In this document: positions 1 to 64,000 of the stretch, in pieces
How positions within the stretch are numbered: position 1 is the first letter of the stretch
How the letters are laid out: each line of letters starts with the position of its first letter
Assembly: GCA_964399295.1 (NCBI GenBank)
Contig: CAYNQD010000001.1
Coordinates: forward strand, 335,672 to 399,671
Direction of reading: 5' to 3'
DNA length: 64,000 nt
From: an uncultured Candidatus Saccharibacteria bacterium
GTDB lineage: Bacteria > Patescibacteriota > Minisyncoccia > Phycocordibacterales > UBA918
Program-made: the position numbers and the translations under genes
The notes under the pieces: generated by a model
Told to the model about the DNA's origin: nothing
Databases searched by the model: none
What the model saw: only the letters and a program-made list of their open reading frames with translations

Positions 1-1245
<1,245 letters not shown>

Positions 1246-1356
1246 AATTTACTAAGTATAAATTTAATTGCTAATTAACAAAATCCTTAAAAGACACTAC
1301 AAAACCACTTCCAAAAACAGTCTTTATTACCTCCGTGGTATGACCATTATACGACA

Positions 1357-2568
1357 TTAATATACGCTGTCAAAATTTGACATCTTCTCACAATATTGAG
1401 CCAAAATATCAGTGGCGGACTTCATTTCTTCAGTGGTCGTATCTTCGCCTAGCGAGAAGCGGATGGTGGCGCGGGAGCGGGCGGCGTCACTGGTTATGAC
1501 TTTCACCACTACGCTCTCACCGCCGCCCGCTCCCGCGCACGCACTCTTAGTACTGGCAGCCACGCCATTAGTATCAAGATAAATTACCGCAAATTCAGTG
1601 TCGATATTGGGAATGGAAAAATTAATGTTGTTGGGCAGACGATTGGGCCCAGCAGAGCCGTTTATAACAGCGTTTGGAATTTTTTCTTTCAGAAGCAGTA
1701 TAGCCTCATCGCGGATTTTTTCTACCTGCGCCCCCCGTTTTTCAAAGTCCATCTGAGCCATTTCCAGAGATTTGGCCGCGCCCACAATCCCTGCCACATT
1801 TTCTGTTCCAGACCTTAGCCCACCTTCTTGGCCGCCGCCAAACAATATCGGCAAAAGACCTATCGCCTTGGGAAAAGCCAATATCCCCACTCCTTTCGGC
1901 CCATGACACTTGCCGGAATCAAGCGACATCACGTCCACCCCCAAGCGCTTAAAAGCACAAGACAACCAAAGCGGAGCCTGCGCCGCATCAAGATGTACAA
2001 TAATCGCATGAGTAAGATTTTTTTCAAACCTCCTAATACTGCGCACCAAGCGCGAAACCGGTTGAATCGTACCTACCTCGCTGTTGGCGTAGGCAAAAGT
2101 TACCAACACCGTCTTTTCCGACAAAACTGCCGCAAGCGCAGACACAGTAATAATTCCCTCACTATTTACCTCCACATAACGGACAACGACACCCAACTTC
2201 TCTAATTCCCCCACCGCCTCTAAAATAGAAGGATGTTCGATTTTTGTCGTTATTATTTCCATGTCCTCATAGGCTATTCCCTCCGCACGAAGGTATTTGA
2301 TACGGCCTATAATCGCCAAATTATTACTCTCAGTACCGCTGCCGGTAAATATCACTCCCGTGGTTTTGATTTCCAAAACCCGTGCTACCAAGCTTCTGGC
2401 AGCATCTATCGCTCGTCTGGCCAGTACCCCTTCCTGATGAATTGAATTAGCATTCCCGAAGTTGTTAGCCAAATACGGTATCATCGCGTCCAGCACCTCA
2501 GCTCGCAGTGGTGTCGCGGCGGCGTTATCAAGGTAAATCCGTCTTGACTTCGACTTTTTATTATCCAT
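1357..2568 (-). CDS. cysteine desulfurase, class V aminotransferase (IscS/NifS family)
   Basis: 403 aa with an IscS-like PLP-lysine region (SLDSGKCHGPKGVGILAF) and class-V fold signatures. The usual SGHK motif is replaced by SGKCH. Confidence 0.8.
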   Translation of the reverse strand: MDNKKSKSRRIYLDNAAATPLRAEVLDAMIPYLANNFGNANSIHQEGVLARRAIDAARSLVARVLEIKTTGVIFTGSGTESNNLAIIGRIKYLRAEGIAYEDMEIITTKIEHPSILEAVGELEKLGVVVRYVEVNSEGIITVSALAAVLSEKTVLVTFAYANSEVGTIQPVSRLVRSIRRFEKNLTHAIIVHLDAAQAPLWLSCAFKRLGVDVMSLDSGKCHGPKGVGILAFPKAIGLLPILFGGGQEGGLRSGTENVAGIVGAAKSLEMAQMDFEKRGAQVEKIRDEAILLLKEKIPNAVINGSAGPNRLPNNINFSIPNIDTEFAVIYLDTNGVAASTKSACAGAGGGESVVVKVITSDAARSRATIRFSLGEDTTTEEMKSATDILAQYCEKMSNFDSVY

Positions 2569-2670
2569 CGCAAAATCATGACATAAGGTGAAAATTATGT
2601 AAATATCTGCTATACTCGCATTACTTAGATTATTAGTACGCCCAAATAGGCGTTTTTACTGTTTTTATTT

Positions 2671-4167
2671 ATGAAAAAAACCAAAGCTAGCACCAGCACC
2701 CTCACCAAACGCCCGCCCATCGTGGTGGTGATGGGCCATATTGACCACGGAAAATCCACTCTTTTGGATTATATTCGAAGTAGCGACACCACCACCAAAG
2801 AAGCCGGTGGCATCACCCAACACCTATCAGCCTATGTGGCGCACCACAAAACCAAAGAAGGCGCTGAAGAAGACATTACTTTTCTCGACACCCCCGGCCA
2901 TGAAGCTTTTCAGAAAATGCGTCTACGCGGGGCGGATGTAGCGGATGTGGCCATTTTGGTGGTTTCGGCTGAAGATGGAGTCAAGCCACAGACTTTAGAA
3001 GCCCTAGAATCAATCAAACAAGCCAACATCCCTTTCATCGTGGCCATAAATAAAATTGACAAGCCTAGCGCTGATATTCCTCGCACCCAAGCGAGTTTAA
3101 TTGAAAATGAAATCTATATTGAAGGCATGGGTGGCGACATTCCTTGGGTTGGTATTTCCGCCAAAACCGGCGAGGGAGTAAGTGAGATGTTGGATTTGGT
3201 TATTCTGGCGGCGGATTTGATTGACCTGCAAGGCGACAAAAGCGCTCCAGCCGAAGGCCAGGTAATCGAAGGCAACGTTGATCCCAAGCGTGGCAACACC
3301 GCCACTTTGATTGTAAAAAATGGAACCCTCAAAAGTGGTATGTTTGTGGTGGCGGGACATTCTTTTGCGCCAGTACGCATCATGGAAGATTACCTGGGCA
3401 AAACTCTCAAAGAAGCTTCTTTATCTATGCCGATTGGATTGATTGGATTCAACACCATTCCGCCGGTTGGAGCCAATTTTTACACCGTCAAAAACAAAAA
3501 AGAAGCTGAAGAAGCCGTGGTCGGCCTTTCCAAACCTATTGGAGTCAGACACCAAAAGACCACCTTGCCAACCATTCCCATTCTTATCAAGGCCGGTTCA
3601 CTCGGCGCCATAGACGCCATCGAGCACGAACTAAGCAAATTTTCCTCTGAAAGAATAAGTGTGCGCGTTATCGACACTGGTATTGGCAATATCACCGCCA
3701 ATGATGTTCAAAATGTCAGCGCCACCAAAAGCGCCATCATCGTTGGTTTTAATGTTAAGGTTGAGAGACAGGCTTCCGATCTGGCTGAAAGACTGGGTGT
3801 GGAAATCAATACCTTTGACATCATCTACGAATTATCCGACTGGCTAAACACCGCCCTCAAAAATCGCACGCCGCAAATGGAGGAAAAAGTTGTCACCGGA
3901 AAAGTGAAGCTCCTTAAACACTTCAGTGTCCAGAAAAATACTCATGTTATTGGCGCGCGCGTGGAAGAAGGCCATATAAAAATGTCGCAGAAAGTCCGCA
4001 TTACCCGTCGTGATATTGAGATTGGAAAAGGTACGATAAAAAACCTACAACAACAAAAATCCGACGTGCAAAAGATTGACGAAGGAGAATTTGGCATGCA
4101 ACTCGAAACCAGAGCCGACATCGCTCCAGGAGATTATCTCGAACCTTACGATATTATTATTACCTAA
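2671..4167 (+). CDS. infB: translation initiation factor IF-2, compact form without long N-terminal extension
   Basis: G-domain motifs [17 protein letters not shown] and NKIDK. C-terminal IF-2 domains present. 498 aa. Confidence 0.9.
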
Positions 4168-4176
4168 TATTTTACC

Positions 4177-4506
4177 ATGTCAGATCGTCACCAGAGAGTA
4201 GAATCTTTAATTCGTGAGTTGGTTGCCAGCTATATCCAGCAAGAGGCCAACACCGACCCTATGATAACGGTCACTAGAGTCACCACCGCGCCCGACTATC
4301 GCCGTTTGACCGTATTTTTTACGACCATACCCGACGGCCGCGAGGAGGACGCTTTGGTTTTTCTCAAGAGAACCGGCGGCGACATGCGCGGTTATATAAA
4401 GAAAAAGAGTAATCTTAAAATCATTCCCTTTTTGGAATTTAGCGTCGACTACGGCGAACGCCACCGCCAGCACATTGATGAAATCGCTAGGGAAATTGAT
4501 AAATAG
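4177..4506 (+). CDS. rbfA: ribosome-binding factor A
   Basis: 109 aa, immediately downstream of infB in the conserved infB-rbfA arrangement. RbfA-like KH-fold sequence. Confidence 0.75.
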   Translation: MSDRHQRVESLIRELVASYIQQEANTDPMITVTRVTTAPDYRRLTVFFTTIPDGREEDALVFLKRTGGDMRGYIKKKSNLKIIPFLEFSVDYGERHRQHIDEIAREIDK

Positions 4507-4556
4507 CACTTTGTCTTACCGGCAAAAAATGCTAAAGTATGTTGTACAAATTCCAA

Positions 4557-4632
4557 GTCCTGGTGGCGAAGTGGTTAACGCTGCGGTTTGCAAAACCGCC
4601 ATACGTGGGTTCAACTCCCACCCAGGACTCCA
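4557..4632 (+). tRNA. tRNA-Cys (GCA), CCA encoded
   Basis: Cloverleaf: acceptor GTCCTGG/CCAGGAC, anticodon loop TTGCAAA, T-arm GTGGG-TTCAACT-CCCAC, then TCCA. Confidence 0.85.
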
Positions 4633-4686
4633 GACTGATGTTGTTTTGCTGAAGGTAAAATTGACATGAGTCGTTGGTCTTTTTCT

Positions 4687-4725
4687 GGTGGTGGTGGCGC
4701 GAGCTAAAGCTCGCGCCACCACCAC
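4687..4725. repeat. GC-rich hairpin (about 17-bp stem, loop TAAA) between tRNA-Cys and tRNA-Leu
   Basis: ggtggtggtggcgcgagc-taaa-gctcgcgccaccaccac. No U-run on either side, so not a canonical intrinsic terminator. Confidence 0.5.
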
Positions 4726-4740
4726 GACACACAAAGACGT

Positions 4741-4829
4741 GCCGGGGTGGTGGAATGGTAGACACGAAGGACTTAAAATCCTTTGCCCATTAAAAAAGCG
4801 TGCGGGTTCGAGTCCCGCTCCCGGCACCA
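4741..4829 (+). tRNA. tRNA-Leu (TAA), long variable arm, CCA encoded
   Basis: Acceptor GCCGGGG/TCCCGGC, anticodon loop CTTAAAA, extended variable arm, T-arm GCGGG-TTCGAGT-CCCGC, discriminator A plus CCA. Confidence 0.85.
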
Positions 4830-4938
4830 AATCAGAACTCAAAAGATTGACCGCCCTCCGCAAATAGTGAGTTGCTGTGAGGTTTTCCTACAGCTATTGT
4901 TTTAATTGCATAATTGTTGTAAACTTTTCGTCACAAAC

Positions 4939-5011
4939 GCGCCTTTAGCTCAGTTGGTAGAGCAGCTCCCTCTTAAGGAGACGGTCCAAGGTTCGAGCCC
5001 TTGAAGGCGCA
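4939..5011 (+). tRNA. tRNA-Lys (CTT), CCA not encoded
   Basis: Acceptor GCGCCTT/AAGGCGC, D-arm GCTCAGTTGGTAGAGC, anticodon loop CTCTTAA, T-arm CAAGG-TTCGAGC-CCTTG. Confidence 0.85.
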
Positions 5012-5116
5012 CTAATAAAAAGACTACTGCTTTGCGGCGGTTTTTATTAACACACCTTCCCCACCCCACGCCCATTCGCCAACTTTAAATTTTGTGCTAT
5101 ACTCTTGCCTACACCC

Positions 5117-5198
5117 GCGCGGGTGGCGAAATTGGTAGACGCGTTAGTCTTAGGAACTAATAGAGCAATCTGTGGAGGTTCAAGTCCTCTCCCGCGCA
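5117..5198 (+). tRNA. tRNA-Leu (TAG), long variable arm, CCA not encoded
   Basis: Acceptor GCGCGGG/CCCGCGC, anticodon stem-loop TTAGT-CTTAGGA-ACTAA, long variable arm, T-arm GGAGG-TTCAAGT-CCTCT. A TGCTATACT extended -10-like box lies about 15 nt upstream. Confidence 0.85.
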
Positions 5199-5349
5199 CA
5201 AAAACCTGTACTGAAACTGTATGGTTTCAAGTCCTTTGCACACTAGTAGAAACTTCACTTCGCATAGTGTAATATGCTTTATGTAACAACAATGTTTGTT
5301 GTTATTGCTCTTTTGATTCCTAAATAAATTTTTAAGGAGGTACACAACA

Positions 5350-5601
5350 ATGAATGAAAAACATTGTTACAAAATATTCATCTCGGGAATTATATCAGTG
5401 GTTATAAGTGCGCTTGTGATATTGATACTAGTGTCGCAAGGATTAAGCCACACTGATATTGAACCAAAAGTTGCTTCCTATGTATTGGGAATAACGGGTT
5501 CTTTTATTTTCTTCATTTTGGTACTCTCTTTCATGATACATGAAAGTATTGTGCTATTAGTGACAAAGAAAATAGAAGACGGTTCAAGAAAAAATGATTA
5601 A
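5350..5601 (+). CDS. small hypothetical membrane protein (83 aa, 2 predicted TM helices)
   Basis: Strong RBS AAGGAGG 9 nt upstream of ATG. Hydrophobic segments. No recognisable family. Confidence 0.55.
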   Translation: MNEKHCYKIFISGIISVVISALVILILVSQGLSHTDIEPKVASYVLGITGSFIFFILVLSFMIHESIVLLVTKKIEDGSRKND

Positions 5602-5656
5602 CCAGCAAAGCCCCACACCAAGGATTCACTTACACAAGTGAATCCTTTTCCTTCTT

Positions 5657-6055
5657 TTACTTCCCTTCACGCGGCCCGCGCAAAATCTTCTCCATCTTCC
5701 GACCTTTTGCCAGTTCGTCCACCAGTTTATCCAAATACCGAGCCTGTCGTGTCAAAGGATTTTCGATTTCCTCTATCCGATAGCCGCAAATCATTCCGGT
5801 GATAAGAGGCGCATTGGGGTTGAGTGAAGCTTGCTCAAAAAATTCTGCAAACGTCGCTTTTTCTTTTATTAGTTCCCGCAACTTCTTACTATCAAAGCCC
5901 GTCAACCACTCTATAACCTGATGCAATTCTTTCTTCGTCCGGCCTTTACTCTCCACTTTTGTAACATAATGCGGATAGACAGAAGCAAAAATCATTTGTG
6001 CGATACGCTGGTGGTGGGTGTCAGAAATTTTCATAGTTATTTCAACTTTTTCCAT
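5657..6055 (-). CDS. DUF2200-like hypothetical protein
   Basis: 132 aa. MIFASVYPHYVTKVE...VIEWLTGF resembles the DUF2200 family widely annotated in bacteria. Assignment from memory. Confidence 0.5.
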   Translation of the reverse strand: MEKVEITMKISDTHHQRIAQMIFASVYPHYVTKVESKGRTKKELHQVIEWLTGFDSKKLRELIKEKATFAEFFEQASLNPNAPLITGMICGYRIEEIENPLTRQARYLDKLVDELAKGRKMEKILRGPREGK

Positions 6056-6134
6056 CAGAGTATTGTAACATTTGTTTATATTTGCTTTTCCTTAAATTTG
6101 GAAGCAGATAAGCCGAAGTAAAATAATCTACGGG

Positions 6135-6575
6135 TTACTCCTTACTCGCGCATGCCAACATCCATTGCACGCCGAATTTGTCGGTTAGGGAGCCGAAATA
6201 GTCGCCCCAAAACATGTCTTGCATTGGCATTTCTACCTTACCACCTTCGGCCAAAGCAGCGAAAAGTCGATCAGTCTCGGTGCGGGTATCGGGCTGAAGA
6301 TTGATGTAGATGTTGTTGCCAAACTTCACCGGTGGCAGCCCCATTGATTCCGTGGAGTCGGTGCCCATAAGCCTATAACCATCGAGAATCGGGAGTGACA
6401 CGTGCATGACGAGATTATCATTAGCCTCATTTCTTGGCGGCTGGTCTTCCGAAGGTGGAACATCTTTCATTCTCATAATACCGCCCTCAAATTCACCACC
6501 AAAAACTGATTTATAAAAATTAAACGCCTCCTCGGTATTACCAGAAAAATTTAAATAGGTACTTACTTTTGCCAT
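6135..6575 (-). CDS. VOC-family (glyoxalase/PhnB-like) protein
   Basis: MAKVSTYLNFSGNTEEAFNFYKSVFGG... is typical of PhnB-like VOC proteins. Start chosen at the internal ATG (residue 17 of the listed ORF). Confidence 0.65.
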   Translation of the reverse strand: MAKVSTYLNFSGNTEEAFNFYKSVFGGEFEGGIMRMKDVPPSEDQPPRNEANDNLVMHVSLPILDGYRLMGTDSTESMGLPPVKFGNNIYINLQPDTRTETDRLFAALAEGGKVEMPMQDMFWGDYFGSLTDKFGVQWMLACASKE

Positions 6576-6656
6576 AATTATATTATAGTTAACTAATTTG
6601 ATACTAACACCGTCATTATACACCCTTCATCGTTGTTTTCGGTAACGCCCTCTAGG

Positions 6657-7721
6657 CTAAGCCGTTGGTCGCAAACGAGCCTTTTTAAACTGCACACCAC
6701 GAAAATACTGATTGTACCACCGGGCAAAATTTTTCTTGACACCAGGCGGCAATTTGTCTATCAGGCGGCAACGAGTAGAACAATAGCCGTCGCGTTTTTC
6801 TACGCAATCATCACAACCCAAAAACAACACGTGACAAATCTGATTTTTGCAATGATAGTGTGTATCGCTCTTATTTTGGTGGCAAAGATGACAATGAGAA
6901 ATAATTTCCCCGCCGATTCTTTCACCCAAACGCTCATCAAACACAAAGTTCTTGCCTTTGAATTTGTTTTCCAATCCTTCCTTTTCCACTTGATGTTTAT
7001 AATCAATGATACCGCCCCGCAAATGACGCACGTCTTTAAAACCATTATGCTTTAGCCAAGCACTCGCCTTCTCGCAACGAATACCGCCGGTGCAATACAG
7101 AGCAATTTTCTTGTTCTTATGTTCTCGCAAAAGCTCCGGTACCACAGACAATTCCTCACGAAAAGTATCCACATCTGGAGTAACAGCCCGCTCAAACCGA
7201 CCGACCTCGCTCTCATAAGCATTGCGCATATCTACCACAATCGCATTTAGGTCGTCGATGTAGCTGTTCATGTCGGCGGCGGTGAGATATTCGCCGGTGT
7301 TGGTGACATCAAAACTACTGTCGTCCAGACCATCAGCCACTATCTTAGCCTTGACTTTGATTGTTAATTTGAAAAACGACGGCTTATCCCCTTCTTCCAC
7401 CGCAATTTTGTACGGCACACCGGCAAGCTCCGGCTGAGACTGCACCCAAGCGTCAAACTGCTGCCAATTCTCCTTTGGTACATTCATTTGGGCATTTATA
7501 CCCTCATGCGCCACATAAATTCGCCCCAGACAATCAAGCGCCGACCAAGCAGCCAGTAACCGCTCCCGAAAAGCCTCCGGATCAACCAAGCGCACATAAC
7601 GATAAAAAGACACCGTCGTCCGCGGTCGCAAATCAGCCAAAGCCGCCCGCCTTTTCTCCGCTCGCGGCAAACCGGCACTTAGATTTTTAACGGTTTTATT
7701 TTTAGACAATTGATGCTTCAT
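6657..7721 (-). CDS. trhO: rhodanese-domain tRNA uridine(34) hydroxylase TrhO/YceA (UPF0176)
   Basis: SFYRYVRL..DPEA N-terminal region, rhodanese active site CTGGIRCEK, C-terminal Cys-rich tail (CHLCHQNKSDTHYHCKNQICHVLFLGCDDC). Confidence 0.75.
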   Translation of the reverse strand: MKHQLSKNKTVKNLSAGLPRAEKRRAALADLRPRTTVSFYRYVRLVDPEAFRERLLAAWSALDCLGRIYVAHEGINAQMNVPKENWQQFDAWVQSQPELAGVPYKIAVEEGDKPSFFKLTIKVKAKIVADGLDDSSFDVTNTGEYLTAADMNSYIDDLNAIVVDMRNAYESEVGRFERAVTPDVDTFREELSVVPELLREHKNKKIALYCTGGIRCEKASAWLKHNGFKDVRHLRGGIIDYKHQVEKEGLENKFKGKNFVFDERLGERIGGEIISHCHLCHQNKSDTHYHCKNQICHVLFLGCDDCVEKRDGYCSTRCRLIDKLPPGVKKNFARWYNQYFRGVQFKKARLRPTA

Positions 7722-7796
7722 AAATTACGCAATAAAAACTCCATCTGAAAATGTTACCAAAGTCTAGGGTTATAAGCAAACTTACGATAAAAAAAG

Positions 7797-7822
7797 GGCG
7801 GCGGCTTCGCCGCCGCCCTTCA
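7797..7822. repeat. GC-only hairpin gggcggcggc-ttcg-gccgccgccc in a divergent intergenic region
   Basis: 11-bp perfect GC stem with an A-run on the + side. It would act as a terminator only for minus-strand transcription entering from the right, where no minus gene exists. Confidence 0.45.
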
Positions 7823-7883
7823 CAGACTCAAATATTCTAGAAATCGCAAGACGAAACGACACCACATATCGTGATTTTTAACA

Positions 7884-7912
7884 TTGACTTTTCCCTATTT
7901 TCATGATAAAAT
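7884..7912 (+). promoter_or_regulatory. sigma70-type promoter TTGACT-17nt-TAAAAT for the SPFH-like gene
   Basis: Consensus -35 TTGACT, exact 17-nt spacer, -10 TAAAAT. About 50 nt upstream of RBS AAGGAG and the ATG at 7962. Confidence 0.6.
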
Positions 7913-7961
7913 GAGGGTTGGTAGTTTTTTGACAATTTCCAACTTTTTCAAGGAGAAAAAA

Positions 7962-9179
7962 ATGGTAGATTTTCTTTTAATTTGGTATGTATACATACCA
8001 ATTGGTATCTTTGTACCACTATTTCTAATGGGGGTACCCATAGCACCGATGCTAAAAAACAAACCCTCCATAGAAGTTAATGGAAGGGTGGAAAAAAGTG
8101 ATTTCGGTTTTTTTACAGAGCTTCCCCCTGGAATCTGTAAAATAAAAGAGCGGGGAGGGGATTTTTTAATTCCACTTATGAATTATACCGGGCATACATA
8201 TGCCGGTATGAAAAGTGGGGCCAAGATCCCCATCCAAGACCCCAAAAGGTATTGGGTGGTCGTAGAGTCAGGAGATGATCCTGACTTTGATCCGCTTAAA
8301 TTTCCAGATCCCAGCAGATGGGATTTTGTTTTTGGCAGTTATAGGTATCCATGGTGGCTTTGGAAGATAATTATCTTCAAGGCCACCAAGCTGATCTTCA
8401 CTGGAATTTGGCCTTTCCAGAAGATCCGAGTAATGCCCATGGAATACTTAAAGGAATTGCCCGGACTGGCAATTTCAGCCACCGGGCAGAAAAAGAAACA
8501 ATACGAAAAGGTCACAAATTTTAGTGACCATTTTCGAATCGCTTCTTTCGATTTTCTGAATCTAATAGAATCAGCGGACACCAGCGATGGTGTCCCCTTG
8601 GAAATGCTGGTAGCATTTACAGGGAGAGTCTTTAACCCGTGGTTGGCCGCCTATAGGGCTGACCGTAGCTGGACGGTCAGGGTGAACAATTTCCTGCCGG
8701 GCGCAGTAAATGATTACACCCGCGGAAAGCCCCTGGATGAAGTCTACACAGGGGAAGACACCGGTGTTACAGAGACAGTAGAATCTCTGGGTAAAAGAAA
8801 CCGTTTTACCCAGGGGGAAGAGCCCATCTTCTGGGAGTTTGGAATAGAAATAATAAGGGCTCTGGTGCCAAACAGGTCGATAATCGACCATGAGGTACAA
8901 AGGAAAGTCAGTGAGAGGGCGGTCGCTTTGGCAGATAAAAGAGCCACTATAATAAGGGCCGAAGGTACTGCCAAGGCTATAGAACTCGAATCTCGGGCTA
9001 TAACAGAGGGCGGAGAGGAAGGCAGGTTAGCTGCCAAATACCGCCGGGATAAGGAGGTAGTAAACAACCTCCCCAACGGAGCCTCTGTCATCGTAACCCT
9101 AGGGGACGGTGAATCATCGACCGATCCCCTTAAAAAAACCAACGACTTGCTAAAAGCGTCGTTGATCAAAAAAGAGTAG
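7962..9179 (+). CDS. membrane-anchored SPFH/band-7 (stomatin/HflKC-like) domain protein
   Basis: N-terminal TM helix. SPFH-like core (SDGVPLEMLVAFTGRV; GIEIIRALVPNRSIIDHEVQRKV) and Ala/Glu-rich coiled-coil tail (IIRAEGTAKAIELESRAITEGGEEGRLAAKY). Start set at the ATG with RBS AAGGAG (residue 27 of the listed ORF, which begins at a TTG). Confidence 0.55.
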   Translation: MVDFLLIWYVYIPIGIFVPLFLMGVPIAPMLKNKPSIEVNGRVEKSDFGFFTELPPGICKIKERGGDFLIPLMNYTGHTYAGMKSGAKIPIQDPKRYWVVVESGDDPDFDPLKFPDPSRWDFVFGSYRYPWWLWKIIIFKATKLIFTGIWPFQKIRVMPMEYLKELPGLAISATGQKKKQYEKVTNFSDHFRIASFDFLNLIESADTSDGVPLEMLVAFTGRVFNPWLAAYRADRSWTVRVNNFLPGAVNDYTRGKPLDEVYTGEDTGVTETVESLGKRNRFTQGEEPIFWEFGIEIIRALVPNRSIIDHEVQRKVSERAVALADKRATIIRAEGTAKAIELESRAITEGGEEGRLAAKYRRDKEVVNNLPNGASVIVTLGDGESSTDPLKKTNDLLKASLIKKE

Positions 9180-9185
9180 TTACAG

Positions 9186-9228
9186 GCTCTCGATATTCTA
9201 TATTTTTGAATATCGAGAGCTTTTTTTA
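9186..9228 (+). terminator. rho-independent terminator for the SPFH-like gene
   Basis: gctctcgatattc-(loop)-gaatatcgagagc followed by tttttttatt. Confidence 0.8.
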
Positions 9229-9257
9229 TTGACTTTTTTAGTTTTTTAATGTATAAT
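9229..9257 (+). promoter_or_regulatory. sigma70-type promoter TTGACT-17nt-TATAAT for the downstream membrane-protein gene
   Basis: Consensus -35 and -10 with 17-nt spacer, directly after the terminator. RBS AAAGGAG precedes the ATG at 9294. Confidence 0.65.
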
Positions 9258-9293
9258 CTAAGAGGAAGTTTTTTAACAAAAAGGAGAAATATT

Positions 9294-10400
9294 ATGGAGC
9301 TGCTCATAACAATATCAACCACGGTAGGCATAATCGTGGTTATAGGAGTATTCTTGGCCATAGCCTACAAAGGCATGGCTCACGGGGGCGTAACTTTCAA
9401 CATAAGGGATCACAAGTGGCTAGCACTTGCACTGGTGATCCCCGTAACCACCTTCTTCCTCTGGAAATGGTGGTCAAAAAAAGAGACCGCCTCCGCAAAA
9501 GAGTCGGCAGGACTGGAGACCGCCATCTCCACCCTCTCCTCGTATACCGAGGACACCACTGGGATAATCACCCTAGTTGTAGTGGTGGCACTGGGGGTGT
9601 GGTTTTTTTCCCTGCTCCTCGTCAAAAAAGACAAGGTGGCAGAAAAAAACACCAACGATTCCCTGACAAGGAACCTGTCTGGGTACATAGTCTTTCTTGG
9701 GATTACCACTCTTGTGGTGATGTACGCCAAAGAACAGTACTGGGACAAGGACGCTATCCCCTTGTCGGGGATGACTCCTTACACAGGGGAGAACACCCCC
9801 CTAGCTTTGTTTATCGGATACACCTCCGCCGTGTTATGGATTGTTTTTATAACAATCGGCGGATGGTTATCCGACAAGGACAAAGACGCGCCCAACCAGA
9901 AATTGGCGGCTCAAGCGAAGAAGTTTGGCAATTTCTTCGGCTGGATCGCCTTCCTTTCCATTATTTTCATAGTAGGTTCATTCCTACTGAAGATAATGGA
10001 AGAGGCTCCTCCTGGGTGGGGCGAATCTGTCTCCAAGCCGGAGAAAGTCAATGTCCGACTTGAAAGAATAGGGCACGGACAGTCGGTTGCCCACGAAGCA
10101 AGCACGTTGACTGTTTTCACAGTCAGCCTGCCGACACCGCACAAGGTGGGCTGGGCATCGGCTGTCTGTGCCGAGATCATCAGCCCCAAGTGGTTGGTGG
10201 ATCAAATTGATGTGATTCAGCATCATTTTGAATTCACCACTCCAGGTGAGCGGGGTTTTGTTCACCAGATGAGACTCACTAAGGAGGTGAGATTTCATCT
10301 AACAGAAAAAGAATTAAGTGCGATAAGAGTGAAATTCCACCTAATCGCAACCCAAGGCTACCCCAAAGATGCGGTATGCCGAAAAACAAAATTCTTTTAA
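9294..10400 (+). CDS. hypothetical polytopic membrane protein (~6 TM) with C-terminal soluble domain
   Basis: 369 aa from the ATG with RBS. Multiple hydrophobic helices then a non-membrane C-terminal ~120 aa. Locally elevated GC. Alternative-frame ORFs here are Arg-rich artefacts. Confidence 0.55.
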   Translation: MELLITISTTVGIIVVIGVFLAIAYKGMAHGGVTFNIRDHKWLALALVIPVTTFFLWKWWSKKETASAKESAGLETAISTLSSYTEDTTGIITLVVVVALGVWFFSLLLVKKDKVAEKNTNDSLTRNLSGYIVFLGITTLVVMYAKEQYWDKDAIPLSGMTPYTGENTPLALFIGYTSAVLWIVFITIGGWLSDKDKDAPNQKLAAQAKKFGNFFGWIAFLSIIFIVGSFLLKIMEEAPPGWGESVSKPEKVNVRLERIGHGQSVAHEASTLTVFTVSLPTPHKVGWASAVCAEIISPKWLVDQIDVIQHHFEFTTPGERGFVHQMRLTKEVRFHLTEKELSAIRVKFHLIATQGYPKDAVCRKTKFF

Positions 10401-10461
10401 GGTTTTCTCCCTTTCTCAAAAGAACATTTGAGAAAACCGCGGGAAAACAAAAAAAGTTCTT

Positions 10462-10515
10462 AAAACCATCAAGACGACAGCTTACCTGTCCTCTCTTGAT
10501 GGTTTTTTATTTTTT
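10462..10515 (+). terminator. rho-independent terminator
   Basis: aaaaccatcaaga...tcttgatggtttt stem followed by ttttttatttttt. Confidence 0.75.
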
Positions 10516-10549
10516 AAGCTTTAAAAAGCTGATACCGTTTCCCCTCTTT

Positions 10550-10885
10550 TTAATTAACCTTAAAAACATCATCGCAACCGGTAGTGCCTGCCGGATCATT
10601 GGCGCAATCCAACTGCTTGCTCATGCCAAAAGTATTGACGGCGATAGAAAGGAGCGCGTAGGCGGAAATCATGACCACCAGGCCAATAATGCCGTAAGTA
10701 ATATGCTTCTTGCCGTCAGCTCTGGCGGTTTCATTGCTACTATTCATCAGGTATTCAGCTAAACCATAAAGAAACACCAACAAAGCCACCCCTGAAAGCA
10801 GAGCAATTGTAGGAAAAAGGATAATTTCGTTTAATTTGGCAACAAAACTAGCAGCTTCAGCGGCAGCTTTTTCTTGTGGTGACAT
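10550..10885 (-). CDS. small 2-TM pilin-like protein (TrbC/VirB2-like T4SS-pilin family, paralog 1)
   Basis: 111 aa. Two hydrophobic helices separated by a charged loop (SSNETARADGKKH). C-terminal Cys pair. Same architecture as the three downstream paralogs. Confidence 0.55.
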   Translation of the reverse strand: MSPQEKAAAEAASFVAKLNEIILFPTIALLSGVALLVFLYGLAEYLMNSSNETARADGKKHITYGIIGLVVMISAYALLSIAVNTFGMSKQLDCANDPAGTTGCDDVFKVN

Positions 10886-10935
10886 ATTCGCTTAGGATTA
10901 TACCACGAACTGAAGCCACATTTCAGGGAAGTAAT

Positions 10936-10978
10936 ACACAACAAAAAAAGACCCCCAGGGGGTCTTTTTTGTTGTGTA
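10936..10978. terminator. bidirectional terminator / near-perfect 20-bp palindrome
   Basis: acacaacaaaaaaagaccccc-a-gggggtcttttttgttgtgt. T/A runs on both sides. Confidence 0.75.
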
Positions 10979-10999
10979 TTTACACATCAATAAAACAGA

Positions 11000-11398
11000 T
11001 TATGGTGTCACCTTAACCACAGGAATCAAAGTATTGATATTCTCATTGGTCGCACCGGTACTTGTTGCCAACAGGTTCACAACTCCCCAGAAAATAAGAA
11101 TCAATACGAATCCTAAAGTAGCGTAAATCATCAGGCTCTTGCCTTTTTCCTTAGACTCGTCATTAGCACCACCCGCAATGAAGTACTGGAACATTCCCCA
11201 GACAAACACCAAGAAACCAATACCAATAATAAATGGAATAAGAACATCATTAGTAAAAGCTAATATATTACTAAGCAAGTCCTGAAAACGACCTCCTCCA
11301 CCACCTGGACTAGCCAACCCTCCCGTTTGAGCCGAAGCTTGAGACATAGGAAGTAAAAAAATCGCTAGTGAGCTTACAAAAAATGTGAAACGTTGCAT
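11000..11398 (-). CDS. pilin-like protein with cleavable signal peptide + 2 TM (TrbC/VirB2-like, paralog 2)
   Basis: 132 aa. Signal peptide ending ...SQASA-Q, Gly-rich linker, then TM-loop(GGANDESKEKGKS)-TM with the WGVV motif shared with paralog 3. Confidence 0.6.
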   Translation of the reverse strand: MQRFTFFVSSLAIFLLPMSQASAQTGGLASPGGGGGRFQDLLSNILAFTNDVLIPFIIGIGFLVFVWGMFQYFIAGGANDESKEKGKSLMIYATLGFVLILIFWGVVNLLATSTGATNENINTLIPVVKVTP

Positions 11399-11521
11399 AA
11401 AAAAATTAATTTAATTAAATACTAATAAAGTACTGTCAAGTAGTATAGCTTATATTTAAGAACTTTTCCAGTGGTCAAAGAGATTCTGTGTATAACCTAC
11501 CAATACCCAAAATACCCCACG

Positions 11522-11800
11522 CTATATACCAAACAAAGATTGCCTGAGCATGGCCACCACTCCCCAGAGAATGGTAGCGAGAACAAATACTATCACCGCC
11601 ACCATAGCTGCCTGCTTCCCCTCTCCCCTCTTCTTTTCGTCACCGGCATTTATGACCCAAGCGTCGATTATTTTCCACATCAGGTACAGAAAAAGCAGAC
11701 CCAGAAGAGTCGGTATCAAAACGTTGATGAGGCTCAAAAATAAATCTACTAATTGTTTGAAAGTGGTTGGTGGTGTCATATTTTTACGTAAAGGAACCAA
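11522..11800 (-). CDS. small 2-TM pilin-like protein (paralog 3)
   Basis: 92 aa. TM-loop(NAGDEKKRGEGKQAA)-TM ending ILWGVVAML. An alternative ATG at 11779 would remove the 17-nt overlap with paralog 4. Confidence 0.55.
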   Translation of the reverse strand: MVPLRKNMTPPTTFKQLVDLFLSLINVLIPTLLGLLFLYLMWKIIDAWVINAGDEKKRGEGKQAAMVAVIVFVLATILWGVVAMLRQSLFGI

Positions 11801-12068
11801 CTAGATTTTTAATGATTTCCGCTATCACAACCGCTCCGATAATCAACACTCCGCCAATAATGGCATACATCAAGGCGCGTGAGGCTTGTTGTACCTGCTC
11901 GGCATTGCCCCTGGCTGTCACATAGAGAAAGCCGGCATATATGATAAAGAAAATAACAATGGGCATGGCGATAACAATCACTATATTTAAAATTGCGACC
12001 AGAAGCTCTTCAATGGAGTTCACATTTATAGGATTGTTTAACTTGAAGGAAGTTTTTATTGGTGACAT
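11784..12068 (-). CDS. small 2-TM pilin-like protein (paralog 4; best fit to CPR T4SS-pilin pattern)
   Basis: 94 aa. IIYAGFLYVTARGNAEQVQQASRALMYAIIGGVLIIGAVV fits the pattern I recall for the CPR TrbC/VirB2-like pilin family (Pfam T4SS_pilin, cited from memory). Confidence 0.6.
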   Translation of the reverse strand: MSPIKTSFKLNNPINVNSIEELLVAILNIVIVIAMPIVIFFIIYAGFLYVTARGNAEQVQQASRALMYAIIGGVLIIGAVVIAEIIKNLVGSFT

Positions 12069-12086
12069 AAAACATTGATAACTAAG

Positions 12087-13388
12087 CTAATAAATTTGTT
12101 GCAAACGGGCAACGGTGTCTCCGGCTACGGACGTGATGTTGCGACGGTTTGAGCTGATGTCTTCTATGGACTGAGTAAATACACCTCTGACACGATCTGG
12201 ATCGGGGTTTAGCCAAGCCCTAGTGTTGAACGCGGAGCTGTATATTACTCTTCCATAGACATCATTGCTGCCCATTTGCAAAGACGTACGATACACCGGT
12301 GCCAGATTATTGGCATCAGCTATTCTTTTAGCGAATTGCTGTTCGCCTAGGGTGTTCATCACGGTATAAGCACCGGACTTATTTTTGGCCGCTTTCAACA
12401 CAAACAAACCGTAAAAATTGCCGTAAGTGCGCTTGTTGACTACATTTTCTCCTTGTGGAACCTCAGCAATATCAAAGCTTAAATTTGGATTTTTGGCTTC
12501 CAGCTCCCTGCCTTCACTGCCAAATCCAAAATAAAGAGCCAGGTCTTCACGTAAAAACATGTCCCGATCCAAAGATAAGGAACGATTCCAGCCATAGAGA
12601 GAATTGTTTACATTGCTGAAGCTGGTAAAGAAAGTAAGAGCGGTGGTTAGTGGAGCCGCCGTGCTACCAGCTGAAGTGTTTAAATTTACGCGATACTGCG
12701 AACCGCTTTCACCAACTAAATTGCTACCGGATTGAATCAACAACATTGATAAAATGGGGAAGGAGTTTTTTATATTTGTATATTCACCCATGGCAACGGC
12801 TGATTTTTGGATAGTGCGATTGAAGTCTCTTTTGGTGAGAGCTGGTGCCACGTCATTTACTATTTCCTCCCAGGTGGCTGGTGGTGTGAGAAAACCATTA
12901 GTAGATAAAGTGTCTCGATTCCAGTACATTACCAAAGGATCTACGGCTATAGGAAAAGCATAAACTCCGTCGTTTAGAGCAAAAATACCAGCTCCGTCAA
13001 TGTACCGATTTCTAAAATCCCTAACCGGAAAAGATTCATAAGGTATAGACTGGAGCCGACTGCGATGTTTTACCATTCTTTCGTGTGACATTAGCAAAAT
13101 ATCCGGCGGGTTTTGGTCAGCCAAAGCATCAACGACCATGCGATCAAAACTTTCCGGTGCAATGTAACGATAAGAGACGTTTCTATAGGAGTCATAGGTT
13201 TCGGACAACTCCCCTAATATTTGACTAAAGACGGTCGCTGGTAAGGTTCCCCAAATGGTCACTGGTCCGCTTACAATAACAGCACTGTCATCGGGCTTTG
13301 GCTCATAAGTACGCATCAAAAACAAAGCTACTAGCGCCAAAACACCAAAAGTCATTACTAAACCTAATTCAAAAGGACGAAGTTTCAT
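12087..13388 (-). CDS. membrane-anchored extracellular solute-binding-protein-like protein (ABC SBP family 1-like)
   Basis: 433 aa. N-terminal TM anchor. IWGTLP...QNPPDILLMSHERM pattern reminiscent of sugar-type SBPs. 4-nt overlap with the downstream methyltransferase gene. Confidence 0.45.
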   Translation of the reverse strand: MKLRPFELGLVMTFGVLALVALFLMRTYEPKPDDSAVIVSGPVTIWGTLPATVFSQILGELSETYDSYRNVSYRYIAPESFDRMVVDALADQNPPDILLMSHERMVKHRSRLQSIPYESFPVRDFRNRYIDGAGIFALNDGVYAFPIAVDPLVMYWNRDTLSTNGFLTPPATWEEIVNDVAPALTKRDFNRTIQKSAVAMGEYTNIKNSFPILSMLLIQSGSNLVGESGSQYRVNLNTSAGSTAAPLTTALTFFTSFSNVNNSLYGWNRSLSLDRDMFLREDLALYFGFGSEGRELEAKNPNLSFDIAEVPQGENVVNKRTYGNFYGLFVLKAAKNKSGAYTVMNTLGEQQFAKRIADANNLAPVYRTSLQMGSNDVYGRVIYSSAFNTRAWLNPDPDRVRGVFTQSIEDISSNRRNITSVAGDTVARLQQIY

Positions 13389-13930
13389 AATTTTCTAACG
13401 GTAAATCCGTAGTGATGGTCTCCAGCCGGAAACTCACGCTCTAAAATAAATTCTAAAGATTCAAACAAACTAATAGCCTTGTCTTTGGTAACCACATCCT
13501 TTGGCTGTGGCCCAATACCGCCAAAGGATTCAGACCAATCAATAACATGCAGCAAGCCGCCAGTTTTTAAAACTCTTCTGATTTCCTTAATCGCTTTCTC
13601 TTTGTTTTCAAATTGAAAAAAAGTATTAACCAAAATACCGGCATCCAAAGCTCCATTAGCTAGCTTTATGCCGTTTTCTTCTTCCAAGTCGCACCAGAGC
13701 GGATGTACGTTTGGGAGATTGCTTAGGCGTATAAACTCGCTGAGTTTTTCCACTAGTTGCTTCTGGATTTCGCAAGCGTAGACTTTTCCCTCCTGTACAC
13801 TCTCTGATAGTATCTTGAGAAAAAAGCCGCTGCCCGCGCCAAAGTCTGCCACCACGTCTCCGGGTTTTAGGTTGAAGTGAGTAGAAACCACTTCAGGCAC
13901 CACAAAGCGTCCTGATAAAACGAAATTCAT
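13385..13930 (-). CDS. class I SAM-dependent methyltransferase
   Basis: Motif I VADFGAGSGFF, post-I acidic residue, motif II region. 181 aa. Confidence 0.75.
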   Translation of the reverse strand: MNFVLSGRFVVPEVVSTHFNLKPGDVVADFGAGSGFFLKILSESVQEGKVYACEIQKQLVEKLSEFIRLSNLPNVHPLWCDLEEENGIKLANGALDAGILVNTFFQFENKEKAIKEIRRVLKTGGLLHVIDWSESFGGIGPQPKDVVTKDKAISLFESLEFILEREFPAGDHHYGFTVRKL

Positions 13931-13991
13931 TAGTATATTTTAATACATAATGATGGGATAGGGAAATGAAAAGTGTGAAGTAAGATTAGTT

Positions 13992-14073
13992 CCCACAACA
14001 AACTCACTGTTTGCTCCGCCCACCACCCCAATATCTACCCTCCGCAAATGGTGTGGTTTGTTGTGGGGCGGGG
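13992..14073. repeat. degenerate copy of an ~82-bp palindromic intergenic repeat (family shared with 62653-62734)
   Basis: cccacaacaaactcactgtttgc ... gtttgttgtggggcgggg. Shares a ~22-nt arm with the perfect copy at 62653. Central loop looks reverse-complemented relative to that copy. Confidence 0.55.
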
Positions 14074-14075
14074 TT

Positions 14076-16544
14076 TTACACAAACACCACGCTAGCAATC
14101 GCGTCGCCTTCTCGCATCTTCATTATTCTCACTCCTTGGGTTTGTCGGCCTAGAGTTGGCACGTCTTTCAAGGATAGTTTAATCACCTGCCCTTTTTGGC
14201 TCATAATAACCAATTCCCCATCCAATCTTTCATCTTCCTTCAAAACAATTCCACAAACAATCACTCCGGTCTTATCAGTAACTTTCGCGGTTTTAATACC
14301 CGAACCGCCACGCTTTTGTACTTTGTATTCTTTGGTTGGGGTGGTTTTACCATAACCATGCTCGGCTACAATCAAGATTTCAGTATTTTTGTCGCCCTTT
14401 TTTATTACATCGGCCGAGACCACCACGTCCCCCTTACCCAGCTTCATGGCCGTCACTCCGGCGGCGGTTCGTCCCATTTCTCTGACATCAGATTCCTTAA
14501 ACCGAATAGCTTGACCTTTTAAAGTCACAAATGACAATTCATCACCCTTACCCACAAACTTAGCGGCAATAAGTGAATCGTCTTCCTTGAGAGTAATAGC
14601 AATCAGACCGCTGCGACGCACGTCCTTGAAAGAATTAGCGTCGCTTTTCTTCACCACTCCATTTTTGGTAGCCATCATCAAACTCCAGTTTCCAGCCCAT
14701 TCATCCTTACGAACTGCCAACACGGAAGTTATACTTTCGTCTGAGGACAGAGACAAGAAATTCATAATCGATTTGCCTTTAGTGGCTCGTCGTCCTTCCG
14801 GAATTTCATACATTTTACTCTGGAAAACCTTGCCTTTATCGGTAAAGAAAAGCAAATCACTGTGCGCTGAAGTGGTCAACAGAGTTGTCACCACGTCTTC
14901 TTCTTTGGTATTCAAGTCCACCACACCCACTCCGCCTCGTCTTTGCGTCCTATATTCACTTGGATTTGTCCTCTTTACGTATCCGCCCTGCGTCAAAACC
15001 AACACGCTCTCATCATCCGGCACCAAGTCTTCCTGCGAAAGCTGCTTGACTCCGCCCTTTACAATCTTTGTTCGCCTGTCATCTCCGTATTTTTCGGCCA
15101 CTTCAAGCAGGTCGTCTTTGACAATCTTCATCATTCTGGACTTACTTTTCAAAATCGCTTCCAATTCTTTGATAAGCTTTTGTATAGCTTTTAGCTCGTC
15201 TTCAATCTTCTTTCGCTCCAAGCCCGCCAATTTTTGCAGACGCATATCAAGAATCGCTTGCGCTTGAATTGCAGAAAATTTAAATTCCTTTATCAAAGCG
15301 GCGTGAGCTGAAGGCACGTCCTTGGCCGCTCTAATCAATTTGATAATTTTATCAATGTGATCCAAAGCCTTTTTAAGACCGAGTAAGATGTGTTCACGGT
15401 CTTGGGCTTTGCCTAAATCGTAGGCCGTGCGCCGACGAATAACCTCGGCGCGATGCTTTACATACTCCTGCAAAATAGCCTTCAAAGATAGAGTTTGTGG
15501 GATTCCGTCCACCAAGGCTACCATGTTGTAGTGAAAAGCATCTTCGAGTTGAGTATGCTTGTATAACTTATTTAAAACTGTTTGCGGTTGAGCGCCGCTT
15601 TTGAGCTCAATCACGATTCTGATATCAGAAGTAGACTCATCACGCATGTCGCGAATACCCTCAATACGCTTGTCTCGCACCAAATCAGCAATCTTTACCT
15701 GCAAATCAGCCTTGTTGACGCGATATGGTATGGACGTAATAATTATGGAAAAAGCTCCGCGTTTGTCTTCGACAATCTCAGCCTCGCCTCTGACAATCAC
15801 CCCGCCTTTGCCGCCCGAGTAAGCGTGAGCAATATCTTTTTGATTAAAAGCAATGGCACCAACCGGAAAATCCGGACCTTTGACAAACTTAAGCAAGTCG
15901 TCGGTCGAAGCCTCGGGATTGTCAATCAAATGCGCTACCGCATTGGCCACTTCACGCAAGTTGTGCGGCGGAATGTTTGTGGCCATACCCACCGCGATTC
16001 CCAAAGAACCCATCAGAAGTAGGTTGGGCACGGCGGCTGGCAAGACGATAGGCTCTTTCTTAGTGCCGTCAAAATTTGGCCGCCAATTTACCGTGTCTTT
16101 CTCAAGATCACGAAGCATTTCTTCCGCCAATTTCGACATTTTGGCTTCCGTGTAACGATAAGCGGCGGCGGAATCTCCGTCAATCGAACCAAAGTTTCCT
16201 TGTCCCAAAACCAACGGATAGCGCGTGGAGAAATTTTGAGCCAACTTTACCATTGCTTCATACACAGAAGCGTCGCCGTGTGGGTGCAGGCTACCAAGCA
16301 CGTCTCCCACCACGGTAGCGGACTTTCTAAACTTGGCGCTAGCCGTCAAGCCATTCAAACGCATGGAATAAAGAATACGGCGATGCACCGGCTTAAGACC
16401 GTCGCGCACGTCTGGTAAAGCTCTCTGAGTAATCACGGACATCGCGTAGTCAAGATAGGCATTTTCCATCTCGCTGGCGATACTTTGCGTGATGATTCCG
16501 CGCGGAGATTCCGGAGTTTCGGTGGTGATTGTCTTTTTCGGCAT
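14076..16544 (-). CDS. gyrA: DNA gyrase subunit A
   Basis: Active-site region [13 protein letters not shown]-terminal GyrA fold, C-terminal beta-pinwheel with GyrA-box-like QRRGGVG. 822 aa. Confidence 0.9.
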
Positions 16545-16603
16545 AAAATTAATTTAAATCGTAGGAATGTTAAAACAATGGGCAGTATAACACACATTAA
16601 AAG

Positions 16604-17116
16604 CTAAAATCCATAGTCGGGGGTGGTGCTAGTGGAATTGATTTGACTGGCAGAAGTAGTAATAATCTGCACTTCCTGATAGATTGACTGGCTTGATGTT
16701 GCACTTCCGGTATCATTATTTGGATTTGTTTCCACGTCTTGGTTTTGATTGTCGGAGGAGGTTGCCGGTGCTAATTGATTATTTTTGTTTATAATTCCGA
16801 TATCTTCCTCACTCAAAATGATACTGGACGCGTTGCCAGTGACTTCAGTTTTTGTTTCTTGGTCATTTAACACTCCTTCCGTGCTCTCTGAAACTGCGGA
16901 TTTTAGACTGGCCAATTGCTCTTTTGATTGTTTGAGTAAGTTGGAAAAAGGCGTTTTTCCTTCGCTTATGTTCAGGGGAATAAAATCCTGCTTCGGGCTA
17001 CCAATAAGCCAAACCAAAGCCACCACTCCCGTAAAGACGGTCGCGATGCCAAAAGCGTAATTATTTCGTACATTTTTGGGTTGTCGGTAGAGGTGTTTCA
17101 ACAATTTTGTAATCAT
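16604..17116 (-). CDS. hypothetical membrane-anchored low-complexity (Ser/Thr/Asn-rich) protein
   Basis: 170 aa. Single N-terminal TM then a polar low-complexity tail. Confidence 0.45.
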   Translation of the reverse strand: MITKLLKHLYRQPKNVRNNYAFGIATVFTGVVALVWLIGSPKQDFIPLNISEGKTPFSNLLKQSKEQLASLKSAVSESTEGVLNDQETKTEVTGNASSIILSEEDIGIINKNNQLAPATSSDNQNQDVETNPNNDTGSATSSQSIYQEVQIITTSASQINSTSTTPDYGF

Positions 17117-17132
17117 GGTTTTGTTGTTTGTA

Positions 17133-17753
17133 CTAAGCTTTCAAAATTAATACTTCCCCTTCCATGATTGACACGTCTTTTTTCTTTATGGTTAATTTTT
17201 CTATTGGCTTCAAATCTTCTGAGCCAATTTCTTTTAGGAAAGCCTTGAGAGCTGTTTGCTCATAATGCATGGGGATTATCAGCTTGGCCTCCAATTTGAC
17301 AGCGAGTTTTGAAGCCTCAGGAACATCAAGTACATCGCCACCGCCAATCGGCACAAACAAAATATCAATATCTCCCATCTCACCCAGAATCTTCGGATCA
17401 ATTTCGACATCGCTCAAAGCTCCCAAGAAAACTAAATTTATATCCTCCAGACGAACTTGATAAATGGTGTTATACCTCTCCACACCTTCATAGATAGTCT
17501 TCACTCCAAAACCCCGAGCGGTCACATTTCCAAACTCATATTCTCCCGGCCCAAAAACCACAAAGGGTTCTTTGTTACCATGAGTTACCTGATCGTAGCC
17601 GTTGAAATCAGGATGATTGAGAGAAATAAAAGCGATATCAGAGCCAAATTTGACCGGTGTAAGTTTTGATTTTTTGGAAATCGGATTAAAAGCCAGCGTC
17701 GTATCGCCAAATGAAACTTTGAAACATTGTTTTCCGTGATGTGTGATTATCAT
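17133..17753 (-). CDS. MBL-fold metal-dependent hydrolase (UPF0173-like)
   Basis: 206 aa. Beta-lactamase-fold pattern (HGKQCFKV...DIAFISLNHPDF...). Resembles the small YtkL/UPF0173 hydrolases. Confidence 0.65.
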   Translation of the reverse strand: MIITHHGKQCFKVSFGDTTLAFNPISKKSKLTPVKFGSDIAFISLNHPDFNGYDQVTHGNKEPFVVFGPGEYEFGNVTARGFGVKTIYEGVERYNTIYQVRLEDINLVFLGALSDVEIDPKILGEMGDIDILFVPIGGGDVLDVPEASKLAVKLEAKLIIPMHYEQTALKAFLKEIGSEDLKPIEKLTIKKKDVSIMEGEVLILKA

Positions 17754-17986
17754 AATGACGATAGTATACGACAGATTAGCCAGAACTAAAAATAATCAAC
17801 GGTGTAGGATTTGCAAAAACCATAGTCTGGACATTATCGCGTGTTTATATTATATTCTTACTCACCTAACAAGGTAATTATAAGTTTCTAGCGACACACG
17901 CTTAATCCTGAGCTCAAGCACCTGGCTATGAGAAATGGTTTGCTCAGACTCGTGTCGTCGGAATAAAGTAAAATAAAAAGTAAATT

Positions 17987-19105
17987 ATGTCAGATAACAC
18001 ATCTGTATCTTCATCCGCTACGGAAAACAGCGTGATGAATTCGTTTATAAGCACTATACCTAGCGCTCCCAAAGAAGGGCAATTGGTGGAAGGGACGGTA
18101 TCGGCCATTGGCCGAGCCAGGGTTTATGTCAACCTACCACCTTTTGGAACCGGTCTTATTTTTGGTCGTGAATACATGAACGCCCGGGACGTTCTACGCA
18201 AGGTCTCGGTCGGTGACACTATCGCCGCCAAGGTGGTTACTTCTGAAAATGAGGATGGTTATATTGAATTATCTCTCAAAGAAGCCAGACAAGCTCTACT
18301 CTGGGCTGATGCTGAAGAAGCGGTAAAACGAGGCACTATTATGAGTCTTGAAGTCAAGGAAGCCAATAAGGGTGGTCTTATCATTGAATGGCAAGGTATT
18401 CAAGGCTTTTTGCCAGCCTCACAGCTTTCTACCGACAATTATCCACGAGTGTCTGATGGTGATAAGGATAAAATCTTAAACGCTCTAAATGGTTTTGTTG
18501 GAAAATACTTGAGCGTAGTAATGATAACCGCCGACCAAAAGGAACATAAGCTCATCTTCTCCGAGAAAGGCTTACAGGAAAAAGAAGAAAAAGAAGAAAA
18601 AGTTGGCAAGTATGAAGTTGGTGATGTCTTAACTGGTGAAGTTACCGGAGCGGTTGATTTTGGTGTCTTCGTTAAGGTGGAGCAGGGATTGGAAGGTTTG
18701 GTGCATATTTCTGAGCTTGATTGGGGCTTGGTTGAAGACACTCGTTCATTATACAAAGTTGGTGATAAAGTGAAGGTAAAGGTGATTGAAGTAAAAGACG
18801 ACAAAATCTCCCTTTCAATCAAACAACTGCGAGAAAATCCTTGGGCGGAAGCAGGACGAAAGTACAAAAAAGACCAGATTGTTGACGCAGTTATTATCAA
18901 ATACAACAAGCACGGTGCTTTGGCTTCAATCGAGGAAGGCGTGGCCGGATTGGTGCATGTATCGGAATTTGAAAATGAAACAACTTTAAAAAGCACTTTG
19001 TCTTTAGGCGGAGTCTACAAGTTTAAAATCACTCTGTTTGAACCAAACGAGCAGCGAATGACACTTTCATTCAAAGAAGCAGATACTGAAACGGTAGCTA
19101 AATAA
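17987..19105 (+). CDS. rpsA: 30S ribosomal protein S1 (short, ~4 S1 domains)
   Basis: Repeated S1 domains (GQLVEGTVSAIGRARVYVNL...; GDVLTGEVTGAVDFGVFVKV...GLVHISEL). 372 aa. Confidence 0.85.
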   Translation: MSDNTSVSSSATENSVMNSFISTIPSAPKEGQLVEGTVSAIGRARVYVNLPPFGTGLIFGREYMNARDVLRKVSVGDTIAAKVVTSENEDGYIELSLKEARQALLWADAEEAVKRGTIMSLEVKEANKGGLIIEWQGIQGFLPASQLSTDNYPRVSDGDKDKILNALNGFVGKYLSVVMITADQKEHKLIFSEKGLQEKEEKEEKVGKYEVGDVLTGEVTGAVDFGVFVKVEQGLEGLVHISELDWGLVEDTRSLYKVGDKVKVKVIEVKDDKISLSIKQLRENPWAEAGRKYKKDQIVDAVIIKYNKHGALASIEEGVAGLVHVSEFENETTLKSTLSLGGVYKFKITLFEPNEQRMTLSFKEADTETVAK

Positions 19106-19123
19106 TATTTAGTGTATAGAGTT

Positions 19124-19154
19124 AAAGCCCCTGCGCCTTCGGCGCAGGGGCTTT
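19124..19154. terminator. bidirectional intrinsic terminator between convergent rpsA and pth
   Basis: aaagcccctgcgcc-ttc-ggcgcaggggcttt, a 14-bp GC-rich stem. Confidence 0.75.
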
Positions 19155-19169
19155 ACTTAATTCATTTGA

Positions 19170-19742
19170 TTAACTTATCTTATCTATTCCCTCTCGCACA
19201 ATAATCTCTAAGATATTCTTAACTCTAACTTTTATTTCATCTAATTCCTCCAATTCTCTTTTTGAGAACTTATTTAAAACAAAATCTGGCAACTCACTAC
19301 CCTCTGGACGCGCTGGTAGACCAGTCTCTGTATTTATAGGTGCAATACCTATGCGTATTCTAGTAAAATCTTTTGTTCCTAAATGATTGATTATGGATTT
19401 TACCCCATTATGTCCGCCGTCTCCTCGATTTTTGGAAATTTTTATATCTCCTAAAGGTAAATCAATATCGTCATGAATTACAATCAGATTTTCAATCTCA
19501 TCCGGCGGTACTAGCTTTTTTACCGCCAGTCCGGAATTATTCATAAAAGTTTCCGGGTAAAGAAAAGTGGTTTTATTCCCCAAAACAGCCCCTTCCGTTA
19601 TACGCCCCTTATAAGCCATGTAACTAACAGGCTCAGATAAACCCAGCTTTTCCACCACGTAATCCAAGACTAAAAACCCCATATTATGGCGGGTATTTTT
19701 GTATTCTTCCCCGGAATTTCCAAGAGCCACTACGTAATGCAT
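19170..19742 (-). CDS. pth: peptidyl-tRNA hydrolase
   Basis: Catalytic motifs TRHNMGF and GGHNGVKS. 190 aa. Confidence 0.9.
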   Translation of the reverse strand: MHYVVALGNSGEEYKNTRHNMGFLVLDYVVEKLGLSEPVSYMAYKGRITEGAVLGNKTTFLYPETFMNNSGLAVKKLVPPDEIENLIVIHDDIDLPLGDIKISKNRGDGGHNGVKSIINHLGTKDFTRIRIGIAPINTETGLPARPEGSELPDFVLNKFSKRELEELDEIKVRVKNILEIIVREGIDKIS

Positions 19743-19840
19743 ATCAGGATTTATTGTACACTAAATACTTTTTATCCCAAGCTGCGAAGTCTAAGCATTG
19801 GTGGTGGAGAATTTTGGAATTTACGAGTTAAAACCAAGTC

Positions 19841-19871
19841 AAAAAAAAACACCGCGAATTAACCACGGTGT
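19841..19871 (-). terminator. putative terminator of the minus-strand gene 19919-20218
   Basis: A9 run followed by acaccg...cggtgt hairpin, read as hairpin plus U-run on the minus strand. Weak stem. Confidence 0.4.
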
Positions 19872-19918
19872 TGACTAAAAATAAAGTTTTATTTTTCATA
19901 ATAAAACCCTTAGTAAAA

Positions 19919-20218
19919 TTAGAATTTATTTTTGATATACCAAAAATAAACCACTGTTTCTTGCCCCTGCCTTTGTAGCAATCGACCCCGGATTCCGAAA
20001 AGTAATCTGCCGGCATAATTATTTTTATGCCAATTTGGCGCAGTCTCACTGTCAAGAATTTCCTCAACCACCACTGGAATTTGTAATAAACCCTCTTCTT
20101 GACACTCAATGGGAGTCAAAGACCAGACTACCATTTCAGCTTCCACCAAAATGGTTTTATTAACCAACTCCTGAGGATTGCTAAAATTTAAAGGTTGAAC
20201 AATAACCTTCTTTTCCAT
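19919..20218 (-). CDS. hypothetical protein (100 aa)
   Basis: ATG at 20218 preceded by RBS AAGGAG. The listed longer ORF has a 36-aa extension without an RBS. Confidence 0.45.
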   Translation of the reverse strand: MEKKVIVQPLNFSNPQELVNKTILVEAEMVVWSLTPIECQEEGLLQIPVVVEEILDSETAPNWHKNNYAGRLLFGIRGRLLQRQGQETVVYFWYIKNKF

Positions 20219-20449
20219 GAAAAGCTCCTTTTTACTAAAAATGTGAAAGAACTGAAAAAACAAAAAAACCTCCGCGAGAGGCCTGTGTTTCTTTATAATG
20301 TTGTTGATTATATCTTTAGCACACAAAACCCTCTCGCTTTACGAGGTTATAAAACCAAAAAAAGAAAAAAGTTGTTGCCTTGTGTGACATACAAATATAG
20401 TAATATAATATGAAATTCTGTCAACAAAAATGTGTTATTATTACCTGTT

Positions 20450-21202
20450 ATGAATAATCCTATCCTTGAAGTAAAAAACTTAGTCAAAACCTACGGCTCG
20501 GGAAATAAGGCTAAATTAGCTGTTGATAATATTTCTATTACTATTCCTCAAGGCAGTTTCTTTGGTCTTTTGGGACCAAACGGCGCCGGAAAAAGTACCT
20601 TGATACACTGTATTACCGGTATTGCCCAGCCGACAGCCGGACAAATATTGGTTGACGGAACCGACGTGGTAAAAGACTACAAATTGGCAAGAACAAAAGT
20701 CGGCCTTTCCCCACAGGAGTTTAACGTCGATATTTTTTCCACCACCGAAGAATTGATGGATTTTATGGGCGGATACTACGGTATTAGAAAAGCGGAGCGA
20801 CAAAACCGTATCAATGAGCTGATATCGCGTTTTGATCTGGAAGAACACCGCCAGGTAAAATTCCAAAAACTCTCAGGCGGACTCAAAAGACGAGCTATGC
20901 TAGGCAGAGCTTTGGTACACATGCCAAAACTCCTAATCTTGGATGAACCAACCGCCGGAGTAGATATCAAGCAACGCCATGACCTCTGGGAATATTTAAA
21001 AGAAATCAACGCCAACGGCACAACAATAATCCTCACCTCACATTATCTGGAGGAAGTGCAGTATCTTTGCAACGAAATCGCGATTATCAATAACGGCAAG
21101 ATTATCGCCGAAGGTTCAAAAGAAGAATTTACCAAAAACGGAAAAAGCCTAGAGCAGGCTTACTTAGAAATTACCAAAGAAGCAGACAGTGAACAAAAAT
21201 AA
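20450..21202 (+). CDS. ABC transporter ATP-binding protein (ABC-2 type exporter)
   Basis: Walker A GPNGAGKST, signature LSGGLKRR, Walker B LLILDEPTAGVD. Start at the ATG of MNNPIL; the listed ORF begins at an upstream GTG. Confidence 0.85.
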   Translation: MNNPILEVKNLVKTYGSGNKAKLAVDNISITIPQGSFFGLLGPNGAGKSTLIHCITGIAQPTAGQILVDGTDVVKDYKLARTKVGLSPQEFNVDIFSTTEELMDFMGGYYGIRKAERQNRINELISRFDLEEHRQVKFQKLSGGLKRRAMLGRALVHMPKLLILDEPTAGVDIKQRHDLWEYLKEINANGTTIILTSHYLEEVQYLCNEIAIINNGKIIAEGSKEEFTKNGKSLEQAYLEITKEADSEQK

Positions 21203-21206
21203 TTTT

Positions 21207-22016
21207 ATGGAAAACAATCACCCTCAAATCCCAACCGAACTCGACTCCAATCACACCAATTGGATTGGCCTATTTACCATGTTTAGGCGAGAGGTGAAGC
21301 GTACTTTTCGCGTAGCGATTCAGACTTTGGTCGCGCCGGTAATTTCCGCCGCTTTATATATATTTATATTCGGCATGGTAATTGGTTCGCAAATTACCGA
21401 AGTAGCCGGAGTGCCTTATATTGCTTTTGTTTTTCCTGGGATTTTGATGTTGTCGGTTATCAATTCCTCTTTTGCTTCCGCTTCATCGGCTTTGTATTTT
21501 ATGCGTTTTACGCGCGGGATTGAGGAAATATTGATAACACCTTTTTCGTATCTGGAAATGCTGATTGGTTTTGTTGGCAGCGCCATTACTCGCGCTCTGA
21601 TGGTGGCTTTTTTGATTCTGGGCGTAGGCGCGATATTTGGCGCGGTAAGCTTGGTGAGTCCTATTTTATTTGTATTATATGTGTCTGCCATTGCGGCAAT
21701 TTTTGCCATGCTCGGCATAATCGTGGCTCTTTGGGCGGAAAATTTTGAACAACTGCAAGTTTTAAATACTTTTGTTATCACTCCCCTCACCTATTTGGGC
21801 GGAATTTTTTATTCAATAACTTTCTTGCCAGACACCGCCCGCACTCTGACCGAGCTAAATCCATTTTTCTATTTTACCGATGCCATTCGCAGTAGCATGA
21901 TCGGCATTAGCGAAGCCAACACTTTTGTTGGCGCGATTCTCATAGCTGGCTTGGTTGTTTTTCTGGGAATTTTGGTTACTTGGTTGTTTAAAAAAGGTTG
22001 GAAGATTAGGTCTTAA
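21207..22016 (+). CDS. ABC-2 family transporter permease
   Basis: Six hydrophobic helices typical of ABC-2 permeases. Start set at the ATG (MENNHPQ) 5 nt after the ATPase stop; the listed ORF starts at an overlapping GTG. Confidence 0.75.
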   Translation: MENNHPQIPTELDSNHTNWIGLFTMFRREVKRTFRVAIQTLVAPVISAALYIFIFGMVIGSQITEVAGVPYIAFVFPGILMLSVINSSFASASSALYFMRFTRGIEEILITPFSYLEMLIGFVGSAITRALMVAFLILGVGAIFGAVSLVSPILFVLYVSAIAAIFAMLGIIVALWAENFEQLQVLNTFVITPLTYLGGIFYSITFLPDTARTLTELNPFFYFTDAIRSSMIGISEANTFVGAILIAGLVVFLGILVTWLFKKGWKIRS

Positions 22017-22081
22017 TTTTTTTATTTTTACAAAATTTGTTTTTAGTTTTTTATTGAAGTATAATGTAGGCAATACTACTT

Positions 22082-22729
22082 ATGAACATCTTTCCTCCAA
22101 AACAAAAACTGCCCACCGAAGAAGATACTGTATCCGAAACGCCTTTGGAAAAAAACGAAGACCAAAAATCGGAAAGTTCTTTTGTTGAAATTGTCCGTTT
22201 TTCCGTCATCGCGCTTCTGATTGTCATTCCAATCAGGATGTTTGTTGCCCAGCCTTTTATCGTTTCCGGCGCTTCCATGGAGGAAACCTTTCATACTGGT
22301 GAATATCTGATTATTGACCAAGTAAGCTATCATTTGCAAGAGCCGACCCGCGGGGACGTTATAGTCTTTCGCTATCCTAAAGACCCGTCTAAATTTTTCA
22401 TAAAGCGCATTATCGGACTACCTGGAGATACGGTAGTCATAAACGGCTCTACCGTCACCATTAAAAACCCCGATCACCCTGAGGGATTTAATCTTTATGA
22501 ACCATACGTAAAATCAATGTCTGATGATAATGATTTAATTGAAAAACTTGGCTCCCGTGAGTATTTCGTCATGGGAGACAACCGTGACGAGAGTTCCGAT
22601 TCAAGAATGTGGGGAGTTTTGCAAGAAGAACGAATAATCGGAAAAGCTTTTCTCAGACTCTTTCCTCCTCGCGCCATGAGCGTAATGCCCGGCTCAATCA
22701 AAGAAGAGGCCCTTAGTAATTCACAATAA
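22082..22729 (+). CDS. lepB: signal peptidase I (S26 family)
   Basis: Catalytic Ser box SGASM, Lys box KRIIGLPGD, GDNRDESSDSR box. Confidence 0.85.
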   Translation: MNIFPPKQKLPTEEDTVSETPLEKNEDQKSESSFVEIVRFSVIALLIVIPIRMFVAQPFIVSGASMEETFHTGEYLIIDQVSYHLQEPTRGDVIVFRYPKDPSKFFIKRIIGLPGDTVVINGSTVTIKNPDHPEGFNLYEPYVKSMSDDNDLIEKLGSREYFVMGDNRDESSDSRMWGVLQEERIIGKAFLRLFPPRAMSVMPGSIKEEALSNSQ

Positions 22730-22738
22730 AATACGCCT

Positions 22739-23896
22739 ATGAAGTATTCACCAACCGAATTTCTAAAAGTTGCCACCCACACCGCTGAACATTTTGGATT
22801 CAGAACAGCTGAAAGTTTCAAAAATGAACCTCTCTGTAAGAATTGCATTACCTCGCTGTCACACAATCTAACCGACGAAGACAAAGAAGCAGATACCCAC
22901 AAAGGACTTTTAAGTTCCTCTATCATCACTTTTTGTGAAAAAAATCTCTACGCTCTCAACTCTCCAATTCTTCTTTATTCCGCCGATCAATCCCCAGACA
23001 CTACGGACACAGCTGTGACTTTCAATATTTTTAACGTCCCAAAAAGTATCGCTGAGGCAATTTTGATCCAAGCCGGAAGATCGCTAATGCGAGAACTAGG
23101 ACACACCAATCACGTCGTGCGCATAAACTCACTTGGCGACTACGACTCCATCACTCGCTATAGCCGTGAATTGTCTAATTTCCTGAAAAAACGCCTGGAC
23201 TCAATGTCTCCTGTCGCTCGAGAACTAATGAAAGAACATCCACTGAAAGCTTTAGCACAATTGATTGAAGAAGATCATGAGCTGGCCTACAAAAGCCCAA
23301 AACCGCTTGAATTTCTAAGCGATCAAAGCCGTAAGCACTTCCGAGAGATTGTCGAGTATTTGGACATGACCGAAACCTCCTACGAAATTGACCCTAAAAT
23401 GCTTGGTAATCACGAATATTACTCAGATGCTCTCTTTTCCATTGAAGACATCGCCAACAGCCAAAATCTGACCATACGCGGTGGTCGTTATGATGAGTTT
23501 GTTTTTCGTAAGATTAAAAATCGCGTTCCGGCTGTCGGTACGGTAGTGACCCTAAAAAGTACTAGCAAAGTCCCTTCCCGCTCGCCCAAGGCCAAATACG
23601 GAAGTCCTGATGTTTACGTGGTACAGCTTGGATTTGGGCCAAAAATCCGCAGTTTGATGATAATAGACGAATTACGTAAGGCCGGTATACCTGTTCGCCA
23701 CGACCTATCCAGTGATTCACTTTCCGCTCAATTACGCGAAGCAGAAGCACGGGGAGTTCGCTATACTATCATCATCGGACAGAAAGAATTTATCGACCAA
23801 ACTGTGATTTTACGAAATATGCGAGAAAGAAGCCAGGAAAATATCTCTCCAGACCTGATGATCAGAAAGCTTAAAAAACAACTGACTCTGGCTTAG
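22739..23896 (+). CDS. histidyl-tRNA synthetase-like protein (class II HisRS/HisZ family) with degenerate catalytic motif 2
   Basis: HisRS motif-3-like GGRYDEF and PAVG, HisRS-like helical region (...VVRINSLGDYDSITRYS...), C-terminal anticodon-binding-like domain (VYVVQLG...IPVRHDL...RYTIIIGQKE). The canonical motif-2 arginines (FRxERPQ.GR.REF.Q) are replaced by LLYSADQSPDTTDTAVTFNIFNV. Confidence 0.55.
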   Translation: MKYSPTEFLKVATHTAEHFGFRTAESFKNEPLCKNCITSLSHNLTDEDKEADTHKGLLSSSIITFCEKNLYALNSPILLYSADQSPDTTDTAVTFNIFNVPKSIAEAILIQAGRSLMRELGHTNHVVRINSLGDYDSITRYSRELSNFLKKRLDSMSPVARELMKEHPLKALAQLIEEDHELAYKSPKPLEFLSDQSRKHFREIVEYLDMTETSYEIDPKMLGNHEYYSDALFSIEDIANSQNLTIRGGRYDEFVFRKIKNRVPAVGTVVTLKSTSKVPSRSPKAKYGSPDVYVVQLGFGPKIRSLMIIDELRKAGIPVRHDLSSDSLSAQLREAEARGVRYTIIIGQKEFIDQTVILRNMRERSQENISPDLMIRKLKKQLTLA

Positions 23897-23944
23897 TAGA
23901 GGGCTTGCGAATTTTTGAGCTAAATGTTATGCTCATCCTCACAT

Positions 23945-24190
23945 ATGGCAATAAACGTCCAAGTTGAGAAGAATAATAATGAAAGTAGCGCTAACGTCAT
24001 TCGTCGCTTCACGAAGCGAGTACAGGGTGCCGGTATCGTTCCAAAAGTGCGCTCTGGTCGATATCACAGCCGAGTTAAGAGCCGAAATGTCCAACGCACG
24101 GCTAAGTTGAAAAAGTTAGTTAAAAAAGACACTTACGAAAACTTGCTGAAACTAGGAAAAATTCCAGAACAAAAATCTTTCCGTCGCTAA
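23945..24190 (+). CDS. rpsU: 30S ribosomal protein S21
   Basis: MAINVQVEK...VIRRFTKRVQGAGIVPKVRSGRYHSRVKSR... Basic small protein with the S21 pattern (RRFKR...AGI...R.R.Y.). Confidence 0.65.
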   Translation: MAINVQVEKNNNESSANVIRRFTKRVQGAGIVPKVRSGRYHSRVKSRNVQRTAKLKKLVKKDTYENLLKLGKIPEQKSFRR

Positions 24191-24197
24191 CAGCAAC

Positions 24198-24231
24198 AAA
24201 ACCACCGGCCTCGTACGAGGCCGGTGGTTTT
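24198..24231 (+). terminator. rho-independent terminator after rpsU
   Basis: aaaaccaccggcctcg-ta-cgaggccggtggtttt. Confidence 0.8.
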
Positions 24232-24297
24232 GTATATATCACCTTCTCTACCTAAGAGGGGTTTTTGTTTGCCGTCTCCTGTGCGATACTAATAGGA

Positions 24298-24687
24298 ATG
24301 AGTACCCAAACTTTCTTCATCAATTCCACCATAAAAGCCCCCTACCCCGCGTATCCCTATCAGGAGATAAAAGAAGCTATCTTAGGTAAAAAATACTCTC
24401 TATCTTTGAATTTTGTCGGCACTAAGCGAGCGCAAAAACTAAACACTGAATACCGCCAAAAAGCCTACACCCCAAATGTCTTGTCGTTTCCATTGGACGA
24501 TAATTATGGTGAGATATTTATTTGTCCGGAAATTGCTCATAAAGAAGCTTGGGAATTTAAGCTTTCAAAAAATGGTTATGTGGCTTTTTTGTTTATCCAC
24601 GGATTATTGCATTTGAAAGGTTTTGATCATGGCGTTAAAATGGAGGAGCTTGAACAGCGCTATCTGAAGCGTTTTGGTATAGTGTAG
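24298..24687 (+). CDS. ybeY: rRNA maturation endoribonuclease YbeY
   Basis: Zinc-binding motif HGLLHLKGFDH near the C-terminus. Start at the ATG of MSTQTFF (residue 12 of the listed ORF). Confidence 0.75.
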   Translation: MSTQTFFINSTIKAPYPAYPYQEIKEAILGKKYSLSLNFVGTKRAQKLNTEYRQKAYTPNVLSFPLDDNYGEIFICPEIAHKEAWEFKLSKNGYVAFLFIHGLLHLKGFDHGVKMEELEQRYLKRFGIV

Positions 24688-24700
24688 TTTCAATATTTTT

Positions 24701-25873
24701 ATGTCAGAGCATATTATCACGGGAATTGATGTCGGAACCTACCATGTAAAGGTAGCGATTGCTCGCATGCCCAAAAAATCCAGCAGTCGAAATACAATGC
24801 CCGAAATAATCGGCACCGGCTATGCAGAAAGCCGAGGTTTAAAAAGCGGATACATCATGCAGCCAGATGATGTCTCTCGCAGCATAAAAAGCGCCATCTC
24901 ACAGGCCGAAAAAACCGCTGGCGTGATAGTTAAGCGTGCTTACGTATCAATCGGTAGCATTGGCTTGGAGGAGATATATTCCCGCGGTGAAATCATTCCC
25001 GCTCGAGCTGATTCAGAAATTACCACCGCTGATTTGGAAAAAGTAATGCAAGACAGTGAAGACAGAATCAGCGATCACATTCCAAACCGCCGAATTTTAC
25101 ACAATATCCCCCTAAGGTATACAGTAGACAAAACTGAAGTCCTGGGTAGACCCCAAGGCATGCGTGGCACAAAACTGGAAGTTGATACTCTTTTCATCAC
25201 CTCCTACGAACAACACATCAATGATTTGATATCCGCTATTGAGAGTATCGGAGTTTATGTGGAAGACGTCATTGCTTCCCCACTGGCGACCAGTTTTGTA
25301 TTACTCAACAAAAATCAAAAACGTGCCGGTTGTGTCTTGGTCAATATCGGATCAGAAACCACTTCCTTGGTAGTGTTTGAAGATTCCACTCCAATCTCTC
25401 TAAAAATTTTCCCTGTTGGCTCCAATGACATCACCAACGACATCGCCTTAGGTCTGAAAGTCACCATTGAAGAAGCTGAAAAAATCAAACGTGGAAATAT
25501 GACCAGTGTTACTTTTTCCAAAAAACGTCTGGATGAAATTATTCACCAACGCTTGGTTAATATTTTCAGTCTCATCGACAATCATCTAAAAAAAATCAAA
25601 CGCGACGGACTTTTGCCGGCTGGTGTTATTCTCACCGGCGGCGGCTCCAATATGCACGGCATAACCGAAATTGCCAAGACCTCCCTTTCGCTACCCGCCC
25701 GCATCGCTACCCTCGAAATCGGAAAACACACCAAAGTAAAAGACGCTTCTTGGGCTGTCACGTATGGTTTGTGCATGTGGGGCGCAAGTGATACCGAAGA
25801 CACCACAGCCATAGGTATAGTCAAACAAACCAAAAAAAGCTTATTTTCTTGGTTTAAACAGTTTCTTCCGTAG
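24701..25873 (+). CDS. ftsA: cell division protein FtsA (actin-like ATPase)
   Basis: N-terminal IITGIDVGTYHVKVAI, actin-fold phosphate motifs (VLVNIGSETTS; GVILTGGGSNMHGI). Precedes ftsZ. Confidence 0.85.
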   Translation: MSEHIITGIDVGTYHVKVAIARMPKKSSSRNTMPEIIGTGYAESRGLKSGYIMQPDDVSRSIKSAISQAEKTAGVIVKRAYVSIGSIGLEEIYSRGEIIPARADSEITTADLEKVMQDSEDRISDHIPNRRILHNIPLRYTVDKTEVLGRPQGMRGTKLEVDTLFITSYEQHINDLISAIESIGVYVEDVIASPLATSFVLLNKNQKRAGCVLVNIGSETTSLVVFEDSTPISLKIFPVGSNDITNDIALGLKVTIEEAEKIKRGNMTSVTFSKKRLDEIIHQRLVNIFSLIDNHLKKIKRDGLLPAGVILTGGGSNMHGITEIAKTSLSLPARIATLEIGKHTKVKDASWAVTYGLCMWGASDTEDTTAIGIVKQTKKSLFSWFKQFLP

Positions 25874-26024
25874 AATAAATATTACATAGTGTCAATCACA
25901 CAAATAATAGTTAAGTCAATATCGTGACAGATATTGCTCTTCACTGTATGATACATATATCTATATTATGTAGTGTGCTCAGGTGTGGGTACGAATATGA
26001 AATAAAGAATTATAAAACATTATT

Positions 26025-27296
26025 ATGGAACAAATTAAAACAGACGTAGAATCATTTGCTCGCATTCGAGTAGTTGGCGTAGGTGGTTCTGGAAAGAACG
26101 CTGTCAACCACATGGTGTCGTCCAAGGTGAAGGGAGTTGAATTTATAGCTATCAATAGTGATGCTCAGGATTTGCATCATTCTCTAGCCAAGAAAAAAAT
26201 TCATATCGGTAAAAATCTTACCCGCGGTCTTGGCGCTGGAGGTAATCCCGACATGGGACGTCGCGCCGCTGAAGAAACTCGCGAAGAGATCGCTAATGCT
26301 ATTAAAGGTTCAGATATGATCTTTATTACCGGCGGTATGGGAGGCGGTACCGGCACCGGCTCAGCTCCGGTAGTGGCCAAAATCGCGCGCGAAAGTGGCG
26401 CGCTCACAGTGGGCGTCGTTACCAAACCTTTTCTTTTTGAAGGACAGGAGAGAATGCGTTTAGCTTTACAAGGTATTGAAGAATTGAAAAAAGAAGTTGA
26501 TGCGCTTATCACTATTCCCAATGATAGATTGCTTGCAATAGTTGATCGCGAGACAACAGTCCGCAACGCCTTTGAGCAGTGTGACAATATCCTAAAACAA
26601 GCCGTAGAGGGCATCTCAGACCTTATTACCATGCCCGGTATCATCAACGTTGACTTTGCCGATATTCGCAGCGTCATGGAAAATGCCGGCTCAGCTCTGA
26701 TGGGAGTTGGCGTATCAAGCGGTGAAAAACGAGCCGAAGAAGCGGCCAGAGCAGCCATAAACTCTCCCCTACTTGAAGTCTCCATCAATGGAGCCAAAGG
26801 AGTGCTGTTTGCCATCGCTGGTGGTGATGATTTGGCGATGCTAGAGATTCAGGACGCAGCTCGCGTCATCACCGAATCAATCGACCCGCAAGCTAGAGTC
26901 ATATTTGGAACAATCAAGGATGATAAGCTCAAAAAGAATGAGATTAAAGTTACTGTTATTGCCACTGGTTTTCCTGAAGAAATGCTGTCGTCAAACAACA
27001 TGATTTCAAGACGCGCGCCAGTTGCCAACAACCCGCATCCAAACACGAATACCCACACTCATTCCAATCCTGAGCCGGAAGTTGCTGAAACCAGCAAGGG
27101 AAGAATCTTTAATTCTCTATCCATACCCAGAAAGAATGAGCAGGAAGTGTCTGTGGAAGCCTCGGCTCCAGCTAGTTCTCCCAAAAATCAGGAGCTACCA
27201 AAAAGAGACCCTAAGCCCGTTGATCCGATTGACGAGGATGATGATGGTGATTGGGGAGCGGTTCCGGCTTTTCTCCGACGTTCAAAATTAAAATAA
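26025..27296 (+). CDS. ftsZ: cell division protein FtsZ
   Basis: Tubulin signature GGGTGTG ([20 protein letters not shown]), T7 loop NVDFADI, disordered C-terminal tail. Confidence 0.92.
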
Positions 27297-27403
27297 GTAG
27301 TCAGATGAATTTCTAATTTAAACGGACATCACTACAGTGATGTCCGTTTATTTTTGCCTCAAAATATAGTAAACTAGTCTTACTTTAGAAAATAATATTT
27401 TGT

Positions 27404-28327
27404 ATGTACGAATTAACGATTGTTGGCGGCGGGCCAGCCGGTATCGCGGCTGGAGTATATGCTTCACGCAAGCAACTAAAGACGCTGTTTGTAACTAAGG
27501 ATTGGGGAGGACAAAGCACTGTTTCCGAAGAAATTCAAAATTGGATTGGCACTCCCACCATCAGCGGCCAACAATTAGCCCTAAATCTAAAAGAACATCT
27601 GCATAAATACGCTGGCGAGTATGTTGAAATTAAAGACAACGTTTTAGCGGAGAAAATTACCAAGCAAGACGAAGGGTTTTCTATCGCTCTCAGCGACGGC
27701 AGTATGTTTTTGACCAAAACTATCCTGATTTCTTCCGGATCAAAAAGACGACAGCTACCAGCCTTAAATGCTGATAAATTTGAACATAAAGGTCTCACTT
27801 ATTGCGCTTCCTGTGATGGGCCGATGTTTTCCGGTCAAGACGTGGTGGTGGTTGGCGGTGGCAACGCTGCTTTTGAAACAGCCGCTCAGCTTTTGGCCTA
27901 TGCCAAAAGCGTCACCCTACTACAACGAAGCGGCAAATACAGCGCTGACCCTATCACCGTGCAAAAAGTTTTAGCTCACCCTAAAATGACCAGTTGTCTC
28001 AATGCCGAAATCCAAACCATCACTGGTGACAATTTTGTTTCCGGATTAACTTATAAAAATAAAACCACGAACGAAATGGTAAACTTGTCTGTTGCTGGTA
28101 TCTTTGTCGAGATTGGTATGATTCCCAACACTGATTATCTGGAAGGTGTGGTTTTGCTTGATGACCATAAAAAAATTATTATTGACCCTTGGACTCAACA
28201 AACCAAAACCGCGGGTATTTGGGCGGCTGGTGATTGCACCAACATTCTCTACCACCAAAACAACATCGCCGCCGGTGATGCCGTGCGCGCTTTGGAAGAT
28301 ATCTATGTAAATCTTCACGCGAAATAA
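27404..28327 (+). CDS. trxB: thioredoxin-disulfide reductase-like NAD(P)/FAD oxidoreductase
   Basis: FAD motif VGGGPAGIAAG, redox-active CASCDG (canonical CATCDG), NAD(P) motif VVGGGNAAFE. Confidence 0.75.
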   Translation: MYELTIVGGGPAGIAAGVYASRKQLKTLFVTKDWGGQSTVSEEIQNWIGTPTISGQQLALNLKEHLHKYAGEYVEIKDNVLAEKITKQDEGFSIALSDGSMFLTKTILISSGSKRRQLPALNADKFEHKGLTYCASCDGPMFSGQDVVVVGGGNAAFETAAQLLAYAKSVTLLQRSGKYSADPITVQKVLAHPKMTSCLNAEIQTITGDNFVSGLTYKNKTTNEMVNLSVAGIFVEIGMIPNTDYLEGVVLLDDHKKIIIDPWTQQTKTAGIWAAGDCTNILYHQNNIAAGDAVRALEDIYVNLHAK

Positions 28328-28436
28328 TAATTTCAAAAAAACTAAATATTTTTCAACAAAATGTGAATAAAGCTGTGTAGAACTACTGGATATCCCTGGG
28401 TAAAAAGCGGTTTATTTAATTTAGACACCACTTTTT

Positions 28437-29180
28437 CTAAACGGCAAAAAAAGTTCCAACATAATAAGCGACAGAAGCAGCCACTCCACCAATAATAATG
28501 ACCTCCGCCAAAGCATAAAACACACTCACTCCGGCCACTCGCCACTTAAGCAAGCCTAGTATCACCAAAGCGACAAAAGTACCAAACAAAGAATACGAAA
28601 AAGCAATACCAGCCACTTCTGATTCCATAAAAATGAAAGGCAGAAGTGGAATAGTTCCAAAGAAAAGAAAAGCCAAGAAAGTGGCGATACCGGTTAGAGC
28701 CGGATTAGTACCGCGCGGATCTGACATTTGGAGCTTGCTATTCATAATAAAATCAACCCAATAATCAGGATTTTTCTGAAAAACATTTGCTAAAGTCTCA
28801 GCATCTTCATCAGAAAATCCTCTTCCTATCAAAATCGCCACGGTGGAGGCTTTTTCGGCTTTAGGATTTTCTTTGACATTAGTCATTTCCCGATAGCGGG
28901 TAATATTATAAATATCTTTTTCCGAACGAACCGAAAGAAAATTTCCCAAACCCATGGACACAGCATCAGCAAACAAATTAGCCAGACCAAACAGCAACAC
29001 CACCATAAAGGTAAGCTCCGTTGTTTCGTCTGTTGACAGGGCCGCTCCCGAAAAACCAGCCACCACCGCGAAAGTTGTAATGATTCCATCAACCCCGCCA
29101 TAAATTACTTCGGTAAAATACTGAGTGAGTGAATCGAGTTTTCCCGGCCTCTCCGGCTTTGTCATTTCTTTAGCTTTCAT
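28437..29180 (-). CDS. VIT1/CCC1-family iron/manganese transporter
   Basis: VIT-family pattern (YGGVDGIITTFAVVAGFSGA...). Start uncertain: ATG at 29180 (MKAKEM) used; the listed GTG is at 29207. Confidence 0.65.
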   Translation of the reverse strand: MKAKEMTKPERPGKLDSLTQYFTEVIYGGVDGIITTFAVVAGFSGAALSTDETTELTFMVVLLFGLANLFADAVSMGLGNFLSVRSEKDIYNITRYREMTNVKENPKAEKASTVAILIGRGFSDEDAETLANVFQKNPDYWVDFIMNSKLQMSDPRGTNPALTGIATFLAFLFFGTIPLLPFIFMESEVAGIAFSYSLFGTFVALVILGLLKWRVAGVSVFYALAEVIIIGGVAASVAYYVGTFFAV

Positions 29181-29268
29181 AAACTGGAAGTTGATACATT
29201 GTATCACGCCTTCAAAATCAGACCTGGCAGTTCACAGATTCTAATTTTTCTGCTATAAATATGCCGAT

Positions 29269-29343
29269 GGCCCTATCGTCTAACGGCTAGGACACTTGGT
29301 TCTCATCCAAGAAATCGGAGTTCGATTCTCCGTAGGGTCACCA
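29269..29343 (+). tRNA. tRNA-Glu (CTC), CCA encoded
   Basis: Acceptor GGCCCTA/TAGGGTC (one G-U), anticodon stem-loop CTTGG-TTCTCAT-CCAAG, T-arm CGGAG-TTCGATT-CTCCG, ACCA end. Confidence 0.85.
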
Positions 29344-29519
29344 CGTATAGATAATTTACCATCATTGCAAATTATCACAATAAACCCAAAATCGCCCTTA
29401 TTTTAGGGGCGATTTTGGATTTTTGGAGTGTGAATATAAATTGTCGTAAGTGAGAATGGTGATTGAATCCTGCGGAAATCGAACTGGTTAGAATAAGGTC
29501 AAATATATTTTTTGTTAAA

Positions 29520-29822
29520 TCAAGTATCTAAATGCATTTCATAATCCATTGATTTATGCAACACTCTATAGATTGAAACCCCGTCATCGGTGGGTTTGTA
29601 GTAAATTACATGCGACACCACCTTCCATGCATACAGATTCGAACGGATGTGACTGCAATTTCTACCTTGATTATAGTTATCTGCTAAAAATTGAAAAGCT
29701 GATACTAAGTCATCAATATATTTTTCAGCTCGTTCCAGACCAAAGGTTTCAAAACTATAAATAAAGATATCATTTAAATCTCTGTCGGCAGTCTCGCGGA
29801 CGTGAAATTTTTTATTTACCAT
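29520..29822 (-). CDS. parE: type II toxin-antitoxin system RelE/ParE-family toxin
   Basis: 100 aa. ParE-like pattern (FHVRETADRDLNDIFIYSFETFG...). 11-nt overlap with the upstream antitoxin ORF. Confidence 0.7.
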   Translation of the reverse strand: MVNKKFHVRETADRDLNDIFIYSFETFGLERAEKYIDDLVSAFQFLADNYNQGRNCSHIRSNLYAWKVVSHVIYYKPTDDGVSIYRVLHKSMDYEMHLDT

Positions 29823-30066
29823 TCATTTTTGTCTTAATCTGGGATAAAAATTTCTCTTTAGTCCAGCCGTCAATGGCAGGGCTGTTTTCCGCCTCGTCTA
29901 TCAACTGTCGTAGTTGTTGAAGTTTTGATTTTGCTTCCTGTTCTTGTAGCAGACGCAAACCAGCTCTCACAACTTCACTCTGGTTTTGGTATCGACCAGC
30001 CTCAACTTGACTCTCAATAAAATTACTCAATTCTTCGCTGGGTTGAAAAGTAAGGGTGCGTGACAT
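29812..30066 (-). CDS. parD: type II toxin-antitoxin ParD-family antitoxin (ribbon-helix-helix)
   Basis: MSRTLTFQPSEELSNFIESQVEAGRYQNQSEVVRAGLRLLQE is a classic ParD/CopG RHH N-terminus. Start at residue 21 of the listed ORF, giving 84 aa. Confidence 0.7.
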   Translation of the reverse strand: MSRTLTFQPSEELSNFIESQVEAGRYQNQSEVVRAGLRLLQEQEAKSKLQQLRQLIDEAENSPAIDGWTKEKFLSQIKTKMNGK

Positions 30067-30225
30067 GGTGCTTGTTCCTTTGTAAGACATATTCTTACAA
30101 TTTAGCATAGCTAGTAATCTTGTCAAGAATTAAATGCCTTTTTGTCAGAAGTGCTATCATATAATTCTTGGTCGTGAATTAGCTTAAATAATTTCTCGGT
30201 ATTTTTTCGTGGTTTGGGGTGGGTG

Positions 30226-30257
30226 GTTCGAGATGTGGAGCGGTGTGGGGCACAAAC
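30226..30257 (+). repeat. left copy of ~32-bp imperfect direct repeat flanking the AT-rich fru-like island
   Basis: gttcgagatgtggagcggtgtggggcacaaac versus gttcgagatgtggctcggtatggttcacaaaac at 32510 (27/33 identical, same orientation). Confidence 0.6.
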
Positions 30258-30370
30258 TTGCCACATATGTAATTATTCACACTTGGATGACATCTATATA
30301 TTCAAGCTACGGTTTTTTATTTTAAGATTATTAGATCATTGTATTTTTTATTCTAGACACTCGACTAATA

Positions 30371-31234
30371 TCAAGCTTTTTTTCTGTACAATAAATTGGT
30401 TTTTTGATGTATGGATGCATATGCCATTGCAGTTTTGATAGCATTACTAAAATCAATATCAGTACTTAAACCAACTAAATAACCACCAAGAAATATATCA
30501 CCAGAACCTATTTCACTTTCATTCTTTGCAATATGTTGGTTTGGCAATATAAATTCAGAATATTCTCCGTTTTTATCAACTACTAAAACCTTCTTTGATG
30601 CTTGAGTTATCACAAGACGGCACTTTATATCATTTTGTAAATCTATAAGGTTTTTCTTGGTAATTTTTGTTATAGGTACGTTCAGAATACTAGAAAGCTC
30701 TTTTATATTTATTTTTAAAGTATGTGGCAAAATCTTTTTTAAGGCTTCTACGTTAAAAGTTGTCGTATCCAAAATTTTTTTACACCGAATATCTGAAACT
30801 AATTTTGTGAGTAAACTATAATCTGCATCCCCCTTCAGGAATGGAGTCGACCCAGCTATCACAAGATAATCTTCTTCTCCAATAATTCCTTTAATTTTAT
30901 TGAAAAACTGCTCAATATTAGAGTATGAGGCTACTGATTTACTACGAATATGCGAAACCAACTGAGAATTTTTATAGATAGTAAAGTTTTGACGTATAGA
31001 TCCTTCATGAAAAAAGAACTCATGCTCTTCCCTTGAGACACTTTCAAAAGGTATTTTTCCAGAAAAAACTAACGAACAGAAATTTATATTATTAATAATA
31101 AGAGGCTTAGCCGAATTTATAGCCTTACTTGCTAAAAAATACTCAACTTTTTGTGCAATACAATCTCTACTACCAAACTCGTCAACTTCTATCTTTGTGT
31201 CTATGGCAGGATTTAATGTTATTAAATAAATCAC
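30371..31234 (-). CDS. PfkB-family carbohydrate kinase (1-phosphofructokinase/tagatose-6-phosphate kinase-like)
   Basis: N-terminus MIYLITLNPAIDTKIEVDEF is typical of FruK/LacC. PfkB signature GSGDIFLGGYLVG near the C-terminus. Strongly AT-rich. Confidence 0.7.
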   Translation of the reverse strand: MIYLITLNPAIDTKIEVDEFGSRDCIAQKVEYFLASKAINSAKPLIINNINFCSLVFSGKIPFESVSREEHEFFFHEGSIRQNFTIYKNSQLVSHIRSKSVASYSNIEQFFNKIKGIIGEEDYLVIAGSTPFLKGDADYSLLTKLVSDIRCKKILDTTTFNVEALKKILPHTLKINIKELSSILNVPITKITKKNLIDLQNDIKCRLVITQASKKVLVVDKNGEYSEFILPNQHIAKNESEIGSGDIFLGGYLVGLSTDIDFSNAIKTAMAYASIHQKTNLLYRKKA

Positions 31235-32277
31235 GCTAATATTATATCAGTTTGATGATTATCAAAGTATTTTTGGTAATCTTTAAGTAGCCTGCCACCA
31301 TTAGTTTCAGCTGATATAATCTTTATATTCTCATTAAATTCTGCAAAAATTTGCGATTGTCTTAATCCAAACTTATCTTCAGTGCAGACTATATACTTTG
31401 ACTTGCAATATCTAAGTAATGAGGCTTTCGCACGCTTTTCTCCAGAATCTGCTGTTGTAAACCCAACATTCTTTAAAATTCCATTGGTTCCCACGAAGCC
31501 TATATCCGCGCCGCCTAATGACGGTAAAACTTTGTCAAAATCATGAAAAATATCTTCTTCCACACTTTCGTTGTCGTCCACAATTGCCATTGTGTTAAGC
31601 CTTACTCTGCCACCTATAATAAATAATCTAAACATAGGATCATGATCTTCGAGTCCTAATTCGCTACATGCCGTCACAATTGCATCGGCGACCAAGAAAG
31701 AGCTGGTTACCACAGTAATCTTTCTCAACGAATGGTCTTTAAAGCCTTTTGCGATTAGCTTAGCTATTTCTAGGGTAGTAGTACCAGCATCTAATGCCAC
31801 CACATCACCTGACTTAATAAACGAATAAGCTTTTTCTGCGATCTTTCTTTTTTCGTGCCGTCCTATATTTTTCTTCCACGATATATGTTCCTCATGTATA
31901 AATAAATTATCGTGCTCTCGCACCAATCCTGGAAGCTTATCTTGGACAATTAGTGCAGATAGTGCTTTTTGAAAAGCTTCGAAATCTAGTTCTGTCTCTT
32001 TTCTATCCACTAGTCTTTTATGAAGATCAAATACTGTTATTGGATCGTCTTTTTGATATGGTCTAACTACGTTTAATATTGTTGCTGCTTGTGTTTTTAA
32101 AAGTCTTTCTGTTTCCTCGAGTGCGGTCTCCGGCTCAATTGTATTTTCTTCAATGACAAATGATTTTCTGAGCTTTTGAATAAATTTAAACTTTTTATTT
32201 ATATACAACCCAATCAATGCGCAAACGGCTGTCACTATCGTGGTAATTATTGCTGCCGTAGCTGTATCAATGAACAT
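31231..32277 (-). CDS. DeoR-family-like regulator (sugar-phosphate sensor domain) with N-terminal transmembrane helix
   Basis: DeoR C-terminal effector-domain pattern (SGDVVALDAGTTTLEIAKLIA...ITVVTSSFLVA). N-terminal 25 aa hydrophobic. 4-nt overlap with the kinase gene. Confidence 0.55.
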   Translation of the reverse strand: MFIDTATAAIITTIVTAVCALIGLYINKKFKFIQKLRKSFVIEENTIEPETALEETERLLKTQAATILNVVRPYQKDDPITVFDLHKRLVDRKETELDFEAFQKALSALIVQDKLPGLVREHDNLFIHEEHISWKKNIGRHEKRKIAEKAYSFIKSGDVVALDAGTTTLEIAKLIAKGFKDHSLRKITVVTSSFLVADAIVTACSELGLEDHDPMFRLFIIGGRVRLNTMAIVDDNESVEEDIFHDFDKVLPSLGGADIGFVGTNGILKNVGFTTADSGEKRAKASLLRYCKSKYIVCTEDKFGLRQSQIFAEFNENIKIISAETNGGRLLKDYQKYFDNHQTDIILA

Positions 32278-32509
32278 TTCAGATACCCATAATTTTCTGA
32301 ATATAATTAAGCAAGTATAACCACTGTCAGATATCCCGTGAACAAGAAAGTTAAATCAAATTAAACAATAGTTTTTTTATAAAGAAAATTTGTATAGGAA
32401 ATGTAAATTTGATTAAGCAACTTTCTTATTTGAAGAACTATCTGGCTGTTCCTTACCATGAATCAATTTAAATATCTTCTCAGTCTCCACCCTTGACACG
32501 TTTTTAAAA

Positions 32510-32542
32510 GTTCGAGATGTGGCTCGGTATGGTTCACAAAAC
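32510..32542 (+). repeat. right copy of ~32-bp imperfect direct repeat flanking the AT-rich fru-like island
   Basis: See 30226-30257. Confidence 0.6.
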
Positions 32543-32633
32543 GAGACTTCGTCTCGACACAACGAGCGCGGCGAAGCCGCGCGAGCAGAACAGGCAGGAT
32601 GTAAGATTTTTGAATATAAAAAACCCTCCGCGA

Positions 32634-32672
32634 GCATAAGCTAACGGAGGGCATAAACTTTTTTAGGGATTT
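32634..32672. terminator. bidirectional terminator-like hairpin (ccctccg...cggaggg) with flanking A/T runs
   Basis: 7-bp GC stem with a 14-nt loop. aaaaaa upstream and tttttt downstream. Likely terminates the minus-strand gene 32816-33787. Confidence 0.5.
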
Positions 32673-32815
32673 AAATAGGCCCGACGACTTCTCAACAAAA
32701 AGAACAAACAGCTAAATATCGCCAGATCCATAGTCCACTATAAAGCATTCTTAAAAGTTGTCAATGAGAATTTTTGAACAACAAACAACTCCAGTAAAAC
32801 TTTTCAATTACACAA

Positions 32816-33787
32816 CTAATTGGTAGTTACAAACGATTCCACGTTGCTGCAAGCAATATTTTTATTATCTCTACTGTCCAGATATTCAACACAGGCTCGA
32901 TAATAATATTTCGTGGCTTTGACCATGCCGGAAATTCTACCTGAAATCGTCGTGCGTTCTTTCACGTCTTTGGCGACTATTTGCTTGGTCAAGCTTTCAC
33001 CGCGAACGATTGGGATAGCGTCATAATTATCATAATTATTGATCCTAGATACATCTGAACTGTTTAATGATTTTACGTAAAACACCGTACCAGCGTCATA
33101 ATTGTTCATGTTGATAAAACTCTTCACTTCAGCGGTGTTGGCCGTGATATTTATCACCCCTTCGGTCTCAACTACGGGACGACTGGCAGAAGTGGAGGTC
33201 AAAGCTTGTCTAACAGTGGTAAAACTTCTAATTTCACCATAAATCACATCCCCACCCTCATCTTCCAAGACCGCTCGATAATTGTAGGTAGTGCCGGGAT
33301 TTATGTTGGTGATACGAATTTTTTGAGCCGCTTCCCTTGCTCCGGTAAAGTTAAATCTTTCTGAACTGAGGTTTAGAGAGTTTCCGGTTCCGTATTGGAA
33401 GAAAAGTTCGGCGTATTTTGAGCTGCCTTTATCAATTTTTGCTTGCAACTCAGCGGTGTTGCGACCTACAGCCGAGGCCGCCATTGTCGTTACCTGCATA
33501 AAATGAGGGTTATTTGAGCGACGAGTCGGTACTGATGGTGACACCGGAGATACAACAGAAGCTCTTTCTCGTTCGGCTTTCATTTGGAGTAACATAGCCA
33601 ACTGCAGCTGCAAATGCAGCAATTGCAGACGCAAACTGGTAATTCTAGCTTCTTCAACTGATTGAGCGCTGGAAACGGTATTGGCTCTAGCGATATTGAG
33701 GCTTGAATTAAAGCCAATCATCGACACCACAAAAGCAACGATAAGGAATAAAGCCACCTGCTTCCTCAGAAAAAGATTGGTAAACAT
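32816..33787 (-). CDS. hypothetical secreted/membrane-anchored protein with FN3-like beta-rich repeats
   Basis: 323 aa. N-terminal TM/signal anchor, Leu/Gln coiled-coil, then beta-rich segments (GTTYNYRAVLEDEGGDVIYGEIRSFTT; ATKYYYRACVEY). Confidence 0.45.
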   Translation of the reverse strand: MFTNLFLRKQVALFLIVAFVVSMIGFNSSLNIARANTVSSAQSVEEARITSLRLQLLHLQLQLAMLLQMKAERERASVVSPVSPSVPTRRSNNPHFMQVTTMAASAVGRNTAELQAKIDKGSSKYAELFFQYGTGNSLNLSSERFNFTGAREAAQKIRITNINPGTTYNYRAVLEDEGGDVIYGEIRSFTTVRQALTSTSASRPVVETEGVINITANTAEVKSFINMNNYDAGTVFYVKSLNSSDVSRINNYDNYDAIPIVRGESLTKQIVAKDVKERTTISGRISGMVKATKYYYRACVEYLDSRDNKNIACSNVESFVTTN

Positions 33788-34159
33788 AATTTATATTTAT
33801 AGTTTATAATCTCGTCATTATACCATGGTTTTATGCGCTTAAAACACGACCTTATAAACATGCCAAACAAAGGTCTTTCTTCACAAAAAAAATAAAACAA
33901 CAACTCTTGTGAGTCGTTGTTTTATTTTAATAGGTAAATTCTATTGATTGATAGAACCCCAATAGTGCCCGACAGTGAAAGTAATAGCCAAAACTACAAA
34001 CCCCATCATCATCATATCAGTTGATATATTTTTCATTTTAAAATTTTCAGATTAAATAATAACCTGCCTCCATTATAACACCACAACTCAGGATATTACA
34101 CAACGCACGTTGAATAAACTTAAAGCTGCCTCATTGTCATAATTTTTAGTAGCTTCATA

Positions 34160-34726
34160 TCAATCTAACACCGAATGAATTTCCACTTCAGAAATAGAAC
34201 CCTCTCGTAAAATATCGACATTTCCTTCAACTATCTTGACAATCGTAGAAACCCGGCCCGAGCGCGCGCCGTCATCGTGTACTTCGTCAATCAAAACCGC
34301 GTCTGGCCCGAATTGTTTTAAAATCTCCGGTACTGTCGCAAGAGTCGGAAAATGACTTTTGTTGGCACTGGTACAGGTAAGAGGAGCTTTGTGATTATCC
34401 ATAAATTTAGCAATGAGCTTGCGGGCTACCAAGTCGGAAGAAACGCGAAAACCAATAGTGCCGTCTAAAGCTGTCAGAGGGCGCGGGACTTCGTCCCGCG
34501 CCCTTAGCACCAAAGTCAACGGCCCAGGCAAAAACTTCTCCGCCAATAATTTTGCTTTAGTATCCATATGAGCATATCTTTCAATATCAGCCAGATCACG
34601 AACTAGGATGCTCATGGTTTTTTCCAACCCTCTCTCCTTTAAGGAAAACAGACTAGCAACGGCTTTAGCATCAAAAGCGTTGGCACCAAGAGCATAGACG
34701 GTTTCGGTTGGATAAAGAATAACCAT
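34160..34726 (-). CDS. tsaC: L-threonylcarbamoyladenylate synthase TsaC (YrdC/Sua5 family), short N-terminus
   Basis: YPTETVYALG motif at residues 5-14, YrdC fold through ...STIVKIVEGN. An in-frame stop two codons upstream prevents extension. Confidence 0.8.
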   Translation of the reverse strand: MVILYPTETVYALGANAFDAKAVASLFSLKERGLEKTMSILVRDLADIERYAHMDTKAKLLAEKFLPGPLTLVLRARDEVPRPLTALDGTIGFRVSSDLVARKLIAKFMDNHKAPLTCTSANKSHFPTLATVPEILKQFGPDAVLIDEVHDDGARSGRVSTIVKIVEGNVDILREGSISEVEIHSVLD

Positions 34727-34824
34727 GGTATTTTTAATGGTACCAAATTAATTTCACAATATCACTTTTTTAAAATTCACTTCCAAAAAAATATTTTTAT
34801 TGTATACTCATTATTGCCCCATTC

Positions 34825-34900
34825 GTCCGGTTAGCTCAGCTGGTAGAGCGCTACATTGACATTGTAGAGGTCACAGGTTCAAGTCCTGTATCGGACACCA
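34825..34900 (+). tRNA. tRNA-Val (GAC), CCA encoded
   Basis: Acceptor GTCCGGT/ATCGGAC, anticodon stem-loop CTACA-TTGACAT-TGTAG, T-arm ACAGG-TTCAAGT-CCTGT, ACCA end. TATACT -10-like box about 15 nt upstream. Confidence 0.85.
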
Positions 34901-35027
34901 GAACAATACTAGTCGGCTTTTTCAAAGCCATAAACCGCAAACAGGGTGTTGAGGGTGGAGTTAGAATTGAAGCAGTGCAACTGGAAATAACGTAAGTTTC
35001 GTTGTATAATGTTGCTAACAAAAATTT

Positions 35028-36197
35028 ATGCTCATTTTATCCATCGAGACCAGTTGCGATGAAACCGCTGTTAGTATTATTGAAGCAGTTGGTGATTTTC
35101 CCAACGCCAAATACGAAGTGCTTGGTGATGCCCTTTTTTCGCAGATAGACACACATCGTGAGTATGGCGGAGTCTTTCCCGCTCTAGCCAAACGTGAGCA
35201 CATTGCTACCATCTTACCGATGCTGGAGCAAGCTCTGCGCGAAGCCAAGTTAAAACCCGGCTTTTCTCCCACCTTAACACCAAGCCAAAAGGAGCAAGTA
35301 CATATCTCGCTTAGCCGTGAACATGGTTTGGCCGATCAGGTGATCAATTTTTATGACAGTTTTGGCTTGCCACCAATTGATTTGATAGCGGTCACTAGCG
35401 GCCCCGGACTGGAGCCGGCTTTGTGGGTGGGCGTAAATTTTGCCAAAACTTTAGCCTATTTATGGAACACTCCAATCGTGTCCGTAAACCACATGGAGGG
35501 GCATGTTTTGGCTTCAATTTTTGACGGCTACAAATTAGCGCCCGTGCGATTCCCCGCTATTTCTTTGTTGGTGTCTGGCGGTCATACCGAATTGATACTG
35601 ATGGAAGATTGGGTACAATATAAAAAAGTGGGCCAAACCAAGGACGACGCTGTCGGTGAAGCTTTTGATAAAGTCGCTAGATTGCTGGGTTTGCCCTATC
35701 CTGGCGGGCCGCAGATTAGCGTTTTGGCGCAAAAAGCTAGGGATGAAAACCTCCCGCAATTCGCGGATTTGCCCAGACCAATGATTCATTCTGACAACCT
35801 GGATTTTTCTTTCTCCGGACTAAAGACCGCCGTCTTGTATAAAGTAAAAGATAAGACTCTGACAGATAATGACAAGAAAGCCTTGGCCCGAGATTTTGAA
35901 GAGGCTGCTGTCGAGGTGCTAGTCAAAAAACTAACCAAAGCCATAAATAAATTTTCCATTAAAAGTGTAATTTTGGGCGGCGGCGTGTCGGCCAATACAC
36001 AGTTGCGAGCGGCCGTCTCCTCTCTCAATTCCCCGCTTTTGTTTCCCCATCTGAATATCTACCTGCCAAAACCAGAACTTTCCACCGACAACAGCATAAT
36101 GATTGCCCTAGCCGGACATGCCAAAATAAAAGATGCAATATCCGCTCGGGAGTTTTCTGATACAGTAAAAGCCGACGGTAATCTTTCCCTAGGTTGA
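35028..36197 (+). CDS. tsaD: tRNA N6-adenosine threonylcarbamoyltransferase TsaD (Kae1/Gcp)
   Basis: N-terminus ILSIETSCDETAVSI, metal-binding His pair (NHMEGHVL), ASKH fold. 389 aa. Confidence 0.88.
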   Translation: MLILSIETSCDETAVSIIEAVGDFPNAKYEVLGDALFSQIDTHREYGGVFPALAKREHIATILPMLEQALREAKLKPGFSPTLTPSQKEQVHISLSREHGLADQVINFYDSFGLPPIDLIAVTSGPGLEPALWVGVNFAKTLAYLWNTPIVSVNHMEGHVLASIFDGYKLAPVRFPAISLLVSGGHTELILMEDWVQYKKVGQTKDDAVGEAFDKVARLLGLPYPGGPQISVLAQKARDENLPQFADLPRPMIHSDNLDFSFSGLKTAVLYKVKDKTLTDNDKKALARDFEEAAVEVLVKKLTKAINKFSIKSVILGGGVSANTQLRAAVSSLNSPLLFPHLNIYLPKPELSTDNSIMIALAGHAKIKDAISAREFSDTVKADGNLSLG

Positions 36198-36242
36198 TAA
36201 ATTTGCATTCTGATTAAATTCAGTATATAAATCAGATTAGTT

Positions 36243-36265
36243 ACAGGACTTTCGTCCTGTTTTTT
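36243..36265 (+). terminator. rho-independent terminator after tsaD
   Basis: acaggac-tttc-gtcctgt followed by ttttt. Confidence 0.75.
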
Positions 36266-36351
36266 AAAGCCAAATCCCCGTGAAGGGCCGGCGTACTTTT
36301 GACCTTGTGTCAATTCCCCCGTACGCCGCCCCTTCACGGGGATTTGGCTTT
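36266..36351. repeat. 31-bp near-perfect inverted repeat (one mismatch) with 24-nt loop
   Basis: aaagccaaatccccgtgaagggccggcgtac ...loop... gtacgccgccccttcacggggatttggcttt. Confidence 0.7.
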
Positions 36352-36779
36352 TCACAAATTCAGTGTAACATTTTTTGACAAATAAAAATCTCTGTTCTGC
36401 ACTACTAAAAATAACTACTAAAAATTGACAGCAGATGCTGGAAGTATAAAATTAAGCGACGTTACATTCTGGAGGGGGAACCATTTGTACACGAACCGAT
36501 ATGTCTTTACGTGAACAAACAACACAACCCTGTTTAAAAAAATATTTATTTCGACTTGCTTTCGCGTGCAAGTTTTTTTGTGTCTGTAGATTCACAAAAG
36601 ACCTTTCTACTTTTTACATTAAGGTCTGAGTTCAAAAAATAAAAACTTCGATCTTAATGTGAACAGTACCTAGTATCTGTTCACGAGTTGGTTCCGTAAT
36701 AATTCATACGAGCAACCATTGTATGAATTAAAACCAAACCAACCAAAATTATTATCTAGATTAATAAATAAATTTATTT

Positions 36780-37538
36780 ATGACACACACAAAATACAAC
36801 AACACCAAGTCAATGCTTATCGTTGGCAGTATTGTTACTTTGAGCATGCTTGCTTTTGTTAGTCCAGCATCAGCTGACCGTTCTTCAAGCAAGTCAACCG
36901 GCTCAAACACTAGCAGCGTTACAGTTAGTACTGAAAACAATGCTTTCGTGTTAAATGAGGTTGTAGTAGTGGCCAGCACTGGCAACAACAACATCGACGG
37001 TGGCAACACTGGACGAGCTGGAAATGGTGGTGACGCTAAAGGCAGTCGCGCCAACGCCGGTGACGGTGGTACTTCTGGATCAAGCAGCAATGACGGAGCC
37101 ATTGGTACTGGCGACGCTACAGCGATTGGTACTGTACAGAATGACATCAACAGCAATCGTACAAATGTAACTATTGACTGTGGTTGTGTTAGCAAAAAAG
37201 GCAAGAATGACAAAAATAGCGACAAGCTTGTTGTCTGGACAGGAAACAACGCCGTCCTTGCTAATGGTCTAGCCGTAGCCGCTGAAACTGGAAACAATGA
37301 CATCGACGGCGGAACAACTGGTAAAGCTGGAAATGGTGGTGACGCTACATCTAATGACAACAAGTCAAAGGACAAGCGTGACAACAAGAAGAACAGCACT
37401 ACTGGTGCTGCCAATGCTGGAAATGGTGGTAACACTGGTTCTACAGACAATTACGGGACTATCGTAACTGGTGATTCCCTTTCTGATGGATTGGTAGTAA
37501 ACGTTGTAAACCGCAACGTTACTCGTGTTGCTCGATAA
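36780..37538 (+). CDS. secreted repeat protein (Gly/Asn/Thr-rich, TGNN-IDGG-TG-AGNGGDA repeats)
   Basis: Signal peptide (...SPASA-D). Internal duplications ASTGNNNIDGGNTGRAGNGGDA and AETGNNDIDGGTTGKAGNGGDA. Shares the TGD..NV.N.N motif with the large downstream protein. Confidence 0.6.
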   Translation: MTHTKYNNTKSMLIVGSIVTLSMLAFVSPASADRSSSKSTGSNTSSVTVSTENNAFVLNEVVVVASTGNNNIDGGNTGRAGNGGDAKGSRANAGDGGTSGSSSNDGAIGTGDATAIGTVQNDINSNRTNVTIDCGCVSKKGKNDKNSDKLVVWTGNNAVLANGLAVAAETGNNDIDGGTTGKAGNGGDATSNDNKSKDKRDNKKNSTTGAANAGNGGNTGSTDNYGTIVTGDSLSDGLVVNVVNRNVTRVAR

Positions 37539-37648
37539 TTGACAACTAGGTAGATAAATACCAAATTTATCTGTAGAAGTGGGTCTTTGACCCTACTTCT
37601 ACCAAAATCTGGTCAAAGCTATTGACAAGATTTTGGTGAGAGGTATAA

Positions 37649-38002
37649 GTGAATGTTAATATGTATAGAATATTTGGAGGTTTGTTTTTGTTGCTGCTGG
37701 TAATGCCGCTTTCCACGGAAGCTAGCGTTGCGGTGAGCAATTCAGTTTCGGTGTCGTCATCTGGTGACGGGGTTAGTACCATGCATGTAAAAACCATTAG
37801 CAATGGCGAAGTCGTTGAAAATACAAGCATATCTACCACCACTCCTTTTCATTACCATTCCAGCTACACGACTGAAGACGGATTAAAGACTTCACTTCAG
37901 ACTTCCGACATTGAAAAACTAGAAACAATCAAAAAATTACTAGCATTATTAAACGAACTTCAGACTTTGATGGCTCTGTATGAAAAAATCTATGCTAAAT
38001 AA
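37649..38002 (+). CDS. hypothetical small secreted protein (signal peptide)
   Basis: 117 aa. Hydrophobic N-terminus, Ser/Thr-rich middle, helical C-terminus. Overlaps the start of the next gene by 23 nt. Coding status uncertain. Confidence 0.35.
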   Translation: MNVNMYRIFGGLFLLLLVMPLSTEASVAVSNSVSVSSSGDGVSTMHVKTISNGEVVENTSISTTTPFHYHSSYTTEDGLKTSLQTSDIEKLETIKKLLALLNELQTLMALYEKIYAK

Positions 38003-40835
38003 AAATATCTTTTCTAATTTGTACTCAAGCTTGGTAGGCTTGGTTATTGTCGCGCTATTGGCGCCGGCTGTCTATCCCCTATCTGTCCTAGCCGAAACCA
38101 GCAACGAAGAAACCGTGCTTTCAGCAGAGATTGTCACTGGTGATGCCACAGCCGGCACGACAATAGAAAATGACATAAACACCAACATCATTGATACAAA
38201 AAATGACGGTGAAGAGTTGCCTGATTCCAGCTCTACGCTACCGACACCAGAAACAGCTACCACCACAATCTCGCAAAACCCAGAAAATGACGCTGCTAGC
38301 AGCACGTCAAAATTGCCGATGACCCCCAACGAGACAAATATCACCGCCACCAACACCGCTACCACCACCAACCTAGCCACCAGCACCGCCGAAACCGGAG
38401 GCAATACTACCGAAGCTGGTAATTTCCTAACTGAGACCGGCGACGCTGTTTCTTATATAGACGTGGTCAATGTCGTAAACACCAATATCATAAACTCATC
38501 CGGTCTGATTGATTTTATTCGCGGAGTGCTTGGCTACGATAATTTTGACATGCGTGATACTTTTTACGACATCTTCAAATCTTTCCAAACCGCGCAAAGT
38601 ACAAACTCATGTTTGGAAAATATCTGTGACTACAATTCTTTAATGGTGGATTTAGTCAACAGAGCCAATATTTATAACGATATTTCGGTTATCGCCAACA
38701 CCGGCGACAACTCCAGTTTTGACGGCAGCGGCATTATCAGGACTGGAGATGCCTACGCCAGCGCCAATATTGTCAACCTCGCCAACACCAATATTATTGA
38801 CTCCAACTATCTGCTATTAAACTTCAGCAATTTCTCCGACATGGCCGGCTCTTTGGTTTTGCCAAATAGCGATTTCTTCGCCTCATTATTTGGCCATACT
38901 GGCAACTCAATCGGAAGCGGAAATTTTAATTTTAGTAATAACGCCGCCGTTAGCAATGACATTGAAGTGCTGGCCGATACTGGAAATAACGCCATTGACG
39001 ACGGCAGCGGGACAATCACCACCGGCAATTCATTAGCCACCTCTCATACCGAAAACATTATCAACCAGAATTTTCTTGGCACCGATTCTTTTAGTTTGCT
39101 TATTAGAGTCCATGGTTCTTGGAGCGGAGAAATTTTTGGCTTACCGGAAGGCATGCTGTGGGAAAACACTATGGACGGTGTTAGGTTGTATTACGCTGGG
39201 GACAGTGGCGGCGCCTCAGCTAGCGGCAAGACTATGGCCAATATTGCAAATGACGCTACTATTGCAAATAATGTCCAAGTCTTCGCCCTAACCGGAAACA
39301 ATCAGATTTCGGGCAGTGACGACGCGAGCATAGAGACCGGCACCGCCTACGCCGACAGCACGGTATTAAATATGGCCAACACCAACATCATCGGCAGCAA
39401 CTGGGTCAATCTTATCTTTAATATTTATGGAAATTGGAGCGGCAATATTGCCTTTGGCCAACCCGACTTATGGCTGGGATTGGAAGCCGAGACAAAAGAC
39501 AACCTGCAACCAAACACTGAAGTGACTTATAAATACACCATCTTCAATCGCGGTGACACCACAGCTCGAAACGTGATTTTGGAAAATAAATATCCGGCAA
39601 AATCCATCAATTTTATCAATTCACCTGAAGATAATAGTCAAAGTGACGGACACAGCCTCTGGTCGATTGGAGATATTGGGACAGGAGAAACAAAAGAGCT
39701 TATTGTCAAAACCAAAATCGACGCCACTTTTGGAAAGGATAAGCGTCTGCCTTTGCCAATAACCGCCACCGTATACGGCGATCAGCCCGACGCCAACGAC
39801 GCTGACAACGAAGATTCTTTATTGCTCTACGTCGGCAAAAATCAGAAAACGACCTACACAAACAACAATGAGGAAAATAACAGAAACAACGCTTTCCCAG
39901 CCAAATTTTTCATCGAAAAAAGTGCCGACAAAACCTTTGCTAAGGGCGGCGACACCATAAACTACACCGTCAAACTAACCAGTAAAGGCGGACAGCTTTT
40001 TGACTCAGTTTTGTTTGATGTGTTGGAGGATGAAGAAGGTAATATTTTAAGCGAACAATCCTGGAATCTTGACACCATCGAAAACGGCGAAGATATCACT
40101 ATCTCCTACTCGATTATTCTTCCGGAAAATACCGCAACTGGCATTTATACCAATACCGCGCAACTGTTTGGCAATCACGGCTCCAGACAACCAAAATATA
40201 GAACCGTATACGAAAGTGCAGTCGCCAAACATCAGCTAGCGGTGGGCAATTTGGCAGCCTTCCCCAATTTGAACGCCAATATCTTGAGCTGTAGTCCTTA
40301 CCTAAAAACCTACCTAAAACAAGACAAAGATAATGACTTGAGTGAAGTCGTAAAATTGCAACAATTTCTCTATCATTACGTGACCGACGAAATCGAAATC
40401 AGCGGTGTTTTTGATGACGCTACCAGAATTGCCGTTGCTGAATTTCAACAGCAATACGCGGCGGATATTCTTACCCCTTGGGGAATGACACAAAGCTCCG
40501 GCTATGTGTACTACACAACACAAAAGAAAATAAACGAAATCATGTGCGATCACAAAGTTGAATTTCCATTAACCCCAGACCAAGAAAAAGAAATGGATTA
40601 TTTCAAACAAAATATACACAAAATCAACGTTGACGACATGTTGTTTTCCGGAGACATCAACGCCAACGACTTGGCTGCAGCCGATATTGAGAATGAATCA
40701 GCGACAATTATTGCTGACGATTATATCTCCTCCCCAACAATCAAGCTCTTGAAAGAGGTCTCCAAACCGCACTATAGTCGGTTTGATAATTGGCTTTTGC
40801 TGTTCAAAAATACTCACACTGCCTTTCGCTACTAG
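37980..40835 (+). CDS. large cell-surface repeat protein with C-terminal peptidoglycan-binding-like domain
   Basis: 951 aa. Signal/anchor. Motif TG(D/N)A.A.....N..NTNII recurs at least five times. CARDB/DUF11-like beta region (KYTIFNRGDTTARNVILENKY...TGETKELIVKTKIDA). PG_binding_1-like segment (LQQFLYHYVTD.EISGVFDDATRIAVAEFQQQY). Confidence 0.65.
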   Translation: MKKSMLNKNIFSNLYSSLVGLVIVALLAPAVYPLSVLAETSNEETVLSAEIVTGDATAGTTIENDINTNIIDTKNDGEELPDSSSTLPTPETATTTISQNPENDAASSTSKLPMTPNETNITATNTATTTNLATSTAETGGNTTEAGNFLTETGDAVSYIDVVNVVNTNIINSSGLIDFIRGVLGYDNFDMRDTFYDIFKSFQTAQSTNSCLENICDYNSLMVDLVNRANIYNDISVIANTGDNSSFDGSGIIRTGDAYASANIVNLANTNIIDSNYLLLNFSNFSDMAGSLVLPNSDFFASLFGHTGNSIGSGNFNFSNNAAVSNDIEVLADTGNNAIDDGSGTITTGNSLATSHTENIINQNFLGTDSFSLLIRVHGSWSGEIFGLPEGMLWENTMDGVRLYYAGDSGGASASGKTMANIANDATIANNVQVFALTGNNQISGSDDASIETGTAYADSTVLNMANTNIIGSNWVNLIFNIYGNWSGNIAFGQPDLWLGLEAETKDNLQPNTEVTYKYTIFNRGDTTARNVILENKYPAKSINFINSPEDNSQSDGHSLWSIGDIGTGETKELIVKTKIDATFGKDKRLPLPITATVYGDQPDANDADNEDSLLLYVGKNQKTTYTNNNEENNRNNAFPAKFFIEKSADKTFAKGGDTINYTVKLTSKGGQLFDSVLFDVLEDEEGNILSEQSWNLDTIENGEDITISYSIILPENTATGIYTNTAQLFGNHGSRQPKYRTVYESAVAKHQLAVGNLAAFPNLNANILSCSPYLKTYLKQDKDNDLSEVVKLQQFLYHYVTDEIEISGVFDDATRIAVAEFQQQYAADILTPWGMTQSSGYVYYTTQKKINEIMCDHKVEFPLTPDQEKEMDYFKQNIHKINVDDMLFSGDINANDLAAADIENESATIIADDYISSPTIKLLKEVSKPHYSRFDNWLLLFKNTHTAFRY

Positions 40836-40877
40836 TGCTGTCTGTGTTAAGATGCCGTTTATAAACACTTCAAAGCT

Positions 40878-43127
40878 ATGGACAAATCTTCAAATCAAAC
40901 CAACGCCAATGTTCCGGAAATATTTTTAAAGCCTTACGATTCAGCCGCTCACGAAAGCAAGCTTTATACTCTCTGGGAACAATCAGGTTTCTTCAATCCC
41001 GACGTTTGCGTAGAAAAAGGCATTGCCGCCAAAGATGCTGAGGTTTTTTCAATGGTACTTCCCCCACCCAATGTTACCGGACATCTGCACATGGGCAGCG
41101 CGTTGATGCTGGCTTTGGAGGATATTTTGGTCAGGCACGCCCGCATGAAAGGAAAAAAGACCTTATGGATTCCCGGCACCGACTCAGCCGCTATCGCCAC
41201 TCAAGCCCGAGTGGAAAAAGATGTTCAAAAGGCAGAGAAAAAAACTCGCCACGACCTGGGACGAGAAGAACTCCTTAAAAGAATAGACGCTTTCGTGGAA
41301 GAAAATAAAAATACCATTCTTAGCCAAATGCGCTCGGTTGGCGCTTCTTTGGACTGGAGCCGCTATGCCTACACCATGGACAAAAAAAGGTACGACGCTG
41401 TCATGGAGGCCTTTATACGCATGCATAGGGCCGGTCTTATCTATCGCGGCAACCGCATAGTCAATTGGGACCCCAAGGGACAAACGACGATTTCTGATGA
41501 CGAAATTGTTTACGAAGAACGAAAAGCCAAGCTCTATACTTTTAAATACAGCCCTGATTTCCCTATCGCTATCGCCACCACCAGACTGGAAACCAAAGTT
41601 GGCGACACTGCCGTGGCTGTTCACCCCGAAGATGAGCGTTACCGCGATTTTATTGGTAAAGAATATGACGTTGTTTTCTGTGACGTTCCACTGCACATAA
41701 AGATTGTGGCTGATGCCAGTGTGGAACCAGATTTTGGTACCGGCGCGCTGGGAGTTACGCCGGCTCACAGTCAGATTGACTGGGAAATCGCCGACCGGCA
41801 CGACCTCCCCCGCCCGCCAGTCATCAATGAATACGCCAAAATGCTAGACAATCTCCCTGGCCGTCTAGCCGGCCTCAAAACCACCATAGCGCGCGAAGAA
41901 GTAGCCAATTGGCTCAAAGAAAATGATCTACTCATAAGCGAAGAAGAAATCACGCAAAACGTATCCACAGCCGAACGCACTGGTGGTATCGTTGAACCTC
42001 TTCCTAAGTTGCAATGGTTTATTGACGTAGAAAAGCCTTTTGTAATGGAAAACTCTGAAATTCCTGGTATTGCTTCCGGTGAAATGGTGTCTCTCAAAAC
42101 ACTCATGCAAAAAGCCGTCGCGGGCGGCGGGGTGAAATTTGTGTCTGAACGATTTGAAAAAACCTATCTGCACTGGGCAAAAAATCTCCGCCCATGGTGC
42201 ATCAGTCGGCAAATTTGGTTTGGACACCAGATTCCCGTTTGGTACAAGACCAAGGAAGGCACGCAAACAGAAACACACGTCGGCACAAAACCACCAGAAC
42301 CAACCGGCTGGACGCAAGACCCAGACGTACTCGATACTTGGTTTTCATCCGGACTCTGGACTTTTACCACCCTCGGCTGGCCGGAGAAAACCGAAGATCT
42401 GAAAACCTACCACCCTACTACTCTCATAGAAACCGGACATGACATTATCTTTTTCTGGGTGGCGCGCATGATTCTTATGAGTGGTTTCTTCCTCGGGCAA
42501 GTACCGTTTAAAACGATTTATATGCATGGATTGGTTCGTGACGGACAAGGCCGAAAAATATCAAAATCCCTCGGCAACAACATCGACCCAGTTGATATGG
42601 CTGAAAAGTACGGCATGGACGCGGTTCGCATTTCACTTGTTATGGGTATGACTCCAGGCACAGACAGCAAAATCTCCGAGGAAAAAATCCGCGGCTACAA
42701 GCATTTTGCCAACAAACTCTGGAACATCAGCCGCTTCACTTTGACTACCATCAATGGAGTTGAAGATTTTTCAAAAGTTGAACTTTCCGAAACCGACAAA
42801 TCCATCCAAAATGAATTAAGGGACTTGACCACCACCGTGGAATCACATTTTGAAAATTACCGTATCGACTTGGCCGGTGAAACTATTTATCAATACGTCT
42901 GGCATCGCTTCGCTGATGAGATAATCGAAGAATCAAAACTGATAATACAGACTGGTGACGAAAAAACGATTCTGTCACGCCGCTTCATCCTCAAAGAATG
43001 CCTTATTACCTCTCTCAAGCTCCTACATCCTTTCATGCCTTTTGTCACGGAGGCGATTTGGCAGGAATTATCAAGCAGTCTGAGAGACAGCGAGTTGCTC
43101 ATGGTAGCCAAATGGCCAGAAGTCTAA
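40878..43127 (+). CDS. valS: valyl-tRNA synthetase (compact, no long C-terminal coiled coil)
   Basis: Class I motifs PPPNVTGHLHMGSA (HIGH) and KISKSLGN (KMSKS). CP1 editing domain present. 749 aa. Confidence 0.85.
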   Translation: MDKSSNQTNANVPEIFLKPYDSAAHESKLYTLWEQSGFFNPDVCVEKGIAAKDAEVFSMVLPPPNVTGHLHMGSALMLALEDILVRHARMKGKKTLWIPGTDSAAIATQARVEKDVQKAEKKTRHDLGREELLKRIDAFVEENKNTILSQMRSVGASLDWSRYAYTMDKKRYDAVMEAFIRMHRAGLIYRGNRIVNWDPKGQTTISDDEIVYEERKAKLYTFKYSPDFPIAIATTRLETKVGDTAVAVHPEDERYRDFIGKEYDVVFCDVPLHIKIVADASVEPDFGTGALGVTPAHSQIDWEIADRHDLPRPPVINEYAKMLDNLPGRLAGLKTTIAREEVANWLKENDLLISEEEITQNVSTAERTGGIVEPLPKLQWFIDVEKPFVMENSEIPGIASGEMVSLKTLMQKAVAGGGVKFVSERFEKTYLHWAKNLRPWCISRQIWFGHQIPVWYKTKEGTQTETHVGTKPPEPTGWTQDPDVLDTWFSSGLWTFTTLGWPEKTEDLKTYHPTTLIETGHDIIFFWVARMILMSGFFLGQVPFKTIYMHGLVRDGQGRKISKSLGNNIDPVDMAEKYGMDAVRISLVMGMTPGTDSKISEEKIRGYKHFANKLWNISRFTLTTINGVEDFSKVELSETDKSIQNELRDLTTTVESHFENYRIDLAGETIYQYVWHRFADEIIEESKLIIQTGDEKTILSRRFILKECLITSLKLLHPFMPFVTEAIWQELSSSLRDSELLMVAKWPEV

Positions 43128-43181
43128 TCCCCTTGCCGCCCACAATATCCAAATAAGACCAGCTCCAAACCTGCTACAATA

Positions 43182-43895
43182 GTGACTGTGGTATCAACAC
43201 ACTTTGCCATCGCTTTTCTCATCGGTTTGGTGCCGGCTTTATTTTGGCTTTGGTTTTGGCTGCGCGAAGATAAGAAAAGTCCCGAGCCAAAACTGCTCAT
43301 CGCCATCTCCTTCATTGCCGGTATGGCTGTGGTACCTTTGGCTTTGCCGCTCCAAAAGCTGGCCATTGATTTGTACAGCGGCTCCAACGTCATGTTGGCT
43401 TGGGTGATTATAGAAGAGGTCTTAAAATATGTAGTGGCTTTGTTTGTGATATTATGGAACAAGGCCGTTGATGAAGCCATCGACCCTATCATTTACATGA
43501 TAGCCATCGCACTCGGCTTTGCAGCCTTGGAAAACACTCTATTTGTCCTAAATCCCATTACTGACGGCGAGTATGGGGCAGCGACCATTACCGGCTCCTT
43601 TCGGTTCCTAGGCTCTTCCCTGCTCCACGTGCTGGCCTCAGCGACAGTGGGAGTGATGCTAGCTTTATCTTTTTATCGCTCCAATATTGTAAAGCTTATA
43701 TACGGAACAATTGGGTTATTCATTGCCATCTTATTGCATGCCTTGTTTAACTTTTTTATAATGGAGTCAAGTGGCGAAGGAATATTGATCATCTTCCTCT
43801 TCGTCTGGATGGGTATAATAATACTCTTCCTACTATTTGAAAAGATCAAATTACTCGAATCATCACAAAAACCTTCTTCACGTAAACGCATATGA
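43182..43895 (+). CDS. prsW: PrsW-family intramembrane metalloprotease
   Basis: EExxK-like IIEEVLKY, FxxxE GFAALENTLF, HxxxN/H box HALFNF. About 7 TM. GTG start assumed. Confidence 0.65.
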   Translation: MTVVSTHFAIAFLIGLVPALFWLWFWLREDKKSPEPKLLIAISFIAGMAVVPLALPLQKLAIDLYSGSNVMLAWVIIEEVLKYVVALFVILWNKAVDEAIDPIIYMIAIALGFAALENTLFVLNPITDGEYGAATITGSFRFLGSSLLHVLASATVGVMLALSFYRSNIVKLIYGTIGLFIAILLHALFNFFIMESSGEGILIIFLFVWMGIIILFLLFEKIKLLESSQKPSSRKRI

Positions 43896-44413
43896 AAAAA
43901 CCATCATTTTTAGAACGACTCACCGGCGGAGCCAACAAAGATAACGACTACGATCGGATTTTAGATGAAGAACACCACTTTGGCGACGAGTCTGATAGTG
44001 TTGACGGTGGCTATGATAATGAAGAAGACTGGCAGGAAGAAGCCACAGACAACCACCAATCTCAGCAAGAAGGTGAATTGCCTGTCGATATGTACCAAAC
44101 CAACGACGCTATTATTATTCGGGCCTTGGTGGCCGGAGTTAGCCCCACCGATTTGGATATTTCCATCACTCGCGATATGGTCACTATCCGCGGCTTGCGT
44201 GAAGAATACCAAGAAACCAACGACGACAACTACTTCCACCGCGAACTTTTCTGGGGCAGTTTTTCCCGCACTTTGGTTTTGCCAGAAGAAGTGATTATCG
44301 ACGAAGCCGAAGCCCAAGAAAAGCACGGCATGCTAGAAATACGCCTCCCCAAGCTCGATAAGCACCGCAGTACTCAGCTCAAGGTAAGATCAAGCGCGAG
44401 TGGTGGCAAGTAA
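43892..44413 (+). CDS. Hsp20/alpha-crystallin-family small heat-shock protein
   Basis: Acidic N-terminal region then alpha-crystallin domain (VDMYQTNDAIIIRALVAGV...ISITRDMVTIRG...FSRTLVLPEEV...GMLEIRLPK). ATGA overlap with prsW. Confidence 0.8.
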   Translation: MKKPSFLERLTGGANKDNDYDRILDEEHHFGDESDSVDGGYDNEEDWQEEATDNHQSQQEGELPVDMYQTNDAIIIRALVAGVSPTDLDISITRDMVTIRGLREEYQETNDDNYFHRELFWGSFSRTLVLPEEVIIDEAEAQEKHGMLEIRLPKLDKHRSTQLKVRSSASGGK

Positions 44414-44567
44414 GAAGATTTGAGAAAATAAAAATACGCTGTCATCACCATCTAGTTTTAAAAATCAAACCAATCCGCACAGTAGTATATATGCGATTGT
44501 CAGTGGTTTCGCTTCAATCCTAGTCCCAACCGCTTCTCTGTGTGGCCGCAGTTTTAACGTTACATTA

Positions 44568-44643
44568 TGGTGCTTGGGGGCGGGCTCGAACCGCCGACCC
44601 CTTCCTCTTCAGGGAAATGCTCTACCAACTGAGCTACCCAAGC
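44568..44643 (-). tRNA. tRNA-Phe (GAA), CCA encoded
   Basis: Minus-strand sequence GCTTGGG-TA-GCTCAGTTGGTAGAGC-A-TTTCC-CTGAAGA-GGAAG-GGGTC-GGCGG-TTCGAGC-CCGCC-CCCAAGC-A-CCA. Confidence 0.85.
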
Positions 44644-44709
44644 AACGACTGTTATTTTAGCCTGTTTTAAACTATATTTCAACTTTTAGCAACCAGACAA
44701 AAACAAGAC

Positions 44710-45018
44710 TTAAATTTCGGGTTGTCTAAAACCAGATTTGACGGATTCGAGCCAATCCTTGGCTCCATCCATTTCTAAATTTATTTTCTCCAGATTTTCG
44801 ATTTTTGCCTGCAGATTTTCCCAATTTGGCTTTATGTAATTGAAGTAAGTATAAAACAGCAACGCTACTATAAACAAAAGCCAAAGCAACCGAAAAACAG
44901 TACCGATTATAGAATTTCGTCGCATCCTTCTGAGCAGAGTGTTGTTCTCCAGCAAAAGCCGTTGATTTTCTTTCAACAACTCACGAATGTCATCATCTTC
45001 ATCCTCCATATAGTCCAT
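44710..45018 (-). CDS. hypothetical membrane protein with acidic N-terminus and coiled-coil
   Basis: Start at MDYMEDEDDD (residue 24 of the listed ORF). One TM helix. TATAAT-like box immediately upstream. Confidence 0.45.
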   Translation of the reverse strand: MDYMEDEDDDIRELLKENQRLLLENNTLLRRMRRNSIIGTVFRLLWLLFIVALLFYTYFNYIKPNWENLQAKIENLEKINLEMDGAKDWLESVKSGFRQPEI

Positions 45019-45092
45019 ACACCCATTATAACAGACACTGGCTCTAATGACACAATATGGTAAAGTATATCTGCAAAAGAAAAGCAACCACT

Positions 45093-45167
45093 GCCCTCGT
45101 AGCTCAATGGATAGAGCTATTCCGTCCTAAGGAAGAGATGTGGGTTCGATTCCTGCCGAGGGCACCA
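45093..45167 (+). tRNA. tRNA-Arg (CCT), CCA encoded
   Basis: Acceptor GCCCTCG/CGAGGGC (perfect), D-arm GCTCAATGGATAGAGC, anticodon loop GTCCTAA, T-arm GTGGG-TTCGATT-CCTGC, ACCA end. Confidence 0.85.
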
Positions 45168-45189
45168 AAATCTGATAAAGAATTAGGAA

Positions 45190-45212
45190 GAAACTCTGCG
45201 AGTTTCTTTTTT
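45190..45212 (+). terminator. rho-independent terminator after tRNA-Arg
   Basis: gaaactc-tgc-gagtttc followed by tttttt. Confidence 0.75.
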
Positions 45213-45320
45213 CGTTTTAGCTTGATTTTATTTGACATTTGTTGTAATTTGACTTTGGTATTAAGCCCGATTGTCGGGCTTAAATCGTACATTCCCAACC
45301 AAAAAGAAAGGTGGACAGCT

Positions 45321-46025
45321 ATGGAAACAAGTCGTATCATTCTGGCGGCTGATGAGCTGAGTCTCGATCAATGCTTGGAGCTTGCCTCCAAGGTCGGCGA
45401 TCGGGTTCACGCCATAAAGATTCACAACGCGTTCGATCAACAAGGCCCCGGTGTCGTCCAGCGACTTCGGGACGCAGGCGCTCGTCGTGTCTGGGTGGAT
45501 GCGAAACTCCACGATATCCCGAACACTGTCAAGCTCCGTGCGAAGGCAATCGCCGAGTCCGGAGCCGACATCCTCACCGTTCACGCCTCTGGCGAGATCG
45601 AGATGATGATGGCCGCAGTGGAAGCGGGACCGTCGGAGATCTACGCGATCACGGTTCTCACTTCGCTCGGCGAGGAACAGGCGCACCTTCTGCACGGACA
45701 ACCGTCCAAGGCAGGCGCACTCTACCTCGCGCGTCTCGCGAAGCTCGCGGGCGTTCACGGTGTTGTGTGCTCACCCAAGGAGGTCGTGATCCTCGCCAAG
45801 AGGCCCGAACTTCAGGGGCTGAAGTTTATCACACCGGGTGTTCGTTCTTCCGGCAAGGCAACCGACGATCAGAAGAGAGTGGATACTCCGGCGGGCGCGA
45901 TCGCTTCCGGCTCAACTCATCTCGTCGTCGGACGGCAAATCACGCAGGCAACTGATCCGGTGGATGCACTCCGCCAGATCGAGGAGGAGATTTCTCCGAA
46001 CGCTACGAAGGAGGTGAAATCATGA
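45321..46025 (+). CDS. pyrF: orotidine 5'-phosphate decarboxylase
   Basis: OMPDC motifs ILAADELS, DAKLHDIPNT, ILTVHASG, FITPGVR. RBS AAAGGTGG. Roughly 60% GC by eye. Confidence 0.85.
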   Translation: METSRIILAADELSLDQCLELASKVGDRVHAIKIHNAFDQQGPGVVQRLRDAGARRVWVDAKLHDIPNTVKLRAKAIAESGADILTVHASGEIEMMMAAVEAGPSEIYAITVLTSLGEEQAHLLHGQPSKAGALYLARLAKLAGVHGVVCSPKEVVILAKRPELQGLKFITPGVRSSGKATDDQKRVDTPAGAIASGSTHLVVGRQITQATDPVDALRQIEEEISPNATKEVKS

Positions 46026-46651
46026 ACGAGCAAGAAGTCCTGCAGGTTCTCGGCAAAGTTGGAGCAGTCATCGCCGACAGCCACATCGTCTACACGTCTG
46101 GCAAGCACGGCACGGCGTACGTCAACAAGGATGCGGTTTACCCGCACACCGCGAAGACGTCTCGCCTCTGTCGAGCAATCGCCGAGCGGTTCGCGGACGA
46201 CAAGGTGCACGTGGTCATCGCTCCGGCAATCGGCGGCGTGATTCTCTCGCAGTGGACAGCACATCATCTCACGGAGATGAACGGTCACGAGGTGTTCGGG
46301 GTTTACGCCGAGAAGTCCGAAAGCGGAGACGCCTTCGTCATCAAGCGTGGCTACGACAAACTCATCGCTGGCAAGAACGTTCTGGTAGTGGAAGATGTTC
46401 TCACCACCGGCGGCTCCGCCAAGAAAGTGATCGAAGCCACGCGAGCGATTGGCGGCAATGTCATCGGCCTCGGCGTCCTCTGCAATCGTGGAGGAATCAC
46501 GCCGCAAGATGTGGCCGATGTTCCGAAACTCACGGCACTCGTCTCCGTCAAGCTCGACGCACATGACGAGGCAACGTGTCCGCTCTGCGAGCAGAACGTC
46601 CCGATCAACACGGACGTCGGCAAGGGGCGCGAATTCCTCGCGCGAAAGTAA
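46022..46651 (+). CDS. pyrE: orotate phosphoribosyltransferase
   Basis: PRPP-binding motif VLVVEDVLTTGGS. ATGA overlap with pyrF. Same high-GC composition. Confidence 0.8.
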   Translation: MNEQEVLQVLGKVGAVIADSHIVYTSGKHGTAYVNKDAVYPHTAKTSRLCRAIAERFADDKVHVVIAPAIGGVILSQWTAHHLTEMNGHEVFGVYAEKSESGDAFVIKRGYDKLIAGKNVLVVEDVLTTGGSAKKVIEATRAIGGNVIGLGVLCNRGGITPQDVADVPKLTALVSVKLDAHDEATCPLCEQNVPINTDVGKGREFLARK

Positions 46652-46675
46652 ACATGAATCCGCAACGGGTTCTCT

Positions 46676-46714
46676 GGGTTCGTCATCGTAAGGTGACGAA
46701 CCCTTTTTCTTTTT
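46676..46714 (+). terminator. rho-independent terminator after pyrE
   Basis: gggttcgtca-tcgtaagg-tgacgaaccc followed by tttttcttttt. Confidence 0.8.
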
Positions 46715-46806
46715 GCCAAAGTTTCAAAGAACAATTTATTGCGAAAACAATTTTTTCAGTTATCCTTTAATTGTATTTGTTTTCGCAATTGTCAGCGCAA
46801 AACTTT

Positions 46807-46853
46807 TTTTAAGCGAGGGTGCGGCGGAATTCCTCCCCCCAACCCCCTCCTTC
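46807..46853. repeat. 13-bp GC-rich perfect inverted repeat with 21-nt C-rich loop
   Basis: gggtgcggcggaa-ttcctccccccaaccccctcc-ttccgccgcaccc. Confidence 0.6.
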
Positions 46854-47003
46854 CGCCGCACCCGAGCGTTTCGCCGGAGCGAAGCGGAGGCGACTAGAAA
46901 TTTTTCAGGAAATGGTTTCGAGCCGTACGGTAAAGATACACAGGCTAGTGCTACCGAGTGACTATAAGCCACTCGGTCATTTGTTGGGTCAACCAATTCT
47001 TAA

Positions 47004-47870
47004 TCAGCTCAAGAATTTCTCGATAAATTTATCGTATCGAAACTTCTGGATTTTTGGCCATTTATGCATTCTGACCAGCAGCCAAGTTGCTCTTGTAAAT
47101 TCAAAGTCAGATTGAAAATTTGAAAGCTTTGGCAGGTTATGTTCAACGCAAATCTCATCAAGTAGCGTGAAATATTGCGCTCTTTGTTCCTCCAAAAATC
47201 TGTACTTTGCAAAGTACTCAAACTCTTGTGAATCTGGGAAGTAGTCTATAGAAACTATTCCACCAATCAGGTCGTGTCCAAATGGTGCATGGTAAGAATC
47301 CTCCAAATCTATAGCGCCTCCTGGGTACAAATTATGTGGATTGAAATCTCCATGACTAATAACGAATGGAAGTTCAGTTATCCTTTCCTGAATCTCTCTA
47401 AATCTGGACTGGATTTTTTCCGCATACTCTGGAAGTTCTTGGCAGAGAATGTCTAAATGAATACCATCAGCAAACCCTTCAAAGTTTCTGTCGGGGGTCT
47501 GAGTGTGTAGTTGTGCGCGAGCAAATTGATCAGTGATACTTAGAAACTGATTGAAACTTTCTTCGCTTATAGCTCCGGTTAATTCAGTCTCTTCGGCAAA
47601 TGCTGCACTAAGCGTCTTATCGCCAACTGAAGATTCAACAAAATAGACCCTTCCATCCAGCTCTCCTTCAGTAATTAGTCTTGCAACTGGAAATCCGGCC
47701 GACTCCATGCGTTTGTGAAGAGCTAGATCGGAATGTATTTTTGCCGCTACACCTATTCGTAAATATGAGTCAGGGCTTTTGTAGACAGCTGAATTACCAT
47801 CACGCTGTCCTTTTACAAACTCAAAGGTAGTTCCTTCAAGTTCAATTTTCTCAGGTATCTCTGATATCAT
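47004..47870 (-). CDS. phosphotransferase enzyme family protein (APH/choline-kinase-like fold)
   Basis: Catalytic loop HGDFNPHNL, downstream DLEDS. 288 aa. Substrate unknown. Confidence 0.65.
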   Translation of the reverse strand: MISEIPEKIELEGTTFEFVKGQRDGNSAVYKSPDSYLRIGVAAKIHSDLALHKRMESAGFPVARLITEGELDGRVYFVESSVGDKTLSAAFAEETELTGAISEESFNQFLSITDQFARAQLHTQTPDRNFEGFADGIHLDILCQELPEYAEKIQSRFREIQERITELPFVISHGDFNPHNLYPGGAIDLEDSYHAPFGHDLIGGIVSIDYFPDSQEFEYFAKYRFLEEQRAQYFTLLDEICVEHNLPKLSNFQSDFEFTRATWLLVRMHKWPKIQKFRYDKFIEKFLS

Positions 47871-47885
47871 TTATATAGCTCTCGC

Positions 47886-48122
47886 CTACAGCCCCAAAAG
47901 CTCGCGCAGCTTCCCTTCATCGAAACCAATCACCACGTCATTATCAATACGAATCACCGGCACTCCCATTTGATTTGTCAGCTTTACCATCTCCTCACGC
48001 TTGCTGGTATCCGTAGCGACATCGTGTTCGGTGAAATTTATGTTGTTTGCCTTAAAAAAATCCTTGGCTGAGTGGCAAAAATGACAAACTGGCGTACTGT
48101 AGATTATTACTGTTTTTTCCAT
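47886..48122 (-). CDS. glutaredoxin-like protein (CxxC: CHFC)
   Basis: 78 aa. YSTPVCHFCHSAKDFF thioredoxin-fold N-terminus, GVPVIRID. Confidence 0.7.
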   Translation of the reverse strand: MEKTVIIYSTPVCHFCHSAKDFFKANNINFTEHDVATDTSKREEMVKLTNQMGVPVIRIDNDVVIGFDEGKLRELLGL

Positions 48123-48166
48123 AAAAATTTATTACTTTCTAAAAGTGCCGTCATTATACCATTAAA

Positions 48167-48541
48167 TCACCAAAACTTATACCAAGGTCTGGTCTCTTCT
48201 GTCTTGGTGGTGGTAGCTGGAACTGAAGTGGAAACCTCATCATCAAGAATAATCACCACCTGCTCGTCCTTTCTGGCAATATCGAACTGTCTTCTCATTT
48301 CGGCCTCCATTCCCCTTTCGCTGGATAAATACTTGACCTCAACTTCCAAATTCGCGCGTCTTTCTTCAAGACTGGCCATATCTTCTTCCAAGCCAAACCG
48401 GCGGTCAGACATCTCTTTGGCAATTAAATAACGGTCATAAGCACTCCAAAATATAAAACCAGACAAAATAATCAGTATTCCCTGCGTAATTTTGGAATTA
48501 AAAACGGAACGCAATTTTCTTTTTTGATGAAAATCAAACAT
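48167..48541 (-). CDS. septum-formation initiator-like protein (FtsB/DivIC family)
   Basis: N-terminal TM helix followed by a coiled-coil (LEEDMASLEERRANLEVEVKYLSSER). Confidence 0.55.
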   Translation of the reverse strand: MFDFHQKRKLRSVFNSKITQGILIILSGFIFWSAYDRYLIAKEMSDRRFGLEEDMASLEERRANLEVEVKYLSSERGMEAEMRRQFDIARKDEQVVIILDDEVSTSVPATTTKTEETRPWYKFW

Positions 48542-48712
48542 GTGTTAATATTCTAGCATTATGAGCATACTTTTTTCCAAAAGAGGACGCGGGGTTGTGA
48601 AGTGGGTTTGGTTGGTGTTTTCGATTTTATTGATTCTTAGCATGATTTTTGCTTTTTCCGGCAGCATCGAGCTTTTTGCACCCGCTCCCGCGCCGATACC
48701 TACAACAAACCT

Positions 48713-50506
48713 CTAATCACTTTTAACCATTTTCATAAAGACTTCCTGAGGAATATGGACTTTTCCTTTTCCTCTTTCTAGCATTTTCTTCTTGCCGCGT
48801 TTTTGGTTTTCTCGCAGTTTCATTTTGCGAGTTATATCACCGCCGTAAAGATGTCCGGTGACATCTTTTTTCAAAGCCGACAAAGTCCTGGAAGCGATAA
48901 TTTTTCCGCGTACTTTGGCTTGAATCTTGGTCACAAACTGCTGTCTCGGTAAAGTATCATAAAGTTTTTCTACCATGGCACGCGCGTCAAATTCGGCTCG
49001 ACGCTCACCCACCACTCTCGAAAAAGCCGGAATCAATTCCTCCGCCACCAGTATATCCAGTCGCACCACTTCCGCTTGGCGCATCTCGGCAATTTCGTAA
49101 GAAAGCGAGCCGTACCCGCTGGTGGCGTTCTTTAATTTATCAAAGAAATTACGCATCAGTTCCCGCAGAGGCATCTCCAAAGAAATGATATTTCTGCCGT
49201 CGCCAAAGACTTCAGTATCTATCACCTGCGCCTCGTGTTCATAAAGCAGGGTCAAAACCGCGCCCATGTAGTCTGGAGGTAAAATAATTTGTCCCAATAT
49301 CCATGGTTCACGAATAGTGACTTTTTCGCCGTGATCGGGAAATCTGGACGCGGCGTAGATATTTTCAATTTCGCCGTCACTATTGGTGATTTCGTAGGAA
49401 ATTGAAGGGGCGGTGATGATAATGTCGATAGTGAATTCTCGCCGCAATCGTTCCGCAATAATTTCCATGTGCAACATTCCCAAAAAACCACACCGAAAAC
49501 CTCGTCCCAAGACTCCGGAAGATTCTTCTTCATAAGAAAGTGACGAATCAGACAATTTCAATCGCTCCAACGCTTGTTTTAAAATAGTGAAATCATCTTG
49601 CTCATCAGGGAAAATAGAAGCCCAGACCACCGGCCTAGCTTCCATGTAGCCAGTGAGTGCAGGGGCGGGGTTTTTGTCCATAATCAAAGTGTCGCCCACT
49701 GTCGCTACTCCGGGTTCTTTAATTCCTGTTACGATATAACCAATTTCGCCTGCTTTTAGGGAAGCGACGGGAGTTTCGCTTGGCGTAACAATACCTGTCT
49801 CAAGAGCGGTAAAAGTGCGTCCGCTAGCACTAAAACGCAGCAAATCACCCTTCTTCACTTCCCCATCAAAAACCCGCATAAAAACGATAATTCCCCGATG
49901 ATTTGAGTATTGGAAATCAAAAATCAAACCGCGGTAAGCATTTAGCTGGCTGGGTTGCGGCGGCGGAATTTTGACGCATATCTCCATCAACAATTTATCT
50001 ACTCCCTCGCCGGTTTTGCCAGACACAAAAATAATATCTTCTTTGGCGCATGAAAGCAGAGCCACCACTTCCGCACTCACTTCTTCCGGCCGGGAGTGTG
50101 GCACGTCGATTTTGGTCAAAACCGGGATAATGGTCAAGCCCTGCTCTCTGGCCATTTGGAGAGTGGTCAAGGTTTGCGCTTGTATGCCCTGTGTACTATC
50201 GACCAGCAGAAGCACTCCCTCTACGGCTTTCAAGGCCCTCGAAACTTCATACGAAAAATCAATATGCCCCGGGGTGTCAATTAAATTCAATTCGTAGATA
50301 TTACCGTTAAATTGATAATTCATGCGTACCGGTTGCATTTTGATAGTAATTCCCCGTTCCCGCTCCAAATCCATGGAATCAAGTACTTGCTCTTTCATTT
50401 TGCGCGCTTCTACTGTCTTTGTAATCTCAAGCATGCGATCGGCCAAGGTTGATTTTCCATGGTCGATGTGAGCGATAATGCTAAAATTGCGAATCTGTCT
50501 TTCCAT
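48713..50506 (-). CDS. lepA: elongation factor 4 (LepA)
   Basis: [31 protein letters not shown]-equivalent TKID, LepA-specific C-terminal domain. 597 aa. Confidence 0.9.
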   Translation of the reverse strand: MERQIRNFSIIAHIDHGKSTLADRMLEITKTVEARKMKEQVLDSMDLERERGITIKMQPVRMNYQFNGNIYELNLIDTPGHIDFSYEVSRALKAVEGVLLLVDSTQGIQAQTLTTLQMAREQGLTIIPVLTKIDVPHSRPEEVSAEVVALLSCAKEDIIFVSGKTGEGVDKLLMEICVKIPPPQPSQLNAYRGLIFDFQYSNHRGIIVFMRVFDGEVKKGDLLRFSASGRTFTALETGIVTPSETPVASLKAGEIGYIVTGIKEPGVATVGDTLIMDKNPAPALTGYMEARPVVWASIFPDEQDDFTILKQALERLKLSDSSLSYEEESSGVLGRGFRCGFLGMLHMEIIAERLRREFTIDIIITAPSISYEITNSDGEIENIYAASRFPDHGEKVTIREPWILGQIILPPDYMGAVLTLLYEHEAQVIDTEVFGDGRNIISLEMPLRELMRNFFDKLKNATSGYGSLSYEIAEMRQAEVVRLDILVAEELIPAFSRVVGERRAEFDARAMVEKLYDTLPRQQFVTKIQAKVRGKIIASRTLSALKKDVTGHLYGGDITRKMKLRENQKRGKKKMLERGKGKVHIPQEVFMKMVKSD

Positions 50507-50988
50507 ATTTATTTATAACAGTACTTTACCCTACCCCGACCACAAAAACTAGCCCCTGTTATCAGTCATAAATAATTTGAAAGATGTCAGTAATCTTAAA
50601 ACACAGTTGGCAAAGCCCTCCAGGAATTTGAGATTATTTCATGTACTTTAAGTAAATTCAATTTGGTATAGGGGAATATATGAGTTGTTTATATGTTGAA
50701 AATAAGTTAGTCTAATTTTCATGGAAGGCCCACTTGAGCAGTTAATAAAAGAAAGAAAACCAATCTTTAGAACCTTAACAAAGATTGCTGATAAAGAACA
50801 CACTGCTTACGAACTTGCTTCGCTCCTTCATGTGGATAGTCTTGACATAGTAACCCCTAGGGTTATTGCTTCAACAGATAAAACTATTTCAATGGAGTTT
50901 TTTCCAGGTATTTCTGCATTCCGAGCGCTTGAGTTGCTTTAATTTACAAACTGTCATAATGAGATAGAGAAACTTTTAGTTAAAATAT

Positions 50989-52557
50989 ATGAGAATTTTA
51001 GTTTTAGCACCATATAGCAGGCCTTGGGATGAATCAGATGCGGAAGGGAGCGGTATGAACATTTTTATTCGTGAAAGCTGTGAAGCGCTGGTAGCAGCGG
51101 GACATACTGTAGATGTTTGTATAAGAAAGTCTCGACCAGGAGATCAAGAGGTGTTTAAAATTCGTAAAGGCTTAAATGTTCACAGTCTTAAAGCTGGTTT
51201 GGTTGGAAAATTATCTCGACATGAAGTTTATAATGCCTTGCAAAAATCTGGATTTTCTGATGATTTGGTTGACAGAGCTGATTTGGTAATCGCACATTAT
51301 TGGATATCAGCACCTTGGATAAAAGCAGTTTCTGGAAAGTATCACGGTCGGATTCTGTATTTTTCTCATTCTCATTTTCTAAATCCATATCGTGAACAAG
51401 TTGATTCTTTGCACCAAAAAGCTGAAATTGGCTTGCTTGGTCGAGTGACTTGGTGTGCTTATAGTTCGGAGGAGTTTGAGAGTCTTTCCGACATTTTGCC
51501 TGAAGGAAGGTTGGCTATGACTCATCCTGGGGTGGAGAATGTGGTTGGATTTGGTGATTTAGAACGAACCAACGAGGTTTTGTTTGTGGGTAGGAAAAAT
51601 CATGCCAAAGGTTATGATTTATTTTGTGCAGTCGCTAATAGATTTCCATATCTTTCATTTGTGGCAATTGGTAGAGATGAGGTAGGGGATGATATCAATA
51701 CGGAACATGTTATTTCAGAGGATTTTTTGGAATTATCTAAGTTACAAAGAAGAATATCCGCCGCACGATTGGTTGTCTGCCCATCTCGCTATGAGCATTT
51801 TGGCTTGATTCCACTACTGGCACTTTCAGTCGGTACACCTGTTGTAGCTACAAATCGAGGTGGTTTTAAGGATGTAATAATTTCAGAAAGTACTGGCGTA
51901 TTATGTGAAAGTAATGTTGAGTCAATAGCTAATGCAATTAACTTAGCCCTTGATAAGTTACCTATACCAGCTCAGGACACAAAAGCCAAAGAAATTTTAA
52001 ATAAATACTCTTGGAATAATTGGGTGCGGGAAATACAAGCAGTGGCTACACAGACTGACAATTTGCTTCAGACTAAATTTTTAGAGGTTAGTGTGACACC
52101 TCACAAAACCAACGGTGCTGTTGTTTGGTACGAAAAAGTGAAATTGCCAGGTTCCGTTCATGTGATTCCGGTAAATGAAGATGGCACGTATGAATTTATA
52201 GAGGAAGATAGATACGATGAAGGTGTCTCGGGTAAGCTTCGAGTTCTTTCAGGTATAATTGAGAAAGGAGAATCTCCCGATCAAGCCGCTATCAGAGAAT
52301 TAAAAGAAGAAATTGGCTGGGAGACTGAAAGATTAGTCTTGATTTGGCATTCCATGACAAAAGGTACTGTTGAAGACCAGCGGTATTATTTTCTTGCTGA
52401 AAATTCAAAAAAAGGCGCCTCTATACCAGATACAACTGAAAGGATTGTTGATACGCGCTCTATTGCTAAAGAGGAACTATTAAAATTAGTACAGCAAGGA
52501 GTTTTTGGGGAATCATTTACGGCAGTTGCTCTCTTGAAGTTGTGTGGTATTTTATAA
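50989..52557 (+). CDS. GT4-family glycosyltransferase fused to C-terminal NUDIX hydrolase domain
   Basis: GT4 N-terminal region. EX7E-type motif EHFGLIPLLALSVGTPVVATNRGGFKDVI. Nudix box GIIEKGESPDQAAIRELKEEIGW about 120 aa from the C-terminus. Confidence 0.7.
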   Translation: MRILVLAPYSRPWDESDAEGSGMNIFIRESCEALVAAGHTVDVCIRKSRPGDQEVFKIRKGLNVHSLKAGLVGKLSRHEVYNALQKSGFSDDLVDRADLVIAHYWISAPWIKAVSGKYHGRILYFSHSHFLNPYREQVDSLHQKAEIGLLGRVTWCAYSSEEFESLSDILPEGRLAMTHPGVENVVGFGDLERTNEVLFVGRKNHAKGYDLFCAVANRFPYLSFVAIGRDEVGDDINTEHVISEDFLELSKLQRRISAARLVVCPSRYEHFGLIPLLALSVGTPVVATNRGGFKDVIISESTGVLCESNVESIANAINLALDKLPIPAQDTKAKEILNKYSWNNWVREIQAVATQTDNLLQTKFLEVSVTPHKTNGAVVWYEKVKLPGSVHVIPVNEDGTYEFIEEDRYDEGVSGKLRVLSGIIEKGESPDQAAIRELKEEIGWETERLVLIWHSMTKGTVEDQRYYFLAENSKKGASIPDTTERIVDTRSIAKEELLKLVQQGVFGESFTAVALLKLCGIL

Positions 52558-52596
52558 ACCGCTTTCTATTAAAAAGAGCTGTAGCAGTTCCCAACC

Positions 52597-54264
52597 CTAC
52601 TGTGGACCAATAACATCTTTTTTTAGGAAGAATTTGGCGTGCAGGGATTTGGAGATTTCTTCTAGTTCTTTTGATTTTAAAATATGATAAACCAAAATCG
52701 CGCTCAAAACGCCCACAAAGGCCGCCGTGGCTCCTTGCAGCAAAATACCCATAAAAGTTTCCTGATTGATGCCGTCCACGATAAAAATAAGAGTTGCGTA
52801 GGCCGACAGCCCAGCAGATAATCCCGCCAACACGGCTTCCACTATTCTCTTTCCGATTCCTTGCCATTCTAAGTCAAAGATCGAAGAAGCGACGGCAATT
52901 AAGATAATCATTTCTATAATCACTCCCGTCACAAACGCCAAAGCCAAAATAAAGACTTCCGTACCGGAAACACCTTCCAATCTAAAAACGCTCTCCAAAA
53001 AAGAGCGAAAAGCCAAAGAAGAATTAAACCAATTCAAAAATAAAAAAGCGGAGCTGATGGAAGCCGTCGCTCCAATCGTAGCAATAATAAGCGGCAAGCG
53101 AGTATTGCCACCGGCGTAGAAAGTCCTTATCAATAAAAGCATAAAAGACTGCGCGGTAAGAGCAATGATAAACAGGGCCAGCATAGCAGCCACCAAACGG
53201 GTATCATTCCAATCAAAAGCCCCACTACCCAAAACCACTCGGACGATTTGTGCACGCAATACTATGACCAAAGCAATAATCGGGAATGACCAAAAAATAA
53301 TGTGGCGGAGAGCCGTATAGACATGGATATTAAAAATATCGCGCTTCTTCTGCGCGAAGAGGTCTGCCAAAACCGGAAAAGCCGCCACGGAATAACTCAT
53401 GCCAATAATAGCCAACGGCACGGATTGCAAATTGAAAGCAAATTGAAAAATAGAAACCGAACCGACAGTCATCATTGTCGCCATACTGATAAATACCAGC
53501 AGTACCACCTGATGAATAGACAAAGTAATAGCTCTAGGAATGGCCACCATCAAGACAGAGCGCACTAGCTTTAAATCAAAAACTTTAACCAAACCAAAAG
53601 ACAGTTCGCTGCGCAAAATCAAGGGTAATTGTACCAACATGTGTCCGGCAGCACCCGCCACCACTCCCCAGACCAAACCCGACAAACCAAAAGCGGGATA
53701 AAGAAAAATAATTCCTAAAATTATCCCTAAATTATAAATCAAAGGACTAATGGCGTACAAAATAAAACGCTGTGACAATTGCGTTATCACGCCAAACAAA
53801 CTTGAAATACCAAGCAAAAAAGGCTGCAATAATAATATTCTAAGCAAAGTAACTAAAGTTTCATTATCAGCTCCAAAACCGGGAAATAGCATTTTCACTA
53901 AAAACGGAGCGAAAATAAATAGTAACAAGGCTAAACAAATATAGATAACTATAAATATAGTAAACATCTGCCCCAGAATATTTGAACCGGTTTTTACATC
54001 ATCATCTTCTTTGGCCCTAGCCACAAAGGGCAGCAAAACATAAACCGACAAAACCGAAGCGAATAAAACAAACAGCAAGTCAGGGATTTTAAAGGCCGTG
54101 TAATACAAATCCAATTCATTGCTCGCACCAAAAGTATGCGCCAACAAACGGTCTCTGATTAAGGCCAGAAGCTGCGAACCGAAAGCAAATAAAGCAAGAA
54201 TATACGCGGCTTGATGCAAGCCGCGTATTTCGCTATACATAAGTTTGAAGACTCGTTTTACCAT
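52597..54264 (-). CDS. murJ: lipid II flippase MurJ (MviN)
   Basis: 14-TM MOP-superfamily pattern with the MurJ N-terminus (LLALIRDRLLAHTFGASNELD). Confidence 0.8.
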   Translation of the reverse strand: MVKRVFKLMYSEIRGLHQAAYILALFAFGSQLLALIRDRLLAHTFGASNELDLYYTAFKIPDLLFVLFASVLSVYVLLPFVARAKEDDDVKTGSNILGQMFTIFIVIYICLALLLFIFAPFLVKMLFPGFGADNETLVTLLRILLLQPFLLGISSLFGVITQLSQRFILYAISPLIYNLGIILGIIFLYPAFGLSGLVWGVVAGAAGHMLVQLPLILRSELSFGLVKVFDLKLVRSVLMVAIPRAITLSIHQVVLLVFISMATMMTVGSVSIFQFAFNLQSVPLAIIGMSYSVAAFPVLADLFAQKKRDIFNIHVYTALRHIIFWSFPIIALVIVLRAQIVRVVLGSGAFDWNDTRLVAAMLALFIIALTAQSFMLLLIRTFYAGGNTRLPLIIATIGATASISSAFLFLNWFNSSLAFRSFLESVFRLEGVSGTEVFILALAFVTGVIIEMIILIAVASSIFDLEWQGIGKRIVEAVLAGLSAGLSAYATLIFIVDGINQETFMGILLQGATAAFVGVLSAILVYHILKSKELEEISKSLHAKFFLKKDVIGPQ

Positions 54265-54277
54265 AAAATATCCATTA

Positions 54278-56779
54278 TCAGTTTTCTATCATTTCTCCTT
54301 CTGTTTCCGTTACGATCTGATTTTCCGTATTGCTTGTATTACCCTTATTCAAGGGCGTTATTAGGCTGGTTGCCGGCAATTCAAGTGAGGTGGTGGTGTC
54401 ATCTTTGGTTTCTACCTGACCACCGTCCCTGACAGGGACAGACAAGCCCAAATCACTTTTTTCAAATTCCCCAGCCTCAATCTGACTTATCATGGTCTTT
54501 AATTCAGAATTATCGGGGTTGGTGGTGGCAATTATTTTCAATTGGGCCAGAGCTTCCGCCGGTCGCTCGGTATCAATATACGCTAAAGCTAGAAAATAAC
54601 GAGCGTTGGCGTAGTTGTTGTCCAAAGCAATGGCCCGCTCAAAGGCCTTGATGGCTTCGTATAAATTATTGGTGGTAGCCAGCAAAACCCCCAGTTGAAA
54701 ATATCTGGTGGGATTTAGGGGTTCGATATTTATAATTGATTTTGTTATCATTATGGCGTCTTCGGTTTTGTTTTCTCTAATATCTAGCTGTGAAAGCAAG
54801 AACAAAGCTTCAGTGTAATTATTTTTCAACTGAATGGCTTCAGTTAAATGCATGCGCGCGGTTTCAAAATCACCCTGACGAGCTGAAAGTTCGGCTTGCA
54901 AAACCAAGTAACTGGGATTTAAAGGGTCGAGGGAACGAGCTTTTTTAAAAGCGGTTTCTTTTCTTGATTTTAATTCTTCAAATTCGGATTGATTTATCAG
55001 TCCGTAAAAACTTGCCAATAGAGAGTAATTTACGGGATTGGTGGAATCAAGAGAGATTGCCAGCTCAGAAAGATTGATGCCCTCAACCAAAATCAAACCA
55101 AACCTTTCTTCATCATCCGTCGTCGGCTCTGGTATCGCCAAAAGCTGATTCAATTCAATCAACCGCAATCTAGCCCTTTCAGCCACAAAAACATCCTGAC
55201 CAAACATTTGCTGTGACCGCTGCAACATTAAATCAATTTCACCAAAATCAGAAGTCGTGGTAGAAGCTCTAACGGCATTGATGTAATTTACCTGAGCTAG
55301 ATATTGTTTGCTGATATTAAAAGCCGCCGTTCCGGTAGCGATAATCAGCAAAGTAATCGCCGTCAATAAAACCAGTCCTTGGCGGCGATTGCTGGTGACG
55401 TTTATGTTTATTTTCTTTTCCAAAGTCGTCATGCTATAGACAGCCAAAGCCAAGCCCGTGAAAAGAGCGGCCAAAAGCATGATGGTTGACCCTGGCACGT
55501 ACACAATACTAATCAACCACAAATAAACAGAGCCCACAAAAGTAATTACCCCAATCGAATACCAACCACCATCGAGCTTGGCCACAAAGAGAGTTTTGTA
55601 TCCGATATATAAAAACGCCAACAAAAACAACACAAAAATTGAACCGCCGGCAATACCGGTAGTAACAAACAAACTAGGCACCAGGCCACTACCGGCGCTA
55701 AAATTGGTATTCCAGAAGTTTGTTTGGTTTATGATAGGGTTTTTGTGTTGCCGCCAAGCATCCTCAAAACGATTGGCTCCCACCCCGAGCAAAGCGTCTT
55801 CCTTGTATACAGAATTGATTATATCGACAGTCGCCCCGAGTGACGGCCTGACTTCCAGGTAAGACACACCGGTTAATTTTCCTAAATTAGTACCCAAATA
55901 ATCACCAGCCGCGACGAAAGTAAAAGAAATCGCGACCACCAAACCCATCATAGCTAACGTAAATTTGCTTACCGGCATTTGTTCTTCCTCAGAAAGTCGT
56001 AGCCAAGTGTCTTTGGACAATCCATACAACAACATCAACAAGCTAAAAAGTCCCAGTATTATCCAAATAATGGTAAAATTAACCACCATAAGCAAAAATA
56101 AAGACAATACCAAAATCGCACCCAAGGCTATTTTTGCAAACAAATTTGCCGACAATTGCTGCAGTAACAACAAAACCACAATCACCACCAAGCCGGCAAA
56201 CAAAGCCAAATCATTAAAACTTCCAATATAAGAACTGATGTTGGTTGTAAAAAGCCCGAATGATAAAAATTCCGGCCCTAGGAAAATTCGTAAAGTTTGA
56301 GCTACAAGCAAGAAAGAGGTCGTGAGACCGAAAACTATAAATAATCTAGCTACCGCAGACTTAGCTTCACCAAAAGCCAAACCAACGGTCATGACCACTC
56401 CCAGCAAGATAAAAAAGCCCACTGTATGGATTTCAAACATATTGCCATACAAAGCGTCCACCCTATCACCAGACAACAAAGCCGAAGCCAGCATAATAAG
56501 AACGAACAACCAAAACAGCAATAAAGCCGAAGGTAAAGAAAATTTTATTTCCCCGCGCCTTAAAACCGATAGACAAAGAAAAACCGTCACCAAAAACACT
56601 CCGATTATAACGAAAAAGGATTTAGTGAAGCCAAGCGCCACAAAAGACCAAGGCAAAAAGAAAACCGGCAGCAAGCCAAACGTAACTATAAAAACAAATC
56701 TGGCCACACCCTGAAGCCAACTGCTGATATTGTCACGGTTTAGATTTTTTAGTTGGGGCAAAAAAATGTTGTCTCGCAT
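54278..56779 (-). CDS. O-antigen-ligase-like (Wzy_C) polytopic membrane protein with C-terminal TPR repeats
   Basis: At least 12 TM helices with a large loop typical of Wzy/WaaL. C-terminal TPR repeats (AIKAFERAIALDNNYANARYFLALAY). ATG at 56779 with RBS AGGAGA; the listed ORF begins at a TTG 6 nt upstream. Confidence 0.6.
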   Translation of the reverse strand: MRDNIFLPQLKNLNRDNISSWLQGVARFVFIVTFGLLPVFFLPWSFVALGFTKSFFVIIGVFLVTVFLCLSVLRRGEIKFSLPSALLLFWLFVLIMLASALLSGDRVDALYGNMFEIHTVGFFILLGVVMTVGLAFGEAKSAVARLFIVFGLTTSFLLVAQTLRIFLGPEFLSFGLFTTNISSYIGSFNDLALFAGLVVIVVLLLLQQLSANLFAKIALGAILVLSLFLLMVVNFTIIWIILGLFSLLMLLYGLSKDTWLRLSEEEQMPVSKFTLAMMGLVVAISFTFVAAGDYLGTNLGKLTGVSYLEVRPSLGATVDIINSVYKEDALLGVGANRFEDAWRQHKNPIINQTNFWNTNFSAGSGLVPSLFVTTGIAGGSIFVLFLLAFLYIGYKTLFVAKLDGGWYSIGVITFVGSVYLWLISIVYVPGSTIMLLAALFTGLALAVYSMTTLEKKININVTSNRRQGLVLLTAITLLIIATGTAAFNISKQYLAQVNYINAVRASTTTSDFGEIDLMLQRSQQMFGQDVFVAERARLRLIELNQLLAIPEPTTDDEERFGLILVEGINLSELAISLDSTNPVNYSLLASFYGLINQSEFEELKSRKETAFKKARSLDPLNPSYLVLQAELSARQGDFETARMHLTEAIQLKNNYTEALFLLSQLDIRENKTEDAIMITKSIINIEPLNPTRYFQLGVLLATTNNLYEAIKAFERAIALDNNYANARYFLALAYIDTERPAEALAQLKIIATTNPDNSELKTMISQIEAGEFEKSDLGLSVPVRDGGQVETKDDTTTSLELPATSLITPLNKGNTSNTENQIVTETEGEMIEN

Positions 56780-56822
56780 AACCAATATCTCCTAATTCTA
56801 GCACACACACAAACACCCCTAA

Positions 56823-57250
56823 TTAAAGGGGTGTTTGTAGCATTTAAGCCGAATTCTGTCCAAGTTAACTTGGGGTGATCATATACCTAGGATGATTGTT
56901 GCCAATCACCTCATGCGGCTCTTCCCGCCCCGCTTTCTTACTCTTTTTCTGTTAAGAAAAACTTTTGCTAAAGAGTAAGAAAGCGGGGCGGGACACGGCC
57001 TTGCACACAAGTAAGGATTTTGCCGTTTCAACCGGCATGTTGCCATACCGACTATTCCCAAGGGGAATTCCCTTGCTTTCGCTTAAGACGTCTCTGCTCG
57101 CACCTCTGTATCATTTCTGATACGACGGGCGTTACCCGCTACCTGGCTCTGTATTTCTACAGGTGTGTTCGGACTTTCCTCCCCACTATGTAAATAATGA
57201 GGCGATCACCATGCCTCGTCATTATGTCACATAAAATGTTTTTTGCAAAA
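56823..57250 (-). ncRNA. rnpB: RNase P RNA (bacterial type A-like); ends approximate (+/- 30 nt)
   Basis: Minus-strand P4 5' strand GGAGGAAAGTCCGAAC and P4 3' strand ACAGAATTCGGCTTA with compensatory changes. CR-II-like GGTAACGCC. GTGCAAGGCC element. P3-like hairpin. Long internal hairpin cccgccccgctttcttactc...gagtaagaaagcggggcggg. Confidence 0.75.
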
Positions 57251-57308
57251 ACCTTTAAGCCACTGCGCACTTGCCTTTACCACCTATTTCTGCTAACATT
57301 GTCCGCAC

Positions 57309-57548
57309 ATGGAAACCATACAGACAGTGCAACCGGCATTGCCATACGTTCAGATAATTCTCTCCGTTTTGCTTATTGCTGGAATATTACTCCAACAACG
57401 AGGTTCAAGCTTAGGTGGAGCGTTTGGTGGTGACAACTTTAGCTCGGCGTTTCATAAACGTCGCGGTGCGGAACTATTCCTATTTCAATTTTCAGTTGGA
57501 ATTGCTGTTTTGTTTGTGATTGCTACTTTCTTGAATATTGTTGTTTAA
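57309..57548 (+). CDS. secG: preprotein translocase subunit SecG
   Basis: ILLQQRGSSLGGAFGG signature, second TM helix. 79 aa. Confidence 0.8.
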   Translation: METIQTVQPALPYVQIILSVLLIAGILLQQRGSSLGGAFGGDNFSSAFHKRRGAELFLFQFSVGIAVLFVIATFLNIVV

Positions 57549-57640
57549 GAGCATTCCACGTAACTTTATTAACAAAAGTTATTTTCTTAACTTAAAACCA
57601 ATTTTGGCTTTGCCCGGATTGTGTATTTTACACAAATAAT

Positions 57641-59377
57641 ATGCGCACTCGTTTTGAACGTTATTCACTAATCGACAGGCTATTTAACCTCATTGAAAGA
57701 CAGCGTCCCAGCGATCGGCTTATTATGAGAGCGTTGTTTTTTGCCATGATTGGAGCTGGTATTTTTCTTATCTTATCTCTAAATAATAGCTATAGTATTA
57801 CCGTACCGACCAAAGGAGGACAAATAGTAGAAGGTATAGTTGGTATACCTAGGTTTGTTAATCCGGCTCTAGCTATCACCCGAGCCGACCAAGACACCAC
57901 CGCCTTGATCTACAGCGGCCTCATGAAAATTGACAACGAAGGCCAGCTCAAGCCCGACCTGGCTGAAAATATCATCGTTTCCGAAGACGGTCTTACTTAT
58001 CACGTAGCTCTGAAAAAGAATCTGAGTTTCCATGACAACACGCCCCTGACCGCGCGCGATGTCGTCTTTACCATTGGGCTTATAAAAAATCCAGATTTGA
58101 AAAGCCCGCAAAGTGGCAACTGGAACGACGTAACCGTGACCGAAGTCAACGAGTATGAATTGGAAATATCTTTAAATAAGGCGTATTCTCCCTTTATTGA
58201 AAACTTCACTCTAGGTATAATGCCCTACCACATCTGGGGCAATCTCCCCATCGAGCAACTGCCTTTTAGCCAACACAACACAGAACCAATCGGCTCCGGG
58301 CCGTTCAAAATCAGTAGCATAAATCGCGATAGTTCGGGCCTAATAAGCAGCTATGTCTTGAAATACGCCGCCAACAACAGCCAGGAAACGTCTAGCCTAG
58401 ATCAAATTCAACTGCGATTCTACCAGAACGAAGACTCACTTTTTGAAGCTTGGCAGAAAAATGAAGTTACCAATACCGTTTTCCTATCGCCGGAAAAAAT
58501 CGCCAGATTAAACCCCGAGGAAATACAAATAATTTCCGAACCTTTACCCAGAATCTTTGGTATCTTTTTAAATCAAAATCGTTCACCGGCCCTGCGTGAC
58601 AGCGCGGCCAGAAAAGCCCTCAACGCGGCCATCGACAGAGAGCGTATTGTTTCTGAAGTTCTTGGCGGCTACGGTATTCCCACCGACAGACCTATCCTAA
58701 TCCGGACAAATGAGTTAGAATTAGTGGACGCTGATCTAGATAATATATCAACATCTTCACTTAGTACGGCTGGAGAAATATTGATAAAAGGTGGCTGGAC
58801 ACAGAGTGCCGGCGGCTTTTGGGAGAAGGAGATTGATAAATCAACCGAGACCCTTAGTGTCACTATCCGTACCAGTAATTCTGAAGTATTTGATAAAACC
58901 ACAGCTATCATAGCAGATAATTGGCGCAAGCTAGGAGTTGAAGTTCAGATTGAACAATACGAACAAACCGGCCTGGTGCAATCGGTAATCAGAACTCGTG
59001 ATTTTCAAGCTTTGTCGTTTGGTCTTGATATGAATAGAGTGCAAGATTTATACCCTTTCTGGCACTCTTCACAAAAAGATGATCCTGGGCTAAATATTTC
59101 ACAGTACACGAATGTTTCCGTTGACAGGCTGCTGGAAAAAGCCAGAACATCCACCGACAACGCGGAAAGAGAACAGGTTCTGGTAGAGATAAGTGACATA
59201 ATAACCGAAGAAATACCAGCCATATTTTTATTCACACCCAACGTAACCTACGTGGTAAACAAAAATATAAAAATCACGCCCATTAAAAACCCTGGCAAAC
59301 CTTCTGATAGATTCATGAATATTACCAACTGGCATTCAAAAACCGAAACTGTCTGGCCTATTTTTTCAAAACAATAA
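57641..59377 (+). CDS. ABC transporter substrate-binding protein, family 5 (peptide/nickel type)
   Basis: N-terminal anchor. SBP_bac_5 pattern (YSGLMKIDNEGQLKPDLAE...VTYHVALKKNLSFHDNTPLTARDVVFT). Confidence 0.7.
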   Translation: MRTRFERYSLIDRLFNLIERQRPSDRLIMRALFFAMIGAGIFLILSLNNSYSITVPTKGGQIVEGIVGIPRFVNPALAITRADQDTTALIYSGLMKIDNEGQLKPDLAENIIVSEDGLTYHVALKKNLSFHDNTPLTARDVVFTIGLIKNPDLKSPQSGNWNDVTVTEVNEYELEISLNKAYSPFIENFTLGIMPYHIWGNLPIEQLPFSQHNTEPIGSGPFKISSINRDSSGLISSYVLKYAANNSQETSSLDQIQLRFYQNEDSLFEAWQKNEVTNTVFLSPEKIARLNPEEIQIISEPLPRIFGIFLNQNRSPALRDSAARKALNAAIDRERIVSEVLGGYGIPTDRPILIRTNELELVDADLDNISTSSLSTAGEILIKGGWTQSAGGFWEKEIDKSTETLSVTIRTSNSEVFDKTTAIIADNWRKLGVEVQIEQYEQTGLVQSVIRTRDFQALSFGLDMNRVQDLYPFWHSSQKDDPGLNISQYTNVSVDRLLEKARTSTDNAEREQVLVEISDIITEEIPAIFLFTPNVTYVVNKNIKITPIKNPGKPSDRFMNITNWHSKTETVWPIFSKQ

Positions 59378-59387
59378 TTAACAAAAT

Positions 59388-61364
59388 ATGAACAACGAAA
59401 CCCGAACAAACAAACCTTTTCATCGTCAAAGCAATCAAACTAGGCGACAACCCGCTTCTCAAAGCGCTGGTCAAATGCGCCATAGCGGAGCTGCCAGGCC
59501 AAATCACACCACCGGCAAACCATTATCAGGAAACGGCAAACCCAGCTTCAACAAGACAAAGTCCAGTTCTGGCCGAAGCGGCGGACGGCGACATCACCCT
59601 CAAAGAAAACGATCAAACACCTCCCCAGCCCTGACTCACCGTCTAAATATCACTGGTGAAAAGCATCCGGTGTTGCCGGAAATCACGGACGAGGACACAG
59701 TGCGTATTATCCCTGTATCCGGCGTGGAAGAAATCGGCCGCAACATGAATATTATTGAAACTAAAGACGACATCATTGTTATTGATGCTGGTTTCCAATT
59801 TGTATCCGAAGAAAGCAACGCTCCAGGCATCAACTACATTCTGCCAAATACTCAATATCTGGAAGAAAGAAAACACAAGATTCGCGCTTTGGTCATCACT
59901 CACGGACACTTAGATCACATCGGTGGGATTCCTTTCATTATTGAGCGTATCGGCAATCCGCCTATTTACACCCAATACTTGACTTCACTAATGATTTTGA
60001 AACGACAGGAAGAATTTCCACAAATGGAGCCGGTCAAGATGAACGTCATCAGCGAAGGTGAGAGCTTTACCGTTGGTAAAACCAAAATAAAGACCTTTCG
60101 CGTCACTCACTCCATTCCGGATGCCATGGGTGTCTGTGTCGAGACCAAGCACGGTGATGTCGTGATTACCGGCGACATCAAGCTCGTGCACGAAGGAGGA
60201 AAGGTAGTGGTGGAAGAACGCGCCTCTTGGGAAAAGGTTGGGTTAAACAAAAACCTAGCTCTACTTTGTGACTCCACCAACGCTGAGCGAGAAGGTTTTT
60301 CCGCCTCGGAGGCAAAAGTTTATGAGACACTGGAAAATATCATAAAAGCCGCTACTGGCCGCTTGATTATCGGTACCTTCGCTTCACAATTTGACCGCAT
60401 CATCAATATCATCAAAACCTGTGAAAACACCGGCAAGAAAGTGGTGATGGAGGGTAGGAGCATCAAAACCAACGTCGATATCGCCATTACCGCCAAACTG
60501 CTGGAGGTAAAGCCTCATCTCTTTATCAATGCCGGCGATATGGGCGATTATCCAAATGATAAAATAGTTATTTTATCCACTGGAGCTCAGGGTGAAGAAT
60601 TCGCCGCTTTGATGCGTATGGCTACCGACAAACACAAATTTATAACCCTAAACGAAAGAGATACCGTGGTCTTGTCTTCCTCGATCATTCCCGGAAATGA
60701 GATTGCTGTCCAAAGATTAAAAGACAATATTTACCGCAAAAACGTAAAAATTATCAATTACAAAGGTTCACACGTTCACTCTTCAGGACACGGCAACGCC
60801 GGTGAGTTGGTTTGGATACACCAAACTCTCAAGCCTAAGTTTTTGATTCCAGTACACGGATACCACTCACAGCTCAAAAGTCACATGTACGCCGCTATCG
60901 AGAACGGTTTTCCAAAAGAAAATATAACCGTCCCCGACAACGGTACTATCATGGATATCAAAAACGGCACGGAAATGATTCGTCATTCGGTAAAAATTCC
61001 GACCGAACTTCTAATGGTGGATGGATTCACCGTCGGAACCAGACAAGAAGTGGTGCTGCGCGACCGCATGAGCTTGGCGCAAGACGGAATGTTTGTGATT
61101 ATAGCGACCGTAAACAGCAAGACTGGCAAACTGCGAAAATCCCCCGACATTATTTCTCGAGGTTTTATCTACCTGCGCGAAAACCAACAACTACTTTCTG
61201 AAGCTAGAGTTTTGATTAAACGCACAGTGGAAAAGCAGACCGAAAAAATGAATCCGGTTGATCTTGATTACGTAAAAGAACAGCTGACCGATGTCATTAG
61301 CGGATTTTTGATGCAAAAAACTCAAAAAACCCCAATGGTCATTCCTGTCCTCATCGGTATATAA
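59388..61364 (+). CDS. rnj: ribonuclease J (beta-lactamase/beta-CASP) with basic disordered N-terminal extension
   Basis: VITHGHLDHIGGIP motif II, beta-CASP motifs, C-terminal domain. The first ~100 aa are Arg/Ser/Lys-rich low complexity. Confidence 0.8.
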   Translation: MNNETRTNKPFHRQSNQTRRQPASQSAGQMRHSGAARPNHTTGKPLSGNGKPSFNKTKSSSGRSGGRRHHPQRKRSNTSPALTHRLNITGEKHPVLPEITDEDTVRIIPVSGVEEIGRNMNIIETKDDIIVIDAGFQFVSEESNAPGINYILPNTQYLEERKHKIRALVITHGHLDHIGGIPFIIERIGNPPIYTQYLTSLMILKRQEEFPQMEPVKMNVISEGESFTVGKTKIKTFRVTHSIPDAMGVCVETKHGDVVITGDIKLVHEGGKVVVEERASWEKVGLNKNLALLCDSTNAEREGFSASEAKVYETLENIIKAATGRLIIGTFASQFDRIINIIKTCENTGKKVVMEGRSIKTNVDIAITAKLLEVKPHLFINAGDMGDYPNDKIVILSTGAQGEEFAALMRMATDKHKFITLNERDTVVLSSSIIPGNEIAVQRLKDNIYRKNVKIINYKGSHVHSSGHGNAGELVWIHQTLKPKFLIPVHGYHSQLKSHMYAAIENGFPKENITVPDNGTIMDIKNGTEMIRHSVKIPTELLMVDGFTVGTRQEVVLRDRMSLAQDGMFVIIATVNSKTGKLRKSPDIISRGFIYLRENQQLLSEARVLIKRTVEKQTEKMNPVDLDYVKEQLTDVISGFLMQKTQKTPMVIPVLIGI

Positions 61365-61439
61365 AGAAGTTTTCACCAGCAAAATTAAAAGCCCGACTGA
61401 CTATCTAGTACACTACTTAGTAGTGTACTATTTGTTTTT

Positions 61440-62639
61440 ATGGATTATTATCGACATCTCTTTTTAACCGACGGACCAAAGAAAGACATCAGTTTTACGA
61501 TGGTTTATTTGCTGTCGACCATCTTTGCCTTTCAGTCTCTTTTGACAGCTTATTCAAGCTCCACCTATCTGGAACAATTTATAGCCACCAAGTATATAGG
61601 TCTTGTCTATGCCTTGGGCGCGATTGGCGCCATCATTCTTACCATTTTCGCTCCCAATATTTTACGTAAAATTGGTAACGTAAATTTTATTTTATCTTTA
61701 ATGGTCTTGATGTCTGTCCTTTTGGCCATAATCGGCTTGGCTCCAACTCCATTTTTGACCATTGCCGCTTTTATATTATTTTTAATTATCAATCCTCAAG
61801 CTTACCTAAACATTGATATTTTTCTGGAAACCCTAATCGGCACAGACGAACACACTACCGGCAGCAAGCGTGGAATAATTTTAACCTTCATGAGTATCGC
61901 TTCGTTTTTTTCGCCACTAGCTATGGGATATATTATAGGTATAAAAAATAATTTGGCTGATGTTTACTTTGTTTCGGCCGGTATTGGTTTGATTATTATT
62001 ATGTTTATCGTGGCCAAACTAAGACATTTCTACGATCCACCTTATGAAATAATAAAAATCCGCAAACTTCTAACCGGACACATCAATGATATCGACATAA
62101 AAATCGTTTTGTATACGCAGTTTTTGCTACAATTTTTCTATACTTGGGCCATTATTTATTTCCCACTTTACCTGGCTTCCAGTCTCGGCTTTGACTGGGA
62201 AACTATCAGTAAAATAATTGCTGTTGGGTTGTTTGCTTTTGTGATTTTTGAATATCCGATTGGACGCTTGGCGGACGAAAAAATCGGTGAAAAAGAAATG
62301 ATGGCTCTGGGTTTTGTTTTTCTGGCAATATCATCAGCTTGTTTTTCTTTCCTGGACACAAACAGCGTTTTGACGTGGATGATTTTGATATTTCTTACCC
62401 GAGTCGGCGCTAGCTTGGTTGAGGTGACTTCCGAAAGTTATTTTTTCAAAAAAGTCCGTGGTAACGACTCAAACCTAATTAGCTTATTCAGATTAACCCG
62501 CCCGCTGGCCAATCTAGCCGGCGCGATTTTAGGAAGCGTGGTTTTGCTTTTTCTACCTTTCAACTTAATCTTCGTTGTCTTAGGTATAATAATGGTAACT
62601 GGAATTTTTGTAACCACAAAACTCACTGACACTAGATAA
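61440..62639 (+). CDS. MFS-type transporter (12 TM)
   Basis: 12 hydrophobic helices in a 6+6 arrangement with a basic cytoplasmic loop. 399 aa. Confidence 0.65.
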   Translation: MDYYRHLFLTDGPKKDISFTMVYLLSTIFAFQSLLTAYSSSTYLEQFIATKYIGLVYALGAIGAIILTIFAPNILRKIGNVNFILSLMVLMSVLLAIIGLAPTPFLTIAAFILFLIINPQAYLNIDIFLETLIGTDEHTTGSKRGIILTFMSIASFFSPLAMGYIIGIKNNLADVYFVSAGIGLIIIMFIVAKLRHFYDPPYEIIKIRKLLTGHINDIDIKIVLYTQFLLQFFYTWAIIYFPLYLASSLGFDWETISKIIAVGLFAFVIFEYPIGRLADEKIGEKEMMALGFVFLAISSACFSFLDTNSVLTWMILIFLTRVGASLVEVTSESYFFKKVRGNDSNLISLFRLTRPLANLAGAILGSVVLLFLPFNLIFVVLGIIMVTGIFVTTKLTDTR

Positions 62640-62652
62640 CCTATACAGAGAA

Positions 62653-62734
62653 CCCCACAACAAAAACTCACTGTTTGCGAAGGGCGGGAAATTGGGGCGG
62701 TGAGCGAAGCAAACAGTGAGTTTTTGTTGTGGGG
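62653..62734. repeat. perfect 26-bp inverted repeat with 30-nt loop; intact copy of the palindromic repeat family seen at 13992
   Basis: ccccacaacaaaaactcactgtttgc-gaagggcgggaaattggggcggtgagcgaa-gcaaacagtgagtttttgttgtgggg, in a convergent intergenic region. Confidence 0.75.
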
Positions 62735-62767
62735 CGTGAGTTTTAAATAGATGTCTACATTAGTTTT

Positions 62768-63649
62768 TTAACTCACCTGCGTAAAAACCGGACGATACTT
62801 CTGCCAGTCTTTTTTACTAAATTTTTCTTCCAAATACTGCCCCTCAATCTTTCTACCCACGCTTAGAAGAGTCAATGTCTCATCAGCATTGACAGCACTC
62901 ACGTAAACAATCCTCCCTATTCCTTCACTAAAATATTCCATAATGGAGCCGGTTTTTGGCTCGATACCAATATGTATTCCCTTTTGACCTTTTAGTAAGT
63001 TGTGCCAATTACCAGCGGTTCGCGGACGCTCCTCACCCCAAGGCAAAAACCGATTGGAAAGTTTTATTTGATAAGCGATATATTCAACTTCCAGTAAAGG
63101 TAAAAATAAATCCTCCGCGGAAAATTCATCGTCAATCAGCCGGCGTAATTGTTTTGCGGGTTCGCTATGAGATAAATAAATTTCTCCAGCCGTAAATTTG
63201 GGGAAAATTTCATTATAGTTCGTGGTCACTTCATCCTTCAACAAATAACCGCTCTGATTACCTACTTCAACTTTCGCGAAACGCCCTTCATAACCCATAA
63301 CGGCTACTTTGCAGCCATAATTAAGTTTGCGCAAAACGTTGTCAAAAGTCATCATTGGCCTTTGCCACAAGCTGGCTCTTGACGTAAAAACATACCCCAC
63401 TTCACCCACTAAAACATTTTGAATTTTATCCTCCCGAAAGAGCGGTTTTGGGGAGAATGAATCCACCTCAATATCTTCAACATTAAAAATAATATTAGGA
63501 GGCCTTTCGTCCGCCAAGCTATATTTAAACGAGCCAAACAACCTCCCAAATGAGAAATTCCATAAATCCTTAAATACTGCCATTAAGATTTTCATAAATA
63601 CACACGGAACATAAACACCTGACGAAAGGATAATTCCATCATACAACAC
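62768..63649 (-). CDS. hypothetical protein with SH3b-like segment
   Basis: 293 aa. KVAVMGYEGRFAKVEVGNQSGYLLKDEV resembles a bacterial SH3 domain. Start ambiguous (internal ATGs at 63595 and 63583). Confidence 0.4.
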   Translation of the reverse strand: MLYDGIILSSGVYVPCVFMKILMAVFKDLWNFSFGRLFGSFKYSLADERPPNIIFNVEDIEVDSFSPKPLFREDKIQNVLVGEVGYVFTSRASLWQRPMMTFDNVLRKLNYGCKVAVMGYEGRFAKVEVGNQSGYLLKDEVTTNYNEIFPKFTAGEIYLSHSEPAKQLRRLIDDEFSAEDLFLPLLEVEYIAYQIKLSNRFLPWGEERPRTAGNWHNLLKGQKGIHIGIEPKTGSIMEYFSEGIGRIVYVSAVNADETLTLLSVGRKIEGQYLEEKFSKKDWQKYRPVFTQVS

Positions 63650-63669
63650 CAGCTGAAAATAGCGACTTT

Positions 63670-63993
63670 TTAGGACTTAATTAAACGATATAATTGCACG
63701 CTAATTGAACCCAAGGTCATCAACATTATCCCCAGCAATACAATGGCACCAACGACTGGTATGTAGGCCAACGTATGAATCGCCAGCACGCCAAGAACAA
63801 TATAAACCACCGAAACCTCACCCAAACGTGATAAAGGCTTGACCAAAAAGGAACCAGTCACCACGCCAGCAACCACAAAAGTAGTGACCAACAAAGTAAA
63901 CCAGACCAGAAGCAATATCACTCCAAGCAAACTGCCCAAAGTACTAACCAACAGAATAACGGCTGCCACCGGCAAAACAAACAACACAGACAA
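63670..63993 (-). CDS. hypothetical polytopic membrane protein (may extend beyond window end)
   Basis: 107 aa, almost entirely hydrophobic (about 4 TM). Confidence 0.4.
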   Translation of the reverse strand: MSVLFVLPVAAVILLVSTLGSLLGVILLLVWFTLLVTTFVVAGVVTGSFLVKPLSRLGEVSVVYIVLGVLAIHTLAYIPVVGAIVLLGIMLMTLGSISVQLYRLIKS

Positions 63994-64000
63994 GCCAATC

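Follow-up and report, generated by a model that had tools for sequence, protein, structure and literature searches.

A tandem set of four T4SS-pilin-family genes conserved in fixed order behind a solute-binding-protein gene in Patescibacteria

In the 64 kb stretch of DNA analysed here (the window), four small membrane proteins of pilin type are encoded in tandem, downstream of genes for a solute-binding-protein (SBP)-like protein and a methyltransferase. The locus raises the question of whether these four proteins are T4SS subunits at all and, if so, whether they are variants of one pilin or distinct components. A feature of this kind is already known: 441 tandem arrays of VirB2-like pilin genes are published for Patescibacteria, with a mean identity of 25% among the paralogs of an array (PMC12102498). 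The main text of this survey stresses variability; it contains no SBP terms and one unrelated mention of a methyltransferase. In Southlakia, a VirB2-like pilin array located inside the T4SS cluster is essential (PMC10633639). No Patescibacterium has so far been seen to bear a pilus (PMC12857230).

The four pilin-type ORFs, termed slots A to D, were all located on the minus strand, in line with the first-pass annotation, and hydropathy analysis revealed in each of them the shared architecture described there, two hydrophobic helices and a short charged loop. Slot A (10550 to 10885, 111 aa) is devoid of a signal peptide and carries a C-terminal tail with the reported Cys pair (LDCANDPAGTTGC). 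Slot B (11000 to 11398, 132 aa) comprises the cleavable N-terminal signal peptide noted earlier (MQRFTFFVSSLAIFLLPMSQASA|Q, cleaved at ASA|Q), a Gly-rich linker and the two-helix core. The mature slot B protein was modelled by AlphaFold as a helical hairpin (helices 14–53 and 57–90, pLDDT 72.5). Slot C (11522 to 11779), which has no signal peptide, shares the WGVV motif with slot B, as noted before. The sizes given initially (111, 132, 92 and 94 aa) hold for A, B and D, but slot C had to be shortened: its most likely start is the ATG at 11779, 4 nt past the stop of slot D, resulting in a protein of 85 aa. The TTG at 11800, overlapping slot D, is disfavoured as a start, since independent gene calls give 85 aa as well. 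Slot D (11784 to 12068, 94 aa) begins 18 nt past the SBP stop. Its signal peptide and linker are absent in the window, although most orthologs have both, and an in-frame TAG is found 21 nt upstream of the ATG. The presumed paralogy of all four was traceable by pairwise comparison for B with C (33% identity) and B with D (26%), but slot A is linked to the others by profiles only. Identities between paralogs within the array are approximately 15–33%, and their relationship is, judged from these comparisons, a remote one.

Assignment to the CPR-associated T4SS-pilin family was confirmed by profile-HMM searches. All four proteins match Pfam PF18895 (T4SS_pilin), slots A, B and D (31.9, 34.2 and 38.2 bits) above the curated gathering cutoff of 26.6 bits and slot C (23.5 bits) below it. 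Slot C nevertheless belongs to the family according to its orthologs and to an HMM of the family built locally, on which it scores 97.6 bits. Run over the whole window, this HMM detects ORFs A to D exclusively, so the PF18895 matches are not due to chance. Among the orthologs tested, 42 of 43 match PF18895. Furthermore, all four proteins match NCBIfam NF045849 (E about 1e-7 to 1e-9; 5e-7 for slot C) over nearly all of the 80-residue model, with 29–35 bits compared to a model cutoff of 40. The label TrbC/VirB2-like used in the first-pass annotation is correct as far as PF18895 is concerned; the link to classical TrbC/VirB2 proteins is weak but reproducible. Of the four, slot D alone matches PF04956 (22.7 bits, E = 1e-4), below the gathering cutoff of 27.9 bits. 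Among the 43 orthologs, PF04956 comes second in frequency after PF18895 (11 orthologs at E ≤ 0.01, best E = 7e-6), and none of the unrelated families was matched by more than four. These searches suggest a remote relationship to PF04956, not membership. A comparison of the family profile with PDB sequences returned no solved VirB2, TraA or CedA1 pilin, the only matches being TM hairpins of GPCRs (E ~0.01), and Foldseek with the slot B model gave nothing below E = 1. The TM-loop-TM hairpin is a generic shape.

Methyltransferase, SBP and slots D, C, B and A, in this order, form a putative operon. Terminator-like palindromes had been proposed between all paralogs, together with individual transcription of each. 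Strong U-tract hairpins were found at two sites only, both on the minus strand: an intrinsic terminator with a 12-bp stem between B and A (10944 to 10970, from the terminator scan) and a hairpin past slot A that precedes a U-rich tract (10462 to 10506; RNA fold z = -5.1). The spacer between B and A folds with z = -5.0, none of 200 shuffles being equally stable, and that between C and B is unstructured (z = -0.6). Individual transcription is not supported, slots D and C being always tightly coupled, with a terminator at their junction in 0 of 38 species and a median gap of 6 nt. The B-A junction carries a terminator in 19 of the 38 species, and terminator-like sites past slot A were found in 21. 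A promoter-like site for slot A (10897 to 10926, minus strand; CTGAAA, 18 nt spacer, TG-TATAAT), by consensus match only, is the best promoter match of the region (10/12 plus extended -10). Slot A is probably a transcription unit of its own.

Conservation was counted in species-representative genomes with at least 2 kb downstream of the SBP homolog (n = 63). At least three pilin genes are located directly 3' of this homolog in 61 of the 63 species loci, and at least four in 60. The exact order D-C-B-A was found in 34 of them (43 among all loci examined, duplicate contigs included), and in most loci departing from it, B or D is duplicated (DCBBA, DCBBBA, DDCBBBA). The nearest relative belonged to the same positional slot for all 152 pilins tested. 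Within slots, mean identity was 42–48% (48% for slot A and 42% for slot C, the latter with orthologs in 38 species), compared to 45% for the SBP and 52% for the methyltransferase. Since the identity within slots is comparable to that of the SBP, each subunit appears to be under purifying selection. Features specific to single slots are kept as well: a signal peptide in D (32 of 38 orthologs) and B (30 of 38) and none in C and A, a conserved NPL motif with a two-TM core in D, and the Cys-pair tail in A, the pair being retained in 14 of 38 orthologs. Taken together, in-slot orthology and SBP-like identity argue for four old, individually conserved and non-redundant subunits rather than a variation array or secreted peptides. 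New compared to the published arrays is a fixed-order, individually conserved set of four pilin genes behind an SBP gene in dozens of related species.

The gene preceding slot D (12087 to 13388, minus strand, 433 aa) encodes the membrane-anchored, SBP-like protein of the first-pass annotation. A single TM segment at the N-terminus serves as the anchor, and the solute-binding fold is of MalE type (SBP_bac_1/8). Its AlphaFold model (pLDDT 91) has the two-lobed periplasmic-binding-protein type II fold. The best Foldseek matches were cyclo/maltodextrin-, maltotriose- and beta-1,2-glucooligosaccharide-binding proteins (TM 0.6–0.72, E = 1e-20), and a sophoro-oligosaccharide binding protein was also among the matches. 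The window protein itself matched nothing in Pfam at E ≤ 1 and gave a weak MalE match (28 bits) in NCBIfam. In total, 684 homologs were found; among the 120 listed, many carry PF01547 or PF13416, as do many of the homologs that are 51–67% identical to the window protein. The two-lobed fold is that of MalE/cluster-B oligosaccharide-binding proteins (PDB 2zyo, 2gha, 5ysf; TM about 0.7). Unlike these binding proteins, to which it is about 15% identical, the protein is anchored by a TM segment and not through a lipobox, and it has no permease or ATPase partner in the window or the related loci examined; pilin-family genes always come next. A BPD_transp_1 permease was neither found in the window nor seen in the annotated related loci, and the sole ABC genes of the window are an ABC-2 exporter pair (20432 to 22016).

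The first gene of the putative operon (13385 to 13930, minus strand, 181 aa) encodes a class I SAM-dependent methyltransferase, as called before (Methyltransf_11, 47.5 bits; Methyltransf_25, 45.1; Methyltransf_31, 41.3; E = 1e-10 to 1e-12), with generic matches only in NCBIfam and no specific equivalog at its cutoff. The end of this gene and the start of the SBP gene share 4 nt, which bears out the proposed overlapping pair. Of 72 species loci, 70 have the methyltransferase next to the SBP homolog, and in 32 the two overlap. The whole neighbourhood of 12–15 kb is syntenic, with gyrA upstream in 51 of 53 loci, and in dozens of species the array is found in the core genome, flanked by gyrA and a rhodanese gene. 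Because of this synteny, adjacency alone does not tie the SBP or the methyltransferase to pilin function. A neighbouring polytopic protein (9249 to 10400) has only five relatives in 1.84 billion representatives and gave no VirB6/TrbL match.

The earlier observation that no VirB4/VirB6/VirB11/VirD4-like machinery is encoded nearby was extended to the whole window and to about 90 related loci, in which neither T4SS nor T4P machinery was found. VirB4, VirD4, VirB6 and VirB11 are missing among the window ORFs of at least 150 aa, and VirB3, VirB4 or VirB6 genes adjoin the pilin genes in none of the loci examined. The first-pass annotation regarded this as unusual, which it is not: pilin genes lie away from virB4 in 813 of 1,948 Patescibacteria assemblies, about 40% of those with both, so clustering is not obligatory (PMC12102498). 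The same survey found PF18895 pilin genes beside virB4 in 1,135 assemblies and VirB4 in about 2,400 of 3,026 (about 80%). In Paceibacteria, VirB4 is usually encoded near dnaA according to the literature.

We consider it probable, though by no means certain, that the locus represents an operon of the Paceibacteria core genome, providing four non-redundant VirB2/TrbC-like subunits of one heteromeric structure for a T4SS encoded elsewhere. The chromosome is that of a member of the Paceibacteria (Parcubacteria-type Patescibacteria), and D-C-B-A would be transcribed behind the small methyltransferase and the membrane-anchored MalE-like protein. All four subunits would adopt a helical-hairpin topology in the cytoplasmic membrane; a Sec signal peptide would direct the insertion of B and, in most species, of D, but not that of C and A. 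We infer that the subunits are used by a Patescibacteria-type T4SS derived from monoderm conjugation, with the VirB4, VirB3 and VirB6 genes assumed elsewhere on the chromosome, and that, at the cell surface, they would together build one structure resembling a pilus or lining a channel. Among the four, slot A, often with a promoter and terminator of its own, would be the most plausible major subunit of separate dosage. Counting against this reading are the absence, from the window and the related loci, of the T4SS machinery that the model assumes, the lack of detectable similarity to any solved pilin in the PDB profile search and with Foldseek, and the missing signal peptide of the slot D protein of the window, in contrast to 32 of 38 orthologs. 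In a wider version, decidedly unlikely, the operon would encode one dedicated surface apparatus: a heteromeric T4SS pilus or conduit of VirB2-like subunits, all four obligatorily different, with the MalE-like protein as a module for host-glycan recognition, as an adaptor or as receptor for nutrient uptake coupled to the pilus. The methyltransferase might in that case modify one component.

Several known systems resemble the locus in part. PF18895 is common to it, to the Southlakia epibionticum ML1 array (SEML1_0006 to 0019) and to the 441 surveyed arrays (PMC12102498), which likewise consist of tandem, divergent two-TM paralogs. These share about 25% identity, belong to ultrasmall monoderm bacteria and often lie away from virB4. 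In contrast to the six Southlakia genes, located inside the T4SS cluster and essential by Tn-seq, the genes described here stand alone, with no T4SS gene within 64 kb; compared to the published arrays, they fall into four orthologous slots of fixed order that are predicted to be co-transcribed with a MalE-like SBP. Agrobacterium VirB2 and RP4 TrbC (PF04956) likewise have two hydrophobic helices, a short charged loop and, in some cases, a signal peptide, and the repeated sub-threshold matches of 11 of the 43 orthologs concern these Gram-negative pilins. Unlike in those systems, cyclisation or TraF-type maturation genes and VirB5 were not seen here, and the organism is presumably monoderm. The pilin-like conjugal transfer protein Mbov_0395/MMCAP2_0565 (NF045849) of Mycoplasma ICEs, a small two-TM protein as well, belongs to a conjugation system of MPF-FATA type in wall-less monoderms. 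It is encoded as a single copy on mobile elements, whereas the four genes here form a chromosomal operon.

Alternatively, the four proteins might sit in the membrane as parts of a complex for uptake or sensing that depends on the SBP and is unrelated to T4SS. An oligosaccharide from the host would then be bound by the MalE-like protein and passed to a channel of two-TM hairpins, comparable to DctQ or TctB of TRAP and TTT transporters. The array lies within a few nt of the SBP homolog in 61 of 63 species, T4SS genes are found in none of the related loci, the SBP has a sugar-binding fold with no ABC permease in the window, and solved pilins show no detectable similarity to the four proteins. However, the linkage to gyrA is as tight as that to the SBP, and no large permease subunit of DctM or TctA type is encoded nearby. 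Four of the 43 members give weak DctQ matches (best E = 3e-4), which are at noise level for TM-rich queries, whereas the consistent secondary matches are to TrbC/VirB2 and ICE pilin-like models. PF18895 genes occur beside virB4 in many assemblies (PMC12102498), and in Southlakia they lie within the essential T4SS cluster (PMC10633639). On balance, an uptake complex is rather unlikely.

Interchangeable major pilins for host-range or antigenic variation, as suggested for Patescibacteria arrays, are quite improbable here. Bartonella and Anaplasma T4SS also encode several divergent VirB2-family genes in tandem, thought to serve antigenic or host-surface variation, and for arrays of this type, fast evolution and a turnover specific to lineages would be expected. 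Such variation would fit the duplication of B and D in some species and the low identity between the paralogs, which matches the published mean (PMC12102498). Nevertheless, each slot has its orthologs at the same place of the order in other species, keeps its specific features and diverges no faster than the neighbouring SBP. The same in-slot orthology and slow divergence speak against the diversified set of secreted, membrane-active peptides offered in the first-pass annotation. Bacteriocin-, holin- or toxin-like products aimed at the host cell would be small and hydrophobic, as these are, one with a signal peptide and another with a disulfide-capable tail, yet no immunity, processing-exporter or lysis gene is found nearby, the family matches point to conjugative pilin-like proteins, and the genes are kept in the core genome between gyrA and rhodanese, apparently under purifying selection. 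This explanation is barely credible.

As the result of a genome scan, the array is of an expected, already catalogued kind. It illustrates that arrays termed "highly variable" can conceal deep orthology, with subunits evolving as slowly as their housekeeping neighbours. In the one species tested, the T4SS of Patescibacteria is essential for epibiotic growth. A large clade of Paceibacteria keeping four distinct pilin-family subunits in fixed order leads to concrete hypotheses for cultivable or tractable systems: the structure may be heteromeric rather than a collection of major-pilin variants, the dosage of slot A may be set separately, and the SBP may act as a partner. If true, an SBP-coupled, multi-pilin T4SS variant would be unlike any characterised system.

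Six consecutive minus-strand genes in the ORF list of the window span positions 10550-13930. In the order of transcription, they encode a methyltransferase of 181 amino acids (13385-13930), a solute-binding-protein-like protein (SBP) of 433 amino acids (12087-13388), whose gene overlaps the former by 4 nt, and four small proteins designated D (94 amino acids, 11784-12068), C (85 amino acids), B (132 amino acids, 11000-11398) and A (111 amino acids, 10550-10885). The ORF list places the start of C at a TTG (11800), overlapping D; the alternative ATG at 11779, which yields the 85-amino acid protein, is used by independent gene calls in public assemblies. The SBP and D genes are separated by 18 nt, D and C by 4 nt. 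Strong hairpins followed by a U-tract are limited, among the junctions of the array, to the B-A spacer (10944-10970; spacer z = -5.0) and the region downstream of A (z = -5.1), while the C-B spacer is without structure (z = -0.6). The first-pass annotation, which had placed terminators between all paralogs, is not borne out in this respect. Across 38 species, terminator-like sites were found at none of the D-C junctions, at 10 C-B and 19 B-A junctions (17 of the latter strong) and in 21 cases after A, compared to 10 of 108 shuffled controls, one of them strong. The best promoter-like site of the region belongs to A. The transcription units are likely to be methyltransferase-SBP-D-C, possibly extended by B, and A.

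All four small proteins contain two strongly hydrophobic segments with a charged loop in between, as described in the first-pass annotation, and its assignment to a pilin family was right. A, B and D matched PF18895 (T4SS_pilin) with 31.9, 34.2 and 38.2 bits, respectively, C with 23.5 bits, which is below the cutoff of 26.6 bits. NF045849, a "pilin-like conjugal transfer protein" of Mycoplasma ICEs, matched all four proteins (E = 1e-7 to 1e-9, below cutoff), and a family HMM built from orthologs retrieved exactly four ORFs from the 64 kb, namely A to D. PF18895 was matched by 42 of 43 orthologous sequences and the TrbC/VirB2 family PF04956 by 11 (best E = 7e-6; D itself 22.7 bits, under the cutoff of that model), while unrelated families were each matched by at most four. 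Because of these PF18895, NF045849, family-HMM and ortholog matches, the predicted membership of A to D in the CPR-type pilin family is solid; the relation to classical VirB2/TrbC, as judged from sequence profiles, is remote, yet reproducible. The predicted structure of B consists of two helices (pLDDT 72.5) and gave no Foldseek match below E = 1, and a profile search of PDB sequences retrieved no pilin of known structure, only TM5-TM6 hairpins of GPCRs (E approximately 0.01). These failed structural links caution that the TM-loop-TM hairpin, as a shape, is generic.

The individual proteins carry distinct features. B possesses an N-terminal signal peptide ending in ASA|Q and shares the motif WGVV with C, while the C-terminal end of A reads LDCANDPAGTTGC. 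Among the orthologs, a signal peptide was predicted for 32 of 38 D and 30 of 38 B proteins, but for only three of 38 each in C and A. Slot D is further marked by an NPL motif preceding helix 1, and 14 of 38 slot-A orthologs have a Cys-pair tail. The D protein of the window (11784-12068, minus strand) is devoid of the signal peptide and the Gly/Thr/Pro-rich linker found in 32 of 38 orthologs. Since an in-frame TAG is located 21 nt upstream of its ATG, a longer ORF is ruled out, and the leader thus appears to have been deleted in the lineage of the window.

Approximately 90 related loci (SBP identity 99% to 32%) were collected by exact look-ups and one SBP-alignment scan of species-representative genomes, and downstream pilin genes were called by local HMM searches. 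Downstream sequence of at least 2 kb was available for 63 species loci. Of these, 61 harbor at least three and 60 at least four pilin-family genes behind the SBP gene, the first of which begins at a median of 5 nt past the SBP stop codon (61 species loci). With slots assigned by the best match among the four paralogs of the window, the order D-C-B-A was found in 34 of the 63 species loci (in 43 when all examined loci, with duplicate contigs, are counted), and most of the remaining orders (DCBBA, DCBBBA, DDCB...) result from duplication of slot B or D. Arrays have grown almost exclusively through these two slots (up to three copies of B), never through C, and A is always last; such expansions occur in loci L018, L020, L024, L032, L037, L039, L041 and others of the collection. 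Slot labels blur at the most divergent loci, those with an SBP identity under approximately 37%, where arrays reach five to eight genes. Many of the species-representative MAGs contributing loci L012-L089 are titled "uncultured Candidatus Saccharibacteria" and show the gyrA-methyltransferase-SBP-pilin synteny of Paceibacteria; these submitter labels look generic and taxonomically uninformative.

For all 152 pilins from DCBA loci, the nearest BLAST neighbour occupies the same positional slot (median scores 71-93 bits within versus 25-42 bits between slots). Proteins of the same slot share a mean pairwise identity of 0.45 in D, 0.42 in C, 0.43 in B and 0.48 in A; for the same species, the SBP reaches 0.45 and the methyltransferase 0.52. 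That every slot is of deep orthology and diverges slowly and evenly speaks for non-redundant roles of the predicted proteins. The same two properties argue against an array serving antigenic or host-range variation and against secreted peptides; the diversified secreted peptides considered in the first-pass annotation are thus not supported. For Patescibacteria pilin arrays in general, variability was suggested to aid adaptation to different hosts (PMC12102498).

The SBP has no Pfam match of its own. Its 684 homologs, of approximately 434 amino acids, are found in Paceibacteria/Nomurabacteria-type MAGs, and many of them match PF01547 or PF13416. The structural model (pLDDT 91) can be superposed on binding proteins for cyclo/maltodextrin, maltotriose and beta-1,2-glucooligosaccharides (TM approximately 0.7, E = 1e-20, about 15% identity), and the SBP is predicted to be a binding protein of the MalE type with a membrane anchor. 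In the window, Pfam scans of ORFs of at least 150 amino acids revealed no permease gene of an ABC importer, neither for the SBP nor for a second orphan solute-binding protein (57641-59377, plus strand; SBP_bac_5, peptide/oligopeptide type) adjoining RNase J. The 181-amino acid protein belongs to the class I SAM methyltransferases without closer assignment; in 70 of 72 loci, its gene adjoins that of the SBP. Conserved adjacency was rejected as proof that the SBP and the methyltransferase act with the pilins: gyrA is located upstream in 51 of 53 loci, within a larger block (pth-S1-LactB3-gyrA) that is likewise conserved, so that adjacency alone cannot tie them to pilin function. What argues for a single methyltransferase-SBP-pilin operon are solely the overlaps, the very short gaps and two related loci (L066 and L072), in which the upstream neighbourhood differs while methyltransferase-SBP-DCBA is intact.

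Two plus-strand genes converge on the array, have positional counterparts in most species and evolve very fast. The adjacent one (9249-10400) encodes a polytopic membrane protein of 383 amino acids without a Pfam or NCBIfam match and without a VirB6 signal in either database. A word-seeded search returned only the protein itself, and an exhaustive HMMER search of 1.84 billion representatives yielded five weak relatives. It is treated here as a fast-evolving neighbour, with no evidence for or against VirB6 likeness. Polytopic proteins unalignable with this near-orphan are encoded at the same position in other species, which points to a hotspot or to a rapidly evolving partner at the surface or in the membrane. 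The product of the second gene (7884-9179) spans the membrane once and matches SPFH/Band 7 weakly at its C-terminus (22.7 bits, slightly under cutoff); its position beside the polytopic protein is kept in many relatives.

The window is a housekeeping chromosome segment (infB, gyrA, ftsA, ftsZ, lepA, murJ, tsaD, RNase J, signal peptidase and aminoacyl-tRNA synthetases). VirB4, VirD4, VirB6, VirB11 or a type IV pilus ATPase were not detected by Pfam among its ORFs of at least 150 amino acids, which extends the lack of nearby machinery reported in the first-pass annotation to the whole 64 kb. Similarly, no T4SS or type IV pilus machinery was found among large Walker-A ORFs of the approximately 90 related loci; the sole candidate, an 801-amino acid protein of L072, was identified as UvrB. 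Accession numbers of the relatives, sought for their VirB4 status, are absent from the supplements of PMC12102498. In L041, a complete Nomurabacteria chromosome (CP060229.1), the syntenic methyltransferase-SBP-pilin locus lies at 32,794-48,089 of 994,774 bp, about 40 kb from coordinate 1. Paceibacteria virB4 is usually close to dnaA (PMC12102498), and if the numbering of L041 begins at dnaA, its array is origin-proximal and near that reported site.

Other observations in the window concern a 951-amino acid protein (37980-40835, plus strand) that combines a DUF11 repeat with a peptidoglycan-binding domain (PG_binding_1) and may act at the cell wall as a large surface protein or adhesin, and a single 522-amino acid ORF (50989-52557, plus strand) fusing a family 4 glycosyltransferase to a NUDIX hydrolase domain. 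A region of low GC content (30000-32300; 0.338 versus approximately 0.43 elsewhere) covers genes for a PfkB-family kinase and a DeoR C-terminal sensor domain protein, which may be horizontally acquired sugar-utilisation genes.

The four hairpin proteins probably contribute to one heteromeric structure. They would enter the membrane by means of a signal peptide in some slots and without one in others, and a VirB4-driven machine encoded elsewhere would assemble them into a single pilus-like or channel-lining product. It is unlikely that A to D instead constitute a T4SS-independent membrane complex associated with the SBP, even though T4SS machinery is missing at every locus examined and neither the PDB profile search nor Foldseek detected similarity to solved pilins. 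A TRAP DctQ-like function was rejected as the main reading, with weak DctQ matches in four of 43 members and no large permease.

An essential T4SS cluster including a series of predicted pilins was described for Southlakia epibionticum (Wang et al. 2023, PMC10633639). The survey of Quinonero-Coronel et al. (2025, PMC12102498), which relied on PF18895 and PF04956, reported 1,948 assemblies with VirB2-like genes plus VirB4, adjoining virB4 in only 1,135, and 441 arrays, each with two to 11 pilin genes that are on average 25% identical. A 2025 review stresses that no pilus has so far been seen (PMC12857230). The array described here is a Patescibacteria VirB2-like pilin array away from a T4SS ATPase locus and as such of an already known kind. 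No description of an SBP-pilin operon in this clade was found in the literature searched, and the main text of PMC12102498 contains no SBP terms and one unrelated mention of a methyltransferase. The first-pass observation was largely right apart from the separate terminators and secreted peptides, and what is new is the conserved, previously undescribed four-slot, SBP-linked operon organisation, a modest novelty that merits testing.

Follow-up and report, generated by a model that had tools for sequence, protein, structure and literature searches.

The whole stretch of DNA analysed here (64 kb, hereafter the window) contains a low-GC island in which two overlapping minus-strand genes are bracketed by two repeats of the same orientation. 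The flanks of this cassette are a ParD/ParE toxin-antitoxin pair and, on the other side, a 323-aa protein with a signal-anchor-like N-terminus. The island measures 2.3 kb, and the features at the locus are listed below from the highest coordinate downwards.

32541-32662: junction region with GC-rich hairpins at 32542-32556 and ~32568-32584; the bidirectional terminator of the conserved 323-aa gene lies inside it, at ~32616-32662
32510-32540, minus strand: upstream repeat core, minus-strand reading TTTGTGAACCATACCGAGCCACATCTCGAAC
32413-32535, minus strand: upstream extended repeat, a remnant of an LSR (large serine recombinase) C-terminal tail (EPYRATSRTFKNVSRVETEKIFKLIHGKEQPDSSSNKKVA*; tblastn E 9e-7)
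32303-32342, minus strand: two overlapping sigma-70-like promoter matches (consensus matches only) upstream of the sensor-effector gene
31231-32277, minus strand: effector-sensor gene, 348 aa, with TM helix, degenerate winged helix and DeoR-C domain
30371-31234, minus strand: PfkB kinase gene, 1-PFK/LacC branch, 287 aa
30376-30383, minus strand: poly-A run with one extra A relative to the metagenomic elements L083 and L009
30226-30256, minus strand: downstream repeat core, differing from the upstream one at 5 positions
30123-30251, minus strand: downstream extended repeat, a more diverged LSR tail remnant (APHRSTSRTTHPKPRKNTEKLFKLIHDQELYDSTSDKKAFNS*; tblastn E 1.6e-5)
29520-30126, minus strand: ParD/ParE toxin-antitoxin pair (ParE 29520-29822, ParD 29812-30126)
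29269-29343, plus strand: tRNA-Glu(CUC), native flanking sequence at the island's far side, with a terminator hairpin at 29386-29418

An earlier note on this DNA had placed both genes, the adjoining parDE pair and the tRNA-Glu at these positions, and our analysis confirms them together with the 4-nt overlap between the PfkB and DeoRC genes. The low GC content described there is also borne out. The two genes have 30.3% and 36.3% GC and the island as a whole 32.7%, against 42.9% in the window (z = -4.2), which makes it the lowest 2.25-kb stretch of the window. The same note had reported bracketing repeats with 27 of 33 positions identical. These repeats are real: their cores are identical at 26 of 31 positions in an ungapped alignment, and the local score of 37 exceeds the maximum of 30 found among 1980 random segment pairs from the window. 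A CRISPR-like or dispersed repeat was ruled out by the presence of only two copies in the 64 kb and by the absence of any Rfam match in the region, and a duplicated 3' end of the tRNA-Glu gene was ruled out by a lack of resemblance between the two.

The repeat cores turn out to be the conserved parts of a longer pair of diverged sequences, each of about 125 nt (32413-32540 and 30123-30256) and each encoding a recombinase C-terminal tail, with 21 of 40 tail residues identical between the copies. No recombinase body lies upstream of the upstream tail remnant, and tblastn matches to LSR in the 64-kb window are limited to the two remnants. In the metagenomic elements L009 and L083, an intact LSR of the Resolvase/Recombinase (serine) type adjoins the cassette, and blastn alignments of these elements with the window, at 86.4% and 91.3% identity respectively, stop exactly at the repeats. 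In L009 the direct repeat is 91 nt long and 97% identical, and its first copy falls within the LSR gene, while in L083 three identical 32-nt cores separate the LSR, the DeoRC-PfkB pair and an IS plus ParDE. From GTGAACC onward, the upstream core of the window is identical over 28 nt to this core of L083. These results show that the island is a cassette bounded by two copies of the 3' tail of an LSR gene, and that in other elements this cassette, delimited in the same way, immediately follows an intact LSR, sometimes in tandem with other tail-bounded cassettes, such as ParDE. This supports the proposal that a lost element left the repeats behind as attL/attR-type remnants: homology to the cassette in other elements extends exactly from one repeat to the other, and there the first repeat lies within the 3' end of an intact LSR gene. 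The loss of the element itself is supported by a window without a recombinase body and by the absence of the gene pair from the syntenic region of CP060227.1, the nearest available relative. Comparison with this relative settles the question of an empty site only in part, because the pair is absent there but synteny is found on one side only, starting just beyond the junction region, so that the island marks a synteny break and no clean empty site is seen.

The same arrangement extends to other recombinases of this type. Orthologous LSRs, 42-45% identical, adjoin the cassette in L009, L004 and L006. Of a further 42 orthologues for which 1.5 kb or more of downstream sequence is available, six are followed at 1.3-4.5 kb by another copy of their own tail, and so is the LSR of L089, for which 1.3 kb is available. 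The cargo between LSR tail copies includes ParDE, PemK, a KAP NTPase and a UvrD helicase. The ParDE pair in the window probably represents a second cargo cassette from this type of element, since ParDE comes after the cassette in L083 and, in L089, is itself the content of a tail-flanked cassette. An integron attC cassette, with its IntI tyrosine integrase and attI, was ruled out by the serine type of the linked recombinase and by repeats that are coding tails, not attC hairpins. A non-exhaustive search of the literature on serine-recombinase cassette arrays returned nothing relevant.

The earlier note had read the two genes as the FruR/FruK core of a fructose operon, and databases already call these proteins "DeoR family fructose operon repressor", an annotation that calls for caution. 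From N- to C-terminus, the effector-sensor protein is made up of a TM helix (residues ~5-27), a winged helix in degenerate form (~49-127) and a sugar-phosphate sensor of the DeoR-C type (~133-348). DeoRC (PF00455, E 1.3e-22) is its only Pfam domain match, and no HTH was detected by Pfam. Its AF2 model (pLDDT 81.5) finds its best PDB folds in DeoR, RpiA, eIF2B and CggR, with E. coli DeoR (7l6l) as the top Foldseek match (E 8e-11), and hhalign aligns the family with canonical DeoR regulators at a probability of 99.9. The model displays a three-helix-plus-wing topology at residues 49-127, of which residues 96-127 align by hhalign with the recognition helix and wing of canonical DeoR, although the invariant TxxRRDL motif is not kept. 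By these alignments, the middle domain is still homologous to the DeoR wHTH and may bind DNA. The partner kinase matches FruK/LacC profiles at about E 1e-67, which places it in the FruK/LacC/Pfk-2 branch, and its NxxE and GSGD motifs are retained, the catalytic motifs being invariant. The solved members of this branch (FruK, LacC and Pfk-2) act on sugar phosphates. Thus, the assignment to the 1-phosphofructokinase-like kinases holds at the level of the 1-PFK/LacC branch but not for FruK itself, since the kinase is not a FruK equivalog by score (TIGR03828, 85.7 bits vs a cut-off of 292; NF007068, 32 vs 432).

A clearer picture emerges from the family of the effector, which comprises about 113 clusters at E<1e-30. 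By a census of 114 members, the N-terminal architectures include TIR (61 members), caspase (3), metallophosphoesterase (2), PNP (1) and SIR2 (1), about 12 members have an N-terminal TM helix, one has an Xre HTH at its N-terminus, and none of the 114 has HTH_DeoR. At every locus read that extends past the effector gene, a gene for a sugar or sugar-phosphate enzyme is adjacent to it, encoding a PfkB kinase, a HAD phosphatase, or a ROK kinase plus a sulfatase-family protein, sometimes with an aldolase. The closest relative of the PfkB-partnered L011 is the HAD-partnered L012, with effectors that are 56% identical. Such effector-domain swapping combined with a constant sugar-enzyme neighbour is the hallmark of biological conflict systems with ligand-gated effectors. 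The neighbourhoods of the family are MGE- or defence-like, with SMODS, OLD-type ATPase, NB-ARC, R-M methylase, ArdC and TraG, and their proximity to known defence genes is anecdotal, not statistical. No family members were found in IMG/VR, PLSDB plasmids or phage records, a PHROGs search gave a generic regulator match only, and our search of the literature on DeoRC/TIR/PfkB systems found no description.

It could be argued that the pair is an ordinary accessory module for sugar catabolism, in which a fruR/fruK-like pair, a DeoR-type repressor tethered to the membrane and a kinase of phosphosugars, simply rides on a mobile element. DeoRC with a 1-PFK-branch kinase is indeed the classic pairing, and both the alignment of the middle domain with the DeoR recognition helix and wing and the single Xre-bearing member would agree with it. 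We nevertheless regard this explanation as very unlikely. A repressor would have no use for N-terminal fusions to TIR, caspase, SIR2, PNP or metallophosphoesterase, the canonical TxxRRDL motif has disappeared, HTH_DeoR was detected in none of the census members, the kinase falls far under the FruK cut-off, and only 5 of 185,579 species genomes, across four phyla, carry the family. Nor does the cassette include a transporter or PTS gene, as it holds the two genes only, in agreement with the earlier observation that no PTS component is present. The fructose-operon reading therefore fails, because a detectable DeoR HTH is missing, having given way to a TM helix here and to swapped effector domains in the family, and because the neighbours are sugar enzymes of changing type, a HAD phosphatase replacing the kinase in close relatives.

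Whether this particular copy is still functional deserves consideration. The window kinase, at 287 aa, is 13 aa shorter than its 300-aa orthologues owing to a 1-nt frameshift in the poly-A run near the end of the gene, and deleting one A gives back the 300-aa kinase. This frameshift, together with the missing recombinase in the window and the 5 mismatches in 31 positions of the downstream core, as opposed to three identical cores in L083, would be expected if the cassette in this genome were a decaying relic without function, irrespective of the family's role in other genomes. We consider this rather unlikely, because the frameshift costs the last 13 residues only and an identical 287-aa kinase is present in independent assemblies, while the effector gene keeps an intact reading frame and shares 96.6% identity with P0212, a widespread variant. 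In addition, dN/dS is 0.06-0.14 across both genes, with values of 0.06 and 0.13 in the lineage of the window.

Taken together, we favour, with somewhat better than even confidence, the explanation that the island is a cargo cassette of an LSR element, stranded in a Patescibacteria chromosome without its recombinase and encoding a ligand-gated killing system, not a fructose operon. Several observations count against this explanation: there is no PADLOC model for such a system, with no match in PADLOC-DB v2 at E<=0.1 for either effector or kinase, the searches of IMG/VR, PLSDB and phage records were negative, the middle domain retains homology to the DeoR wHTH, and the ParDE segment has no third repeat after ParE in the window to close a second cassette. 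The pair most likely encodes a sugar-phosphate-gated membrane "suicide" protein and the kinase that controls it, and is a candidate defence or addiction system. We infer a mechanism in which a phosphorylated sugar would bind the DeoR-C domain, and ligand-dependent oligomerisation would then activate the N-terminal killing module. In the window protein, clustering of TM helices would damage the membrane, whereas the TIR-bearing relatives would kill by cleaving NAD+, and the outcome would be abortive infection or post-segregational killing. The role that we prefer for the partner enzyme would be to hold the activating ligand low, because the 1-PFK-type kinase and the HAD phosphatase substitute for one another among close relatives and have nothing in common except that both use up a sugar monophosphate. 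Failure or overloading of the enzyme would thus trigger the effector, for example upon host shut-off, loss of the cassette or a phage-driven change in metabolism. The ROK, sulfatase-family and aldolase partners fit poorly with this ligand-removal logic. Moreover, if the kinase were an essential antidote, lethality would be predicted for the frameshifted window copy unless the loss of its last 13 residues is harmless.

In the opposite role, the enzyme (the kinase here, the phosphatase or ROK kinase in relatives) would be a signal generator that on infection makes a phosphosugar second messenger and so activates the TM or TIR effector through DeoR-C. In favour of this role, swapped effectors on a ligand-binding domain beside a small enzyme are the layout of CBASS, Pycsar and Thoeris, and the enzymes retain their catalytic motifs. 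We judge it unlikely, less so than the catabolic module but somewhat more so than decay of the cassette. The enzymes have no extra sensor domain, and no common product could come from a 1-PFK-type kinase and a HAD phosphatase, which replace each other next to effectors with 56% identity.

We speculate more tentatively, and at somewhat less than even odds, that effector-wHTH-DeoRC proteins and their sugar-phosphate enzymes constitute an undescribed class of bacterial immune or addiction systems, traded via an integron-like platform whose attachment site is located within the 3' end of an LSR gene, which would give each cassette a spare tail. As part of the same tentative proposal, a phosphorylated sugar, not a nucleotide second messenger, would gate TIR, TM, caspase, SIR2 or PNP effectors in this class. 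If the inference holds, DeoR-C would be a new sensor domain and sugar phosphates a new class of ligands for small-molecule-gated immune effectors, central carbohydrate chemistry would be linked to abortive infection or addiction, and the pair would lend itself to tests as a simple two-gene system, in which the effector should be toxic by itself and the enzyme should modulate it. The recombinase-tail repeats suggest a form of serine-recombinase cassette exchange, stocked with TA and defence-type cargo, of which we found no description, and the present locus shows such cargo reaching a Patescibacteria genome.

Comparison with known systems helps to define what is shared and what is distinct. With CBASS (TIR- and TM-SAVED and STING effectors), the TIR and TM effectors of Pycsar and ThsA of Thoeris, the family shares a small-molecule sensor fused to interchangeable killing domains, as well as a location beside a small enzyme gene on mobile elements. 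In those systems CD-NTases, Pycsar cyclases and Thoeris TIRs make the second messengers that activate their effectors. Here, in contrast, the partner is a kinase or phosphatase of sugars or sugar phosphates, with no CD-NTase, cyclase or TIR signal synthase, and the sensor is DeoR-C, of the RpiA/eIF2B fold, not SAVED, STING, CARF, SLOG or a cNMP-binding domain. The C-terminal DeoRC sugar-phosphate sensor is shared with DeoR-family transcription factors, and its combination in one operon with a PfkB kinase of the FruK/LacC/Pfk-2 branch resembles FruR plus FruK. The family clearly differs from a fruR-fruK operon in its N-terminal TM or effector domains in place of a DeoR HTH, in a cassette free of PTS genes, in a kinase below the equivalog score that a phosphatase replaces in relatives, and in a patchy distribution that tracks mobile elements. 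Like enzymatic-antitoxin TA systems, such as DarTG and type VII TA, the pair is translationally coupled and joins a potentially lethal effector to an enzyme, and its cassette is found in the company of those for ParDE and PemK on these elements; unlike in DarTG and type VII TA, the enzyme would act on a small-molecule ligand and not on the toxin or its target. With regard to mobility, the CIMEs of streptococcal ICEs and the SCC/psiSCC arrays at the 3' end of rlmH exemplify tandem accretion at the target sites of recombinases. The Dehalococcoides islands at ssrA are a further case (PMC3146451). The cassettes described here are likewise without a recombinase of their own, flanked by direct repeats duplicating the 3' end of a target gene, and found in tandem beside a serine recombinase. 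What distinguishes them from CIMEs and psiSCC is that the final ~40 codons of the recombinase gene itself form the duplicated target, at whose cores recombination would putatively occur, so that each cassette supplies the LSR with a replacement tail.

The earlier note had placed two overlapping minus-strand genes between same-orientation repeats, beside a ParDE pair and a tRNA-Glu gene, and all of these are found where it placed them:

29269-29343: tRNA-Glu
29520-30126: ParE and ParD
30226-30256 and 32510-32540: the two repeats, in the same orientation
30371-31234, minus: PfkB ORF (the kinase), overlapping the DeoRC ORF
31231-32277, minus: DeoRC ORF (the effector), overlapping the PfkB ORF

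On alignment the repeats are identical at 26 of 31 positions and score 37, against a maximum of 30 across 1980 random segment pairs; no copy beyond these two is found within the window. The low GC content that had been suspected is also real, the island standing at 32.7% (z = -4.2), the minimum among 2.25-kb stretches of a window of about 43%. Between the terminator of the adjacent 323-aa gene and the upstream repeat lie two GC-rich hairpins (32541-32615), CGAGAC-TTC-GTCTCG and GCGCGGC-GAA-GCCGCGC, the first of which adjoins the repeat core and has a minus-strand terminator score.

The nature of the repeats is revealed by a metagenomic locus, L009, to which a kinase 89% identical to that of the window pointed. 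By blastn, L009 8698-11001 matches window 32537-30226 at 86.4% identity, exactly from repeat to repeat. On either side of the L009 cassette stands a copy of a 91-nt direct repeat, 97% identical, and the first copy falls within an intact large serine recombinase (LSR) gene, at its 3' end. When translated, the repeats prove to be coding sequence for the C-terminal tail of this LSR:

L009 recombinase: encoded tail EPYRATSRTFDVKPSKSSKNLFKLIHDKE...
Window 32413-32535, upstream copy: encoded tail EPYRATSRTFKNVSRVETEKIFKLIHGKEQ... (stop)
Window 30123-30251, downstream copy: encoded tail APHRSTSRTTHPKPRKNTEKLFKLIHDQEL... (stop)

The repeats marked in the earlier note are thus the best-kept cores of two diverged recombinase 3'-end copies of about 125 nt, and the downstream core has drifted at 5 of its 31 positions. 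The element also exists in a commoner second variant (L083-L087), whose effector is 96.6% identical to that of the window; this variant has the order LSR, core 1, DeoRC-PfkB, core 2, IS and ParDE, core 3. The 32-nt cores of L083, three in tandem, show no difference from one another, and a separate version of the tail follows each; window 32537-30166 aligns with L083 8742-11106 at 91.3% identity.

At 42-45% identity, the cassette-adjacent LSRs of L009, L004 and L006 are orthologous to one another, and in L004 and L006 own-tail duplications also surround neighbouring cassettes. Of 42 further LSR orthologues for which the downstream sequence runs to 1.5 kb or more, six have an own-tail copy 1.3-4.5 kb downstream, as has L089 with just 1.3 kb. 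The copies begin roughly 105-160 nt ahead of the LSR stop codon, and the enclosed cargo includes ParDE, PemK, a KAP NTPase and a UvrD helicase. Within this one LSR clade, the last ~40 codons are often found copied 1.1-4.5 kb downstream around toxin-antitoxin or defence-type cargo, the DeoRC-PfkB pair included (L083:7313-15106, L009:7269-11064, L006:13239-14500; also L089, L090, L092, L105, L116, L131 and L134). Such arrays suggest a platform for cassettes, with its attachment site inside the recombinase gene.

The window holds two tails only and no LSR body. Homologues of its TsaD are named as Candidatus Kaiserbacteria and Patescibacteria, which places the window in a CPR genome. Of the relatives available, CP060227.1 is the closest (TsaD 75% identical); the two are collinear from the 323-aa gene rightwards, and the cassette, ParDE and tRNA-Glu are all absent from the corresponding place in CP060227.1. 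Because LSR-bearing elements share the island's boundaries, the window keeps only tails and the relative is without the cassette, the island is, judged from these sequence comparisons, a stranded cargo cassette of an LSR-borne element that is without its own recombinase. The earlier suggestion that the repeats could be attachment-site remnants of a lost element is supported.

Other features of the window were noted. The CP060227.1 alignment ends at 45168; a pair resembling pyrF (OMP decarboxylase) and pyrE (orotate phosphoribosyltransferase) by eye (45057-46651; 53-55% GC vs 43% for the genome) directly follows tRNA-Arg (45093-45167), and this segment may therefore be a second acquired one. 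A 36-nt sequence occurs inverted at 14000-14035 and 62688-62723, 48 kb apart and 89% complementary, with the second copy overlapping a perfect 26-nt hairpin (62653-62734); it may be a small dispersed hairpin element. Repeats of ~300-309 nt at 36930-37450 and 38166-38803, in a region aligning with the 240-aa, 113-aa and 1027-aa (CLIPPER/PG_binding) genes of L168, are probably tandem protein-domain repeats. A bacterial RNase P RNA (56832-57221) scores 109 bits, barely above the Rfam threshold of 100.

The window's own effector ORF is intact. In its kinase gene, a poly-A run (30376-30383) is one A longer than in L083 and L009, which swaps the last 14 residues of the kinase for a single alanine and a stop (300 to 287 aa); deleting this A restores the 300-aa kinase. 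The 287-aa allele is also found in independent Logan assemblies. With dN/dS of 0.06-0.14, both genes show purifying selection. The window copy may be decaying, and it was under selection until recently. The kinase belongs to the FruK/LacC/Pfk-2 branch, its profile matching FruK structures at about E 1e-67, and it retains the NxxE and GSGD motifs; its FruK equivalog score is 86 bits against a threshold of 292.

Pfam recognises only DeoRC in the 348-aa effector. Its AF2 model (pLDDT 81.5) opens with a long hydrophobic helix at the N-terminus; residues 49-127 follow as three helices plus a β-hairpin, and a DeoR-C fold completes the model, with E. coli DeoR, RpiA, eIF2B and CggR as top structural matches. 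In a profile-profile alignment, the canonical DeoR recognition helix and wing fall on residues 96-127, and the invariant TxxRRDL motif is lost. An exhaustive HMMER search gives 113 clusters at E<1e-30, and a census of N-terminal domains in 114 family members finds TIR (61), a TM helix (about 12), caspase (3), metallophosphoesterase (2), PNP (1) and SIR2 (1), with HTH_DeoR in none of the 114. Public annotations label these proteins fructose-operon repressors, and the earlier note read the pair as a fruR/fruK operon core; we reject this reading, as the pair fails four defining features of such an operon. The family is carried by only 5 of 185,579 species genomes, from four phyla, and searches of viral (IMG/VR), plasmid (PLSDB) and phage collections gave no member. 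Its neighbours include LSRs, ArdC, TraG-like proteins, SMODS, an OLD-type ATPase, NB-ARC and an R-M methylase.

At every locus read past the effector gene, a sugar or sugar-phosphate enzyme gene adjoins it, mostly overlapping:

Window, L003-L011, L013, L081, L083: PfkB kinase
L012, L014: Cof-type HAD phosphatase
L078 (caspase effector): HAD_2
PNP and metallophosphoesterase effectors: ROK kinase and sulfatase-family protein, with or without FBP aldolase

In three TIR-type systems, a second, ribokinase-like PfkB gene directly follows the first kinase (L003:12441-13322, minus; L005:11838-12671, minus; L011:5571-6416, plus), which may be a three-gene variant. The L005 system (9535-11854, in a 1.3-Mb contig), adjoining NB-ARC and EAD5-trypsin genes, looks pseudogenised, as separate short ORFs now cover its TIR, DeoRC and PfkB parts.

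Swappable killing domains on a ligand-binding domain, with a small enzyme and on mobile elements, are a recognised signature of ligand-gated conflict effectors. Here, the DeoR-C domain would bind a phosphorylated sugar, ligand binding would drive oligomerisation, and oligomerisation would switch on the N-terminal module; since this module is a single TM helix in the window effector, the membrane would be the likely site of damage. The partner enzyme could either synthesise the signal or, as antitoxin or guard, keep the activating ligand low. The ROK, sulfatase-family and aldolase variants do not tell the two apart. The nearest relative of the PfkB-partnered effector L011 is the HAD-partnered L012 (56% identity). 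No product can be common to a 1-PFK-type kinase and a sugar phosphatase. We favour ligand lowering because these two enzymes share a possible substrate, a sugar monophosphate, and never a product. Overall, a ligand-gated conflict cassette stranded from an LSR-borne element is the reading we hold to be somewhat the more probable, and we are less sure which way the ligand control runs.

The candidate system is not covered by any PADLOC model, and full-text literature searches found no description of it or of cassette arrays bounded by recombinase tails. The working of the cassette would be similar to that of CBASS, Pycsar and Thoeris-type effector systems, although it is without their nucleotide synthase and sensor domains, and the island itself, recombinase-less and bounded by LSR tails, resembles CIMEs and psiSCC arrays.

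Follow-up and report, generated by a model that had tools for sequence, protein, structure and literature searches.

Genes A, B and C, which follow one another on the forward strand of the 64-kb stretch of DNA that was analysed (the window), are paralogues sharing one unnamed all-beta module, a relationship strongly supported by profile comparison: hhalign gave probabilities of 96.8% for the A family profile against the C module profile (E 2.8e-10), 93.8% for B against the module (E 1.7e-7), and 96.0%. As judged from sequence, they encode Sec-exported proteins and form a three-gene cassette, A-(B)-C, that is characteristic of Patescibacteria (the candidate phyla radiation). Our reading of the whole, to which we give a probability of about one half, is that C would be a wall-anchored stalk and that A and B would assemble on its head. 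The role of the cassette is likely to lie in the envelope or contact architecture of epibiotic cells, and it may possibly serve host attachment.

The shared beta module

The initial annotation had pointed to a recurring motif of ~25 residues, shared by a 252-aa and a 951-aa protein and not assignable to a known domain. Both open reading frames exist as described (Table 1) and every quoted instance of the motif was found. The pattern TG[DNT][AS]-x7-N-xx-N-x-N occurs five times in C (starting at residues 53, 153, 255, 348 and 453) and twice in A (residues 110 and 230). This recurrence is statistically real, as the observed counts were reached in 0 of 20,000 composition-preserving shuffles (mean 0.0004-0.0007, maximum 1), and a six-frame scan of the window with a looser form of the motif found none outside A and C. 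The shared motif therefore stands but its proposed unit size does not, since the motif is the central hairpin of a longer all-beta module of ~75-100 residues.

The module begins with a ~20-residue strand (N-x-N-x-A-x-V-x-N-x-V-x-V-x-A) and continues through a TG-x-N turn and a second strand to the hairpin, which has the consensus I-x-TGDA-x-A...V-x-N-xx-N-T-N-I; a long form adds a terminal INIFG-x-W-x-G strand. When searched against the locus, the module profile (A3) matched C in five stretches (E 3.4e-78) and also matched A (E 6.4e-9). No match to the modules was found in Pfam, NCBIfam or PDB sequences, in agreement with the earlier failure to assign the motif. The module merits its own family definition, and the fold behind its long-strand beta architecture, predicted with confidence, may repay structure determination.

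Genes A, B and C

Table 1. Positions of the features of the cassette in the window
Feature	Position	Strand	Basis
Promoter-like site, TTGACA-16-TAAAAT, 11/12 (candidate)	36425..36452	+	Consensus scan only
Gene A, 252-aa predicted secreted protein, two short modules	36780..37538	+	ORF
A signal peptide, aa 1-32, ending ...SPASA before D	36780..36875	+	Read from sequence; conserved in A2 alignment
A module 1, aa 46-131	36915..37172	+	A2 alignment, AF2 strands, hhalign
C-x-C (Cys134, Cys136) between A modules	37179..37187	+	A2 alignment
A module 2, aa 149-252, conserved terminal VVNVVNRNVTRVAR	37224..37535	+	A2 alignment; motif at 230
A-B intercistronic RNA, strongly structured, three hairpins	37539..37648	+	MFE -39.2 kcal/mol, z -5.5
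Gene B, 117 aa from GTG (113 aa from ATG 37661)	37649..38002	+	ORF, family alignment, hhalign
Gene C, 951-aa predicted wall-anchored protein	37980..40835	+	ORF
C signal peptide, aa 1-38, ending ...LSVLA before E	37980..38093	+	Read from sequence; AF2 helix 8-30
C orphan half-module, aa 43-74, TGDA hairpin only	38106..38201	+	Module-profile positions 25-58 only
C module 1, aa 118-186	38331..38537	+	Profile match 119-180; AF2 strands
C module 2, aa 220-296	38637..38867	+	Profile match 222-296; AF2 strands, pLDDT >90
C module 3, aa 314-410, including hairpin insertion	38919..39209	+	Profile match 315-386; AF2
C module 4, aa 417-505, terminal GNWSGNIAFGQPDLW	39228..39494	+	Profile match 418-492
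CLIPPER/DUF11 Ig-like domain 1, aa 506-618	39495..39833	+	PF01345 best stretch 506-613; AF2; TIGR01451
CLIPPER/DUF11-like Ig domain 2, aa 641-755	39900..40244	+	Second DUF11 stretch; NPCBM_assoc 657-729; AF2
PG_binding_1-like helical domain, aa ~786-856	40335..40547	+	PF01471 at 788-826; AF2 helices
C terminal tail, aa 886-951, low-confidence, terminal amphipathic helix	40635..40832	+	AF2

The N-termini of A and C resemble Sec-type signal peptides, in line with the secretion originally proposed; that of A, by reading, has a basic N-terminus, a hydrophobic core and an AxA site. The promoter-like site falls in the 582-nt intergenic region 5' of gene A, whose product had no match in Pfam or NCBIfam searches and whose 46 homologues, where assigned, all come from Patescibacteria. 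Both A modules are short with Gly-rich inserts, and the duplication of TGNN-IDGG-TG-AGNGGDA units noted at the outset was confirmed at residues 67-86 and 170-189. Module 1 is composed of a long strand, a TGNN turn, the Gly-rich insert and the TGDA hairpin, with AF2 strands at 47-66, 70-73, 102-105, 113-120 and 127-131 in a low-confidence monomer model (pLDDT 50.8). Between the modules, Cys134 and Cys136 are near-invariant across 42 aligned sequences. In 68 of 70 related loci the 100 nt 3' of the A-like stop codon form a structured region, with a median z of -4.5 compared with -0.46 for an in-gene control, both from shuffles that preserved mononucleotide composition only. Stem-loops 3' of genes are common and are no proof of raised A expression.

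A and C had been regarded as a pair, a view that has to be enlarged because gene B, with a divergent module, lies between them. B consists of a signal peptide, this one module and a C-terminal amphipathic helix, and gene callers on identical contigs give it as 104-113 aa. A B-like gene adjoins C in 46 of 67 loci, about a third having no detectable B. Because B overlaps the start of C, by 23 nt here and by ~22-25 nt in most genomes, translation of the two is probably coupled, with B and C produced at comparable levels.

The AF2 model of C has a mean pLDDT of 80.7, with modules above 90 and the orphan half-module at ~86. Strands of module 1 were predicted at 118-138, 143-152, 156-166, 169-171 and 174-182; module 3 ends in G379-x-W381-x-G383, which is invariant among the aligned homologues (85 homologues of C were found), and FGQPDLW is conserved in module 4. 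The DUF11-like beta domain proposed for C was borne out by two stretches matching PF01345 (E=1.4e-13, 51.6 bits against a cut-off of 24.6) and by TIGR01451 (26.2 against 24). DUF11 has since been renamed CLIPPER. AF2 places beta-sandwich strands at 497-618 and 641-755 (pLDDT mostly >90), and Foldseek returned tandem Ig-like PDB domains and a BFVD "DUF11 domain-containing protein", while a phmmer search of residues 497-951 against PDB sequences gave no match. CLIPPER, which is present in 67 of 68 relatives, is an Ig-like (CnaA-like) beta-sandwich of 7-9 strands with an intramolecular Lys-Asn isopeptide bond and a catalytic Asp or Glu, a feature that is not universal, and it is a stalk domain in fibrillar surface proteins (PMC12617251).

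The C-terminal PG_binding_1-like helical segment also held up, at 27.8 bits against a cut-off of 23 (PF01471, E=2.8e-6, profile positions 3-41 of 57). The small helical bundle expected of this domain is present in the model, with helices at 787-800, 813-825/827-830 and 845-855 (pLDDT ~80-96 over 781-860). PG_binding_1 occurs in 30 of the 68 relatives, and ~20 others carry a C-terminal hydrophobic helix. The CLIPPER Ig domains and the PG_binding_1 tail together place C at the cell surface, and its identity as a wall-associated protein is well supported; MurJ, encoded within the window, suggests that the organism makes peptidoglycan. The terminal tail (pLDDT <50, helices 921-927 and 933-949) has neither an LPXTG signal nor a transmembrane helix, and the last 120 residues of C contain no hydrophobic segment (best 19-residue hydropathy window 0.43). 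A sortase-anchored surface protein or pilin was considered and rejected: A, B and C lack an LPXTG-like motif followed by a hydrophobic helix and basic tail, and the search for sortase genes that had been advised found no TLxTC-bearing ORF in the window. Among the loci compared, a sortase lies near the cassette in one Beckwithbacteria locus only (L006).

Conservation and likeness to known systems

In 66 of 67 loci an A-like gene lies upstream of, and on the same strand as, a C-like gene. A is present as 2-3 paralogues in some genomes. Flanking genes are conserved among close relatives only. The module profile retrieved 3356 protein clusters at E<=1e-3, most of the top 150 having five module stretches, and the Saccharibacteria-type branch adds at least 1426 clusters. 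The cassette was seen in Paceibacteria/Parcubacteria, Microgenomates and Saccharibacteria, and the family is present in each Patescibacteria class sampled. This recurrence across ultrasmall members of the candidate phyla radiation makes the cassette a candidate phylum-wide surface structure.

C resembles the CLIPPER fibrillar surface proteins in having a signal peptide, a non-stalk N-terminus, tandem Ig-like CLIPPER domains and a C-terminal anchor (PMC12617251). It differs from them in that its N-terminal module has no Pfam or NCBIfam entry, in having two CLIPPER domains only, and in travelling with at least one small secreted paralogue of its head domain. In the chaplins of Streptomyces, long wall-anchored and short secreted proteins share one domain, and the short ones are thought to assemble on the long ones. 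The cassette would follow the same logic, with a long anchored protein of several copies and short secreted proteins of one or two, as a functional analogy only: there is no sequence relation (DUF320 was unmatched in the Pfam search), no sortase is involved in anchoring, which falls to PG_binding_1 or to a transmembrane helix, and the module has ~75-100 aa whereas the chaplin domain is hydrophobic and ~40 aa long.

Curli CsgA and CsgB are like A and C in that a small secreted Gly/Asn-rich repeat protein stands beside a cell-attached paralogue, and Asn-rich strand-turn-strand repeats suggest a stacked beta structure. Homology to the curli repeat was not borne out, however, as E. coli CsgA gave hhalign probabilities of 0.7% and 0.1% with the A and module profiles, and the predicted module strands are ~20 residues long compared with the short beta-solenoid rungs of curli. 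No csgEFG-type secretion genes were seen, nor are these expected in a single-membrane bacterium. The WxL clusters of Enterococcus and Lactobacillus, which are likewise single-membrane bacteria, encode small and large secreted proteins sharing a domain, together with an anchored Ig-like partner, and attach to the wall non-covalently. Like them, A-B-C is a multi-gene cassette of small and large secreted proteins with a common domain, and Foldseek matched C to 9i25 and 9i1y, which we take to be WxL-cluster structures. This likeness covers only the Ig-like domains of C, however; there was no Pfam match to WxL or DUF916/DUF3324, and the shared domain of the cassette is N-terminal and repeated.

Assembly on C and competing explanations

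C is strongly supported as a surface protein whose C-terminus keeps it attached to the cell, by a predicted PG_binding_1 domain in this case and by a transmembrane helix in other lineages, whose two CLIPPER domains make a stalk, and whose four and a half modules form a confidently predicted beta-rich distal region. We propose that A, with its conserved and strong RNA stem-loop region 3', is probably the major subunit, made in excess; B, made in amounts like those of C, may be an adaptor or a cap. Both would dock onto or extend the module stack of C by module-to-module beta-sheet contacts, giving a fibre or coat that needs neither sortase nor type IV pili, and disulfide cross-links may come from A's conserved CxC. 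The candidate phyla radiation shows an enrichment of extracytoplasmic MdbA-like disulfide oxidoreductases (PMC6744442).

A possible explanation, if on the unlikely side, is that C is a stand-alone fibrillar adhesin with the module head as the ligand-binding tip (for a glycan or a surface of the host), and that A and B are secreted paralogues (e.g., soluble lectin-like proteins or decoys) which act independently without assembling on C. The order of its parts, from signal peptide and N-terminal non-stalk domain to CLIPPER stalk and C-terminal anchor, is the layout of fibrillar adhesins (PMC12617251), and, as epibionts, the Patescibacteria in culture require adhesins (PMC10633639). Against this, across deeply diverged classes it is in its N-terminal modules that C is best conserved, the invariant and near-invariant columns of the homologue alignment lying in the modules and not in the stalk, and the module count of C-like proteins is near-fixed at five. 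Adhesin tips usually diverge with the host, and a conserved assembly interface accounts for the conservation of these modules no less well than a host-specific tip does. The near-obligate A-C linkage, kept despite unconserved flanks, argues for joint function.

It is unlikely, in our estimation, that the cassette is a housekeeping protective coat, S-layer-like in function, that has nothing to do with host contact and is required for the integrity of the envelope. The large family, its occurrence in every class sampled, the housekeeping neighbours (TsaD, ValRS, PrsW, MurJ and GyrA) and the small, predicted all-beta and probably abundant A would all suit such a coat. Searches of Pfam and NCBIfam at E<=1 matched neither SLH nor CWB2 nor any other domain for S-layer anchoring or lattice formation, however, so the S-layer-like membership first suggested was not upheld, and we know of no S-layer lattice protein that is a stalked five-module protein. 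The mechanism of a coat also overlaps that of assembly on C, the proposed role being the sole difference.

Very improbable is a module region that acts as an enzyme or membrane attacker (glycan-degrading or pore-forming, and beta-rich), presented on the stalk to exploit the host. The predicted strands, long (~20 residues) and rich in Ser, Thr and Asn, are reminiscent of beta-pore-forming toxins, and Patescibacteria take resources from their hosts (PMC13622651). The residues kept invariant in the module (Gly, Asn, Thr, Ala and Trp) are nevertheless typical of turns and packing, the alignments show no catalytic set of acidic, His, Ser or Cys residues conserved in the modules, searches of Pfam, NCBIfam and PDB sequences matched neither enzyme nor toxin families, and no toxin-like structure appeared among the top 50 PDB Foldseek matches. 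Finally, N, T, S and G abound in A and C, but the idea that the repeat is an artefact of Asn/Thr/Gly-rich low complexity is refuted by the shuffles, by the AF2 confidence (pLDDT >90) and by position-by-position conservation in thousands of proteins.

Assembly of A and B on C can be taken further, to a phylum-wide new class of single-membrane surface fibre, which we regard as a doubtful prospect. C would then be the peptidoglycan- or membrane-anchored base and nucleator, A the major subunit and B the cap or adaptor; A would polymerise by beta-strand augmentation, CxC disulfides would lock the subunits, and neither sortase nor type IV pilus machinery would be involved. If true, the fibre could belong to the contact apparatus with which ultrasmall candidate-phyla-radiation cells grip their hosts.

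A large part of bacterial diversity belongs to the Patescibacteria, whose cultivated members live attached to other cells. Only type IV pili and a few lineage-specific adhesins have so far been tied to this attached lifestyle (PMC10633639, PMC11623550). With its thousands of unannotated members, the cassette is a concrete candidate for an envelope or contact structure held in common, and one that is open to testing. The means for a direct test of the cassette hypothesis exist, since Saccharibacteria can now be manipulated genetically.

The shared module and the three proteins of the cassette

The initial annotation described a pair of proteins, A and C, sharing a recurring motif of ~25 residues that it could not assign to a known domain. 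Both ORFs are present as described, and every peptide instance quoted for them was confirmed, at residues 53, 153, 255, 348 and 453 of C (a spacing of about 100 residues) and at residues 110 and 230 of A. The pattern TG[DNT][AS]-x7-N-xx-N-x-N occurs five times in C and twice in A, while 20,000 same-residue shuffles gave a mean count of 0.0004-0.0007 and a maximum of 1, none reaching the observed count; the idea that the repeat is a compositional artefact is refuted. A looser form of the motif appeared nowhere else in the six frames of the whole 64-kb window. The duplicated TGNN-IDGG-TG-AGNGGDA units reported in A are also real. The motif itself, however, is only the central hairpin of a larger module, and a third paralogue, B, had been missed between A and C (see table).

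The module is an unnamed all-beta unit of roughly 75-100 residues. It begins with a strand of roughly 20 residues (N-x-N-x-A-x-V-x-N-x-V-x-V-x-A), followed by a TG-x-N turn, a strand of roughly 10 residues, a G-x-G turn, the 'I-x-TGDA-x-A...V-x-N-xx-N-T-N-I' hairpin that constitutes the motif, and a final strand '..L.INIFG' leading into G-x-W-x-G or 'G.I.LP'. AlphaFold2 (AF2) modeled C with a mean pLDDT of 80.7 (67 homologues), and most of the repeat region scored above 90. Pfam returned no match for A, for B, or for the first 500 residues of C, and NCBIfam agreed. Pfam, NCBIfam, and PDB sequence and profile searches were empty for the modules, A, and B. The module profile (A3, built from 42 module copies) had no Pfam relative, and neither it, the A-family alignment (A2), nor a narrower alignment (A4) found a sequence relative in the PDB.

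Features of the cassette and of the surrounding DNA (nucleotide positions in the window unless marked aa)
Feature	Position	Strand	Size	Remarks
Four-tRNA cluster	4557-5199			Cys-GCA, Leu-TAA, Lys-CTT, Leu-TAG
Intergenic region upstream of A	36198-36779		582 nt	unusually long
Folded segment	36236-36360		125 nt	-70.6 kcal/mol, z -12.7
Terminator-like stem-loop of tsaD	36243-36260
Near-perfect hairpin	36266-36351			stem about 30 bp
Promoter-like site	36425-36452			strong
Terminator-like stem and T-run	36553-36574
Gene A	36780..37538	+	252 aa
A-B spacer	37539-37648		110 nt	three hairpins
Gene B	37649..38002	+	117 aa from GTG	overlaps C start by 23 nt
Gene C	37980..40835	+	951 aa
C, orphan half-module	aa 43-74			TGDA hairpin alone; precedes four modules
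C, four modules	about aa 118-186, 220-296, 314-410, 417-505			AF2 and profile
C, two Ig-like CLIPPER/DUF11 domains	about aa 506-618 and 641-755			C-terminal to modules
C, helical PG_binding_1 domain	about aa 786-856
C, tail				low-confidence, terminal amphipathic helix
GT4-NUDIX gene	50989-52557		522 aa
MurJ	52597-54264	-
TPR protein	54278-56785		835 aa	TPR repeats near C-terminus

Both domains proposed for the remainder of C were borne out. DUF11 matched in two stretches (Pfam E 1.4e-13, 51.6 bits; cut-off 24.6), and PG_binding_1 matched residues 788-826 (27.8 bits; cut-off 23). DUF11, recently renamed CLIPPER, has been shown to be a stalk domain of the CnaA-like type in fibrillar surface proteins (PMC12617251). 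In the C family, every invariant or nearly invariant column (Gly, Asn, Thr, Ala, and Trp) falls within the modules, and none falls in the stalk or tail. By sequence and predicted fold, C qualifies as both a CLIPPER-containing surface protein and a PG_binding_1 protein; it is secreted, probably tethered to the wall, and carries its conserved module head on a stalk of Ig domains. The interpretation first suggested is partly supported: the CLIPPER/DUF11 stalk and PG_binding_1 tail support a surface location, the adhesin or S-layer-like role being a putative one.

Profile-profile comparison matched the A family to the module (probability 96.8%, E 2.8e-10), the B family to the module (93.8%, E 1.7e-7), and the B family to the A family (96.0%), so all three proteins carry the module. 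A has two short modules, both missing the last strand and each broken by a Gly-rich insert; a nearly invariant C-x-C lies between them, and the highly conserved VVNVVNRNVTRVAR forms the C-terminal end of A. The AF2 monomer model of A was too poor for use (pLDDT 50.8). B aligned over nearly a whole module. Its GTG start is preceded by a Shine-Dalgarno-like GAGAGG about 6 nt upstream, and gene callers on identical contigs placed the start later, giving 104-113 aa. Members of the B family have a signal peptide, then the stretch 'V-x-N-x-VSVSA-x-TGGN...G...A-x-V-x-VKT-x-x-NGEVVED', and an amphipathic or hydrophobic C-terminal tail. An orphan half-module in C was modestly associated with the presence of B (35/44 vs 11/23, Fisher p=0.012, with kinship ignored), and we speculate that B might complete that half-module.

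Distribution and linkage of the cassette

Named homologues of A and C are all called hypothetical, and nearly all come from Patescibacteria (Parcubacteria/Paceibacterota, Nomura-, Vogel-, Beckwith-, Roizman-, Daviesbacteria, and Saccharibacteria). Of 1.84 billion cluster representatives, the module profile matched 3356 at E<=1e-3, and 1461 passed E<=1e-30. The best 150 of the 3356 mostly contained five module stretches in proteins of about 700-1180 aa, with a few shorter ones, and a Saccharibacteria-type query added at least 1426 clusters with members of about 600 aa. A locus search with alignment A4, limited to one genome per species, yielded 75 loci, almost throughout from Patescibacteria MAGs. 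The few cassette contigs titled 'uncultured Gammaproteobacteria' or 'Bdellovibrionales' and one short contig labelled 'Anaerolineales' (the records concerned are L063, L069, L072, L076, L078, L079, and P0005) probably reflect labelling or binning artefacts of MAG pipelines, but because of them strict restriction to Patescibacteria is not proven.

Linkage was counted in the 67 loci whose upstream sequence was long enough. In 66 of them an A-like gene lay upstream on the same strand, and in the sole exception (L008) an A-like protein was visible by eye. A B-like gene adjoined C in 46/67, usually overlapping the start of its longest ORF by about 22-25 nt. In some genomes A is present as two or three paralogues, or has as many as six modules. 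TsaD, ValRS, PrsW, and HSP20, which flank the cassette, are common to close relatives only; the conserved unit is the cassette and not its neighbourhood. A phage or mobile origin was rejected, as viral contigs held no relative.

Several related loci differ in organization. In one Beckwithbacteria genome (Microgenomates; LCOF01000001, L006, 2511-9231), the cassette is set inside a larger surface locus, with an S8 subtilisin-like protease bearing a Pro/Ser-rich tail upstream and, downstream, two Pro/Ser-linker proteins that terminate with 'MADTG' plus a hydrophobic helix and KK tail, followed by a sortase; these two proteins look like possible sortase substrates. A 74-aa ORF in L007 (6622-6846) duplicates the C-terminal half of that locus's A-like protein and looks like a fragmentary extra copy or pseudogene. 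The variant cassette of L076 (5309-9920) pairs a 555-aa A-like protein of six short modules with a C-like protein in which seven modules are followed by only about 130 residues; both partners can thus gain modules.

RNA structure and neighbouring genes

For the A-B spacer the computed minimum free energy is -39.2 kcal/mol (z -5.5). In related loci, the stretch of 100 nt that follows the A-like stop codon had a median z of -4.5, with 68/70 below -2, compared with a median of -0.46 and 10/70 below -2 for an in-gene control segment, the shuffles keeping mononucleotide composition only. Across L004-L082 the structure is conserved as a property while the sequences differ. Terminator-like hairpins are common 3' of genes, and scanning the intergenic regions against Rfam produced sub-threshold noise alone. 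The structured RNA might set the A:B:C ratio by acting as terminator, attenuator or mRNA-stabilising element. Together with the B-C overlap, it is consistent with A being abundant as transcript or protein and with B and C at roughly equal levels, a reading that is suggestive only. Operons that pair a major subunit with a minor or anchor protein have an arrangement resembling that of the cassette.

In the long intergenic region upstream of A, the promoter-like site and the terminator-like stem after it could define a short leader or small transcript; that segment is ordinary in its structure (z -0.02) and has no Rfam match. The near-perfect hairpin just 3' of tsaD and its stem-loop has an arm sequence that occurs nowhere else in the window; it is possibly a bidirectional terminator, a protein-binding site or a small mobile element remnant. 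Elsewhere, a GT4-type glycosyltransferase (Glycos_transf_1 / Glyco_transf_4) fused to a C-terminal NUDIX domain adjoins MurJ and the TPR protein, and four more tRNAs are scattered outside the cluster.

Anchoring, proposed assembly and relation to known systems

For 68 C-like proteins, we scanned the part of the chain that follows the last module. CLIPPER/DUF11 was present in 67 and PG_binding_1 in 30, and about 20 others end instead in a helix that is strongly hydrophobic and lies no more than about 25-40 residues from the C-terminus. The use of either of two anchoring devices at one end indicates that the C-terminus is cell-proximal and the module head distal, and since MurJ is encoded in the window, a peptidoglycan wall is expected. 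Sortase anchoring was rejected, as A, B, and C carry no LPXTG-type signal and the window has no sortase-like ORF. Nor did the window contain a type IV pilin-like ORF.

Because the module is shared and A and B are almost never separated from C, we infer that A and B would assemble with C's head through module-to-module beta-sheet contacts, giving rise to a fibre or coat in which A's CxC could supply disulfide links. The candidate phyla radiation is enriched in extracytoplasmic disulfide oxidoreductases (PMC6744442). The same mechanism would serve if the cassette built a housekeeping coat with no host-contact role, an alternative that differs in role alone. It is less likely that C is a stand-alone adhesin with A and B acting independently, since the head is the most conserved part of C and the linkage is near-obligate. 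A head acting as an enzyme or pore-former is unsupported by any catalytic pattern, family match or structural match.

The proposed assembly would be analogous to chaplins, CsgB/CsgA, and WxL clusters, which likewise combine a long anchored protein with short secreted proteins having one common domain. Curli homology was rejected, however, as hhalign gave a probability below 1% between CsgA and the A and module profiles and detected no sequence relationship. No WxL match was found by Pfam in the cassette proteins, so no sequence relationship was detected there either. C is not recognisable as an S-layer protein, and S-layer domains are absent from its Pfam/NCBIfam matches.

Our literature search found no paper describing the module or cassette. 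Meheust et al. noted that, of the protein families for which the candidate phyla radiation is enriched, most lack annotation and are often extracellular (PMC6744442), and Kuroda et al. described highly expressed Paceibacteria proteins with signal peptides and peptidoglycan-binding domains (PMC10936435). The known part of the system is a CLIPPER-stalked, wall-anchored surface protein, and the new part is an unnamed, phylum-wide head module with obligate small paralogues. While the function of the cassette is one that we infer, the family is large, unannotated, confidently modeled in C, and now experimentally approachable in Saccharibacteria.
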